Assembly (NCBI GenBank): GCA_038087875.1
Contig: CM075989.1
Location: 7,628,001 to 7,692,000 of the forward strand
DNA: 64,000 nt
Direction of reading: 5' to 3'
Origin: Malacoraja senta
Taxonomy: Eukaryota
Of this stretch, positions 1-64,000 are shown piece by piece. The position numbers and the translations under genes are program-made. The notes under the pieces are model-generated. The model was not told the origin of the DNA and did no database searches. It was given only the letters and a program-made list of their open reading frames with translations. Each line of letters starts with the position of its first letter. Positions within the stretch are counted from its first letter, which is position 1.

Positions 1-1779
1 CCCTTTGTCCTATCCACCCACCACCCTCTGCCATTTGAAATTAACTTGTTTGCTCACTTTTTTTTCAAGACTTTGACTTGAAATGTCAAACCTGGTTCTC
101 TTTCCACAGATGCTGCCTGACCTGCTGAGCGCATCCTGCATTTCTTGCATTAGTTCCCTCTAATGGTTTTTAAGCCTCGGTCTTAATGTTGCCGGTTGGT
201 ATTTCTCAGTTCTTCCTTGCTGGGCGTGCCCTGACATCAGTTCTTTTTGGCAGACATTGTTCAGGTCTCTCTGACGGCTGCTTGGAGCTACGTTTTACTG
301 CATCTGACATTTAAACTGGTCGAACGGCTGTGGGGGACCTTTCTAATTTGGCTTTGTCGTAAACTTTTGCACACAAGACATTTCTAAATATTTTCTCGGC
401 TTGGACAGTTTGAACGTTGCTGTTTTGACTGGTTTCTCTGGATGCAAGCCAGAGATACCCAAGTCGTACGATACCACTGTGTTTATCATGATGTTCCTCA
501 GCATGGGGTGAACCACCCAGAACTTTACCCCCTTCCCAGCCAGTAGAAAGGTCTCCTTAGCAGAGGCATTTAGTGGACAGATTGGCATCAGACAGTTATT
601 CAACGCACACTTGGTGACACCTAGATCAACACTGTCGGCTTTCAGAAGAAGATGTTTAGTTTATTGTCACTTGTACCAAGGTACAGCGAGAAGCTTTTTG
701 TTGTTGCGTGCTATCCAGTCAGCGGAAAGACTATACAGGATCACAATCAAGCTGTGCACAGTGTACAGAGACAGGGTAAAGGGATAACATCTAGTGCAAG
801 ATAATGTCTGATTAATGCTGGATATTACAAGGAGAGAAGCCAAACTGATATTGGATCCTCTGTTGATATGTGGGCCTGTGGACTTTGTACTTTAGCGTGT
901 GTGTGTGCGCACAGGTCAGTTTTTTAAAATTTGCAACAGGTATGTCTTTATTTCAAAGAGCCATGTTTTGTATGCTGGATTAGCCACTCCGTACCATCAG
1001 TGACTGCACTTCACAGTAACATGCAGGGGTTGGAATCAGTGATTGACCGATGAGCCACCATTGACCTGTGGTGCCGTCTGCCTCCTCTGTACATCAACAG
1101 CATCTCCCTCGGCTGCTAGACAGAGGTTCCACAGCTCACGTGAAACAGTTTCATTTCGAGTTGATGTTCAGCTGAGTTTTGAAAGGGCCAACTCTGTCGT
1201 TGCTCCCCCCTCCGATCGATCAGAAGCAAGGTTACACGACAAAGAAGCTCTTCATTATGCCTGCGCTAATAACCTTTGGGGATTTCCTGGAATTCATGAA
1301 TTGTTGCTCAATGTTCCCAACTTCCTTGTGTGTTTACCATGTCTTTGTGAGAGTGGATGCAGACGGGATGTTTCCAGTGGTGGGAGAGTCCAGGGCAGAA
1401 TGCACTGCCTCAGAATAAAAGGACATACCTTTAGGAATGGAGATGAGGAGGAATTTATTTAGTCTGAGGGTGGTGAATCTGTGGAATTCATTGCCACAGA
1501 CGGCTGTGAAGGTCAAGTATTTTTAAAGCAGAGATTCATAGGTTTTTGATTATTAAGGGTGTCAAAGGTTACCGGGAGAAGCTAGGAGAATGGGGTTGAG
1601 AGGGAAAAATAGATCAGCCACGATCGAATGGTGGAGTGGACTCGACGGTCCGAATGGCTGAATTCTGTTCCTATGTCTTATAAACTTTGCAAAGCAGTGT
1701 ACCTTTATCTACAGGGCATTGCGCCCTTATCCCCTGTCTTTGAATAAGTAATGATGACCTCTGAATTCTTTCATTGCAG

Positions 1780-1909
1780 GCACATTCAGGATCCAGCCAG
1801 TCAAAAGCTGACGTGGAATAAACCTCCCCGGAGCATCTTAGTCATTAAAAAGATCCAAGATGATCGGTTGCTTCAACCATTTAAGGAACTTTGCATCTTC
1901 CTTATGGAG
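1780..1909 (+). CDS. NADK: NAD kinase internal coding exon (HIQDPASQKLTWNKPPRSILVIKK...KELCIFLME); earlier exons lie upstream of the window
   Basis: Translation matches vertebrate NADK; ttgcag acceptor ends 1779, GTAATG donor at 1910; 130 nt, phase 2 to 0. Confidence 0.96.
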
Positions 1910-3027
1910 GTAATGTGTCGTAAAACTGTGGAAACCATTTTGGTTGTCGGGCAGTCAGAAAGATAGTTTGAGAGTAGAATCAAAGAACTGCTGATGGTGG
2001 TTTATACCAAAGATGGGTACAAAGCGCTAGAGTAACTCGATGGGTGAAGCAGCATCTTTCGGGAGGAAAAGGATGGCTGATGTTTCGGGTTGGGATTCTT
2101 TGAGAGGTTTGTGGGGCTGATGTCAGTGATCTTGTGGAAGTGTAAAAATCATATTGAGGAGGATTGAAAGGAGGAGTGTGGAGAACTGGGGCGTGTGAAA
2201 CCAGCAGCATTACCTGAATGCCTGGGGTGAGAAGGAATATCCTCCCCTGAGATAGGTGCAACACTCTACCTCAGAGAACCCACGTGTCTGAGGCTGTGCT
2301 TGATGTTTGATGGTCTCTGAGGGCAATGGAGGGAGGAGGGGAAGGGGCGAGAACATGGATGAGGTAGAGAGGTTCATTTGGTCCCATTGAATGACGGATC
2401 GAGACTCAAATGAAGTCTTCCTGCTCCTTGGGTTCTTCTCCTACTCAAAGTCATCTTGATCTTCCACCTGAGGCTAATTTGATTGATTGATGAAGTACAG
2501 CATGGAAACGGGTCCTTTTGCCCGACCGAGTCCATGCCGACCATCGATTACCCATTCACACTAGTTATCCCAATTTCACATCCACTCACTCGGGGCAATT
2601 TACAAAGGCCAATTAACCCACAGTCCCACACGTCATAGAAACAGAGAAAATAGGTGCAGGAGTAGGCCATTCGGCCCTCCGATCATGGCTGATCATCCAA
2701 CTCAGTATCCTGTACCTGCCTTCTCTCCATACCCCCTGATCCCTTTAGCCACAAGGGTCACATCTAACTCCCTCTTAAATATAGCCAATGAACTGGCTAT
2801 ATTTGTCGTTGGGATGTGGGTGGAAACTGGAGCACCTGGAGGAAACCCACCCAGTCACAGGGAGAACGTGCAAACTCAACATAGACAGTACCCAAAATCA
2901 GGATCCACCATCGACAGTACCCAAGGGCAGGATCCAACATAGATGTTGTGAGGCAGTGGTTCTACCAGCTGTGCCTCTGTGCAGCCCTAAATTGATCGTC
3001 AACCTTCCTTTTTTTTTGTGCTTGCAG

Positions 3028-3133
3028 GTAAAAGAAATGATTGTTTACGTAGAAAAGAAAGTACTTGACGACCCTACCATAGCCAATGACGAGAGCTTTG
3101 GACAACTTAAGAAATTATGCACTTTTAGAGAAG
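3028..3133 (+). CDS. NADK: NAD kinase exon (VKEMIVYVEKKVLDDPTIANDESFGQLKKLCTFRE)
   Basis: Polypyrimidine tract plus cag acceptor, GTAAAT donor; 106 nt, phase 0 to 1. Confidence 0.96.
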
Positions 3134-4280
3134 GTAAATGCACTTTGGTTTCTGTGCTGGATTTATTATTCATGTCCAATTAGCAGCCCCTCATGTGTAG
3201 GAAGGAACTGCAGATGCTGGTTTACACTGAAGATAGACACAAATTGCTGGAAAAACTCAGCGGGTCAGGCAGCATCTCTGGAGAAAAGAAATAGGTGGCG
3301 TTTCGGGTCGAGACCCTTCTTCAGTGGAATGAGAAGTCTAGTCAATCTTTAATGGAAACAGACCCTTTGGACCAACTCTTCAACCCAGTTGCCTACCTGA
3401 GTTAGTCCTATTTTCCTGCGTTTGTCCCACATCCCTCCAAACCTATCCTGTCCATGTACCTATCTAAATGCCTTCTAAATGCTGTAGTTATACCAATATT
3501 TATCCAGTGGTAGCTCATTCCACATACCCACCACTCTCATTATGGGAGAAATTGACCTTAGGTCCATTTTAAATCTTTCCCTTTTCACCTCAAAACTAGA
3601 CACTCCCAGCCTGGGGAAAAGACTGTGACCATTCTCCTTACTAACTTCACTTCATGATTTTATAAACCTTTTCCAAGGTCACTCTCTGTCTTCTACGCTC
3701 AAGGAAAAAAAAGTTGAAACCTTTTCAGTTTCTTCTCATAACTCAAGCCCTCCAGTCCCTGAAACATCCTCGTGAATCTTTTCTGTATCCTCTCCTGTTT
3801 AAAGACATCGCTCATGTAACCAAGTGAACAGAAGTGTGCATAGTAGTACAAGTACTGGAGTTTTCCTCAAATTCCTTGCTATAATCATTTTAATAACCGC
3901 TTTTGCCATTTCCCCCATGATAGATGCCAGTACTGGGGTACTGATTCTGAATGATAAGCCATGATCATATTGAGTGGTGCTGGCTCGAAGGGCCAAATGG
4001 CCTACTCCTGCACCTATTTTCTATGTTTCCTGCTTTGTCTCCATGTCAGAATTATATTTCTTATTTTATTTTCTATTTTACAATGTAGACTAAACTTTCC
4101 CAGAATCTAGGGAGATTTGGCAAGTAAAAACCAGCTCATTGCTGTTAACAATTTACACTTGAGGCATGTTCTCACCTCAAATAATGTGTCCAGCTATGCT
4201 GGGTGAACCAAAGAGGCAAGGGTGGGTGTGAATTGGTGGTGTCTCACAGGGAAAAAAAAACACTTTACATCTGTTTGTAG

Positions 4281-4366
4281 GCTTCGATGATTTGTCGGAT
4301 CGGATTGACTTTATAATTTGCCTCGGAGGTGATGGCACTTTGCTTTACGCGTCGTCTTTGTTCCAG
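4281..4366 (+). CDS. NADK: NAD kinase exon with the GGDGT motif (FDDLSDRIDFIICLGGDGTLLYASSLFQ)
   Basis: Signature GGDGT motif; tag acceptor, GTAAGT donor; 86 nt, phase 1 to 0. Confidence 0.98.
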
Positions 4367-4875
4367 GTAAGTGCGGCTGGCTGATGAGGTGCGATGTTTT
4401 TGTGCGGTGCTTTGAATGGCAGGGAGGTGGGGAGGGCTGGATCTCCGAATTGTGCGGCTCACTATTTCTGAACTGCTTTCCCAGCGCCTGCCTTCTCTGA
4501 CAAAAACCACAGTAAAATGGAAGCCAGTGGCGAACTCTCTCCCACGCCACTGGCTAATGGTTCAAATTAGTTGCTATTTTGATTCTGTGTTTGGTCACCA
4601 GAGACCAGTGACACTGGTATAGACACGCACACACAGGCACACAAATTATTAACCTTGATTATTATATTGTTTACATATTCTGTTGGCTGCTGCAAGTAAG
4701 AATTTCATTGTTCTATCTGGGACATATGACAATAAAACACTCTTGACTCTTGAAACAGTACCTTGTGTAGGAGGGCTTGCAAGCTTGGCTTAAACACTCA
4801 TTTGTCTCAACGGGAATGCTGTTTGTTTAAGTATCATAGGGTATGTCCTGACGTTGTTACCTTCTTGTTTAATAG

Positions 4876-4978
4876 GATAGTGTTCCACCTGTGATGGCTT
4901 TTCATCTTGGCTCTCTGGGATTCTTAACGCCATTTAACTTCGACACCTACCAGTCACAAGTCACGCAAGTCATTGAAG
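4876..4978 (+). CDS. NADK: NAD kinase exon (DSVPPVMAFHLGSLGFLTPFNFDTYQSQVTQVIE)
   Basis: Conserved GSLGFL motif; AG/GT boundaries; 103 nt, phase 0 to 1. Confidence 0.97.
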
Positions 4979-6576
4979 GTACCTTCTGGTTTTTCTGCAG
5001 TTTAATGCGGAAGCTTTACAGCAGTTGCGGTCAATGGAGAAACTTCAATAGGAACTTTAACTGATATAATTGAAATAATCTACTTCATATGAACATAAGC
5101 CATATTCATACAGCATGGAAACAGGCCATTTGGCCCATCATATCCATGCCAACCAGCATCTCCTTGCATTAGATTTTTGCCTTCTCCTTCAACCACATAA
5201 TCCATTCTTGCCCATTTGTATTACTCCTGAAGGATTGTCCTTTGTTAGTCAGGAGACTATTGCCATTTACAAGCTATACATACAAGCTTGGAGGAGGCCA
5301 CTCAGCCCATCGAGCCTGTTCCACCATTCTACAAGATCATGGCTGATCTGAGTGCACCTCAGCTTGCAGTGCCATCAACCATGGTATCCTCTCACACCAA
5401 CCCCCTCCTCCCTGCCTTCCTTATCACCCTTCAATGCCTGGGCAATCTTCAAGACTTTTACCCAGTGTAGGAAAGTCGAGCACCAGAGGATATAGGTTTA
5501 AGGTGAGGGTGGATAGTGTAATAGGAATTTGAAGGGAAACACTCTCACTAGATCTCTATTATCCCACTTTCACATCCACTTCCTACATATAAGGGGCAAT
5601 TTACAGAGGCCAATAAATCTATAAATCCGCACATCTTTGGGATGTGGGAGGAAACTGGAGCACCCGGAGGTAATCCACACAGCCACAGGGAGAAAGTACC
5701 AATCCCACACAGACAGCACCCATGATCAGGATTGAACCCAGGTCTCTGGTGCTGTGAGGCAGCACCACTGCCCCGCTCGAGTTGAGGCCTGGATCCTACT
5801 CAACAGTGGACCGGGTGGTCCAAGCCCACCCTGACTTCCTGTCTTCCAGGTTCATCATCACAGTTTGTCAGTTTACAATACAAGTTAGATTAATTACTCT
5901 GCTGAACCCTTTAGACTGAAACAGGCTCTTTAGCCCACCGAATCTGCGCCAACCAGTGATTACCTCGTACACTAGCATTATCATACACATTGGGGATAAT
6001 TTACAATTTTACCAAAGCCAACTAACTAACCTACAAACCTGTATGTCTTTGGAATGTGGGAGGAAACTGGAACACCCGCAAAAAGCCCATGAGGTCACAG
6101 GGAGAATGCACAAACTCCGTGCAGTCAGCACCCGTAGTCAGGATCTAACCTGGGTCTCTGGCGCTGTAAGGCAGCAACTCTACCTCAGCGCCACCACAAA
6201 ACCCTCAATTAACTTGCAAACTTTTTCTGCTGAAGAGTCAGGTGTAGGGTGCCCGGTGCTGAAATAAACCTCATGGAAACAGGCCCTTCAGCACAACTCT
6301 CTGGGTGCTCCGGTTTCCTCCCACACTCCAAGGACGTACAGGTTTGTAGCCTACTTGGCTTCTGTAAATTGTCCCGAGTGTATAGGATATGCTTGTGTAC
6401 GGTGTGATCGCTGGTTGGCGCGGGCGGACTAGGTGGGCTGACAGGCCTGGTTCCACGCTGTATCTCTAAAGTCTAAACTTATCCCTCCACCCATCCTAAA
6501 TGAAATTCCTTGTATGTTGCGAGTGGTTTGGTGCCCGGGGTACAGGTCCTCGGCTGACGTGCCATCTGTCTGCCAG

Positions 6577-6731
6577 GTAACGTGGCCATCACCCTGCGGA
6601 GCCGCCTCAAGGTGAAGGTGACGAAGGAGAACCGCCCGGGTCACCCAGGTCACTGGGCAGTGGAGGAGAACGGGCTGATCGACACCAGGTGCGGGGACGG
6701 CCCCCTGAAGAAGCAAACCTCCCACTACCAG
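6577..6731 (+). CDS. NADK: NAD kinase exon (NVAITLRSRLKVKV...KKQTSHYQ)
   Basis: LRSRLKV motif; ccag acceptor, GTGAGA donor; 155 nt, phase 1 to 0. Confidence 0.95.
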
Positions 6732-9360
6732 GTGAGAGGCGTGCGGCTGCCCCAATGCTGCCTGCAAGGCACAGGTCTGACAGGAGACTGGCACTGATGC
6801 CTGGGACATGAGGGGATCAGATGCAGGCTCAGTGTAGCTTAGCATAGCTTGGTTCAGCTTACCTTGGACTCGCGTAGCTTGGCTTAGTTCAGCTTAGCTT
6901 ATTGCCACACGTACCGAGTTACAGTATAGTGTAAAGCTTTTTTATCGCCTGCTATCCAGCCAGTAAAAAGACTACACATTCAAGCCGTCCACAGTGGACA
7001 GAGACAGGACAAAGGGAATAACGTTTAGTGCAAGGTAAAGTCCGATTAAAGATGGTTCAAGTGTCTCCAATGAGGTAGAGTGTCAAGCTGAGTCGATGCG
7101 GTTGGCAGCAACACTGAGGAGGTGTGGGGAGCCCAGCTGTGCAGGGAAGGCGGTGCTGTACTGATCCTCTCCCTCCATCCACTGGGTCCCACGTGCAGGA
7201 GGAGGTGTGGGAGGCTGAGGACAAAAGTGGTTCAGCCGGCTGCTGAACATTGTCAGCCCCCTGTGAGAATTGGACCTGTAGAAACCAGGAACTACAGGTG
7301 CTGGTTTACACAAAAGGACCCAAAGTGCTGGAGTACCTCAGTGGGTTAGGCAGCATCTTTGGAGAACATATAGGTGACGTTCCGAGTCTGGACCCTTAGA
7401 CCGAGTATTGGACCCACTCTTCCCAATCCTCTCTGTTCCGCTTGTCTGTAAACTGAAGCTCAGCCGGAAAGAAGGGTCTCGACCCGAAACGTCACGTATT
7501 CCTTGTCTCCAGAGACGCCGCCTGACCCGCTGAGTTACTCCTGCTTATTGTATCCATCTCTGGGGCCATGTGCTGCAGCACAGCAGGGCCTGTCTGCCCA
7601 CCAGGACTGTGCTTGTTGGCCCATACTGACTCGATGAGACAACAGCCTGATTCCAATGCTCTCCTCAATAAGGTGTGGTGTAGCGTAGGGTGTATACACC
7701 ACCCATTGTGGTGTAGGGTGCGGCTTGCTGGCGCAGCAGTAAAGTTGCAGCCTTACAGCGCCAGAGACCTGGGTTCCATCCTGACTACGGGTGCTGTCTG
7801 TACGGAATTTGTACGTTCTCCCTGTGACCCTGTGGGTTTTCTCCGAGTTCTCCGGTTTCCTCCCACATTCCAATGTCATACAGGTTTGTAGGTTAATTGG
7901 ATTGGCATAAGTGTAAATTGTCCCTCGTGAGTGTAGGATAGTGTTAATGTGCGGGGATTGCTGGTCGGCGTGGACTCGGTGGGCCAAAGGGCCTGTTCCA
8001 TGCTGTATCTCTAAAAGTCTAATAGTAAAAGAAGTCCTGCCATGGTCTTGCCTCTCTGACTCTCCGTTGCAATGCCAGGTCCTATGGCAGGGCATGTGAG
8101 GTCACCTCGCTAACACTGGCTGCTCCAGATTCCCTGCAGTGCCAAGCTGGGAGTGGTTCACAACCACAATTCATTGGAATGTCACTCTTCCTGCATTAAT
8201 GTTCTGAAAAGGTTCCAAAGGTGAATGTTTACAGGCAGTGTTTCCCAGAAGGCATTATAATTCTTAGAAATCACGTCTGAAAACTGTTATCTGAAAACTC
8301 CGATGCCAACGACCTGTCTTGATTTACAACTTGGTTTTTTTGGAGACCTGTGTAGGAAGGAACTGCAGATGCTGATTTACACCGAGGATAGATACAAAAT
8401 GCTGGAGTAACTCAGCTGGACAGAAGGAATGGGTGATGTCTGAAGAAGGGTCTCGATCCGTAACGTCACCCATTCCTTCTCTCCAGAGATGCCACTTGTC
8501 CTGCTGAGTTACCCCAGCAGTTACCCCAGCCTGTCTTTGGAGACCTGCTGCCCTGGTGCTGCTTCTCCTTCCTGTCGGGTCCGTTCTCTGTGCTGTGTTG
8601 GGCAGGTTGATTGTCTGCCTAGATCTGTCTAGTATCGGGCAACACTCTGCAAGTACATGTTGAGGGTCAGCCATCCCGAAACACCATCCCTATACTGGCT
8701 ACAAGATTGTAATCATGTATAGTCTTTCCATTCACTGGGTAGCACACAACAAAAACATTTTCCACTGTACCTCAGTACACGTGACAATAAACAAAACTCA
8801 ACTCAACTCTTTGCTCAACTCCATCGCCATCCTTAGCCTTGTGAAGAGCTATTCAGTAAGTGCCTCCAATCTCAGAATATTTTGATTGCTAGATACAGCA
8901 TGGAAACAGGCCCTTTGACCCACCGAGTCCATGCCAACCATCTATTTACACTAGTTCAGTGTGATCCCACTTTCTCATCCACTCCCTACTTGTTGGGGGC
9001 AATTTTGCAGAGGCCAATTGACCTACCAACCCACATGTCTTTGGGATGTGAGAGCAAGGTGGCGCACCCGGAGGAAACCCACGTGCAAACTCCAGACAGA
9101 CAGCACCCAAGGTCAGGATCGAACCTGGGTCTCTGGCGCTGTTAGGCCGCCACTTCACCAGCCTATATTGCTGCCCTATATTGAGTCATAGAGCACGGGA
9201 ACAGGCTCTTCAGCCCAACTCATCCACGCAAACCAAGATGCCCAATAAATGCTTGTCCCATTTGTCCGTATTTGGCCTGGATCGCTCTAAATCTCTAAAT
9301 CTCTCATATCTGGCATAAACCTGGAATATGTTTAATCTCCTTCTCCCCTGTTCTCCCTAG

Positions 9361-9460
9361 GTTCTGAATGAAGTGGTGGTTGACCGTGGTCCTTCTTCAT
9401 ATCTCTCCAACGTGGACTTGTTTCTGGATGGACGTCTCATAACTACTGTACAAGGAGATG
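9361..9460 (+). CDS. NADK: NAD kinase exon with the NE motif (VLNEVVVDRGPSSYLSNVDLFLDGRLITTVQGD)
   Basis: Conserved VLNE motif; ccctag acceptor, GTGAGC donor; 100 nt, phase 0 to 1. Confidence 0.98.
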
Positions 9461-9591
9461 GTGAGCGCAGACATTGAGGCACCTTCCACCCACGCTGGCC
9501 TTGTCCCTGAGAACCTGCTTGAAAATGGATCTTTGAATTGAGTTTCAAAGCAAGTCTTGAATGTGAACGAAGGCGTTGTTCTTGTTGAGTT

Positions 9592-9909
9592 TAGTTTAGT
9601 GTAGACTCGAGATACAGCGGGGAAACAGGCCCACCGAGTCCGCACCGACCAGCGATCCCGGCACATTAACACAAGCCTACACACACTGGGGACAATTTAC
9701 ACTTATACCAAGTATACAAACCCAAGCCAATTAACCTACAAACCTGTACATCTTTGGAGTGTGGAAGGAAACCGAAGATCTCGGAGAAAACCCACGCGGT
9801 CACGTGGAGAACATACAAACTCCGTACAGACAGCACCCGTAGTCGGGATGGAACCCGGGTCTCTGGTGCTGTAAGGCAGCAACTCTACCGCTGCGCCACC
9901 GTGCCGCCC
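9592..9909 (-). mobile_element. Near full-length tRNA-derived V-SINE (HE1-like); many more copies, e.g. 7715-8015(+), 12757-13030(+), 15019-15207(+), 38350-38665(+), 50915-51200(-), 52560-52828(-)
   Basis: Pol III A-box (TGGCGCAGCGG) and B-box-like head, central V-domain (ggagtttgtacgttctccccgtg...ggtttcctcccac), CR1-like 3' end with (CTAAA)n tail. Confidence 0.85.
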
Positions 9910-10923
9910 TTTCATTGTCCTTTAGTGAGCTCCAAGTTGTGCCTTCCCCTAGTCGGCTCATCTTTACCCCGAGGTTGCAAGTTCAGCCCATTAGAAATTC
10001 TCTCTAATTTTTTTAATTTGTTTTTGTTATCTAACTGTCCTTACACAACAGCTGATTAAATATCTCGGTGCCTGTGATTTTGATGTGCATTGTGTGATGG
10101 ATTCCTTGGGTCTATTACAAATTGCCCTTTAAAAGATGGAAATATTCCTAATTAATTATTTTGTGTTTTAAGTATCAGCTCAGTACCAGCAACGGCTCAA
10201 TAATCTTTGTCGCCTTACTCTAGTTGTACAGGAATATCATTTTAGTTCAGTTCAGAGATACAGCGTGGAAACAGGCCCTGCGGCCCACTGAGTCCATGTT
10301 GACCATCGATCAGCCATTCACACTGGTTCTATGTTATCCCACTTTCTCATCCACTCCCTACACACAAAGGGTAATTTACAGAGGCCAATTAACCTACTAC
10401 ACCCATACGTCTTTGGGATGTGGGAGGAAACCGGAGCACCCGGAGGAAACCCATACAGACCCTTGCTCCCAACTAGAGAGCGGGGGTTCCCAAATCATTG
10501 GTTGAGGTTTTAATCTGCCAGTAAGAAATTCATTGTTCCATTTTGGGACATTTGACAATCAAACACTCTTGACTCTTGAATCATTGGGGTGAAAATGAAC
10601 CAATGGTTAAATGGTGGGATGACGGGAATGTCGCTGAGGCAGGGAGGGGTGGAACTTTGAAGGGATTTAAACATAAAGAAGATAATAATAATAATAATAC
10701 ATTTTATTTATATAGCGCTTTTCAGGACTCAAAGTCGCTTTGAGTCCTGAAAAGATGGTTTTAAACTGGGAATTGCAAGTCCAATAGCGCCGGCTGGGAA
10801 TGCTGCTCCCAGGGTGGAGGGCCGGATGGGAATTCCATGACCAGGAGCCGGGTTTACGGAGTGTGGGAGAAGGGAGGTTGTTCGGCATCTCACGGAGCTG
10901 TCTCTCTCTCTCTCTCCTTGCAG

Positions 10924-11081
10924 GAGTGATCGTCTCGACTCCGACAGGGAGCACGGCCTACGCCGCAGCGGCGGGAGCTTCCATGATTCACCCCAACGTG
11001 CCGGCCATAATGATCACGCCCATCTGTCCACATTCCCTGTCCTTCCGGCCGATCGTGGTCCCGGCAGGAGTGGAGCTGCAG
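10924..11081 (+). CDS. NADK: NAD kinase exon ([53 protein letters not shown])
   Basis: TPTGSTAY signature; (CT)n tract plus cag acceptor, GTAACC donor; 158 nt, phase 1 to 0. Confidence 0.98.
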
Positions 11082-11807
11082 GTAACCCACCCCTCCCCCT
11101 CTCTCCGCCGGCTGTGGTGCGCCGGCACACCGGCTCTATCTCCGCGGTGCCTTGCTGCAGGTGGGCTTCCGCTGTCCCCCTCCGGCATTCCCGGGAACCC
11201 CCAATCTGCACCGTTGTTCGGGCAACGTGAGGAGCTCTTGGCTCCTCCACTCTATCTACCGTTCAGCGCGTACCGTCCAATGCTCGCCGTTCCATGCCAG
11301 CCTTGCTTCAGGAAGATTCGTAAAGCTGACAATGGCCTGGATGTCACTTGCTGCTCATGAACTTGGAAATGGAGAGCAGGGAGAAATGCAAAATCTACTG
11401 GTCTGGTTTGGTCTAATTTAGTTTTGTTTATTATTGTCACACACTCAGAATTACAGATAAAGCCTTTGCATGCTATCCAGTCAAAAGTAGACTGGACATG
11501 AACTTGCAGTAAATCGAAAAATATGGATGTGTTGAGAACCAAACTAAACTAGTAGATTTTGCAATTCCCTGCTCTCCAGTTCGAAGTTCATGAATAGCAA
11601 CTGGCATCGGGACTATGGTCAACTTTATGCATGGCACTGTCCACTCAAAGCATTACCTTGGGATGATACAGAAGCCGGTGGGAGGTGGTGCTGGGTTACT
11701 GTGGAGGATGTTGGTGAGGTTGGTGCCGTCACTGTGCCGTCAGTGTGAATCTGCCAGGGTTTGTGTCCCGGTCCGACCGCAGCCTGACCCTAACTTTGTA
11801 TTTTCAG

Positions 11808-11890
11808 ATCATGCTGTCGCCGGATGCCAGGAACACTGCCTGGGTCTCCTTTGATGGGCGGAAGCGTCAGGAGATCTGTCACGGGGACAG
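11808..11890 (+). CDS. NADK: NAD kinase exon (IMLSPDARNTAWVSFDGRKRQEICHGD)
   Basis: Conserved SFDGR motif; ttttcag acceptor, GTGAGT donor; 83 nt, phase 0 to 2. Confidence 0.97.
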
Positions 11891-13386
11891 GTGAGTGAGA
11901 ACCGAGGTCGCCGGCCTGGAATGAGTTGTCTCTCATTAAATCCCTTCAAAGCCCTCCCTGTCTCAGTGACATTCCCATCATCCCACCATTGAACCATTGG
12001 TTCATTTTCATCGATGGCAAACAGCTCAGGTCAGGTCGGGTGTTTGGGCTGTGGCACAACCACAGGTCCAATGAACATCTACACCCTGACTTGCCCAGAC
12101 AGGGACACGGCTGTGGGTTTAATGCGTGTCCAGTGAGTTTACTGCTTTAGTATCAGGGTGGGTTAGTTGAAGGTCTAGCAGTTGATGTAATAAATACGTG
12201 AGTGAAAAGAATCTCCATCACTTGTAACCAGGATCCAGATTGGTATTGTTTAGTTTAGTTCAGAGATACAGCTTGGAAACAGGCCCTTTGGCCCATCGAG
12301 TCCATGCCGACCAATGATCACCCGTACACTAGTTCTATGTTATCCCACTTTCGCATCCTTAACACCAGGGGAAATTTACAGAAGCCAATTAATCCACAAA
12401 CCCACGGGTCTTTGGTCTGTGGGAGGTAACCGGAGCACCCGGAGAAAGCCCACGTGGTCACAGGGTACAAACTACGCACACACTACGCACCCGTGGTCAG
12501 GATTGAACCCGGGTCTCCGGCGCTGTAAGGCAGCAGTTCTACCACACTCTCAAGTGAAAGATTTAGCGCAAATACTAACAGCTTTTGCCATCAGCATATT
12601 GTGCCTGGATTAAGGAGTATTAGCTACAGGAGAGGTTGGACAAGTTTGGATTGTTTTCTCTGGAGAGCCAGTGGTTGAGAGCTGACAGCATTATATAAAA
12701 TTATGAGGTTAGACAGTCAGAACCTTTTTCCTAGGGTAGAGATATTAAGGACCAGAGCAGCACGGTGGCGCAGCGATAGTCGCTGCCTTACAGTGGCAGA
12801 GACCCAGGTTCGATCCTGACTACGGATGCTGTCTGTACGGAGTTCGTACGTTCTCCCCGTGACCTGTGTGGGTTTTCTCTGAGATCTTCAGTTTCCTCCC
12901 ACACTCCAAAGACGTACAGGTTTAATGTCCCTAGTGAGTATAGGATAGTGTTAATGTGCGGGGATCGCTGGTCGGCGCGGACCCGGTGGGCCGAAAGGGC
13001 CTGTTTCCGCCCTGTGTCTCTAATCTAAACCAAAGGTGAGGTGGACAATTGGCAGATGGTTTGAGTAAATAACAAAAGGTAGAGATGAAAAAGAAACAAA
13101 GAAGATGTATAAGGAGAGGAGTGAAATGTATCGCAAGGGGAGGGAATGGGGTGTAATGTAAATGGGGGACTCGGGGATTGAAGAGCATATGGAGGAGGGG
13201 AAAGGAGCAGGGTGACCAGGGTGGGATGGGGGGCGAGGGGGGTGGGGTGGGATATGGAGTGAGAAATGTGTGCGCACCAGGTTGTGGGGGTGTGTTCAAG
13301 CAACCCAAGCAGAAGATGAGGTGCTGCTCACTCCGCGGGAGGGGCTCATCTTTGCTTATGCTCACCTCGGCTTCCTATCCTTGCAG

Positions 13387-13531
13387 CATATCCATTACTA
13401 CCTCCTGCTACCCGGTGCCCTCGATATGCTTCAGGGACCCGGTGAACGACTGGTTCGAGAGCCTGGCCGAGTGTTTGCACTGGAATGTGAGGAAGAAGCA
13501 GAGCTACCTGCCCGACATGGAGGACGACTGA
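13387..13531 (+). CDS. NADK: NAD kinase last coding exon (SISITTSCYPVPSICFRDPVNDWFESLAECLHWNVRKKQSYLPDMEDD*)
   Basis: Conserved C-terminal WFESLAxCLHWNVRK; ttgcag acceptor; TGA at 13529-13531. Confidence 0.97.
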
Positions 13532-14224
13532 CCCCGGGGGAACCTCGGGCAGAGGTGGCTCCTGCTCGCCAGAACTTTGCAAAGAACATTCCGACAAATC
13601 TCAAGAACCTGATTTCTTCCTGTGTGCCTTGAACGTAAAAGCCAACTTCGCGGCTGTTTCTCGTGTTCGATTTCCGGTTTGGAACCGTTGAGGTTTGGAC
13701 ACGCAAGACGTTGGTCGAGTGTCTGAAGCCCCCAGATTCGGACAACGCAGTGTGGCGTCCCGGGTGTAACGACAAACTTCTCTAATGCGACGAGAATGAT
13801 TCGCAAAGACACCGATCAAATTCTGCATCATATCAGGACCTTGCAAACGGCTCGTAGACTTGGTCTCTTCGTGTCATTCTGCGGCTCTGGTGATGCACTG
13901 GAGCCAGGGTTTGCCTTGAGGGGTTGGGTTCAGTGCCTGAGCGGGCACCCGCTGTTGGCAGAGTGGCCATGTGGCACTCCGCACCAAGCTCCCATTCAGA
14001 GCTATCGGGTGATGTGGCTGCTTCTCCGGCCCCCCCACCCCCCCCATCCTCCCCAGATGGGAACCCGAGGTCAGGCCCGATGTGGAGATGGGCCCGGCGT
14101 TTACCAAATCCGCACCTTGTCGGGGCTCCATTTTTCTAAAATGTTTCTTGACTTTGTGAAACTCAGAGTCCGGAATGCCTAAGAGCACTGAGATACCTTG
14201 AGGACATTTTGATTGTCAAGAGGA

Positions 14225-14296
14225 AATAAATCATAAATATATTCTTTAAAGATTGACGACCCTAGGGTCATTATATCAGAATTTATTACAAATAAA
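14225..14296 (+). terminator. Candidate NADK polyadenylation signals (AATAAA at 14225 and 14291)
   Basis: Two AATAAA hexamers in an AT-rich patch about 0.7 kb after the stop codon; no transcript data. Confidence 0.5.
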
Positions 14297-16564
14297 TCTA
14301 AATTAGCTGAAATTTGAGATTAAAAGAACATTCCTTTAACCCCAGTGAAAGGAAATTCTGCTTCCTTGCGCTGTCCCAGCTTGCAGTGGCTGCCCACAGG
14401 TTTATTGATGAAACGACCTGGAGTTCCAGCTTCAGGCACGGCCTGTGTCCTCACACACCCCCCCCCCTCCCCAACTCTGAATGTAGCGATTGATGAGCTT
14501 CCCATGGATCGAGGTCCCTCATTAAACCAGAGCCAAAGTTGTTAGATTATCCAGAGTGCGGTGGCTGTGCTAGACCCTGACCTGACATTTCCAGCCGCAG
14601 CCTCAGTGAGTGCAGTTAGTGAACGAGAGGTTCAAGGAAAACATGGCTCTTGGTCGGTGTCTTGTTGCACCTGGTACCCAGACAGGTAATGGAAGGAGGA
14701 GAGTCTGGCCCTCAGTATCTCTCTGCTCTGCTAGCGTTTAGTGTGTTGGTCACACTTGGTGCTAGTCACTGAGAGAATTAATCCAGGCTGGTTCTCACTG
14801 TTGTGCTTGTCACAGCTTGATCGCCAGCCGTGAGACAGCCCAACCTTTGTCAGGTGAAGGTTAATCTGACAGCAGTGGATGGGGTAGTGCAGGGTCTACA
14901 TGCCTTCCTCCTGCAGTCATTACTGATGTGGTCACAGCTGGGATTCATTCTGACCTTCGCGAGAGGCGACACTTCCCAGTGTGTCAAGCATTTTCCCGTC
15001 GGTGCCCAGGGTGTTACAGGGCGGCACGGTGGCGCAGCGGTAGAGTTGCTGCCTTACAGCGCCAGAGGCCCAGGTTCGATCCTGACTACGGGTGCTGTCT
15101 GTGTGGAGTTTGCATGTTCTCCCTGTGGGTTTTCTCCGGGTGCTGCGTTTTCCTCCCACATTCCAAAGACGTGCAGGTTTGCAGGTTAATTGGATTCTGT
15201 AAAATTGTTTTTATCTTTGTTTTGTGTTTTCAGTGGTTTCCCGTGCTAGTCCTCAGCATTACGGCCAACCAGTATTCACCCATTTCCAGGCAGCCCACTG
15301 ATCCTCCCGTAAAATGGAGTAACAAGGGACTGCAAATTTTGGTTTATAGAAGAAAAGAAACAAAGTGCTGGTTAACTCAGCGGGTCAGCGAGCATCTCTG
15401 GAGAACATGGATCGGTGATGTTTTGGGTTGGGACCCTTCTGATCAGTCTGAAGAAGGGTCCCAACCCAAAGCATCATCTATCCATGTTCTCCATTGTGAA
15501 ATCTTATGATATGCTTATTTTGAAGATGTTCTTCTCCTTCTCGTCCCTCTGATGAGAGTTCTGTGAGACCCTCTCTCGCTGCTCCCCCTGTGTGACTCCT
15601 GCTACAATCTGGCTTTATGCCCCTGTTCTGACCCAGACTCTACCACAGCCACGTGTGTCCCCTCAGCACTTTCCTGCACCACTACCTTCCTCCACGTGGC
15701 TTTCAGCTCCAGCTCCAGCTCCAGCTCCAGGCCTCCCAGTTCGTGCCCAACCAGGAGTTCAGGTACCTACATTCCATCAATTGTTTTTCAGTACAGTTCT
15801 CCTCCCGTGCCCTGGGTTCCCCGCACTCACCGTCAACACCAGCAGGTCCTTGCTCTGCCTCTCCCGTAAATCCAGACCTCTCTCACCCAGACCCCGACTT
15901 TACTTTATTCTCAAGGTAGACACAAAAGGCTGGACTAACTCAGCGGGACAGGCAGCATCTCTGGAGAGAACGAATGGGTGATGTTTCGGGTCGACACCCT
16001 TCTTCACACTTTATTCTCCTCTGGGTCAACACCTTCAATCACCATTTCCCCACTCACCCGACCATCAATCTGACGAAGGGCCCCGACCCAAAACGTCACC
16101 AGTCCACGTTCTCCAAGAGATGCTGCTCGACCCGCTGAGTTACTCCAGCACTTTGTGTTTTTTTCATTTCTCCCATTATATGTCCCCATCCTCTGTTCCG
16201 GAGGTTTGGCTGGAAACACTGCTCTTCACAAGGGCTAAGCTGCTGATCGTGTTCAACCAGGGCGCGTTAGTTGAGTGCGAGTTTAGTTTATTGTCACGTG
16301 TACCGAGGTACAGTGAAAAGCTTTTGTTCCGTGCTAACCAGTCAGCGGAAAGACAATACATGATTACAATCGAGTCATCCACAGTGTGCAGATACGTGAT
16401 GAAGGGAATAATGTGAAAAGCATTCAGTGCAAGATAAATGTTGCTGTTGGAGGAGAGATTTAAATGAGTGGAGCGATTGTAATGCGTGATTGCAGATCCA
16501 CCTCTGTGACTCGCACACACTGAGTCGTCAGGTTGGGCGCCATCTTGGGCCAGGAAGGTGTTAA

Positions 16565-16946
16565 GGGCCTGTCCCACGGGCATGCGACTACATGCGGCAA
16601 GCGGGACCAAACTGGAAGCGGGGGCTGAGTGAGTGACGCGGGAAGTTTGTGCATGACGTATGGCGTCAAGACGCTGCGTACGGCGTCGAGACGCTGCGTA
16701 CGGCGTTGAGGCGGTGCGTACGGCGTCGAGGCGGTGCATACCGCGTCGAGGCGGCTTCGAGCCGGCAGGCCGTTGCCGCACGGAATTTTTGAACACGGTC
16801 AGTTTTTCGGAGCCCGGGACCAGCTCCGCACAACTCCATATGGCTCCGGCGATCGAAGTGGGACCGGCCCCGCGAGGCCGTACGGCTCAAGCGACCACGT
16901 TAGGTCGCGCTTGCCGCATGGAATCGCATGCCCGTGGGACAGGCCC
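16565..16946. mobile_element. 382-bp MITE with long terminal inverted repeats, flanked by TTAA
   Basis: 23-bp perfect TIR GGGCCTGTCCCACGGGCATGCGA extending imperfectly to about 45 bp; TTAA at 16561-16564 and 16947-16950. Confidence 0.9.
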
Positions 16947-19761
16947 TTAACTGGCACAATAGGTGTAACTCATGCAGTAGTTGTCGACTCGAAACGTCGC
17001 CAATTCCTTCGCTCCAAAGATGCTGCCTCACCCGCTGAGTTTCTCCAGCATTTTGTGTCTACCTTCGATTTTACCAACATCTGCAGTGCATTCTTAAACC
17101 TGAAACAATCCGATACCTTCCACACACTGTGTAGGAAAGAACTGCAGATGCTGGTTCAAATCGAAGGTAGACGCAAAATGCTGGAGTAACTCAGCGGGAC
17201 AGGCAGCATCTCTGGAGAGAAGGGAGCAGGGTCTCGATCCGAAATGTCACCCATTCCTTGAGTCTGCCTTCCACACACTATCCAACGACCAAGACCCAAG
17301 GCTGCCGAGCAATGATACATGATAAAGGGAATAACATGAATAAGGTTAGCTGTGCTCACAGAGGACAAGGACATTCCACATTGAGTTTACATTTAGCAGC
17401 CACCCTATCCAAGGTGCCTGGGATCAAAACAACTATTTTTGAAGGCTGAATCCAATTCAGTAAAACGTCCTGCACCAGCATATCGGTGTAATCTAGTATA
17501 AAATGGCAGCTTTTCCTTTATGCTGAGCGTAAGCAGACTGGGAAGTGTTGGACAGTTCACACACCATTCCCCCTTTACCTAGTCTCCACTGTATGGGCTT
17601 TCTAAGGGGTTGGGTGGGGGGGGGGGGGCAGGAGCCTGGCTTTGTGGGTCTTTTCTTCCTTTCTGCAGGTCCTGCTTGGGCTCAGAGTTTGGTCTTTGCA
17701 AACGGCAGGGAACGGGCTGAGGTTGGGGGACGTGGCGAGTGGTAGGAGGTGTGTCCTCCATGATCTCAGCCTCTCTCCCAGGTAACCCGATGCACTTTAG
17801 TAAAGAGTTTGATCAGACATTGCACCTTTTTACGAAGAATCGTCCACGGGCATTGGGATTCTTTGTGTTGAGTACGAGCTTGGGATTTGTTACTCTTTCC
17901 ACCGAGCGCCGAGATACATGTAGAGGGACAATCGACTCCGTGAGTGAACTCTGGAGGCTGAGACCTGTCCACATTCCCAGTCAGGGCTCGTCCCAGGCAC
18001 AAACCATTGCTACTGATTTTCTTTACTCTTCAGACTTTGCCCATCACTGCTCGTTCTTTGCAACTCAAATACAACCCTCGACAGCATTGCTCACTTTCGC
18101 AGATTCCTGATCACAATGTCGTCTGATGTGGGGTCCAGGAGCTCTCAGAATGTATGTTGCGATGACTGACTCCATGTTCTGTTTGGGGCAGGGTTACACA
18201 GAGTTTATTTAATGCACGAGTGATGGAGGGGGAGGGGGAAGTGTGCCGGGACAAACTGAGGCACATTTGGGGTCCATTTTGAGCTCAGACTGCATGGTTT
18301 CTGCTTTGGCTCTGCCTTCAATCATTTGGCACAGCATGATTTCTCATCACACTGCCTTTTGCATCTCTGCCTAGCTTGGTGTGGTCTCTCCAGCCCAAGT
18401 GTTGTGGTGTGTGCTGGTGGTTCTTAGCTGGGAGCTCTTGATTCCTGCTGTGTTTCAGGGTCAGGGAGGGATTGAATGTAAACTTCCCTGCGCCTGGAGT
18501 TTCCAGCTGAACATATCGTATGGCAGTGAAGTTAAAGCAGCCTCCCGGGTTACCACCTTGAAATGGAACCTTCTCAATTATCTTGACTTCCAAAAGTTTG
18601 CTGGTTGAATCATCATTAATCTTGCGCTGTCGAGTATTAATATATCAAGAAGTGGTGTATATCACTGGTGGATCTTTGTTGCCTTGGGTGGAATGCTGAT
18701 GTCAAGTCTCTATATAAATCTGCAGCATAACATGGTGAATTGAGATGGGGATTCTTTTTTCATTCAGCGATCCAATTTGTGTCCTCAAATTAACCTAAAG
18801 GATAAAGTTGCCAGAAAGTTTCAAATAAGAAACAATTCTGTGGAAACTGAGCATTATTTACCGCCTGCATTTGACCTCTTGTAAATTACTGCAATTTTTT
18901 AATATAAATTTTTAATCAGTGACTTATTTTCTGACTGCTCCTATCCCATATATCGGAATATTTACCCAATGCAAGTGGGGATATGGTTAAAATAGTGCAG
19001 AATTTAGATTTAAGCCAACTGCCTCTTGTAAATAAGTTTAATCTGTGCAATTTTATCACAACTAAGTTTCTAGTTAAATGTAAATAATGTTGGATTCCTG
19101 TCATATGCAATTGTGATACATAAATGTCTTTTAATCTTCTGTATCAGCCTCTGTCTCGTTTGGTTTGAGTTTTACGGATTGTATCCTATTTATTGGTATG
19201 TGAGTTCTTGAAGATGCCCAGTGTTTCTGAAGTTGCTTTAAGATTTTTACTCTGTTTTGGGAATTTCTTTCTAACTATGAAATTAATAACAATCGAGGGG
19301 AGCATTAACAAAGTTTAGTCATTCACTGGGTATTTGCTTCTGATTTTCAACTGGGATCATGTTTTATGTTTTGAGACCATGTTTGTTGGAAAATTGTTAT
19401 ATGTAGGACACTATTTTTCAAATCTTTTACTAAATAAATTAACCAGTGTTTTATAGACTGATGCTTCTGAAGTTTTGTACTTTCTCCATACTGAGTACGT
19501 GCGTACAAAGGTGTGGGTTGGTTTGGGCTGTGGTGACGTTCTTCCAGTGGAAGGTTCGGGGGTTAAGTTTTGTTCCAGAGACACCCCGAGAGTCCATCTT
19601 GATACTCCAGTGCAAAGTATGTGCAGCCCTCTCACGGATGCTGCCCGATAGTGAGATGTTCAACCAAGGCTTAACCATGTGGATGTAAAACATCTTCTGG
19701 TATTGTATCAACTAAGGGCAGGGCAATGTAGGAAAGAACTGCAGATGCTGGTTTACACTGA

Positions 19762-19950
19762 AGATAGACACAAAATGCTGGAGTAACTCAGTGGGACAGG
19801 CAGCATCTCTGGAGAGAAGGAATGGGTGACATTTCGGGTCGAGACCCATCTTCAGACTGAACAAGGGTCTCGACCCAAAACGTAACCCATCCCTTCTCTC
19901 CAGAGATGCTGCCTGTCCCGCTGAGTTACTCCAGCACTTTGTGTCTATCT
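19762..19950. repeat. Palindromic (fold-back) Penelope-derived short repeat, representing about two dozen full or half copies
   Basis: About 94-nt arms inverted about position 19856. Confidence 0.85.
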
Positions 19951-20769
19951 AAGGGCAGGGCAGGTTGCCCAGTGTCCTGGGCAAGATTTGTCTCTAGCTC
20001 ACAGACAAAGAACACGCCTTGTCTTGGACATTATGAAGCAGTCTTGATAAAGAAGATGTGCGGAATAACAAAGGAATACGAGTAGGAATAAGGAGAAGCT
20101 CTTTGACATATGTGTGTTACATATCCATATGTGTGGATTCCTCTGGAGTTGCCACTCGGCATACAAAGATATCCTGCAGTCATCTTGTAATAATAAGGAA
20201 CTGCAAACAGACACAAAGTGTTGGAGCAACTCAGCGGGTCAGGCAGCATCTATAAAAAAAAAGGAGTAGGTGATGTTTTGTCTAAAGAATGGTTCTGACC
20301 TGAAACGTCACCTATTCCTTTTCTCTAGAGATGCTGCCTGACCTGCTGAGTTACTCCAGCATTTTGTGTCTATCTTCAGTATAAACCAATATCTGAAATT
20401 CCTTTCTACACAAGTAACTGCAGATGCTGGTTTATACCGAAGATAGACACAAAATGCTGGAGTAACTCAGCGGGTCAGGCAGTCCTTGGAGAACATGGAT
20501 AGACTGAAGAAGGGTTCCAAACCGAAATGTCACCCTTTCCATATTCTGTAGGAATGATGCCTGACCCCCATAAGTTACCCCAGCATTTTGTGGCCATCCT
20601 GCAGTCACCTATCTGGTTTTCTGGGCATAAATTTTAATTCCGGTTGGTTTCAGTATTTGCAAGTGAATGCAAGAGCATGTGGATAGGGAGGGGAGGGTGG
20701 ACTTGGGAAACACAAGTTCTTCACTCACAATGATTGCTCCTCTTGCCCTCCATGGGAGCTGGTGCCTGA

Positions 20770-21570
20770 GTGATCGAGATCCTATCATTTGAAGGCACTG
20801 GACCTGTACTTGCTGGAGTTTAGAAGGATGAGGTGGAGGATGGGGGGTCATTGAGACTTATCAAATAGTGAAAGTCTGGATAGAGTGGATGTGGAGGGGA
20901 TGTTTCCAACAGTGGGCAACAACGATCTGAGGGCACAGCATCAGAATGAAAGAAAGTACCTTTAGAAAGGAGATGAGGTGGAATTTGTTTAGTCGAAGGA
21001 TGTTGCATCTGTGGGATTTATTGCCATTGATGGCTGTGGAGGCCAAATCATTGAGTATCTTTAAAGTGGAGATTGACAGATTCTTGATTAGTAAGGGTGT
21101 CAAAGGTTATGGGGAGAAGGCTGGAGAATGGGGTTGAGAGGGAACGATCTGCCATGATTATTGAATGGTGGAGTAGACTCGATGGGACCAATGACCTGAT
21201 TCTGCTCTTTGACATGAACTCCCCTGAACCCCCTCAGACACAACAGGATATTTCCACTGGTGGGAGAGTCTAGGAATAGAGGTCATAGCCTCAGAATTAA
21301 AGGACGTTCATTTAGGAAGGAGATGAGGAGAAATTTCTTTAGTCAGAGGGTGGTGAATCTGTGGAATTCTTTGCCACAGAAGGCTGTGGAGGCCGTCAGT
21401 GGATACTTTTAAGACGGAGATAGATAGATTCATGATTAGTACAGGTGTCAGAGGTTATGGGGAGAAGGCAGGAGAATGGGGGTTGGAGGGAGAGATAGAT
21501 CAGCCATGATTGGATGGCGGAGTAGACTTGATGGGCCAAATGGCCTAATTCTACTATCCCTATTGACCTA
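20770..21570 (+). mobile_element. Two tandem CR1 LINE 3'-end fragments (similar fragments at 1345-1682 and 39420-39977)
   Basis: Shared CR1 3' sequence (agggtggtgaatctgtggaatt...ggggagaaggcaggagaatgggg...cagccatgat). Confidence 0.85.
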
Positions 21571-23370
21571 ACCCATTCCACTGAGTTACAACACTCAGCT
21601 GGTCTGGCAAAGCATTTGAAGGAAGAAACAGGACTGAAGGTCCTAAACCCGAGATGTTATCTGCTTAGTGCCCCACAGATGTGCCTGACCGGCAGAGTGG
21701 GTGCGGTGCTCAACGATGTCTGGAGAGATGGTTTAAGGGCGTTTCTATTTGACAAGCTCTTGGTCACTCTCCTGACGTGAAATGTGAATGGGAGTAATGC
21801 TCCTATGAACCTGCTTTGTCCATTATGTCCACGTGAGTTACTGTGGAAATCCACACAATTGCTGTTTCATTGACTGACTGCTCTCTTCTGTATCCATTTC
21901 AATATCATGATGTTACCTGGGGCAGTAGATGTTATTCCGTTCAACATGATCTTTCCAAAGTGATTTTATTTATAAAATGGGCATGATACAGTTAGTTACA
22001 CATTGTCCAATTTTCTAACAAGATACGGTAAAACGTGTAATGCAACATCCGATAGGTCTAGTATCTGGGTCACTGGTCTTGGATTGTGAACCTGGATCCA
22101 GGTTAGGTGTGGGGAGGGTGGTGGAGGAGGGGACAAGGGGGAGAGTTTGAGTTTAGTTTATTGTCGCACGTACCGAGGTACAGTGAAAAGCTTTTGTGGC
22201 GTGCTAACCAGTCAGCAGAAAGGCTATACATGATTATAATCGAGACATGCACAGTGTAGAGAGGCATGATAAAAGGAATAACGTGAATAACGTTTTAGTG
22301 CAAGATAAAGCCAATGAGGTAGATAGTAGTTCAGCACTGCTCACTATTGTTGGTAGGATGGTTCAGTTGCCTGATAACAGCTGGGAAGAAACTGTCCCTG
22401 AACCTAGAGGTGTGCGTTTTCACACTTCTATACCGTTTGCCCGATGTGGAGGCCAAGTCCAATGGATATTTTTAAGGCAGAGTTTGACAGATTCTTGATT
22501 AGTACGGGTGTCAGGGATTATGAGGAAGGAGGCATAGAATGGGGTTGTGAAGGAGAGATAGATCAGCCATGATTGAATGGCGGAGTAGACTTTATGGGCC
22601 GAATGGCCTGATTCTGCTCCTTGAGTTGAGAACAGGTTGAGGGAATGGGCAGATGCAGCACGATGGGAACGAAGGTAACTTTTCCAGGAAGCCAGCTTCC
22701 CATTCTAACGGGAATTGACTGGGAAAGGGAGAAGGGCACAAGATCAGTCAATGAGGCAGTCTGGAGGCACGGTAGGGGGGGGGGGGTGAAGGTGAATGGT
22801 ATACTGGCCTTTATAGAGTGGATTTGTAGTTGTACAGCCTTCTGCTGAGACCGTACCTCCCACTGCCCCACTCTCAGACGTCACTGGCCATCCCACCCCA
22901 CCCCCAACCAGATATCTGGACACTGCATTGTGCAGCAAGGAAGTCGAGGACGGAGATGCAATAGAGACATTTCCGGTTGGGACCCTTCCTCAGCATGTGA
23001 CGTCTCTGCAAGGTATGGCCACTCTGGTGAGTATTTATTCCGTACAACCTATAATTCACAGGAATTGTTGAGTTTGTGACCTGGAATGTCAACCTGGTTC
23101 CTCGTTCCATCGTTTGACCTGGCCCATGTCAGTGGCCACTGCTGATTTATTCCAATTCAAACTGCATCAACAATCAGAAGTTGCCACTCCTAGGAAGCAT
23201 CATTGCGCAAGACAGTGGGAGTCAAAGCCAGGAAAATATCGACCTGCCCGTTCGTACAAAGCACACCTTCCGTAATAGCCCAGTTATCACAATTAACCAC
23301 AGTGAGATTATTTAAAAGTCTAAGTTCCAAATATTATTTTAGAAAGATTAGAGATATAAAAATAAATGAC

Positions 23371-23616
23371 TCAGCACTCTGAGTGATCGCTGTATAAAAC
23401 CGACCGCTGACGTGGATGTTTAGTCCTCTTGGAGCTGTGACATTGCAGGTGGGTGCTGTGCTCTCCTGTCTGGTCCTGCTGCTCCACACTGGTACATAGC
23501 CCACAGCCCACAGCTCTTCCTGTCGCACCCAGGTCCTGGTGCAGATCTGATACATTTCGCAAGGCATGGAACGGATGTGCAGGCAAGGTTGCATCCTTGG
23601 GAAACGAGTCAGGAAC
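23371..23616 (-). other. Putative terminal exon of the membrane protein gene (3' UTR, or an in-frame extension)
   Basis: Strong ttttctctcgccag acceptor at 23617-23618 followed by non-repetitive sequence; 3' end not determinable. Confidence 0.45.
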
Positions 23617-24989
23617 CTGGCGAGAGAAAATACCTTTCAGAATTGTTGCCTCACAGCGCCAGAGACCCGGTTCGATCCTGACTATGGGTGCTGTCTGTAC
23701 GGAGTTTGCATGTTCTGCCTGTGACCGTGTGGATTATCTCCGGGTGCTCTGGTTTCCTCACACATTACAAAGATGTGTGGGTTAATTGGCTTCTGTAAAT
23801 TGTCCCGAGAGTGTAGCTTCTGTAAATTGTCCCTACCTTTCAGCGTTCGCCCATTTTGATGACGCCTCAGACTTCCCTTTTGCTCCATTTTATGTTCCTC
23901 CTCCTGAGGAACCCTGCACGTCACCAGTCCCGAGAACAAACTCCTCTGCTTAGTTTAGAGGTACAGTGTGGAAACAGGCCCTTCAGCCCAGAGCTCATGC
24001 TGACCAACGATCGCTCATACACTAGTCCTTTCTATTTACAGAAGCAATTAACCTATAAACCCACACATCTTTGTAATAATGTGAGAGAAATCCATGCGGT
24101 CACAGGGAGAACATGCAAACTCCGTTAAGGCAGCACCTTTAGTCGGGATCGAACCTGGGTCTCTGGCGCTGTAAGGCAGCAACTCTACTGCTCTGCCACA
24201 GTTCCGTCCTCTCGAGGAATTCAGCGGGTCAGGCAGCAACTGGGGAGGGAATGGGCAGGCGATATTTTGGTCGGCACCCTTCTTCAGGCTGATGGAAAGG
24301 GGTGGAAGCTGAAAAGAGGTGGGGGTGAGACAAGACCTGGTTAGGCGGATAGAGGTAGGGGAGTCTTGACTTGCAGACGGGTGAAGTAAATGACTAAAGT
24401 TAGCGGTGAAAGGGAAACAAGAGGGTGTCAGATGAGAAGAGAAGCGGCGTAAAGCCATTGAGAGGGATATGAGTGGAAGGGGACAGAGGGGAGGGAAAAG
24501 GGGGAGGATAAAAGAGAAGGGGCAACTCTCCAATCCAGGCAACATCCTGGTGAACCTCTGATTGAAACCTTCTCAAAGCCTCATCATCCTTCCTGTAGTG
24601 TGGCGAATGCCAACAACACATGTGGCCCAACCAAAGTATTGTACAGCTGCAACATCACTTCCTCCCCTTTATACTCAATACCCCGACCGATGAAAGCAAG
24701 TAATCCCCAACACCTTCTTTACCACCCTCTCCACTTACATGCCATTTCCAGGAAGCGATGGATATCAATGTCCTGTGGGGTCTTGTCCAGTACTCTTCCT
24801 GATGAAGGCCAATGTAACAAAAGCCTTCTTGAGCACCCTATCTACCTGTGATGCCACTTTCAAGGAACTATGTACCTGCACTCCAATATACCTGACCATG
24901 TGCTGACACTTGGAAACAGAGTTTCACCAGTAAAGATGAGGGAAATCATGAGAGAGGAGGAAGAGCCTTACCTTTGGAGAAGTCTCGGC

Positions 24990-25018
24990 CTAGGGACGTG
25001 TGCCAGGCACAGCGAACA
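24990..25018 (-). CDS. Membrane protein coding exon 8 (MFAVPGTRP*); the exon continues to a donor at 24972
   Basis: Long polypyrimidine tract plus cccag acceptor; phase 1 completes ATG to give ...GLHERMF; TAG at 24990-24992; GTAAGG donor 18 nt later. Confidence 0.7.
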
Positions 25019-26044
25019 CTGGGAAAGACGGGGGGAACAAGGTAAGTGTTAATGAGAGTGGGGTTCAAGACCAAATGGACCAACCTGTGAAATTAACCTG
25101 TGGACTGGGCTACAACATGCTAAAGTCAGCAGGTATCGGCTGTGGTTCAAAGGGCAGCAATCACACCTGGGAAGTTGGGGATTCGGGTCTCAATATTGGG
25201 TCCTGAGCACAAATCTAAGTAGTTGCTCCAATGGCAGATGGCAGGAATGTTGTAGTGTAGTGGTGGGTTCATTGCGCTGTGGGAGGAGGGGACGGGGGGG
25301 GTTGCATTGTCATGGTGAGCTGGACTGAGGGGCGGGGGGGGGAGGGGTGCAAGGAGTGGAGGGTGTTGCACCTCTAAGAAGTGCCTTTAGGCTTCTGCCT
25401 ATCTCTCTGGCATATGCACAATCCCCCAGATTTATTTTAAATGTAATAATTAAACATGCGTGTGGCAGCTGATTGCGCAGGCTTTGGCTGCTTGTTTCCT
25501 GCATTCTAATATGACTGCACAGGCCGGGGACACACTAGAAGCTGGAGGAAGTTGTGTGCAGACTAAGCCAGTGTATGAAGTTGTCACTGGGGGCATTCCT
25601 TCGTGATCAATACAAGATAACAAAGGATGGGATTGGCAGCAATTGAGCCTCACACCCCACGGCACAGCTGGTTACTGCAGGAATTCAACCTCGCTGGGAG
25701 GATTCCTGAGCAAAGGCACCACCTTAATGTAAAGACACATTCATCCCGGGGTGCACAACTGTGAGAGACAATCCCAACTCAACCCGGTGTCTGGGCAAGG
25801 TGAATGGGCCTGGACATGAGATAGGGCAGGAGGATGGGGCTGATGTGGGTTAGGGCAGGTATTTGCACTACCACACCTCATCTCCCCATTCCTCACCCAT
25901 CCCTCACTCTCACCCCCTACACCACCCCTCATGCCCCCATCCCTTATGCCCCCCATCCCTCACCCCTCACACCGCTCATCCCTCACGCCCCACCACCCCC
26001 TCACCCCTCATGTCCCTCCACATCAACACCTGATGCCCACTTAC

Positions 26045-26192
26045 TTCTCTCGTGGAGACCCTGACCAAAGCAGTGGGAGACCCTGACCATGGAGACCAAC
26101 AGGCCAACCTTGATGGTGAGAGAGATCAGGATGCCCGTTACTGCGCCTGCTTCAAGAACGTAGGTTCCTTCATATATCCACACTCTGCTAAT
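26045..26192 (-). CDS. Second copy of membrane protein exon 7, left of the gap (probable assembly overlap; only one copy likely real)
   Basis: Same translation as 30738-30885, inside a 1.3-kb duplicated block. Confidence 0.7.
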
Positions 26193-26969
26193 CTTCACAG
26201 ACCATGGAACAAGAGAAGGTACATTAACATACAGGAGATCGCAGGGAAAACTCAATATTAAGATTTAAACGACGACAGATATCAGCCTCTCCATTCATTT
26301 CCCTGGTAACTGTTGAGGATGATAGGTTTTCCCAATCCCACGCACCAACTCACGATTCCAAGGAGGAATCTGGAACTCTCCCATGCAAATGGCAAGTAAT
26401 GCTGAGTGAATTGTTAACATTAAATCTAAATAGACCTAAAGCGGGCAGCACGATGGCACAGCGGTAGAGTTGCTGCCTTACAGCGCCAGAGACCCGGGCG
26501 TGTTTGTAGGTTAATTGGCTTCCTGTAAATTGCCATTATTGTGTAGGATGCGAAACTGGGATAACGTAGAACTAGTGAATGGGCGATCGTTGGTCAGCGC
26601 GGACTCAGTGGGCTGAAGGGCCTGTTTCCATGCTGTATCTCTAAACTAAAGTAAAAGATCATTGGTAGCTGCTTTTTTAAATCATTAATTGTAGGCACTC
26701 ACTAGGAGCAACTAAATGAAGCTATATCGCGCGTAAACAATATTCGCAATCAGTTGTGACACAGGATTGAGGGGCAGGGGGTTGGGGGTGAGGGTTGGGG
26801 GTGGAGGTGGGGCGTGGGGGTTGAGGGTGGGGGTGGGGGTTGGGGTTTGGGGGTGGGGGGGTGGGGGTGGGGGTGGGGGTGGGATGCCAGGGTGAGCTCA
26901 GACTCCCCTCCCTGCTTCACCTCTGCTAAAACAAATTCCATTGACCTCCCCGTGATTAATGGAAGCTTT

Positions 26970-27169
26970 NNNNNNNNNNNNNNNNNNNNNNNNNNNNNNN
27001 NNNNNNNNNNNNNNNNNNNNNNNNNNNNNNNNNNNNNNNNNNNNNNNNNNNNNNNNNNNNNNNNNNNNNNNNNNNNNNNNNNNNNNNNNNNNNNNNNNNN
27101 NNNNNNNNNNNNNNNNNNNNNNNNNNNNNNNNNNNNNNNNNNNNNNNNNNNNNNNNNNNNNNNNNNNNN
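26970..27169. other. Assembly gap (200 N)
   Basis: Run of N. Confidence 1.
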
Positions 27170-30360
<3,191 letters not shown>

Positions 30361-30737
30361 CTGGTTACTGCAGGAATTCAACCTCGCTGGGAGGATTCCT
30401 GAGCAAAGGCACCACCTTAATGTAAAGACACATTCATCCCGGGGTGCACAACTGTGAGAGACAATCCCAACTCAACCCGGTGTCTGGGCAAGGTGAATGG
30501 GCCTGGACATGAGATAGGGCAGGAGGATGGGCTGATGTGGGTTAGGGCAGGTATTTGCACTACCACACCTCATCTCCCCATTCCTCACCCATCCCTCACT
30601 CTCACCCCCTACACCACCCCTCATGCCCCCATCCCTTATGCCCCCCATCCCTCACCCCTCACACCGCTCATTCCCTCACGCCCCACCACCCCCTCACCCC
30701 TCATGTCCCTCCACATCAACACCTGATGCCCACTTAC

Positions 30738-30885
30738 TTCTCTCGTGGAGACCCTGACCAAAGCAGTGGGAGACCCTGACCATGGAGACCAACAGGCCAA
30801 CCTTGATGGTGAGAGAGATCAGGATGCCCGTTACTGCGCCTGCTTCAAGAACGTAGGTTCCTTCATATATCCACACTCTGCTAAT
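30738..30885 (-). CDS. Membrane protein coding exon 7 (ISRVWIYEGTYVLEAGAVTGILISLTIKVGLLVSMVRVSHCFGQGLHER), copy right of the gap
   Basis: gaag acceptor, GTAAGT donor; 148 nt, phase 0 to 1. Confidence 0.85.
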
Positions 30886-31850
30886 CTTCACAGACCATGG
30901 AACAAGAGAAGGTACATTAACATACAGGAGATCGCAGGGAAAACTCAATATTAAGATTTAAACGACGACAGATATCAGCCTCTCCATTCATTTCCCTGGT
31001 AACTGTTGAGGATGATAGGTTTTCCCAATCCCACGCACCAACTCACGATTCCAAGGAGGAATCTGGAACTCTCCCATGCAAATGGCAAGTAATGCTGAGT
31101 GAATTGTTAACATTAAATCTAAATAGACCTAAAGCGGGCAGCACGATGGCACAGCGGTAGAGTTGCTGCCTTACAGCGCCAGAGACCCGGGCGTGTTTGT
31201 AGGTTAATTGGCTTCCTGTAAATTGCCATTATTGTGTAGGATGCGAAACTGGGATAACGTAGAACTAGTGAATGGGCGATCGTTGGTCAGCGCGGACTCA
31301 GTGGGCTGAAGGGCCTGTTTCCATGCTGTATCTCTAAACTAAAGTAAAAGATCATTGGTAGCTGCTTTTTAAATCATTAATTGTAGGCACTCACTAGGAG
31401 CAACTAAATGAAGCTATATCGCGCGTAAACAATATTCGCAATCAGTTGTGACACAGGATTGAGGGGCAGGGGGTTGGGGGTGAGGGTTGGGGGTGGAGGT
31501 GGGGCGTGGGGGGTTGAGGGTGGGGGTGGGGGGTTGGGGTTTGGGGGTGGGGGGTGGGGGTGGGGGTGGGGGTGGGATGCCAGGTGAGCTCAGACTCCCC
31601 TCCCTGCTTCACCTCTGCTAAAACAAATTCCATTGACCTCCCGTGATTAATGGAAGCTTTACACTGCGGGTCACCCCAACGTTACCGAGCACATTTCATC
31701 AACACTGTCATCAACTTCAAATGCTAATCCCCTTCCTGCAGAAATCCAATGTCTCGTGTATCTAATGCCCTGAGCTGTTAACACTCAGAGATCCCTTGAA
31801 AAACGTACAGCCTGAAAATAATTAACAGGCGTTGACTGGCTCCTACTCAC

Positions 31851-31936
31851 CAGGTAGATGAGATAACCCAGGTAGACCAGCTCTGGGAGGTTCTGCACCA
31901 AGAACATCCACACAAGAGGCTTCTTTTCCTTAGGAT
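31851..31936 (-). CDS. Membrane protein coding exon 6 (IL/KEKKPLVWMFLVQNLPELVYLGYLIYL), with an apparent 1-nt deletion
   Basis: cattacag acceptor, GTGAGT donor; 86 nt where the flanking phase-0 exons require 87. Confidence 0.8.
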
Positions 31937-32009
31937 CTGTAATGAGGAAACAACCTGGCTTCAGACAGTACAGAGAATCATCACTGATACAGACCACATG
32001 CACACTGTC

Positions 32010-32066
32010 GCACGCGCACACACTCTCACACATTCTCGCACTCTCACACTCACACACTCTCTCTCC

Positions 32067-32115
<49 letters not shown>

Positions 32116-32150
32116 CTCTCTCCCTCTCTCCCTCTCTCCCTCCCTCCCTG
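32010..32150. repeat. (CA)n/(CT)n microsatellite
   Basis: Directly visible. Confidence 0.95.
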
Positions 32151-32531
32151 TGCCAAGACTTGCCCCCAGGTTCCTAGATCCATCCCCCCCACTGCTACCC
32201 CTCACATGTCCCAGCATCACTGCCACTGTTCATGCACCAGCTCACCCAGGGATCTGACAATTAAATGTTCCTGTGGACTCTCAGTCTTCTGGGTTCATGG
32301 TTAGGATAGTGGATAACTTGGATGGCTTTGTGACTTCGAGAGCTGTGACCTCCAGATCAGTGCCTGGGAGTGGGGTCAGTCTGATAATCCCTTTATGACA
32401 GAATGCCACCCCCCCCCCACCCTGAATCTCTCTGATTCTGACACCCTTAGAGTGGTTATAGCAGTGGCTCATCATATGGTATCACCCAGACATAGGGGGA
32501 AATGTGTTTTTTTACACTCTGCTTTGCCTCG

Positions 32532-33345
32532 TAGAACAGTATAGCACAGAACAGGCCCTTCGGCCCACACGGTCTGTACTGAATGTGATGCCAATTTAAA
32601 CTAATCCCATCTGCCTACACGTGATCCATATCTCTCCATTCACTGCATCTCCATGTGCCTATATAAAAGTCCCTAAAATGCCACTATTCTGGCTCCACCA
32701 CCATCTGGCTTCACCACCAGCCCTGACTGCATGTTCCAGGCACTCGCCACCCTCTGTGTAAACACTTGCCTCACACAGCCCCTTCAAACTTTGCCTACCC
32801 AGCTTAAAGCCACGCACTCTCATATTTGATATCTCCATCCTGGGAAAAGGGCACTTCTATGAGGTCTCCCCTCAACCTCTGGCATTCCAGAGAAAACAAT
32901 CCAAGTCTGTTCAACCTTTCCAAGTAGCTAATACTCCCTAATCCTGGCATCGCTCTGGTAAACCTCCTCTGCACCCTTTCCAAAGTCTCCACACCCTTTC
33001 TGCATTTGGGTGACCAGACTTGCACACAATACTCTAAACCTGGGTGACCAATGTCCCATACAGCAGCATCATGATTTCATGACTCGTGTAGTCAATGCCC
33101 TGACCTATGAAGGCAAGCATACAATATGCATTCGTTACCACTCTATCTGCTTGTGTTGCCACTTTCAGGGAGTTATGGACTTGGACCCCAAGATCCCTCT
33201 GTACATCAATCCTGTTAAGTGTCCTACCATTAATTGTATATTTCCCCCTTACATCTGACCTCCCAAAGTGCAACACCTCACACTTGCTTGGATTAAACGT
33301 CATCTGCCATTTTTCCGCCCATTTCTGTAGCGGATCTATATCCCG
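32532..33345 (-). mobile_element. Older, decayed CR1 LINE 3' fragment
   Basis: FNPSKCEVLHFG, RDLGVQV and LERVQRRFTR motifs split across frames. Confidence 0.9.
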
Positions 33346-33356
33346 CTCATGTACTT

Positions 33357-34468
33357 ACATAGATACATAGAAAATAGGTGCAGGAGTAGGCCATTCAGCC
33401 CTTCGAGCCTGCACCGCCATTCAATATGATCATGGCTGATCATCCAACTCAGTATCCCGTACCTGCCTTCTCTCCATACCCCCTGATCCCTTTAGCCACA
33501 AGGGCCACATCTAACTCCCTCTTAAATATAGCCAATGAACTGGCGTCAACTACCCTCTGTGGCAGAGAGTTCCAGAGATTCACCACTCTCTGTGTGAAAA
33601 AGTTTTTCCTCATCTCGGTCTTAAAGGATTTCCCCCTTATCCTTAAGCTGTGACCCCTTGTCCTGGACTTCCCCAACATCGGGAACAATCTTCCTGCATC
33701 TAGCCTGTCCAACCCCATAAGAATTTTGTACGTTTCTATAAGATCCCCTCTCAATCTCCTAAATTCTAGCGAGTATAAGCCAAGTCTATCCAGTCTTTCT
33801 TCATATGAAAGTCCTGACATCCCAGGAATCAGTCTGGTGAACCTTCTCTGCACTCCCTCTATGGCTATAATGTCTTTCCTCAGATTTGGAGACCAAAACT
33901 GTACGCAATACTCCAGGTGTGGTCTCACCAAGACCCTGTACAACTGCAGTAGAACCTCCCTGCTCCTATACTCAAATCCTCTTGCTATGAAGGCCAACAT
34001 ACCATTTGCTTTCTTCACTGCCTGCTGCACCTGCATGCCTACTTTCAATGACTGGTGTACCATGACACCCAGGTCTCGCTGCACCTCCCCATTTCCTAAT
34101 CGGCCACCATTTAGATAATAGTCTGCCTTCCCGTTTTTGCCACCAAAGTGGATAACCTCACATTTATCCACATTATACTGCATCTGCCAAACATTTGCCC
34201 ACTCCCCCAGCCTATCCAAGTCACCTTGCAGTCTCCTAGCATCCTCCTCACAGCTAACACTGCCCCCCAGCTTAGTGTCATCCGCAAACTTGGAGATGTT
34301 GCTTTCAATTCCCTCGTCCAGATCATTAATATAAATTGTAAATAGCTGGGGTCCCAGCACTGAGCCTTGCGGTACCCCACTAGTCACTGCCTGCCATTGT
34401 GAAAAGGACCCGTTTACTCCTACTCTTTGCTTCCTGTTTGCCAGCCAGTTCTCTATCCACATCAATAC
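33357..34468 (-). mobile_element. Young 5'-truncated CR1-clade LINE, RT C-terminal half with 3' UTR and tail
   Basis: Open frame with GVPQGSVLGP, FADD and LVRPHLEYC motifs; short tandem tail. Confidence 0.95.
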
Positions 34469-36114
34469 TGCGACAGCCTTCCCCACAGTCTGCGACCAGC
34501 AACCCTTACTAACCATATGCTAACTTACTAACCAACTATGTCCAAGAATAGAGAGAAATCACCATGCAGGCTGGAGCCATTCCACTGCAGGTGAACATGC
34601 TGCTTATTTGGTTCGAGAAGCCTTGTATTATGATATCTCAGTTGACGATTATCCCATTTTGGCAATTTGGCAATTATTCACGTATGAGTTCCAGAAAAAC
34701 AGTGCATTTTCAGTTAAACTAAAAATAGGTGGAAAAAGGAGGAATTGAAACGATTGCCAGAACCCAGAAGGTTGAGAAACACCGCGATGTTGAGGCTCAG
34801 CGGGAAGTAACACTGAAGTCAGCATTTGGCAACCAAGTTCTCACTAGTTTTAGAGCACAGGGTAACGCTGACATCCAGCATTGTCAGTATTCCCGGCACT
34901 CTGCTTTGCAATAACTTTAGAATGGCAACACCAGTGCCATGTTCTGCTATTCCACTCCTCCGGGGACGTGATGTTTAGATTTTAGAGATACAGGCTCTTT
35001 GGACACCGAATCCATGCTGACCATTGATCGCCCCATTCATTATCTCTCCGTCACCCCACTTCTGCGCCCTACACATTAGGGGCAATTTACAGAAGCCAAT
35101 TGACCACAAACCTGCAGGTCTTTGGGATGTGGGAGAAAACCCACATGGTCACAGCGTGGATGTGTAAACTGCATACAGACAGCACCTGTAGTCAGGATCG
35201 AACCTGGGTCACTGATACTGTGAGGCAGCAGCTCCACAGCTGCGCCACCGTGCCACACTTGATGTTGTAAAAACATTCAGGATGTGATCGTCTGTGCAAG
35301 GCCAGCATTTTTTGCCCACCCACGCCCCCCGGAGGACGGGAGGGAGCTGCGCCCTGGAATGGCTGTAGTGGTGAAGGTACGTTATGGTGCCACTGAGTCT
35401 CTCACTTGGGCCACCACCACCCTGCTGTGGGCCTGAAGTCACACGTAAGGCTGAGCTCCTTCCTGGAAAGGGAGTGGTGGTGGGGTCTACTTCCACCAGA
35501 TAGTATCACGGCCACCACGACTGTGGCTGCCTCTGATTCCAGGTTTATTTCATTCCCGGCTGCTGTCGAGGCTCAGGGGAGAGTGAGATCCCCCCTCCCC
35601 ACCTGGACAGAGCGAGGGACCTGGTCCTCACTCCATCTGGGGTAGGGGAGTGGGAGAAGGGTCTCAGATTCTCTTGCTCTGTTCGGGGGGAGGGGGCCTC
35701 ACTCTGTTCGGAGGGAGGAATCGAAGGGGTTCGCTCACTCTGTCCAGGAGGGGGGGGGGGTTGAGGTCAGGGAGGGGCGATGGAGATGTCCCTCACTCTA
35801 TCTTGAGGGAGGGGGGGTTGGGAGGAGGGACCCTTGCACCACCCGGGGACCGCTTGCACTGTTGACAGGTGATGGTCCATCCGGGTGGAGAGTGGTCTCT
35901 CACTCCATCGTGGTGGTCTCGGTCTGTCATGGGGGGGGGGGGGAGGTCTAACGTTGTGAGGGATCCTAACATTCCTGACTAACTGCTGACTGCGGGTGCC
36001 TGCAGTGCGGAGATTGATTGCTCTTTGAGAAGCCCTTCCCTGGGTGATGCCAGGTGATGTAGAGCTGAGAGGAGACCTGATGGGAGTTTGTAAAATTATG
36101 AGGGGCATAGATAG

Positions 36115-37157
36115 TAGGTATGTTACAATACTTACCTTCAGCGGCGCTGCAATTCTGCCACTGGCCTTGTGGGCGATTTTGGCGCCTTTGAGGGGGGGGG
36201 GCGGGGTTAAAACGCATGTTTCTCCTACCTTGTCCTGGTTAATATTTCGTTGGAGTGCAAGCTTTTGTGAAGAATCGTTCCGACGGGCGTTCTGTGTATT
36301 TTTTTTTAATTCGCCCTACAATTTCAGCGCTGGAGTTATTTTAAAATCAGCTCCTAAAGCCGTCAACGCCGACAACGGGGACGGATTTCATGCATGGGAC
36401 AGGTAAACGAAAGCCGTTTATTTTATGTATAAAAGTGCTTCTTAAGATGCCTTTAATTCACATTTTAAGTTGCGAAACGGTGATTTTTCCCCCCAAACGA
36501 ACCGGCAGTATTTTTTATGCTGATACGGGTTTAAATTCACCGCAAATGCAACGTTCCAAATGATCGCGTTCCAGAAAAACCCACTCGCAAGATGATTTAA
36601 ATGGCCATTAATTTACAGGTATTAAACATTCAATTCCTTCAATTTGGCCTATAAATCCATGACAATGAGATTTAAAAATTATGTTATATTGTGAATTCTT
36701 GTGTGAATGTTATTTGGACACTTAGGCTATTTAAAAATGTTAATCTATTCTTAAGAAATTGATAGATGTTTAGATCTAGTAATTGAATTTTGTAATTAGC
36801 TACAATTAGGTAACTAACTAATTATATGCTTTAATTTCATGTCATCTAAGTAAAATTGTTTCATATTTGTTTCAGAATGCTTCAATCTATAATAACTGAA
36901 AATTTCTTTCAGTTCTCTTAATTTTTAAGAAAGTTATGGGCTTTTGACTGTCCTCGATCACAGCTTTTGTGTTAAGTCAATGGAAAAGCAATAGGGAACA
37001 AGATGCTAATTTCCAAGTATGAAAATGGCAATAATCTTTTTAATACTGAAGATATGAAAGTGAATTAGGTGTCAAATTAAACTCCTTTTTATGCTTTATC
37101 TGATGGGATAAATTACAGACTTGATTTTTTAAATCTCAAAATTTTGTAACATTGCTA
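36115..37157. mobile_element. About 1.04-kb non-autonomous DNA transposon (hAT-like TAG...CTA ends) nested in a CR1 fragment
   Basis: TIRs TAGGTATGTTACAA / TTGTAACATTGCTA (12 of 14 match); TAGATAG duplicated on both flanks; removal restores CR1 sequence ggcatagatagggtagacag. Confidence 0.85.
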
Positions 37158-37515
37158 TAGATAGGGTAGACAGACAGAAAGTTTTTCCCAGGGTGAAAAT
37201 ATCAAAGACTAGAGGACATAGCTGTAAGGTTGGAGGAGAAAGGTTTAAGGTGATGTGCGGGAATTTTTTTTTTACACAGTGTGGTGGGTGCCTGGAACGT
37301 GCTGCCAGGAGTGGAGGTGGTGGCGTATAAGAGGCGTTTACATGGGCACGTGCTAAATGCAGGGAATGAAGGGGTATTGATCATGTTCACACTGAGATTT
37401 AACTTTGCATCATGTTCGGCACAAACACCGTGGGGCCCCAGGCATGTTCTTGTTCTGTACTGTTCTATGTGAAAGGTGCCTTAGGAACAACAGACTGTTG
37501 AATCTTGGTACTTAC

Positions 37516-37632
37516 AGCTATGAGGCCGATTACAGCTTTGAAGAGTGCCCAGAAGATGCCCACTCCCAGGATGATGGCACGCGGCAGGGAAAGCTGAGGG
37601 GCTCCTGCCAACAGGAGAACACACAGACAGAG
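37516..37632 (-). CDS. Membrane protein coding exon 5 (LCLCVLLLAGAPQLSLPRAIILGVGIFWALFKAVIGLIA)
   Basis: cccctgcag acceptor, GTAAGT donor; 117 nt, phase 0 to 0. Confidence 0.9.
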
Positions 37633-37814
37633 CTGCAGGGGAGAAGTGAGCATGGTTAGCGAGACTGCGCGGGTTGCGTTTCAGTCAGAAAGCTCCACAG
37701 CGTCCACGGTACTCGCTACTATTGGGTGAGGGGAACAGTGCAGTGGATGCACTTTGGCACCAACAAGAGGTGTCAGTCACTGCCACTAGGAAGCACCATC
37801 AAGCTTGTTCCATC

Positions 37815-38198
37815 AACACTCACACTCACTCACACACTCTCACTCACTTACTCACTCACTCACTCATACTCACTCATTCACACTCACTCACTCACTCTCT
37901 CACACACTCACTCACACATAGTCATACTCTCACACTCACTCACTCTCACTCACTAACTCTCACTCACTAACTCTCACTATCACTCACACTCACTCACTAA
38001 CTCTCACTCACTCTCATTCACTATCACACTCACTCACTCACTCTCACATGCCCACAGCATGCACAATCCAGCGTGTGGATTTTTGCGCCCACTCAGTGTG
38101 CGTGTGCACACCAACGTAGTAATGCACATACTGTATATAATGTGCATTCAAGCACACGCATACACACACACGCGCACACACACACACACACGCGCGCG

Positions 38199-38237
<39 letters not shown>

Positions 38238-38240
38238 GCG

Positions 38241-38282
<42 letters not shown>

Positions 38283-38285
38283 AAC
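37815..38285. repeat. Compound microsatellite: (CACT)n, then (CA)n with (CG) patches
   Basis: Directly visible. Confidence 0.95.
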
Positions 38286-38953
38286 ATATGCACTTGTTTA
38301 CGCTCACAGACACGGAATTAAAAGAACACCTGTCATTGTCGACACGGGCATGCGTCACAGTGGAGCAGCTGGTTGAGCCACTGCCTCACAGCACCAGAGA
38401 CCCAGGTTCAAACCTGACATTGGGTGCTGTCTGTGTAGAGCCTGTACATTCTCCCTGTGACCACGTAGGTTTCCTCTGGATATCTCAGTTTCCTCCCACA
38501 TCCCAAATACATGTGGGTTCGTAGGATAATTCGCCTCTGTAAAGTGCCTCCTAGTGTGTAGGGATGAGAAGATGGGATAACAAAGAACTAGTCGAATGGG
38601 TGATCGATGGTTGGCATGGACCTGGTGGGCTGAAGGGCCTGTTTCCATGCTGTATCTCTCAACCGAACTACAGTCATGGTTAACATGAACCCACTGACTT
38701 GCTGAACAAACCCACCTGGTCCACCATGTCCTTCAGGGGATGAAGTCGGCCATCCTACCCTGGTCTGGCTTGACTCCAGACCCATCAATGGGGGCGGATC
38801 TGTAGCAGTTGATAGGAGACTTTATGGTAGGGGGCCAGACCCTACTGCAGGAGGGTCAGTGAGAGGAGGTGTGGTATTAAGGTAATCAGCAAACGACCCA
38901 GCAAATAAAAACATCCTGCAGCGAGGCACGAATGTGGTTGTTCCCAACGTCAC

Positions 38954-39133
38954 CTGAGCTTGAAGGTCGAAGGTCACCAGAGAAAAGCAGAGGTTCAGGG
39001 TGAGGTAGTGGGACTGCACGCTCTCCAGGGCCCCGCCCACGCGAAACGCCATGAAGTTGGGTCTCTTGATCAGGTAGCAGAGGCTCGCTGCCATCAGGAA
39101 CACCCCGAACGCCACGATGCACGCAAACCGGAT
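38954..39133 (-). CDS. Membrane protein coding exon 4 (IRFACIVAFGVFLMAASLCYLIKRPNFMAFRVGGALESVQSHYLTLNLCFSLVTFDLQAQ)
   Basis: tttcag acceptor, GTGAC donor; 180 nt, phase 0 to 0. Confidence 0.9.
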
Positions 39134-41877
39134 CTGAAACACACCAGGCAAAGTCGGGACAGTCGGTGCAAGGCTGCAGGAAGGAACTGCAGATGCTGGT
39201 TTAAACCGAAGATAGACACAAAAAGCTGGAGTAAGTCAGCGGGACAGGCAACATCTCTGGGGAGAAGGAATGGATGACATTTCGGGTCGAGACCCTTCTT
39301 CAGACTTGTACTGTTCAGTTACTCCAGCTTTTTTTGTCTATCTGCGGTGCAAGGCTGGACGGTTTGTCAGTCAGTACCTCAGCCCTCTGCTCTCAGCGCT
39401 TCCTCTCTGCCATCGACTGAGTATTTGGAATATTGTGGGCAATTTTTGCCCCATATATGAGGAAGGATGTGCTGGCGCTGAAGGGGGTCCAGAGGAGGCT
39501 TACGAAAATGATCCCAGGAATCAGTAGGTTAACATGTGATGAGCATTTAACGGCACTGGGCCTGTACTCGCTGGAGTTTAGAAGGATGAGGGGGGGACCT
39601 CATTGAAACTTACCGAATAGTGAAAGGCCTGGATAGAGTAAATGTGGTGAGGATATTTCCACTAGTGGGAGAGTCTAGGAGACAGAGGCCATAGTCTCAA
39701 AATAAAAGGATGTACATTTAGAAAGGAGGTAAGGAAGAATTTCTTTAGTCAGAGGGTGGTGAATTTGTGGAATTAATTGCCACAGACGGCTGTGGAGGCC
39801 GTCAATGGTTATTTTTCAGGCGCAGATTGACAAGACTCTTGACCAGTAGGGGTGTCAATGGTTATGGGGAGAAGGCAGAATGGGGTTGAGAGGGAAAGGT
39901 AGATTAGCCATGATTAAACGGCAGAGTACACTTGATGGGCTGAATGGCCATATTCTGCTCCTACAACTTATGAACTTGAGCACACAATGCACTACCCTGA
40001 ACGCTCATCCCCTCCACCACCTGTGTGCGCCACTTGCAAAATGCATCGAGATGCTCAACCAGACCAGTCCAGCAGCACCTCCCAAGCTCAAGGCTGGTGC
40101 CGTCAAGGAAGAGAAGGAGATCAGGTTCTTCTGCAATTTGCCCACTCCCCTAGTTCATATTGACAAGGGTCTCCACGGCGTCTAACACCAGCAACTCCCT
40201 GCCCAACAGCACTGTGGGGTTGTTCCAACAGCAACGGGACCCGACCTTCACACGTGCGGCCAGAGTGGACAATAAATGTTGGTCCAGGCCCCATGAGGGA
40301 AGCAAGAGAGGAAATTGTGGAGACTCTGAACACGTTTTTTCTGATTCCAGTAGAGAGATGCTCATTGTTTCTGGCTGAATATGTTCAAAGAGAAACAGTA
40401 ATGTCTCTGCGATCAGTGGGCAGAACTGCAGATAAAACATGTTCTCGGCAAAAGGGAGGTTGCAGATAAGGAGGAAAGGGGGAGAGATAGAATTCAGGGT
40501 GGGGGCTGTGAGAGGAGCAGTGAACAATAAATGATCATTTCAGGGGAGGTGCACATAGGAAGGATAAATAAATGTACAAAATTGGAGTTCAAGAAATTAG
40601 AATTATTGAATTGTACCACAAAGAAACAGGCCCCTACATGTCCATGGCGACCATCCTACTTGACTACATTAATTTTACATCCATCTGTGCCTTGCTCAAT
40701 CAAATGTATGTGGGTTGGATGAGTGTACATGGGACACGTTGGGCAAGTAGGGCCGAAGGGCTGGGCCCACGCTGTATGATTCTGTGAAATGAATATACCT
40801 GCCATTGGGAGGGATTGGTAGTGCAGATTCACCAAACTGTTTCTGGGGCTGTGCCCATACCGAATGCAAAAGGATTGAGAAGACTAGAGTTGTATTCACT
40901 TTAAAGAACAAGAGATGATCTCATTAAAACTGAAGAAATTATTTCAGGCAGACAGCCAACCTTGCACAATCCATTCATCGCTTTGTAACTTCACGCTGCC
41001 TTCACACCGCTTACAAAGCAACCCATCAAAGTATCTTTGGGAAACATGCACACAGAGCTTCCAGTTCCATTATCAGAATTATTTATAAATATAACTGACA
41101 AAGCAAATGAGAATGCAGAACTGAACACTCAGCAAACAGAGGACATAAACTAAAGGGTGAGCAGAGAGGAAAGTTCTTTGAGATTCAGTGCAGGAAGGAA
41201 CTGCAGATGCTGGTTTATACCGAAGATAGACACAGAATGCTGGAGCAGCTCAGTGAGCAGCTCAGGCAGCATCTCTGGAGAAAAGGAAGAGGTGACACAA
41301 AATGCTGGAGTAACTCAGCGGGTCAGGCAGCACCTTTGAGATTCTGCTCGATCCCTTTCATGTTGATTCATAGAAATGAAATCAATAAGCCATTGTTATG
41401 TGATCTCCACACCAGCAGGAAAACACTGGCACTGCTGAAAACTAATTTAACAGCTACGGAACAAGGTGCCTTCCTGCAAAGGAGGATGCAGTTGCATAAA
41501 CTAGTGAAACGCTCTGAAATTTACAGAAGGTTCTTGCATAAGTGCCAACACTGGAGACTGGTGCACCAGTATTTATCAACACGTCAATTAAAAGTGGAAA
41601 TATTTTGTAGGTTTAAGAAGGAACTGCAGATGCTGGAAAATCGAAGGTAGACAAAAAATGCTGGAGAAACTCACCCGCTGAGTTTCTCCAGCATTTTTGT
41701 CTACCTAATATTTTGTAGGTTGTGCTTTGACATTGGTTTATTATTTAGGTTACCCACCGCTCTGCACCACCCCTCTGACGTGCAGTGCTCTCTTGGCACT
41801 GACCCTCCAACAGGGTGGCACTCCGTCTGAACGGCATCCACTTCCGCTTTGATATTGTGGGACTTCTACTGGCGAAA

Positions 41878-42351
41878 GGCACAAAATGCTGGAGTAACTC
41901 AGAGAGTCAGACGGCATCCCTGGATAGATGACGGTTCGGGTCGGGATCCTTCCTCAGACAGATTGCATGGGTGGGGAGAAGGAAATCTGGAGGAGTGGAG
42001 GGGCAGGACGGGGCGTGGCAGGTCATGGGTGAACACAGGCGGAGGGGGGGGGGGGCGGGCAATGGGGATTGATAGGCAGATTGTTGGACAAAGGCCAGAT
42101 GTTAACACACACAATGTGCGAGACAAAAGGATTATGGAGTTGCAAATGGTGAAGTTAGAGGATTGACAAGGAGTGAATTGTCGGTGGAAGGAGAGGGGAG
42201 GGTGGAGATGGGTGCGAGTTCAGTCAGGGCTCAGGTGGGGAATGGGGGTGGGAGGAGGAAAGTGGAGGGGGGGGGGGGGAAGGGGGTTGGTTTTTAGCAG
42301 TTACCTAAAGTTGGTGAATTCAATATTCATACCGTTGGGATGTAAGCTACC
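41878..42351 (-). mobile_element. Penelope-like element 3' end: ORF C-terminus, pyrimidine-rich UTR and hammerhead-like motif
   Basis: 42351-42301 encodes GSLHPNGMNIEFTNFR*, resembling the end of the PLE GIY-YIG domain; related EQHLIFCLGCL near 13300; CTGAGGA...GAACCGTC at 41957-41930. Confidence 0.7.
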
Positions 42352-42746
42352 CACTTTAACTGCTACTCTCTCCGCAGCTGCTGCCTGACCTGCTAAGTTT
42401 TTCCAGCGATTTCAGTTTTTATTTGAGATTTCCAGCATCTGTTGGTGTGTGGATAGTCGCACCAGACAGCACGCTTCACTGGAGCTAAGGAAACAGTGTT
42501 GTGTGTTGTGCAAGCAACAGGCGCTCTGAGAGACAAGGTGACAGCCGTTTGTGCAGTGAAGTTCATACGTTCTAGGAGCAGAATTTGGTCATTTGGCCCA
42601 TCAAGTCTACTCCGCCATTCAATCGTGGCTGATCTATCGTTCCTGCTCAACCCCATTCTCCTGCCTTCTCCCCACAACCCCTGACACCCGTAATAATCAA
42701 GATCTGTCAAACCCGGCCTTAAAATTCTCGAATCATCGACACTCAC

Positions 42747-42892
42747 CACAACGGCTTTCTTCTCCTTGGGTTCTGCTGCGATGAAGTTCACCACAGAACG
42801 GACTAAAAGCAACAAGATGGACAGAATAAACGCCAGCAGCTCCTGCTGATTCTCCTGCAGAACCCCACGTAACATGTAGTAAATGCAGAACA
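42747..42892 (-). CDS. Membrane protein coding exon 3 (VFCIYYMLRGVLQENQQELLAFILSILLLLVRSVVNFIAAEPKEKKAVV)
   Basis: (CT)n plus ccag acceptor, GTGAGT donor; 146 nt, phase 1 to 0; hydrophobic translation. Confidence 0.9.
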
Positions 42893-45289
42893 CTGGAGAG
42901 AGAGAGGGAGAGGCAGAGAGAGCAGTGGATTAGTCCCAGAGTCACTGGCAGCACTCGTACTAATAAAGCATCTTAATCAACCGGGCTTCCAACTAAAATT
43001 CAATGGATCTTCGGGAGGCCAAGAACACAAAGACACAGAGATCTTAGTGAGAGGAGAGGCTATAATCAGGAAGCAATTGGAACAAGCACATTTTAATCAG
43101 CAGTCAGCATTGGATGCGAGCTGGGATAATGTTTGGTTGAAACTTGGTGCAAGTTTATCATGGACAACAAAACTGTGAGCTAAAGAGAGACACAAAAAGC
43201 TGGTGTAACTCAGCGGGACAGGCAGCATCTCTGGAGAGAAGGAATGGGTGACGTTTCGGGTCGAGACACTTCTTCAGACTGAAAGTTACGGGAAAGGGAA
43301 ACGAGAGAGATAGAAGATGATGTAGAGAGATAAAGAATAATGATGAATGAAAGATATGCAAAAAAGCAAGGATGATAAAGGAAACAGGCTATTGTCAGCT
43401 GTTTGTTGGGTGAAAATGATGAGCTGATGAGCTAAAACTTTGAGCGAAAATATACACAAAGTACTGGAGTAACAGCGGCTCAGGCAGCTTTGGAGAACAT
43501 GGATAGGTGACGTTTCAGGTCGGGACAAACTGTGAACTGTCATGTTTTACAGAGGCTTGTTTGAATGTTTCAGCAACTTAGAGTAGGTGATTGTAATGAG
43601 TTGGGAGGCTATTGACCTTATGAATGGAATTTGGACCTGATGATCACCTTAGGGTTTGTGTGTAAGTGTAATAAAAATAGCTGCGTAGGAAAGATCAGCA
43701 TATGCTGGTTTAAATCGAAGAGACACAAAAAACTGGTGTAACTTAGCGGGTCAGACAGCATCTCTGGAGGAAAGGCATAGGTGAGGTGTCAGGTGACCCT
43801 TCTTCAGAGTCTCGTCCCGATAATGTCACCTATTTCTTTTCTCCAGAGATGCTGTCTGACCATCTGAGTTAATAAAAAAATGCTGATGTCCAAGTTAACC
43901 ACAAGTTCCATTTTGTGAAGGCACTCAGAGTTTTAAGTTTCTTCCTGTTTGCTGGCAGAAGTGGCAGTAGAGGAAATGTTCGAGTGAGTGATTGCAAATA
44001 TCCTGACCGGCTGGGTACAGGCATTAGCAGTTCACTCGGTGTCAGAACAGTTAGTGTGAGGCTGGATGCAGGGGTCAGACACATACCGAGCAGTGACCTC
44101 TCCAGTGTATGACCCTTGCACATAAAAGGACTGGGTCAGAGGAGATAAAAGATGGGACCTTTAATTGTGGGAGAATGAGCCACTTTGCCTGCAACTGTGC
44201 GACATTCCATTGACAGTCTTGGGGGGGGGGGGGGGGGGGCATATTCAGGCGTGATACCCCAAGTATCTTAGCCTGAGAAAGTGCTGAAGAACGGCACACA
44301 TACACATTGTGTCAGCATAAATGACGCTGGTCAGCTATTTGTGATGTTGCCCCACTGATCAAGACAACAGCCAGTGTGTCAGTAGGATGAGTTAATAACA
44401 GGAGATGGGATTGCATCGGGCAGCCAGCAGTAGACGTGGGGTAGGAGGCAGGCGCAGCTGGTAGACCTGCTGCTGCACAGCGCCAGTGACCCAGGTTTGA
44501 TCCTGGTCTTGGGTGCTGCCTGTGTGGAGCTTGCACATCCTCCCTGTGACCGCGTGGGTTTCCTACGGGTGCATTGGGATTTTATGATCGTTTCCGTGAT
44601 TTTGGTCTTTGCTGCCTTTGACGTCTCCCATTCGGGAGAAAACTAGTTTCCTCCGACATCCCAAAGATGTGCGTGTTTGGGGGTTAATTGGCTTCTGTAA
44701 AATTGCTCCGAGCATGTGGGGAGTGGACGTGAGCGGGAGATAACATAGAACTAGTGTGAATGGGTGATCGATGGTCAGGCCAAAGCCTGTATCTGTCAAC
44801 TAAAAACTAAATCAGAAGAAAGGAGATCCCTTGTGCGTAAAATAACATTCCCTGCTTTTCCTGCTTGGAATGGAAAATCCACCCATTACTCGAATTTAGG
44901 AAGTGCAGTTTGAAACACTCTATGCTCATCCCAATTGGGCAATCTTTAATCAGGCATAATAAGGAAACAAGTCTAAATGGGAGACTGATTTATTTTGTGT
45001 AGATCGACTAGGTTTGTGTTCAGAAATGATTTGTACTGTGTAGGAACAAGGAAATTGCAGATGCTGGTTTACCAAGAAAAGACGGAAAATACTGGAGTTA
45101 CTCAGCAGGTCAGGCAACATCCCTGGACAATATGGATAGGTAATGCTTCGTACCCTGTGTATGAGTTATGGTGAAACTGGACGAAATGATCACGAGAAAG
45201 GAACATTGAGCAATTTCAGTCAGTGCTTGCGACAGATCAGATTTGTGGTAGATTTGAAGGGTGTGCTAATTCAAGTTCAAGTCCACATT

Positions 45290-46100
45290 TATTGTCACAT
45301 GCACCAATTAGGGTTGAGTGATATTTAAGTTTCCATACAGCCATGCAAGTAAAAAGAACACAATACACGATAGAGTTTAACATAAACATCCATCACGGTG
45401 TAATCAGCATTCCTCACTGTGATGGAAGGCGATAAAGTTCAGACAATCTTCCTCCTTTGTACACCCGTGGTCGGGGCCTTGAACCCTCCGCAGTCGCCGC
45501 TACGGATGGCCTGATGTACAAGCCCTCTCGCGGGATGATCGAAACGCCGACGTCGGGACGGATCAGAACACAATTTGGAGTTCCCGAATCGGCTGCTTCT
45601 TACCGGAGACCGCGGTTTCACGATGTTAAAGACCACGGGCCAGCGGTCGGAGCATTTCTTCTGGTGATCCCCGGCAAGGGATCCCAGGCTCCACGATGGT
45701 AAGTCCACGCCGCTCTCGCGGCTAGAAGCTCTGAAGACCGCTGCAGTCACCATGCCACCGCAGTCGGAGCTCCAAAGCTGGCGATCCTCGGCAAAAGATC
45801 CCAGGCTCCGCGATGGTAAGTCCGCGCCCCGCCTGCTGCTGAAGCTCTGGGCCGGTCTCCGGTCTGGGGAGGCCGCACCAAACCAGTTGTTAGGCCGCGA
45901 GGAAGGCGAAGATGCGACAAGGAGAAAAGTCACATCTCCGTCGAGGTAAGTGACTGAAAACGGTTTCCCCCTATTCCCCCCCGACCACCCCCCACATAAA
46001 ACATACCGAGAAATTAAACCATACATTCCGACGTGCTAAAAATAACAAAAAAAGTCGAAAGGACAGACGGGCTGCTGGCGAGGCTGCCGCTCGTGGAGCC
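45290..46100 (-). mobile_element. CpG-rich interspersed retro-repeat of about 0.8 kb; same family as 47170-47973(+)
   Basis: Reverse-complement similarity to 47170-47973; AATAAA plus short tandem tail. Confidence 0.7.
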
Positions 46101-47169
46101 ACCCGAAGGGCTAGGCTCCAGCCACAAACGCAGTCAGTACATTTTGAGGGAGCAGAGATGGGTGACGGGAAGTCCATGCACCAGCACGGGTTAAACCCCA
46201 TAGATTCCACCAACAATCACCCCCTGTACGGATCTCTGAAACCAGACTGCTCCAGGACTCTGACAATCGATTACATTTGATGGTCCCCACTGTGGCTGCA
46301 GCATAATGGGCAGTTTCTCCAGGGTGAATGGTTTACAGTATTAGGTGCGGCACAGTGGCGCAGTGCTGGAGTTGCTGCCTTAAAGCGCCATAGACATGTT
46401 TTTTTTTATCCTAACTACAAGTGTTGTCTGTACGGACTTTGCACATTTTCTCTGTGATCGTGTGGGTTTTCTCTGGGTGCTCTCGTTTCCTCCCACCCTC
46501 CGGTCAATGCATACTCGGTGGACCTAAGGGCCTGTTTCTGCGCTGTATCTCTAAACTAAACTAAAGTATCATCCATCAACGATGGATTCTGGTTTGTGCC
46601 ATTAGCTCAGGAATGTCAGTCTACATTCGAGACAGAAGGGATTGTATTTAGGGAGAGAAATCTCACAGGCAGAAACAGCACAAAACACAACAAGAACAAT
46701 AGAAACTATCTAGCTTGCTGTTGCCCTGGGATAGAGAGGCTCTGAGACAGTCTCAGGATAGGTGGCTGTCGCCAGAGTCACACTGAAGGGTTCAGGCACA
46801 AAGCTGTCCCCTTGTGCAGTCTGTCGATGAAAAACCCAGAATGTGTCTTGACTCCAGACGCTGCTAATGCCGATACACAATTAAAGGAGATTTCCGTTGC
46901 AGCAGCAACCTCACAAGCTGCATTTTGGCCATCCAGAATTCGACATACCTTGTTGAGCTAAGTTCAGTGACTATTCCACAGAAACATTTTCTGATACAAT
47001 TGCGTGAACAGTTAAAAGATGTCAGGCAGGATCAGACTGTTCACTGGATGTTTCTTTTACAATTTCAGTGGAACACAAAATCCACGACATGCCAAGTGTA
47101 TAAAATCATGCAACTAACAGTATTATATAAAGTATGATCAGAATATCACCAGATTATATATTACCATTG

Positions 47170-47973
47170 TTTATCACAGTGTGTTCGCTATTTCGACTAT
47201 TTTTGTTTTTTTGGTGAGTCTAATGTTAGCATTGGTTTCTCTTGGTGTGTCTTGTGCTGCGGGTGGTGGGGGGGAAAAGGGGGAAACCGCTTTCAGTCGC
47301 CTCCTTGGCGGAGAGGCGACTTTTTCCATGTCGCCTCCCTCGCCGCCTAACACCATGGATTGGAGCGGCCTTTCCCGGAGTTGGGCCCAGAGTTTCAGCA
47401 GCGGGCGCAGCGTGGACTTTATCCATCGCGGAGCGGGCGAACCCTTGCTGGGGGTCGCCAGAAAGGTGTGCTCCGATCGCTGGCCTGGTGACTTTGGCAT
47501 CGTGGAGCTGTGGTCTGCGGAGCTTCTAGCCACGGGCGTGACGTGGACTTACCATCCGGAGTCTGGGATCCCTTGCTGGGGATACTCGGAGAAGAGCTCC
47601 GACCGCCGGCCTGCGGCCTATAACATCCTGAAGCCGCGGTCTCTGGTAGGAAAGTGGCCAATTAGGGCAATTCAAGCCGCGAAGTGTGTTCGACCGTCAC
47701 AACGTCGGAGTTTCGATCATCCCGATGAGAGGGCCTGTACATCGGGCCGTCCGTAGCGGCGACTACAGAGGGTTCATGTCCCCGACCATGGATGAACAAA
47801 GGAGGACTGACTGAACTTTGTTGCCTTCCACCACAGTGAAGAATGCTGTGGTGGATGTTTGTGTTAAATTCTATTGTGTATTGTGTGTTCTTTTTTAAGT
47901 GTATCGCTGCTGGCAAATTCATTTCACTGCACCTTCGGGTGCATATGACGAATAAAATTGACTTTGACTTTGA
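47170..47973 (+). mobile_element. CpG-rich interspersed retro-repeat ending in AATAAA-(TTGACT)n
   Basis: Tail aataaaattgactttgactttga; homologous to 45290-46100. Confidence 0.7.
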
Positions 47974-48035
47974 CAATCTACACTGTCTTATCAAACCACA
48001 AAGTGCTAGAGGAACTCAGTGGGTCAGGCAGCATC

Positions 48036-48862
48036 TCAATTTCAATTTGTTTATTTGTCTTTTGGACAAATTTGTCGTTTGGACCCCTTGAGGTCCAAAC
48101 GAAATGTCGTTTCTGCAGCCATACATCACAAAACGAAGAAGACCCGAGACACAACACAATTTACACATACATCCATCACAGCGCTGTGATGGAAGGCAAA
48201 AACACGTATCTCTCCACTGCACTCCCCCCCCGATGTCAGAGTCAAAGTCAAAGCCCCTGGCGGGCGATGGTGATTATCCCGCGGCCATTAAAGCCACGCC
48301 GGGTGATGCAAGGTCGCGCACCGGGTCTTGGTGTTAGAGCCCCGGCGCGCGCTCGCAAAGTCCGGCGGCCATTCCAAGCCGCGCGGGGGGATAAAGCCCC
48401 GCTCCAGGTGCTCTTCAACCCCGCAACTCGGGCGGGAGAAGTCGCCGCTGTGGAAGCCCCGAAAATCGGTCTCCCACTAGGGGACCCGCAGGCTTCCGGA
48501 GTTGCCGTCCGCCAGACCCGCGGTTGTAGCCTCCGAATCTCCGGGGGTCGGGTCGCAGCAGCGATTGTTTCCACCCGCTCCGGACTCGGCCAGCCCCGTG
48601 ACGGTGAGTAGTCCGCAACTCTGCAACTGGAGCCCCAGGTCGTTCCTGCTGGAGGCCGCTCCACGTTGCCCAGCCCCAACGACAACGGAGACCCGACAAA
48701 GAAAAGGTCGGGTCTCCCGTGCAGGGGAAAGATTTCAAAGTCCCCCCCCCCCCCCCCACCCCACCCCACCCCCACCCCCCCACACACATACCCCGACAAA
48801 AAAATAAATAAAAAACGACATAAACATAAAAACGAGACAAAAATAATAAAAAAGACAGACGG
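48036..48862 (-). mobile_element. Related CpG-rich retro-repeat, more distant subfamily
   Basis: Shares catccatcac...ctgtgatggaaggc and the general layout with the two copies above; truncates a Penelope-derived repeat. Confidence 0.6.
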
Positions 48863-49200
48863 ACTGCAGTGATGTTGTGTGAAGTTGGGACATGCGGACA
48901 AGTTGGGCCAAAGGGCCTGCTTCCACGCTGTAACATTCTATGACTCTAAGTGAATGGACAGAAGGTGTTTCAGGTCGGAACCCTTCTTCAGACTGATCTA
49001 TCTGTCTATCAGCTGCCTTAACTATCTTAAAAACCGCAACTGAGACAGGCTGTAACCATCTGAATTCCAATTGAGTCTTAGAGTCATTCAGCGTGGAAAC
49101 AGGCCCCTCGGCCCAACCTGCCCACACCGACCAACATGTTCTATCTACACTAGTCCCACCTGCCTGCATTTGGCCCACATCCCTCTAAACCTGGTCGATC

Positions 49201-50174
49201 AACCAACACAGAGAAAAAGCTCATGATAAATGGCACAGAATAGAAAGAGTATCTGAAATAAAATTTCTTGGAGTATTAATTGACAACAAATTAACTTGGA
49301 AATCTCACATGAATTATATAAAAGCCACAATATCCAAATCAATTGCAATACTGAATAAAGCCCGAGACCTACTAAATCAAGCCTCCCTGTATATGTTGTA
49401 CTGCTCCCTCATACTCCCATACATGATCTACTGTGTGGAGGTATGGGGAAACACATACAAAACAAATACACACCAATCTACATCCTCCAAAAAAGAGCAA
49501 TACGAATTATACATAAAACCACCTACAATCAACAAAACCATTATTTATCAGACTAAAAACATTAAAATTTCAAGATCTGACAGATTTATAAAACTATCCA
49601 AATTATGTTCAAAGCAGCTAACCAGCAATTGCCTTGTAATATCCAGGGGTTGTTCCAACGGAGAGAAAGCAAACACAACCTGAGAGGAACCTATATATTC
49701 GAAAAACCGGCAATAAGAACTAATGCAAAACTCCATTGTGTTACAGCAAAGGGTGTTAGTCTCTGGAATAACTGCCATGATGAGCTGAAAAAATGTAAGA
49801 CTCTATTCAAACTAAAACACTCTTCAGAAACAAAAGATTGAATGGTTATGAGCTGGACAGTGATTTTCTTTTCTGTTTGGTTATTCTTGTTTGTGGACTG
49901 TTCAACAGATTTTGGGTCCATTTGTTCCCATTATTTTGTTTTTCCATGAAATGTATAGAAAATAAGAGGGGGTAGGACCAGAAAAGTTTTCGAACTTCTT
50001 CTTACCCCTTTTGAACATGAACGATATTATTTGTATTATTTGAGTTACTTATTTGCTTGTTTTCCTTTGTGTTTTATTTTATTTTTTATTGCTTATAAGT
50101 TTATTTGTGTTTGTATTTTTTAACATGTTCAATAAATATATAATAAAAAAATTAAAATTAAAAACTAAAAAAAA
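49201..50174 (+). mobile_element. AT-rich 5'-truncated LINE of a different clade (Crack/Daphne/L2-like) with an A-rich tail
   Basis: KFLGVLIDNKLTWKSH...LYCSLILPYMIYCVEVWGNTYKTN RT C-terminus; AATAAA and A-rich tail; CGATC on both flanks; splits a host repeat. Confidence 0.8.
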
Positions 50175-52233
50175 CGATCCTATCCATGTGCCTGTCTATA
50201 TGTTTCTTAAACGTTGCGATAATACCCGCCTCAACTACCTCCTCTGGCATATAGTTGTTTAATTTCCAGTATATTGATATTTAAGAATATTGTTTTACTT
50301 TGTGCCATGGTGGTGGGTATTGTTTTGTATTGTATATATTATTCTTGTAAGTAATTGATTTTAAATTATTTTTGGTAAAAAAAAAAATGAGTGACCGCAC
50401 CCTGGACTAAACATAATCTGTAACCCAGTTACTTTTCCTTTCCTTCCACAACCATCAGACACGTGAACACCAGCTGAACATCTCCACCCTGAACACAAGG
50501 AAACCGTACACTCCGACCACAGACCAGAGACAAAACTCTGCCTTGTTCCTAATGGGCTAATAAGGTTTAATTCATGAAATCATTAACTGTGATCTCAGTG
50601 AGCACGTGGTGAAAGTCCATTCATTGTCGTTAAGTAATTTAGAATCCCAGTCTACTAACTACTCACATTCCAGCTGTAATGAGCACAGGGGAAACCAGAC
50701 ATTTTTTAAAAGGTGCCTTGATTGACCCCTCTATTAATCGCCTCATTAAACATTTTGGATATCTCTTCAAAAAACTCCAACACGTTTCTGAGACACTATT
50801 TCTGATGCAAAAAGTTATTCTGACTGTCCCTAATCAGTCCATGTCAATCCAAATGCTGGTAGATCCTGTCCCTCAGAATCCCCTCCAGTAATTTACACAC
50901 CACTCATCGACCTTTACACTTTAGACTTTAGAGATACAGCACAGCAACAGGCTCTTCGGCCCACTGAGATCCATGCCAACCAACAATCACTAATCTACAC
51001 ACACTAGGGACAATTTTACAGCTTACCAAAGCCAATCAACCTACAAACCTGTACGTCTTTGAGTGTGGGAGGAAACCGGAGCACCTGGAGAAAACCTATG
51101 TGGTCACACGGAGAACGTACAAATTTAGCACCCATTGTCAGGATTGAACCCGGGTCCCTGGCACAGTAAGGCAGCAACTCTACTGTTGCACCACTGTGTC
51201 ACCCGTTAGTTTGCCTGTAATTCCCTGGCTTCTCCTTGCTGGCCTTCGTAACAATTGTACAACATTAGCCATCCTTCAGTCACCTGGAACTTCACCTGTG
51301 CCTGAAGATGAAGTCTGCTTAACTGATATTTCAATAACCTCCTCAAATATATCTGGCGATGAGTGTCTAAACTGAAAGAGCCCATTCCTCAGACTGGTCA
51401 AGGAATGTCTTAACATGACGATGTACTAGCCTCCTCCATCTCTGTCCTTGAATCTCCCCATCCCACCACCAGGACTGGCCCAACAAAGTGATAAACAGTG
51501 CTCCACACCAGGAGTTCTTGGACTCCTTTAATATTAGCTCCAAAGCCCATGAGTTCTCATGTTATCAGGTCAAACATGGTCAGGGAAAACCCCACCTAAT
51601 TATCATGCACCGTCCTCGCACACCTGAAGATCTGATGCTCCGTCATGGAACAAGCTCAGAGTAACAAACATCAGATACCTCACCTGTCAATGATGCCAAC
51701 ATACTTCACCCTAAGGAAACTTTCCATCGTTCTATGTGGCATGACCACATGATGAATGGGACAGAACATAGAAGAAAACTCTCGAGGTTTGACAGGTTGG
51801 ACAGGGCAATATAGGATAACGTTCATCGTGGTCCCACCCTCAAGCTTGGTGGTCGGCCATTCAGGACTACGATAAGGAGTAATATCTTCGTAGTGGGTGG
51901 TGAACCTTTTGAATTCTCTGCCCGAGAGAGTCACTGAGCATATTCAAGTCAATTCTTTCACAGTTTAGATATTAAGAGATTTGGAATTAGTGCAGGAAAG
52001 AAGTGCTGATGTTAAAGACGAGCCATGACCGTTGAATGGGAGAGAGGGGCTGAATGGCTGGCTCTCACTTCCAGCTCCTCTGCTCATGATGGATTTATGG
52101 TGAGGGACAGCGTAAAACACATTTGCACTAGAACGACATTCCAATTGTTTAACTTTCGTGTAAAAAAAAGAATCACAGCAATTTCTAGTCACGTTGTTAT
52201 TCGTCAACAGAACAGAAACTGAACGGACCATAC

Positions 52234-52410
52234 CTATGCCAATGAGCTGTATCACTGAGATGGCTACATCTTCCTTGTCTAATCCAGTAGTTCAGTTTTG
52301 TTCTGACGTACAATGCTTGCAATGTTAGCACCTAGCACAGTCAGGAGGGACAGGATTGCTGCAGAGACGTAGATCTTCTCTAACCAGGAGAGCTCTGAAC
52401 ATTGCTTGAC
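52234..52410 (-). CDS. Membrane protein coding exon 2 (VKQCSELSWLEKIYVSAAILSLLTVLGANIASIVRQNKTE/TGLDKEDVAISVIQLIGI), with an apparent 1-nt deletion
   Basis: Polypyrimidine tract plus ttag acceptor, GTATGG donor; hydrophobic helices lie in two frames that join if one A is restored near 52291; 177 nt where phase requires 178. Confidence 0.8.
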
Positions 52411-53229
52411 CTAAGAAAAGAGATGAGAAGGTGAGATGGAAACCAGACATTGAATTATCTTCTTGATACAATATTTACTTGATAAAACTCCAGTAAAATG
52501 AAACAAGCGAACTGGATGCTGAGTCCAATACAACATGAGTCCATGACGCTTCCTCACTGCCCTTCCCACTGAGTCCACTCCCACCATCGATCGCCCCTAC
52601 ACTGTTATCCCACTTTTGCATCCTACACACTAGAGGCGATTTACAGAAGCTAATTAACCTCCAAACCTGCAAGTCTTTGGAGTGTGGGGGGAAACCAGAG
52701 CACCCTGAGAAAACCCTTGCAGTCACTAGGAGAACATACAAACTCCGTGCAGACAGCACTATAGTCAGGATTGAACCAGATCTCTGGCATTGTAAGGCAG
52801 CAACTCTACTGCTGCTCCACCGTGTCGCCCGAGGTTATGCCCGAGTGGAAAGGTTATGGAGTTTCACAAAGACAATCTCTGAAGGGTACCCACTACCCAG
52901 CCTGTGACCTGTTCTTGTCGCCATAGTATTTTTGTGGCAGATCAAGTTGAGTGTCTAGTCAATGGTGACCCCAAGATGTTGTCAACATGGGGACTCAGCA
53001 ATGGTGACGTCATTGAATGTCAAGGGTTGGTGGGTTAGAGTCTTTCCTGTTGGAGATGGTTATTGCCAAGCACATTTGTGACATGAAGTTCACATGCTGT
53101 CTCACTTGCAACAGCATGCCATGCCTGAACTTTACCCAGGTCTTGCTGCATGCAGGCATGGGCTTCTTTGGACACTCAGGGGAAAAAAGGAAGTCAAGAG
53201 CTGAATGGCAAAGTGAACATGAAAGACAA

Positions 53230-55622
53230 GGATCAATAATAATTTTCCCAATATAATTTAACTTTCCCAATATAGACTGGGAAATTATAGTGTGAAGGGT
53301 TTAAATGGGGTGCAATTCCTCAAAAGTGTTCAGGAGAGTTTTCTTAAGCAGTATGTAGAGGCCCCCACACATGAGAGGGCAACACTGGAAATTGGGAAGG
53401 GCAAATTAATGAAGTGTTTGTGGAGGGGTGACCACAATTCCATTAGGTTTAAGATAGTTATGGATAGGGACGGAGAGGGTCCATGTGTTAAAAGGCTCAA
53501 CTGGGGTAAGGCCAACTTTGAGGGTATGGGAGAAGGTCTCGCTCAAGTTGACTGGAGCAGGTTATTTGAGGGGAAAGGAACATCGGCCAAGTGGTATGTT
53601 TTTAAAAGTGTGCTGATGAAAGCTCAGGATATGTACGTCCCCGTTAGAGTGAAGGGCAAAGCAGGCAAACGTTAAGAAGCTTGGCTGACGAGGGAAATTG
53701 AGGCATTGGTCAAAAACAAGAAGGATGCATGGGACAGGTATAGGCAGCTGGGATCAAGTGCATCCCTGAAGGCGTTTCGGGAACGAAGGAGTAAACTGAA
53801 AAAGAAGGCCAAAAAGGTGTCAGGAGATAGCTCTGGCAAGTAGCATAAAGGACAATCCCAAAAGACTTTATAAATAATTAAGGGTGAAAAGGGAAACTAC
53901 AGAGTGGGACCGCTCAGGAATCAAAGCGATCACCTCCGTGTGGAGCCACAGGCGATGGGCAAGGTCCTCAATGAGTATTTCTCCTCTTTATTTACTGAGG
54001 AGAAAAACCGTAGGACGGAGGAACTTGCAGTCAATGGAAGTGTCTTGAGAGCAGTCAGTGTTACCGTCAAAGATATCCAGGGCCTGATCAGATATATCCG
54101 AGGATATTGCGGGAAACTAGAGAGGAAATTGGGGGAGCCCTAGTTGAAATTTACGAGTCGTCCTTAAATACAGGAGAGGTGCCGGAAGACTGGAGGGTGG
54201 CAAATGTTGTGCTTCTTTTCAAGACGGGCTGCAGTGAAAATGCTGGGAACTATAGGCTTAACATCTGTAGTTGATAAGTTACTAGAGAGTATTCTGATGG
54301 ATAGGTCATACACGCATTTGGACGGGCAAAGGCTGATTAGGGATAGCCAGCCAGGTTTTGTACGTGGGAGGTCGTGTCTCACAAATCTGATTGATTTTTT
54401 TGAAGACGTGACCAAAAAGGTCGATGAGGGCAGAGCTGTAGATGTTGTGTACATGGATTTCAGGAAGGTGTTCGACAAGGTTCTGCATGGTAGGCTGCTC
54501 TGGAAGGTTAGATCGCATGGGATCCAAGGAGAGATAGCTGAATGGATAGCAAATTGGCTCCATGGAAGGAAGCAGAGGTTGATGGTGGAAGATTGTTTCT
54601 CGGACTGGAGGCCTGTGACTAGTGGTGTGCCTCAGGGTTGGGTGCTGGGCCCGTTACTGTTTGTTATCTACATCAATGATTTGGATGGGAACATACAGGG
54701 CAAGATTAGCAAGTTTGCTGATGATACAAAAGTTACTAGTTTTGCAAATAATGAAGATGGTTGTGAAAGATTGCCGCAGGATCTGGATCGATTGGCCAGG
54801 TGGGCGGAGGAATGGTTGATGGAATTTAATACAGAGAAGTGTGAGGTGTTGCATTTTGGGATGTCGAACAAGGACAGGACCTACACAGTAAATAGTAGGC
54901 CTCTGGGTAGTGTTGTAGAGCTGAGGGATCTAGGAGTACAGGTGCATGCTTCCTTGAACGTCGAGTCGCAGGTAGATAAGATGGCCAAAAAGGCTTTTGG
55001 CACTTTGGCCTTCATCAGTCAGAGTATTGAGTATAGAAGTTGGGAGGTCATGTTACAGTTGTATAAGACGTTGGTGAGACCGCATCTAGAATATTGTGTT
55101 CAGATTTGAGCACCATGTTATAGGAAAGATATTATGAAGCTTGAAAGGGTTCCGAAAAGATTTACGAGGATGTTGCCAGGACTAGAAGGTGTGAGCTATA
55201 GGGAGAGGTTGAGTAGGCTAGGTCTCTATTCCATGGAGTGCAGGAGGATGAGGGGTGATCTTATAGAGGTGTACAAAATCATGAGAGGAATAGATCGGGT
55301 AGATGCACAGAGTCTCTTGCCCAGAGTAGGAGAATCGAGGACCAGAGGACGTAGGTTCAAGTTGAAAGGGAAAAGATTTAATAGGAATCCGAGGGGTAAC
55401 TTTTTCACACAAAGGGTGGTGGGTGTATGGAACAAGCTGCCAGAGGAGGTAGTTGAGGCTGGGACTGTCCCATGATTTAAGTAACATTTAGACAGGTACA
55501 TGGATAGGACAGGTTTGGAGGGATATGGATCAAGCGCAGGCAAGTGGGACTAGTGTAGCTGGGACATTGTTGGCCGGTGTGGGCAAGTAGGGCCGAAGTT
55601 CCCACACTGTATCACTCTGACT
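53230..55622 (+). mobile_element. Decayed CR1 LINE, about 2.4 kb of ORF2 plus 3' end
   Basis: GRSCLTNL, VVYMDFRK, GVPQG, FADD and LVRPHLEYC motifs with stops and frameshifts. Confidence 0.95.
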
Positions 55623-56020
55623 CATAATCCTGCTGAATGAGATACAAAGCTTAAGGCCAAGTGACAAACACCTGATTCTATTTCTTTAACGAGAAAGATT
55701 CCTAATCTAGACACAATGCACCAATGCAGCATCAATAGGTGAAAGGAGATGTTGCTCCATACACAGACGTTTAAAATTTAGCTTGCTCATTCATTTTGAT
55801 CTTATTGTTCGGAACTAAAGTGGCACCAAACCAGTGACCAGGGGTTTGAACAACCAATGGATCCTCGCTGGGAAAGGCATCAACTGGAGGGATTTGGAAA
55901 CATGGATGACCATTTCAGAATCAAAGATTTCCTCAACCTTAAGCTGAATTATGCATGTGAGCCCAGAGCTGCCCAGAGCTCTCCCATGGCACCAAAGTAA
56001 CAAACATATATCCTACTTAC

Positions 56021-56110
56021 TGGACCACATGGCGTAGGTAGAAGTTCCCTGTGCCGTGGCTTTAGGTTTGGTAGCAAGCATTCCCGTTCTTCACTTGAAC
56101 CAGATTCCAT
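56021..56110 (-). CDS. Uncharacterised multi-pass membrane protein, first coding exon (MESGSSEERECLLPNLKPRHRELLPTPCGP)
   Basis: tttaaag acceptor at 56118-56119, strong Kozak context GCAACATGG, GTAAGT donor; 90 coding nt, phase 0. Confidence 0.75.
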
Positions 56111-57959
56111 GTTGCCCCTTTAAACAGAAAGATTCCACAAAACCAAGTTAGCAAATTGGAACTGAATGTCCCACTCCTCTGAAAAGGTTTGCTCCAAAAT
56201 TGTGTATTGAAGGGCGATCTTAAATGAGGTGTCTCAATGTAAGTGAAACTCTTGGCAAGTAAAAGCTAATGGCAATTTGTCCAATCCCTTGTGCTCACAA
56301 ATCCTACATGCACTGAGTGATGCCAGCTGAGTGCAGACACCAAAGACACCGTCGTGGGAATGAAACAGACACAAGATGCTGGAGTAACTCAGCCCGACAG
56401 GCAGCATCTCTGGAGAGAAGGAATGGGTGATGTTTCGGGTCGAGACCCTTCTTCAGACTGAGAGTCAGGGGAGAGGGAGACATAGAGAGATGGGAGAGTA
56501 AGGTGTGAAAACCCAGATCAAAAGGGACAATGCCAAAAGAAATGTAGAATGGTACATTATTTGTGTCTTAAGAAAGGGCTCGACCCGAAATGTCACCCAT
56601 TCCTTCTCTCCAGAGATGCTGCCTGTCCCGCTGAGTTACTCCAGCATTTTGTGTCTATCTTCAGTGTAAACCAGCATCTGCATTTCATCCCTACACAATA
56701 AAGACTGGTGTAGTGTTCTAGTCACACTGGTTTCTCCACCAGTTAATATTCAAACTAGTTAGGACACTACTATCTCCACTGACTGTATTTCAAGTTTTCA
56801 AGAGAGAGTTAAATTTAGCTCTTAGGGATAAAGGAATCAAGGGACATATGGGGAAAAAGCAGGAACGGGGTACTGATTTTGGATGATCAGCCATGATTAT
56901 ATTGAATGGCGGTGGTCGCTTGAAGGGCCGAATGGCCTACTCCTGCACCTATTTTCTCTGTTTCTATGGTTCTAACCATAGTATTTCATCTCAACTTATT
57001 TTCCAGATGAACTATCTCAGACGGTTTACATCTATTAGTTCAGTTTACATGTCGGAAGGAACAGCTGATGCTGGCATATACCGAAGATAGACACAAATTG
57101 CTGGAGTAACCCAGTGGGTCAGGCAGCATCTCTGCAGAAAGGGAATGGGCGACGGGCGTTTCGGGTCGGGACTCTTCTTCGGACAGAACAGATAGTTCAG
57201 TTTCCTTCCTCGCTGCCCTTCCTACCGAGTCCACTCCCACCATCGACCGCCCGTACACAGTGTTGTCCCATTTTCGCATCCGATACACTAGAGACGATTT
57301 ACAGAAGCAAATTAACTTCCTAACCTGCAAGTCTTTTGAGTGTGGGAGGAAACCGGAGCACCAGAAAAAACCCACGCGGTCACAGGGAGAACGTACAAAC
57401 TCCGCTCAGACAGCACCCGTCGTCAGGAACGAACCCGGGTCTCTGGAGCAATAAGGAACTGTTTTCCAACAGCTTTTAAGATCGTCCTCATGATTTTGGT
57501 CATACTGTCTTTGACTTCAACAACTAGCTCTACTTCTCCAACCGCAGACTTGCTCGTAAGCCTCGTGTCTTTCCTCTGATGCTCCCTGCCTTGTTTATAA
57601 AAGGCTAGATTACATCTGTTGTTCAATGGGATGGGTCCGGTAAAGTGGCGCCGGGGCTAAAGATCAGCCGTGATCTCAATGACTGGACTGGCTTCTGGTG
57701 TGTCTTTGCAACATTGATATTTCCTCTGGGGAAACTCTGGGGACTCCTTTTCCGCTTTGAAATCCTTAGTGATACAAAGGAAAGTGTGTAAATGTGTAAA
57801 TGAAGAAGGGTCTCGACCCGAAACGTCACCCATCCCTTCTCTCCAGAGATGCTGCCTGTCCCGCTGAGTTACTCCAGCATTTTGTGTCTATCTTCGGTGT
57901 AAACCAGCATCTGCAGTTCCTTCCTACACATTTAGTTTTCTATAATCAGTTCTGGTCCC

Positions 57960-58560
57960 TCCCGCAAAGCCCGAGGCGGACAGCGATGCTCACTGTGACA
58001 TTCTCATGTTACTGCAGAAAAAACAATCGGATTATTCAGAATTTAGTTTGCATTTTCGACCAGATTAGTACATTGTTGGCGATGAGGGGAGGCGGCCCTC
58101 TGACTGCCCCGGGAGAAGGGATCTCGGGATAGCGACTGCAGAAGAGCAGCGCCGCGGGCGTGAGGGGCGCAGTGAACCCGCCGCTGTATCCCCCCGGTCA
58201 CCGGCCGCCTGGGTCCCGACTCGCCACAGTCCGGGGCGAAAACGGTGCCAGTAACAGCGGCAGGATCTCCCCCCTGGCCCGCGGGCCCGCTGCGGAGCCC
58301 CCACGGTCCCCGGCCCCTGTCCACCCCCCACCCCCCTCTCCTCCCCACGACCCCGGCCCATGTCCACCCCCCACCCCCCTCTCCTCCCCACGACCCCGGC
58401 CCCCGGCCCATGTCCACCCCCCACTCCTCCCCACGACCCCCGGCCCTGCTCCAACCTGCCGGGCGGGCACCGGACGGGCAGCAACTTGGCCCCAAACTTC
58501 CGCGTAAACAGCGGCCGCACTGCGTCATTTCCAGCCCTCACCTCCTCTCCCACACTGCGG
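57960..58560 (-). promoter_or_regulatory. CpG island, probable promoter and non-coding first exon of the minus-strand membrane protein gene
   Basis: Dense CpG; minus-strand CGGAAGT (ETS-type, 58496-58502) and GGAAATGACGCA (CRE-like, 58521-58532); candidate CAG|GTTGG donor at 58455; about 2.3 kb upstream of the ATG exon. Confidence 0.65.
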
Positions 58561-58970
58561 CGCTCCCTCACTCACTGCGGCGCTCCCTCACTCACCGCCT
58601 CTCCTACACTGCGGCGCTCCCTCACACTGCCCTTCCTACACTGCGGCGCTCCCTCACTCACTGCGGCGCTCCCTCACTCACTGCCCTTCCTACACTGCGG
58701 CGCTCCCTCACTCACTGCCCTTCCTACACTGCGGCGCTCCCTCACTCACTGCCCTTCCTACACTGCGGCGTTCTCTCGCCGCCCATTTCACCGTGAGGCG
58801 CTCCCTCACCGTCCCTCCTCCCACAGCGCGACCCTCCCCATCCCACGGTGAGGTGCTCCCTCACCGCCCCTCCCACAGCGCGACGCTCCCTCACTGCCCT
58901 TCCCATAGTGCGGCGCTCCCTCTACGCCCCTCCTACAGCGCGGCGCTCCCTCACCACCCTTCCCACAATG
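58550..58970. repeat. CpG-rich minisatellite built on CACTGCGGCGCTCCCTCACT (units of about 21-34 nt), degenerating rightwards
   Basis: Directly visible tandem copies of ctgcggcgctccctcac. Confidence 0.9.
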
Positions 58971-59639
58971 GGATTGCTGTCCCGAGATGGGTCACTGAGG
59001 CAGGACTCGAGGCGCCGTCTGAGTTTTAAATGAGCGATGCCCTGTTCTGGCTCTCTCCACAAGAGGAAGTATCCTCTCCTCTTCCACCCTCAGGATGAAC
59101 AGTTTATTCAAGCTTCCTCCTCGGTATTATTAAACAATGGATATAAATTTAGCCTGTTGCCCATCCCCCAGAAGACAGCTCACCCATTTCACACCAAGTC
59201 CAGTAACTATTTCCTCAAATAAGGAGACAGATACTGTCCGCCACAATGTGTCCCATTTAACTGAAGAATAAATCTGTAGGAAGGAACTGCAGATGCTGGT
59301 TGACACCGAAGATAGACACAAAGTACTGGAGTTATTCAGCGGGTCAGACAGCATCTCTGGAGATAAGGAATAGGTGACGTTATGGGTCGGAACCCTTCTT
59401 CAAGCTCATTCTGACCCGAAACGTCACCTATTCCTTTTCTCCAGAGATGCTGCCTGACCCGCTGAGTCATAGAGTGATGCAGTGTGGAAACAGGCCCTTC
59501 GGCCCAACTTGCCCACACCGGCCAACATGTCCCAGCTACACTAGTCCCACCTGCCTGCGCTTAGTCCATATCCCTCCAAACCTTTGTGCTAAAATGAAGA
59601 ATAACTTCCTTACTTTGGTATCATATTTCCTTCCTTTCC

Positions 59640-60290
59640 TTTATGTTGCAGTTGTATAAGACGTTGGTGAGACCGCATTTAGAGTATTGTGTTCAGTTCT
59701 GGGCTCCATGTTATAGGAAAGATGTCGTCAAGCTGGAAAGGGTATAGAGAAAATTTACAAGGATGTTGCCAGGACTAGAGGATCTGAGCTACAGGGAGAG
59801 GTTGAGTAGACTGGGACTCTATTCCTTGGAGTACAGGAGGATGAGAGGTGATCTTATAGAAGTGTATAAAATCATGAGAGGAATAGATCGGATAGATATA
59901 CAGGTAGACAAAAATGCTGTAGAAACTCAGCGGGGTGAGGCAGCATCTATGGAGAGAAGGAATAGGTGACGTTTCGGTTGAGACCCTAATACAGAGTCTC
60001 TTGTCCAGAGTAACCTTAGGGAATCAAGGACCAGAAGACATAGGGTTTGTGAAGGGGAAAAGATTTAATCTGAGGAGTAACCTTTTCACACAAAGGGTGT
60101 GGGTGTATGGACAAGCTGCCAGAAGAGATAGTTGAGGCTGGGACTATCCTAATGTTTAAGAAACGGTTAGACAGGCACATGGTTAGGACAGGTTTGGAGG
60201 GATATAGACCAAACGCAGGCAGGTGGGACTAGCCTAGTGGGACATGTTGGGCAAGTTGGGCAGAAGGGCCTGTTTCCATGCTGTATCACC
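59640..60290 (+). mobile_element. CR1 LINE 3' fragment interrupted by a Penelope-derived repeat
   Basis: [13 protein letters not shown]...MRGDLIEVYKIMRG; similar to 55060-55600. Confidence 0.88.
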
Positions 60291-60435
60291 TGACTAATAA
60301 ACAACAATCTGTTCGCTTTCCTAATTATTTGCTGTAGCTGCATGCCAGCCTTCTGCAAGTCATGCATCAAGTTACTAATTTACTCTGCATCTCACACTCT
60401 AAAAACTCTTATTCTTTAGATAATATATTTAAATA

Positions 60436-62362
60436 TCTCTATATAACTAAAAGTCTTTGTCTTGTTTATGCCCAAGATGTGCCCACAATGTGTCGATCTG
60501 GTTTTCCTATCTTCTTCCAAACGCTAGGCCACAGTCTTACCATTTTCACATATCCTACTCACATTTTTTCCGTCGTTGCGATAAACATCTTCCCGTCGCA
60601 TTTCCACCTATATTTCCGAAGTTATTCATCTTTGAAATTAATAAAAACAGCCCCAAAACCTCAACCATTTTGGAAAAAATCCGAGTGACCTCACAATGCA
60701 CTCGCAAGGCAGGACGGCCCACTCCAGGAGGAAGGGGCACTCCAGCGCTCGCTGTGAACGAGGAGTGGTGGCGGTTGCCGGCGCCCGACGGCCGCCCGGT
60801 ACCTGGTGGGGAGGGTGGTGCCGCGGGCCGAGCCCGGGGACTGGGCCTGGGCCTGGGCTGGAGCCGAGCCTGGTGCTGGAGCTGGAGTGAGGGCCGAGCC
60901 CGGGGCTTGGGATGGGGCCATGATCGGGGCCGAGAAAGAAGCCGCAGCTGGAACCAAGGACGAGCCTAGGTCCAGGGTTAGGGACAAGCCCGGAGATGAA
61001 GTCGGGGCCAGGTGTCGGGCCGAGTTCGAGAACCAGGCCCAGTTCCAGGCCCTGGCGCTGCTCTATGACCTGGGTAGGTGCTGGGGCAGGGAATGGGAGT
61101 GAGGGGAGGAGGATGAGGGAAATGAGGAGGAGATGGAGTGGGGAATGAGGTGGTAGAGGAAGATGTGGGGTGTGGAGGAGGGAGATGGGGAGGGTGGAGG
61201 AGGGAGATGGGGTGGGGAGTGGGGGAGAGGGGAAAGATCCTGGGGTGGTGAGGAGGGAGTGGGTGGAATTGAGGGAGAGGAGGAAGGGAGGCCATGTCTG
61301 CACTCCCTCTCTCGCCCACTCCCTCTCTACCCTCCCTCCTCCTCTCTACCCCCTCCTTATCTACCCTCCCTCCCACCCTCTCTACACCCGTCCCTTGCCT
61401 TCTCTACCCTCCCTCCCCCTATCCACCTCCCTCTCCCCCCTTCCCTCTCTCTCTCTACCCCCTCCCTCTCTGCTCCTCTCCCTCTCCACCCCTCTCCTCC
61501 TCCCTCTACATTCCCTCTTTACACCCTCCCCCTCCCTCTCTACCCCCTCTCCCTCTCTACCCTCTCCCTCTCTCTCTACACCCCACCCCCTCCCCCCTCT
61601 CTCTACCATCCCTCCCTCTCTACCACCCCTCCCTCTCTACTCCCCTCCCTCTCTAGGGATTGAAGAGGGAGGGTGAAGAGGAGGAGAAGGGAGTGCTGGG
61701 GGATGAGAAGTGTATGAGCCGCGCCTGCGCAGTTGGGGGCTATGCGTGAGTGGTGCAATCTTGCATTGGGGGAACGGCTTGCGTTGGGGGAACGGGTGAG
61801 AGGTGGAATCTTGCGCTGGGGGAGCCTGCACTTGGTCTAGTACATAACTAAAAGTCTTCCATGTTTGTGCCCACGATGTGTCTCTGTGTCAATCGGGTTA
61901 ATTCCTATCTTCTTCTAAACGCTAGGCCACAGTCTTCCCATTTTCACACATCCTGCTCACATTCTTCTCGTGGTGACATCTTCCTGCATTTCCACCTATA
62001 TTTCCAGTTATTCGCGATTAAAGCTTTAAAAATGCCAACTTTAACAAGGTTTTTACTGTTAAAATCCTTCCTCCCAGCTTCCAACACACATCGATACAAA
62101 GTTGCAAGACAGGAACACTCTGAATTTCACCTCAATAGGATATTTCAACAGGAGGAGGAGGACCAATTGGTATTGCAATTGGAACTGCTGCAGCAGGCAG
62201 AGGAGGTGCTGAGATCCACTTCTGAGGGACGCAGGGGAGTGCTGGAACCTTACGTTTAGGAATGGCTTCAGTTGCATTGGGGGAACGGGTGAGTGGTGGA
62301 ATATTGTGTTGGAGGACCACACCATTGGGGGAGCAGACCCAACGGGTCTGCACTTGGCCTAG
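60436..62362 (+). mobile_element. Tandem pair of non-autonomous Helitron units (60436-61840 and 61841-62362)
   Basis: A|TC 5' end, CTAG|T 3' end, perfect subterminal hairpin GCAGACCC-AAC-GGGTCTGC (62333-62351); the units share 5' and 3' segments. Confidence 0.8.
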
Positions 62363-63079
62363 TATATTCTTAAATTCTCTGTTAAAGTGGTAATTTCAAA
62401 TGGCATACGAAGTTGGGTCCCTTCTTCAGACCCAAAATATTGTCTGTTCATTTCTTCCACAGATGCAAGCTGACCCGTGGGGTGACTCCAGTTCCTTGTG
62501 TTTTGCACAAGACTCCGGCATCTGAGGTTCTTGTGTCCTCACAATCTTCTTTATTTTCAGTTTTCTGTATTTCACAATTTTATATTTTCCTTTGTTATTT
62601 TTTTCTCTCACTCCCTAACTGCTGTCATTAATCCATCAATCAGATGGGTTCATCATCAGCTATGGCAACCCTAGCCTCACCCTTTGTCCAAACTGCTCTG
62701 CCACATCTTGTGTGCCACTTAAAAAACTAACTGGTTTTATCACTGACGAAGGGTCTTCACCCTGATATTAGCCATGCTTCTCTTTCCACGGATGCTGCCT
62801 GAACTGCTGAGTGTTTCACTTATTGCTTATATAATAACAACAGTTTGCCACAAACATGTCCTTCACCACAAAACACGCAATGTGCAGAATAAATCGGGGT
62901 CAATACAAAGGAATGTCAGACCTGCAGGGCTGGTTCCTACACTAAAGCAATATCACAAATATCTTTCATGTAAATTGAATGACAATTCACTGTTATTTGC
63001 TGTTATATCAGTTAGATATTTTTCGCTCCGTAAAAGAATGATTGATATTTATTTAAGTTTTCACATTGTGCCAAAATAC

Positions 63080-63345
63080 CTGTCAGCTTGAAGTGTTGTC
63101 AATATTTCAGTAAATGCAGCAGCCAAGTTGAAACACCACACAAACAACATGGTGAAATTAACAACAGAATCTATTTTTGTGATGTTGAATGAGTGTAGAT
63201 ATTGGCTCCTGCACGCTAGGGTGAACTTTCTGTTCTTTGAAATAGTGTCATAAGATATTTTACATTCAATCATGGTGGGAGCAAACACGGCCCCAGTATC
63301 ACATTCCTTCTGAAAGATGATTACTCCCAAAGAGCAGCACTTGAC
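63080..63345 (-). mobile_element. Degenerate ancient SINE, possibly DeuSINE (SacSINE1/AmnSINE-like)
   Basis: Resembles, from memory, the Deu-domain sequence (gaaatagtg.cat..gat.ttttac...gaaaga...gcagcact). Confidence 0.4.
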
Positions 63346-64000
63346 AAACTAGAGATGCTTCACTTATCTAACTGGGCACCTGACAGATGTACAGTCATAG
63401 TTCATACAGCACAGAAACAGGCCCTTCGGCCCAACTAGTTCATGCCGGCCAAGTTGGCATTCTGGGCTAGTTTCATTTGCTTGTATTTGGCCCATAACCT
63501 CCTAAACGCATACATCTAACAAATGTCTTTTAAGTATTTTTTTTAAATTGTTTTTGCTTCTATAGCTTCCTCTGGCAGCCCGTTCCAGACACTGACCACC
63601 CTCAGAGTCTGAAGAAGGGTCCAGACCCAAAAAATCACCAATACATTTTCTCCAGAGATGCTGCCTGATCCATTGAGTTACTCCAGCATTTTGTGTCTAT
63701 CCCCGAGTGAAAGAGTTGCTCCTGAAATCCCTTCTAAATCTCTCCCCTCTCACCCTAGGCTTATGCCTTCTGGATTTAGACTGGGGAAAAGGCCTGAGCA
63801 TTTGCTTTATCCATATCCAAAACTTGTTAGGGTTGGGTTTGTGTATTAATGTCATATGTAGTGAGATATACTGAAAAGCTTTATTTACCATTACATAGAC
63901 ACGATCAGTTCAAACTATGGATAGACCAAAGGGGGAGATGCAGAGTGTAGAATATAGTTCTCAGCATTGTAGTGCATTGTAAGCATATTAAAAGGCTTCC

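What the first reader, a model, noticed from the sequence alone, without database searches (positions are those of the whole stretch)
43240..43285. Minimal hammerhead-ribozyme motif at the core of a very abundant Penelope-derived repeat
Seen: the commonest short repeat here has the consensus gt-CTGAAGA-a-GGGTC-tc-GACCC-GAAAC-GTC-ac. That is the hammerhead core CUGANGA, a stem II hairpin, GAAA, a palindromic ACGU in place of stem III, and a GUC cleavage triplet. Good copies: 43277-43250(-), 56456-56429(-, AUC), near 39300(-), near 3320(-), near 8440(+); CUGACGA variants near 16070 and 62743. One copy (41957-41930) lies downstream of a Penelope GIY-YIG-type C-terminus. Established: Penelope-like elements carry minimal type I hammerheads with a palindromic stem III thought to cleave as dimers. 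Inference: this genome is seeded with non-autonomous ribozyme-bearing elements, many inside introns of both genes, where cleavage-competent copies could cut pre-mRNA. Stem I looks very short (about 2 bp), so monomers may be inactive.
Basis: partly seen in the sequence, partly recalled or inferred. Interest (0 to 1): 0.72.

Follow-up and report, generated by a model that had tools for sequence, protein, structure and literature searches.

The report
Decayed Penelope hammerheads in skate introns
This is the short end-piece of a known kind of jumping gene (a Penelope-like element) that carries a minimal self-cutting RNA motif and litters this stretch of a skate genome, but the copies are decaying and mostly sit back-to-back as hairpins, so they are unlikely to cut host RNA.

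Summary
The motif is real. [quoted passage not shown] It lies at the 5' end of a ~95-nt unit with an optional ~35-nt tail; 48 fragments cover 7% of the window. The host is a skate. 5' ends cluster just upstream of the hammerhead, not at its cut site, so mostly uncleaved RNA was copied. The host-cleavage idea is not supported: 0 of 28 copies are fully intact, core CpGs decay like the rest, sense copies are not depleted in introns (14 of 22), helix I is 2 bp, and paired copies lie on opposite strands, giving hairpins instead of ribozyme dimers. The PLE link rests on architecture and a 16-codon ORF end; no full-length element was reachable. Verdict: new member of a known kind, interest low.

The parts
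43250..43277 (-). Focal minimal hammerhead, C3 (43277) to C17 (43250); all core bases present, stem II has a U-C mismatch at 10.2; predicted cut between 43250 and 43249
43184..43279 (-). Focal pseudo-LTR unit without tail (3' end at about +95 from C3), sense to the DUF7789 gene, in intron 2, cut site about 360 nt upstream of the next acceptor
43280..43433 (-). Pyrimidine-rich stretch upstream of the focal hammerhead, read as a piece of PLE 3' UTR (aligns for 40 nt to the stretch upstream of copy 56456)
   Evidence: inference
43450..43526 (-). Older, 5'-truncated copy of another subfamily (lacks CUGAAGA) in tandem upstream; 79% to the focal copy
43169..43180 (+). Target duplication, copy 1 of 3 (others 43434-43445 and 43527-43537): two successive insertions at one site
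42301..42351 (-). Last 16 codons and stop of an ORF ending LHPNGMN.., like the end of a PLE GIY-YIG endonuclease
   Evidence: similar LHPNGLN in a GIY-YIG protein of PMC8557442 supplement; no database hit
41874..42300 (-). C-rich 3' UTR followed by hammerhead copy 41957 (A15.1>C) and tail-less unit
19727..19950 (.). Type example of the insertion unit: head-to-head inverted pair, left arm with tail, right arm without, 14-bp target duplication, hairpin -162/-175 kcal/mol
8350..8522 (.). Inverted pair, 12-bp target duplication, NADK intron
17129..17259 (.). Inverted pair, 13-bp target duplication
39175..39343 (.). Inverted pair, 13-bp target duplication; left arm has an intact core with a U15.2-G16.2 wobble, sense in the DUF7789 intron
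41190..41341 (-). Partial tandem of two truncated units, 11-bp target duplication; junction microhomology spans the hammerhead cut site
41612..41706 (.). Short inverted pair without hammerhead, 15-bp target duplication
43685..43872 (.). Inverted pair, 9-bp target duplication
20209..20598 (.). Two adjacent inverted pairs
56367..56696 (.). Inverted pair with 100 nt of UTR between the arms; left arm is copy 56456 (core intact, C15.2-A16.2 mismatch)
59275..59467 (.). Inverted pair, right arm cut by a later insertion
15324..15493 (.). Inverted pair whose arms share 7 non-consensus bases
13030..13335 (-). Second, older PLE-like ORF end (EQHLIFCLG) with pyrimidine-rich UTR that aligns to the stretch upstream of hammerhead copy 24287
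   Evidence: 47 of 64 bases; 0 of 100 shuffles, 1 of 28 pairs tested
30739..56110 (-). Host gene 2, DUF7789 protein, coding exons at 56110-56012, 52410-52235, 42892-42747, 39133-38945, 37608-37513, 31931-31842, 30885-30739
1..13531 (+). Host gene 1, NAD kinase (3' part)
   Evidence: NAD_kinase_C at 10.9 kb; other exons seen in translations, named from recall

Best explanation
The repeat is the pseudo-LTR end of a skate Penelope-like retroelement family, and the hammerhead is the one that PLEs carry there. Shown: motif, unit limits, optional tail, inverted pairs, target duplications, decay. Inferred mechanism: the PLE protein binds an RNA that starts at or just upstream of the hammerhead, cuts chromosomal DNA with a 9-15 nt stagger, and starts reverse transcription inside the RNA at one of two sites (about +94 and +130 from C3). 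The cDNA runs to the RNA 5' end or stops early, giving ~97-nt and ~133-nt pieces. Both DNA ends are extended, one from each start site, and the two pieces are joined head-to-head through microhomology or fold-back at the small TCAG-T-CTGA palindrome. The template is mostly uncleaved. The hammerhead matters, if at all, only in the source element, as a dimer and with help from the PLE protein. After insertion copies decay neutrally, the two essential CpGs (C11.1-G12 and C15.2-G16.2) first. In host pre-mRNA the likelier product is a long double-stranded hairpin, not a cut.
For: Match to the published min-HHR consensus, including the extra base after A9, G10.1-C11.1 and the palindromic pair. 3' ends in two clusters: 15 of 47 at +88..99 and 15 of 47 at +122..132, only 2 between, as for the two RT start sites and 30-40 nt tail of PLEs. 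13 head-to-head, 2 tail-to-tail, 1 tandem among 16 neighbour pairs within 120 nt, p=4e-6; one tail per pair in 12 of 13, p=0.001. Target duplications scoring 9 or more in 9 of 31 boundary sets vs 9 of 598 random pairs. The same architecture with 8-10 bp duplications, a 31-bp tail and an Inr-like motif is described for rotifer PLEs. 5' ends: 21 of 48 at -5..+4, 27 of 48 keep the whole hammerhead, 0 of 48 at +27..+31 by alignment; anole PLE also inserts uncleaved RNA and its hammerhead needs the protein. ORF ends upstream of two UTR-hammerhead stretches. Decay: 6 of 28 with intact core bases, 0 of 28 intact throughout; 16 of 18 changes at the four hammerhead CpG positions are C>T or G>A. Stem II probability at most 0.04 and helix I 0.00 for the four best copies.
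Against: No full-length element or RT domain was found; the ORF end is 16 codons and got no supporting database hit. The -4 cluster is partly inflated by the palindrome in fold-back pairs and by subfamily-specific UTRs that do not align to my yardstick. By eye two junctions (41296, 20500) fall within 3 nt of the cut site, so some cleaved templates are possible. Two of the 13 head-to-head pairs (7397/7469, 16007/16070) and the copy at 42367 are dissimilar to their partners and lack duplications, so they may be independent insertions. Folding programs ignore hammerhead tertiary contacts and protein help. One window only; counts are small.
Confidence: 0.85

Rival explanations
1. One reading: intact sense copies cut host pre-mRNA, as dimers in cis or trans or with help from PLE protein.
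For: Three core-intact copies (43277, 39303, 56456) lie sense to the DUF7789 gene. The anole PLE hammerhead cleaves when PLE protein is added. An upstream half copy at 43526-43450 offers a possible substrate strand on the same RNA. Tandem retrozymes are under-represented in Xenopus introns.
Against: 0 of 28 copies fully intact; neutral-rate decay; sense copies 14 of 22, no depletion; helix III duplex -1.7 kcal/mol at best, helix I 2 bp, focal stem II unstable; partners are antisense and bury the core; published min-HHR monomers do not cleave and dimers cleave poorly; 8 of 9 Xenopus dimers did not cleave; no anole RNA-seq reads end at the cut.
Confidence: 0.05
2. The unit is a self-propagating non-autonomous family (SINE-like or retro-MITE-like): short or palindromic masters are transcribed and recopied by PLE protein.
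For: Sharp 5' and 3' limits and high copy number; several subfamilies with diagnostic bases; arms of pair 15446/15448 share 7 non-consensus bases including G12>A, which a dead master could explain; the only ATG frame of the commonest subfamily stops after 17 codons while two older copies stay open through the tail.
Against: Junctions differ in every pair, so pairs are made at insertion, not copied whole; at least 4 copies run on into UTR and one into ORF; no tRNA head found and no poly(A) or simple-repeat tail. This rival changes only the source of the RNA, not the mechanism.
Confidence: 0.25
3. The hammerhead-like string is a chance or fossil resemblance, and conservation reflects a promoter or protein-binding site in the terminus.
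For: No significant covariation in this alignment (77 of 500 shuffles reach the score, no two-sided change in stem II); no Rfam hammerhead match even at E=10; no folding signal against shuffles.
Against: All 12 core positions, the extra base, G10.1-C11.1 and the palindrome match the cross-phylum consensus at the expected place in a PLE terminus; 0 matches in 100 shuffles; Rfam models expect a helix III that min-HHRs lack (inference).
Confidence: 0.05
4. The inverted pairs are MITEs of a DNA transposon.
For: Short, palindromic, abundant, with target duplications.
Against: Arms are unequal (one tail), centres vary, duplications vary from 9 to 15 bp, single and tandem copies occur, and copies run into a retroelement-like UTR and ORF end.
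Confidence: 0.02

Closest known systems
Minimal hammerheads (min-HHR) in PLE pseudo-LTRs (Cervera and de la Pena 2014, PMC4209133; read: parts 1-2 of 4 of the text, parts 1-2 of 3 of the supplement PDF)
   Same: Core CUGANGA-H, G10.1-C11.1, GAAA, palindromic CG, UC; dispersed copies tied to truncated PLEs; pairs on opposite strands 100-700 bp apart already noted there.
   Different: No cartilaginous fish among the 40 species of Fig. S3; helix I is 2 bp (GU/AC) against a 3-bp consensus, with 2-bp cases listed for Drosophila, Culex and Oikopleura; density here is 5 descriptor matches in 60.6 kb.
Poseidon of Anolis carolinensis, PAc (Frangieh et al. 2024, PMC11167929; read: parts 1-2 of 4)
   Same: Hammerhead in the pLTR, two internal RT start sites that define the tail, extension of both DNA strands, uncleaved RNA as template, protein-dependent hammerhead.
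   Different: PAc has a full ORF starting at stem II; here no full ORF was found and the clade (Poseidon or Neptune) is not determined.
Penelope families of Adineta vaga and the general PLE insertion pattern (Arkhipova et al. 2013, PMC3846280; Craig et al. 2021, PMC8557442; read: passages)
   Same: Head-to-head inverted pLTRs, tail on one arm, 8-10 bp target duplications, partial tandems, Inr-like motif, palindromes at junctions.
   Different: Here the units are almost pure pLTR (95-135 nt per arm) and very dense; duplications reach 15 bp.
Non-LTR retrozymes of animals (Li, Clavereau and Pollet 2026, 10.64898/2026.07.22.740005; read: parts 1-3 of 5)
   Same: Non-coding, derived from PLE pLTRs, type I hammerhead; one chondrichthyan was in their sample.
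   Different: Retrozymes are head-to-tail tandems with a hammerhead in each unit; here no tandem has two complete hammerheads.
Edited Penelope repeats of lizard and palindromic Harbinger repeats of frog (Porath et al. 2017, PMC5625713; read: passages)
   Same: Repeats that fold into tight dsRNA in pre-mRNA; Penelope is the heavily A-to-I edited element in lizard.
   Different: Editing was not tested here.

Membership tests
PLE minimal type I hammerhead | CUGANGA plus one extra base, GAAA, UH | tested here: met
   Majority bases in A1 and focal copy vs consensus
PLE minimal type I hammerhead | Helix II closed by G10.1-C11.1 | tested here: met
   4 bp, 90% of cells paired in 28 copies; focal copy has one mismatch
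PLE minimal type I hammerhead | Palindromic 15.2-16.2 in place of helix III | tested here: met
   CG in 13 of 28, UG in 5, the rest CpG-type decay
PLE minimal type I hammerhead | Helix I of about 3 bp or more | tested here: inconclusive
   Only 2 bp; below the consensus but equal to listed 2-bp members
PLE minimal type I hammerhead | Covariation in the helices | tested here: inconclusive
   Not above shuffles; copies of one young family have little power
PLE minimal type I hammerhead | Self-cleavage as dimer or with protein | not testable with these tools
   Needs bench work
Canonical hammerhead families in Rfam | Match to a covariance model | tested here: not met
   0 at gathering score in the window; no hammerhead among 17 matches to E=10 in 38-46 kb
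EN+ Penelope-like element terminus | Lies downstream of a GIY-YIG C-terminus | tested here: inconclusive
   16 codons with LHPNGMN 340 nt upstream of copy 41957, like LHPNGLN; second ORF end linked by UTR; no database hit
EN+ Penelope-like element terminus | Optional 30-40 nt tail, on one end of the insertion | tested here: met
   Two 3'-end clusters about 36 nt apart; 12 of 13 pairs
EN+ Penelope-like element terminus | Head-to-head inverted and partial-tandem truncated copies | tested here: met
   13 head-to-head, 1 close tandem, of 16
EN+ Penelope-like element terminus | Short variable target duplications | tested here: met
   9-15 bp in 9 of 31 boundary sets vs 9 of 598
EN+ Penelope-like element terminus | Telomerase-like RT in a full-length partner | not testable with these tools
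   No genome held; collection scans empty
Non-LTR retrozyme | Head-to-tail tandem with a complete hammerhead in at least two consecutive units | tested here: not met
   The two tandems have at most one complete hammerhead
tRNA-derived SINE | tRNA-related head and simple-repeat or poly(A) tail | tested here: not met
   No tRNA called in the window (which can miss decayed heads); 3' ends run straight into unique flanks
MITE | Equal terminal inverted repeats, fixed duplication length | tested here: not met
   Unequal arms, 9-15 bp duplications

The most novel reading that the evidence does not exclude
Skate genomes hold on the order of 10^5 near-intact minimal hammerheads (rough extrapolation from 5 in 60.6 kb), far more than the 4,000-9,000 reported for coelacanth and frog, and when the Penelope protein is expressed it binds intronic sense copies and switches them on, so that retroelement activity is coupled to cutting of host pre-mRNA; the inverted second arm acts as a built-in antisense lock that makes such insertions tolerable.
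Probability: 0.06. Interest if true: 0.7.

Novelty: new member of a known kind. Interest (0 to 1): 0.25.

Why it matters
As found, it extends PLE minimal hammerheads to a skate family that I did not find described (searches; Repbase and Dfam were not available, and the family may be filed there). Its use is as a dense natural record of the PLE insertion reaction: thousands of very short pairs with target duplications would let one test genome-wide whether each DNA end is primed from a different RT start site and whether the template is ever cleaved, both open points after the anole work. The pairs are also ready-made dsRNA hairpins in introns, likely editing substrates as in lizard. It is not evidence of a new host-regulatory ribozyme system.

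Tried and rejected
Rfam: no hammerhead match. RNAalifold on 28 copies predicted no pairs; single-copy folds were no better than shuffles. Pattern scans for the hammerhead or the ORF end found 0 loci in viral contigs, metagenome contigs and prokaryote genomes. Protein searches with the ORF end gave nothing usable: 0 of 45 candidates, no Atlas hit, and 2 hits that are repetitive bacterial-type proteins and were rejected as chance. The possible ORF start in the pLTR found no homologue. No A>G excess on the sense strand (2.2% vs T>C 2.4%), so no sign of edited templates. Arm-to-arm similarity did not separate fold-back from two-template insertion. One search used a yardstick offset by one base; end positions were redone. 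The Fisher test was run with 8 instead of 9 duplicated units (p=2.5e-7, an undercount). Lunse et al. 2016 is not held; I saw it only as cited in PMC6765202. One of two supplement files of PMC4209133 could not be searched and the bioRxiv supplements of Li et al., which list their chondrichthyan families, are closed; either could already hold this family. A hammerhead-like CUGAUGA..GAAA at 43424(+) lacks the UH site and was set aside as chance. Earlier scan findings: none like this sequence; the 8 shown concern other genomes and were not used.

Full report
Observation. The minus strand at 43277-43250 reads CUGAAGA, an extra A, a stem II hairpin, GAAA, CG, UC, with GU before and AC after. A descriptor for the minimal hammerhead gives 5 matches in the window and none in each of 100 dinucleotide shuffles. 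Rfam has no match at gathering score and no hammerhead among 17 weak matches in 38-46 kb. Stem II is 4 bp with a CUCG loop; the 5-bp form with a 2-nt loop cannot close.

Host and genes. An exon at 42.7-42.9 kb is DUF7789 and is 90% and 88% identical to proteins of Rhinoraja longicauda and Leucoraja erinacea, 83% to Pristis, 68% to Heptranchias, so the host is most likely a skate. That gene runs on the minus strand from 56110 to 30739. NAD kinase lies on the plus strand up to 13531. The focal copy is sense in intron 2 of the DUF7789 gene, with its predicted cut about 360 nt upstream of the acceptor at 42892.

The repeat. A profile from 12 window copies finds 48 fragments covering 4,458 of 60,560 bases outside the poly-G gap. 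With one query each, it gives 43 fragments against 29 for a tRNA-SINE-like repeat, 18 for a LINE-tail-like repeat and one MITE-like element (the names of those three are from recall). The hammerhead is at the 5' end of the unit. Counted from C3, 3' ends fall at +88..99 in 15 of 47 fragments and +122..132 in 15 of 47, with 2 between, 3 beyond and 12 shorter. 5' ends fall at -5..+4 in 21 of 48, further upstream in 6, inside the hammerhead in 9, at the cut site (+27..31) in 0 and further in for 12. By eye two junctions (41296, 20500) lie within 3 nt of the cut. The -4 cluster is partly inflated by a native TCAG-T-CTGA palindrome and by UTRs of other subfamilies that do not align.

Insertion architecture. 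Of 16 neighbour pairs within 120 nt, 13 are head-to-head with hammerhead ends inside, 2 tail-to-tail, 1 tandem (p=4e-6). In 12 of the 13 exactly one arm has the tail (p=0.001). Direct repeats scoring 9 or more flank 9 of 31 boundary sets (some sets are alternatives for the same locus) against 9 of 598 random pairs; lengths are 9-15 bp and they enclose whole pairs, so a pair is one event. Two loosely spaced pairs and the copy at 42367 lack duplications and are dissimilar to their partners, so they may be separate insertions. The focal copy and an older copy at 43450-43526 sit between three copies of one target, which suggests two insertions at one site. Inverted truncated copies, a 30-40 nt tail on one end and 8-10 bp duplications are the described PLE pattern (PMC8557442 passages; PMC3846280 passages).

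Link to a PLE ORF. Copy 41957 follows 340 nt of C-rich sequence and the last 16 codons of a frame ending GSLHPNGMNIEFTNFR*. A GIY-YIG protein in the supplement of PMC8557442 has LHPNGLN at the end of its nuclease. A second ORF end, EQHLIFCLG at 13329, has a UTR that aligns to the stretch upstream of copy 24287 (1 of 28 pairs tested, low-complexity sequence). That these are PLE ends is partly recalled knowledge; database searches with so short a piece gave no support. The assignment rests mainly on the hammerhead plus architecture.

Is the ribozyme alive in the copies? Of 28 copies aligned (those of the 48 that cover most of the hammerhead), 6 keep all core bases and 0 also keep a 4-bp stem II, C15.2-G16.2 and both helix I pairs; two (19855, 39303) pass if a U-G wobble is allowed. 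Non-CpG core positions differ from the majority in 5.4% of cells against 11.8% in the rest of the unit (p=0.001), or 8.6% without subfamily-diagnostic columns (p=0.09); my trimming of 5' ends favours the core. Using only the 3' half of the core in 23 rows, rare changes are 7.0% against 5.9% (p=0.68), and the four hammerhead CpG positions change in 19.6% against 21.7% for body CpGs; 16 of 18 are C>T or G>A. So the core was kept in source elements and is not kept after insertion. Covariation does not exceed shuffles. In folding ensembles stem II has probability at most 0.04 and helix I 0.00 for 43277, 19855, 39303 and 56456; the ACGU duplex is -1.7 kcal/mol; inverted units fold to -70 to -218 kcal/mol on either strand. 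Sense copies are 3 of 7 in NADK and 11 of 15 between DUF7789 exons, 14 of 22, no depletion (low power).

What is known. PMC4209133 defines this motif, reports no monomer cleavage and low dimer cleavage, and notes pairs on opposite strands; its 40 species include no cartilaginous fish. PMC11167929 shows for the anole PLE that RT starts at two internal sites bounding the tail, both DNA strands are extended, hammerhead mutants insert normally, cleavage needs the protein and no RNA reads end at the cut. The 2026 preprint derives tandem retrozymes from pLTRs and found cleavage in 1 of 9 dimers. PMC5625713 reports heavy A-to-I editing of Penelope in lizard.

Mechanism. Shown here: unit limits, tail, pairing, duplications, decay. 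Inferred: RNA starting near the hammerhead (the TCAGT there resembles an initiator; recalled consensus, and an Inr-like motif is noted) is copied from two internal start sites onto the two ends of a staggered cut, and the cDNAs are joined at their 5' ends. Fold-back on one template and use of two templates were not separated. Whether short masters propagate on their own is open (rival 2). In host transcripts the pairs should form dsRNA that buries the core.

Verdict. Observation confirmed with corrections; PLE origin supported; pre-mRNA cleavage not supported. New member of a known kind; interest 0.25. The density (5 descriptor matches in 60.6 kb) would mean about 10^5 motifs if typical of a genome of 2-3 Gb (size recalled), but one gene-rich window cannot establish that.

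Noticed in passing
window 25708-26808 and 30401-31500, with 26970-30400 between: 1.1 kb including the last DUF7789 coding exon is present twice at 99.7% on either side of a 200-N gap and 3.2 kb of near-pure G; probably an assembly artefact.
   Followed up: partly
window about 52285, minus strand: DUF7789 exon 2 changes frame relative to skate and sawfish proteins, in a short A run; sequencing error or a loss-of-function allele.
   Followed up: partly
window 43172-43200, minus strand: The 3' end of the focal copy plus flank reads like a splice acceptor (pyrimidine run then TTAG); possible cryptic exon, untested.
   Followed up: no
window 16560-16951: MITE-like element with 53-nt inverted ends at 92%, single in the window.
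   Followed up: no
window 33449-34519(-), 54168-55475(+), 49189-49683(+): LINE reverse-transcriptase fragments; the first two hit RVT_1, CR1-like by recall.
   Followed up: no
window 12765-13010 and 28 other places: Second abundant short repeat, tRNA-SINE-like by recall, also often in inverted neighbours.
   Followed up: no
window 45120(-), 41673(-), 16982(+) against 57801(+): The only ATG in the unit opens a frame that runs through the tail in two older copies but stops after 17 codons in the commonest subfamily; may mark the PLE ORF start and its loss.
   Followed up: partly
window 15324-15493: Both arms share 7 non-consensus bases, three of them G>A at CpGs; gene conversion between arms or a dead master.
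   Followed up: partly
window 58000-59000: GC-rich stretch with tandem arrays upstream of the first DUF7789 coding exon; possible promoter island.
   Followed up: no
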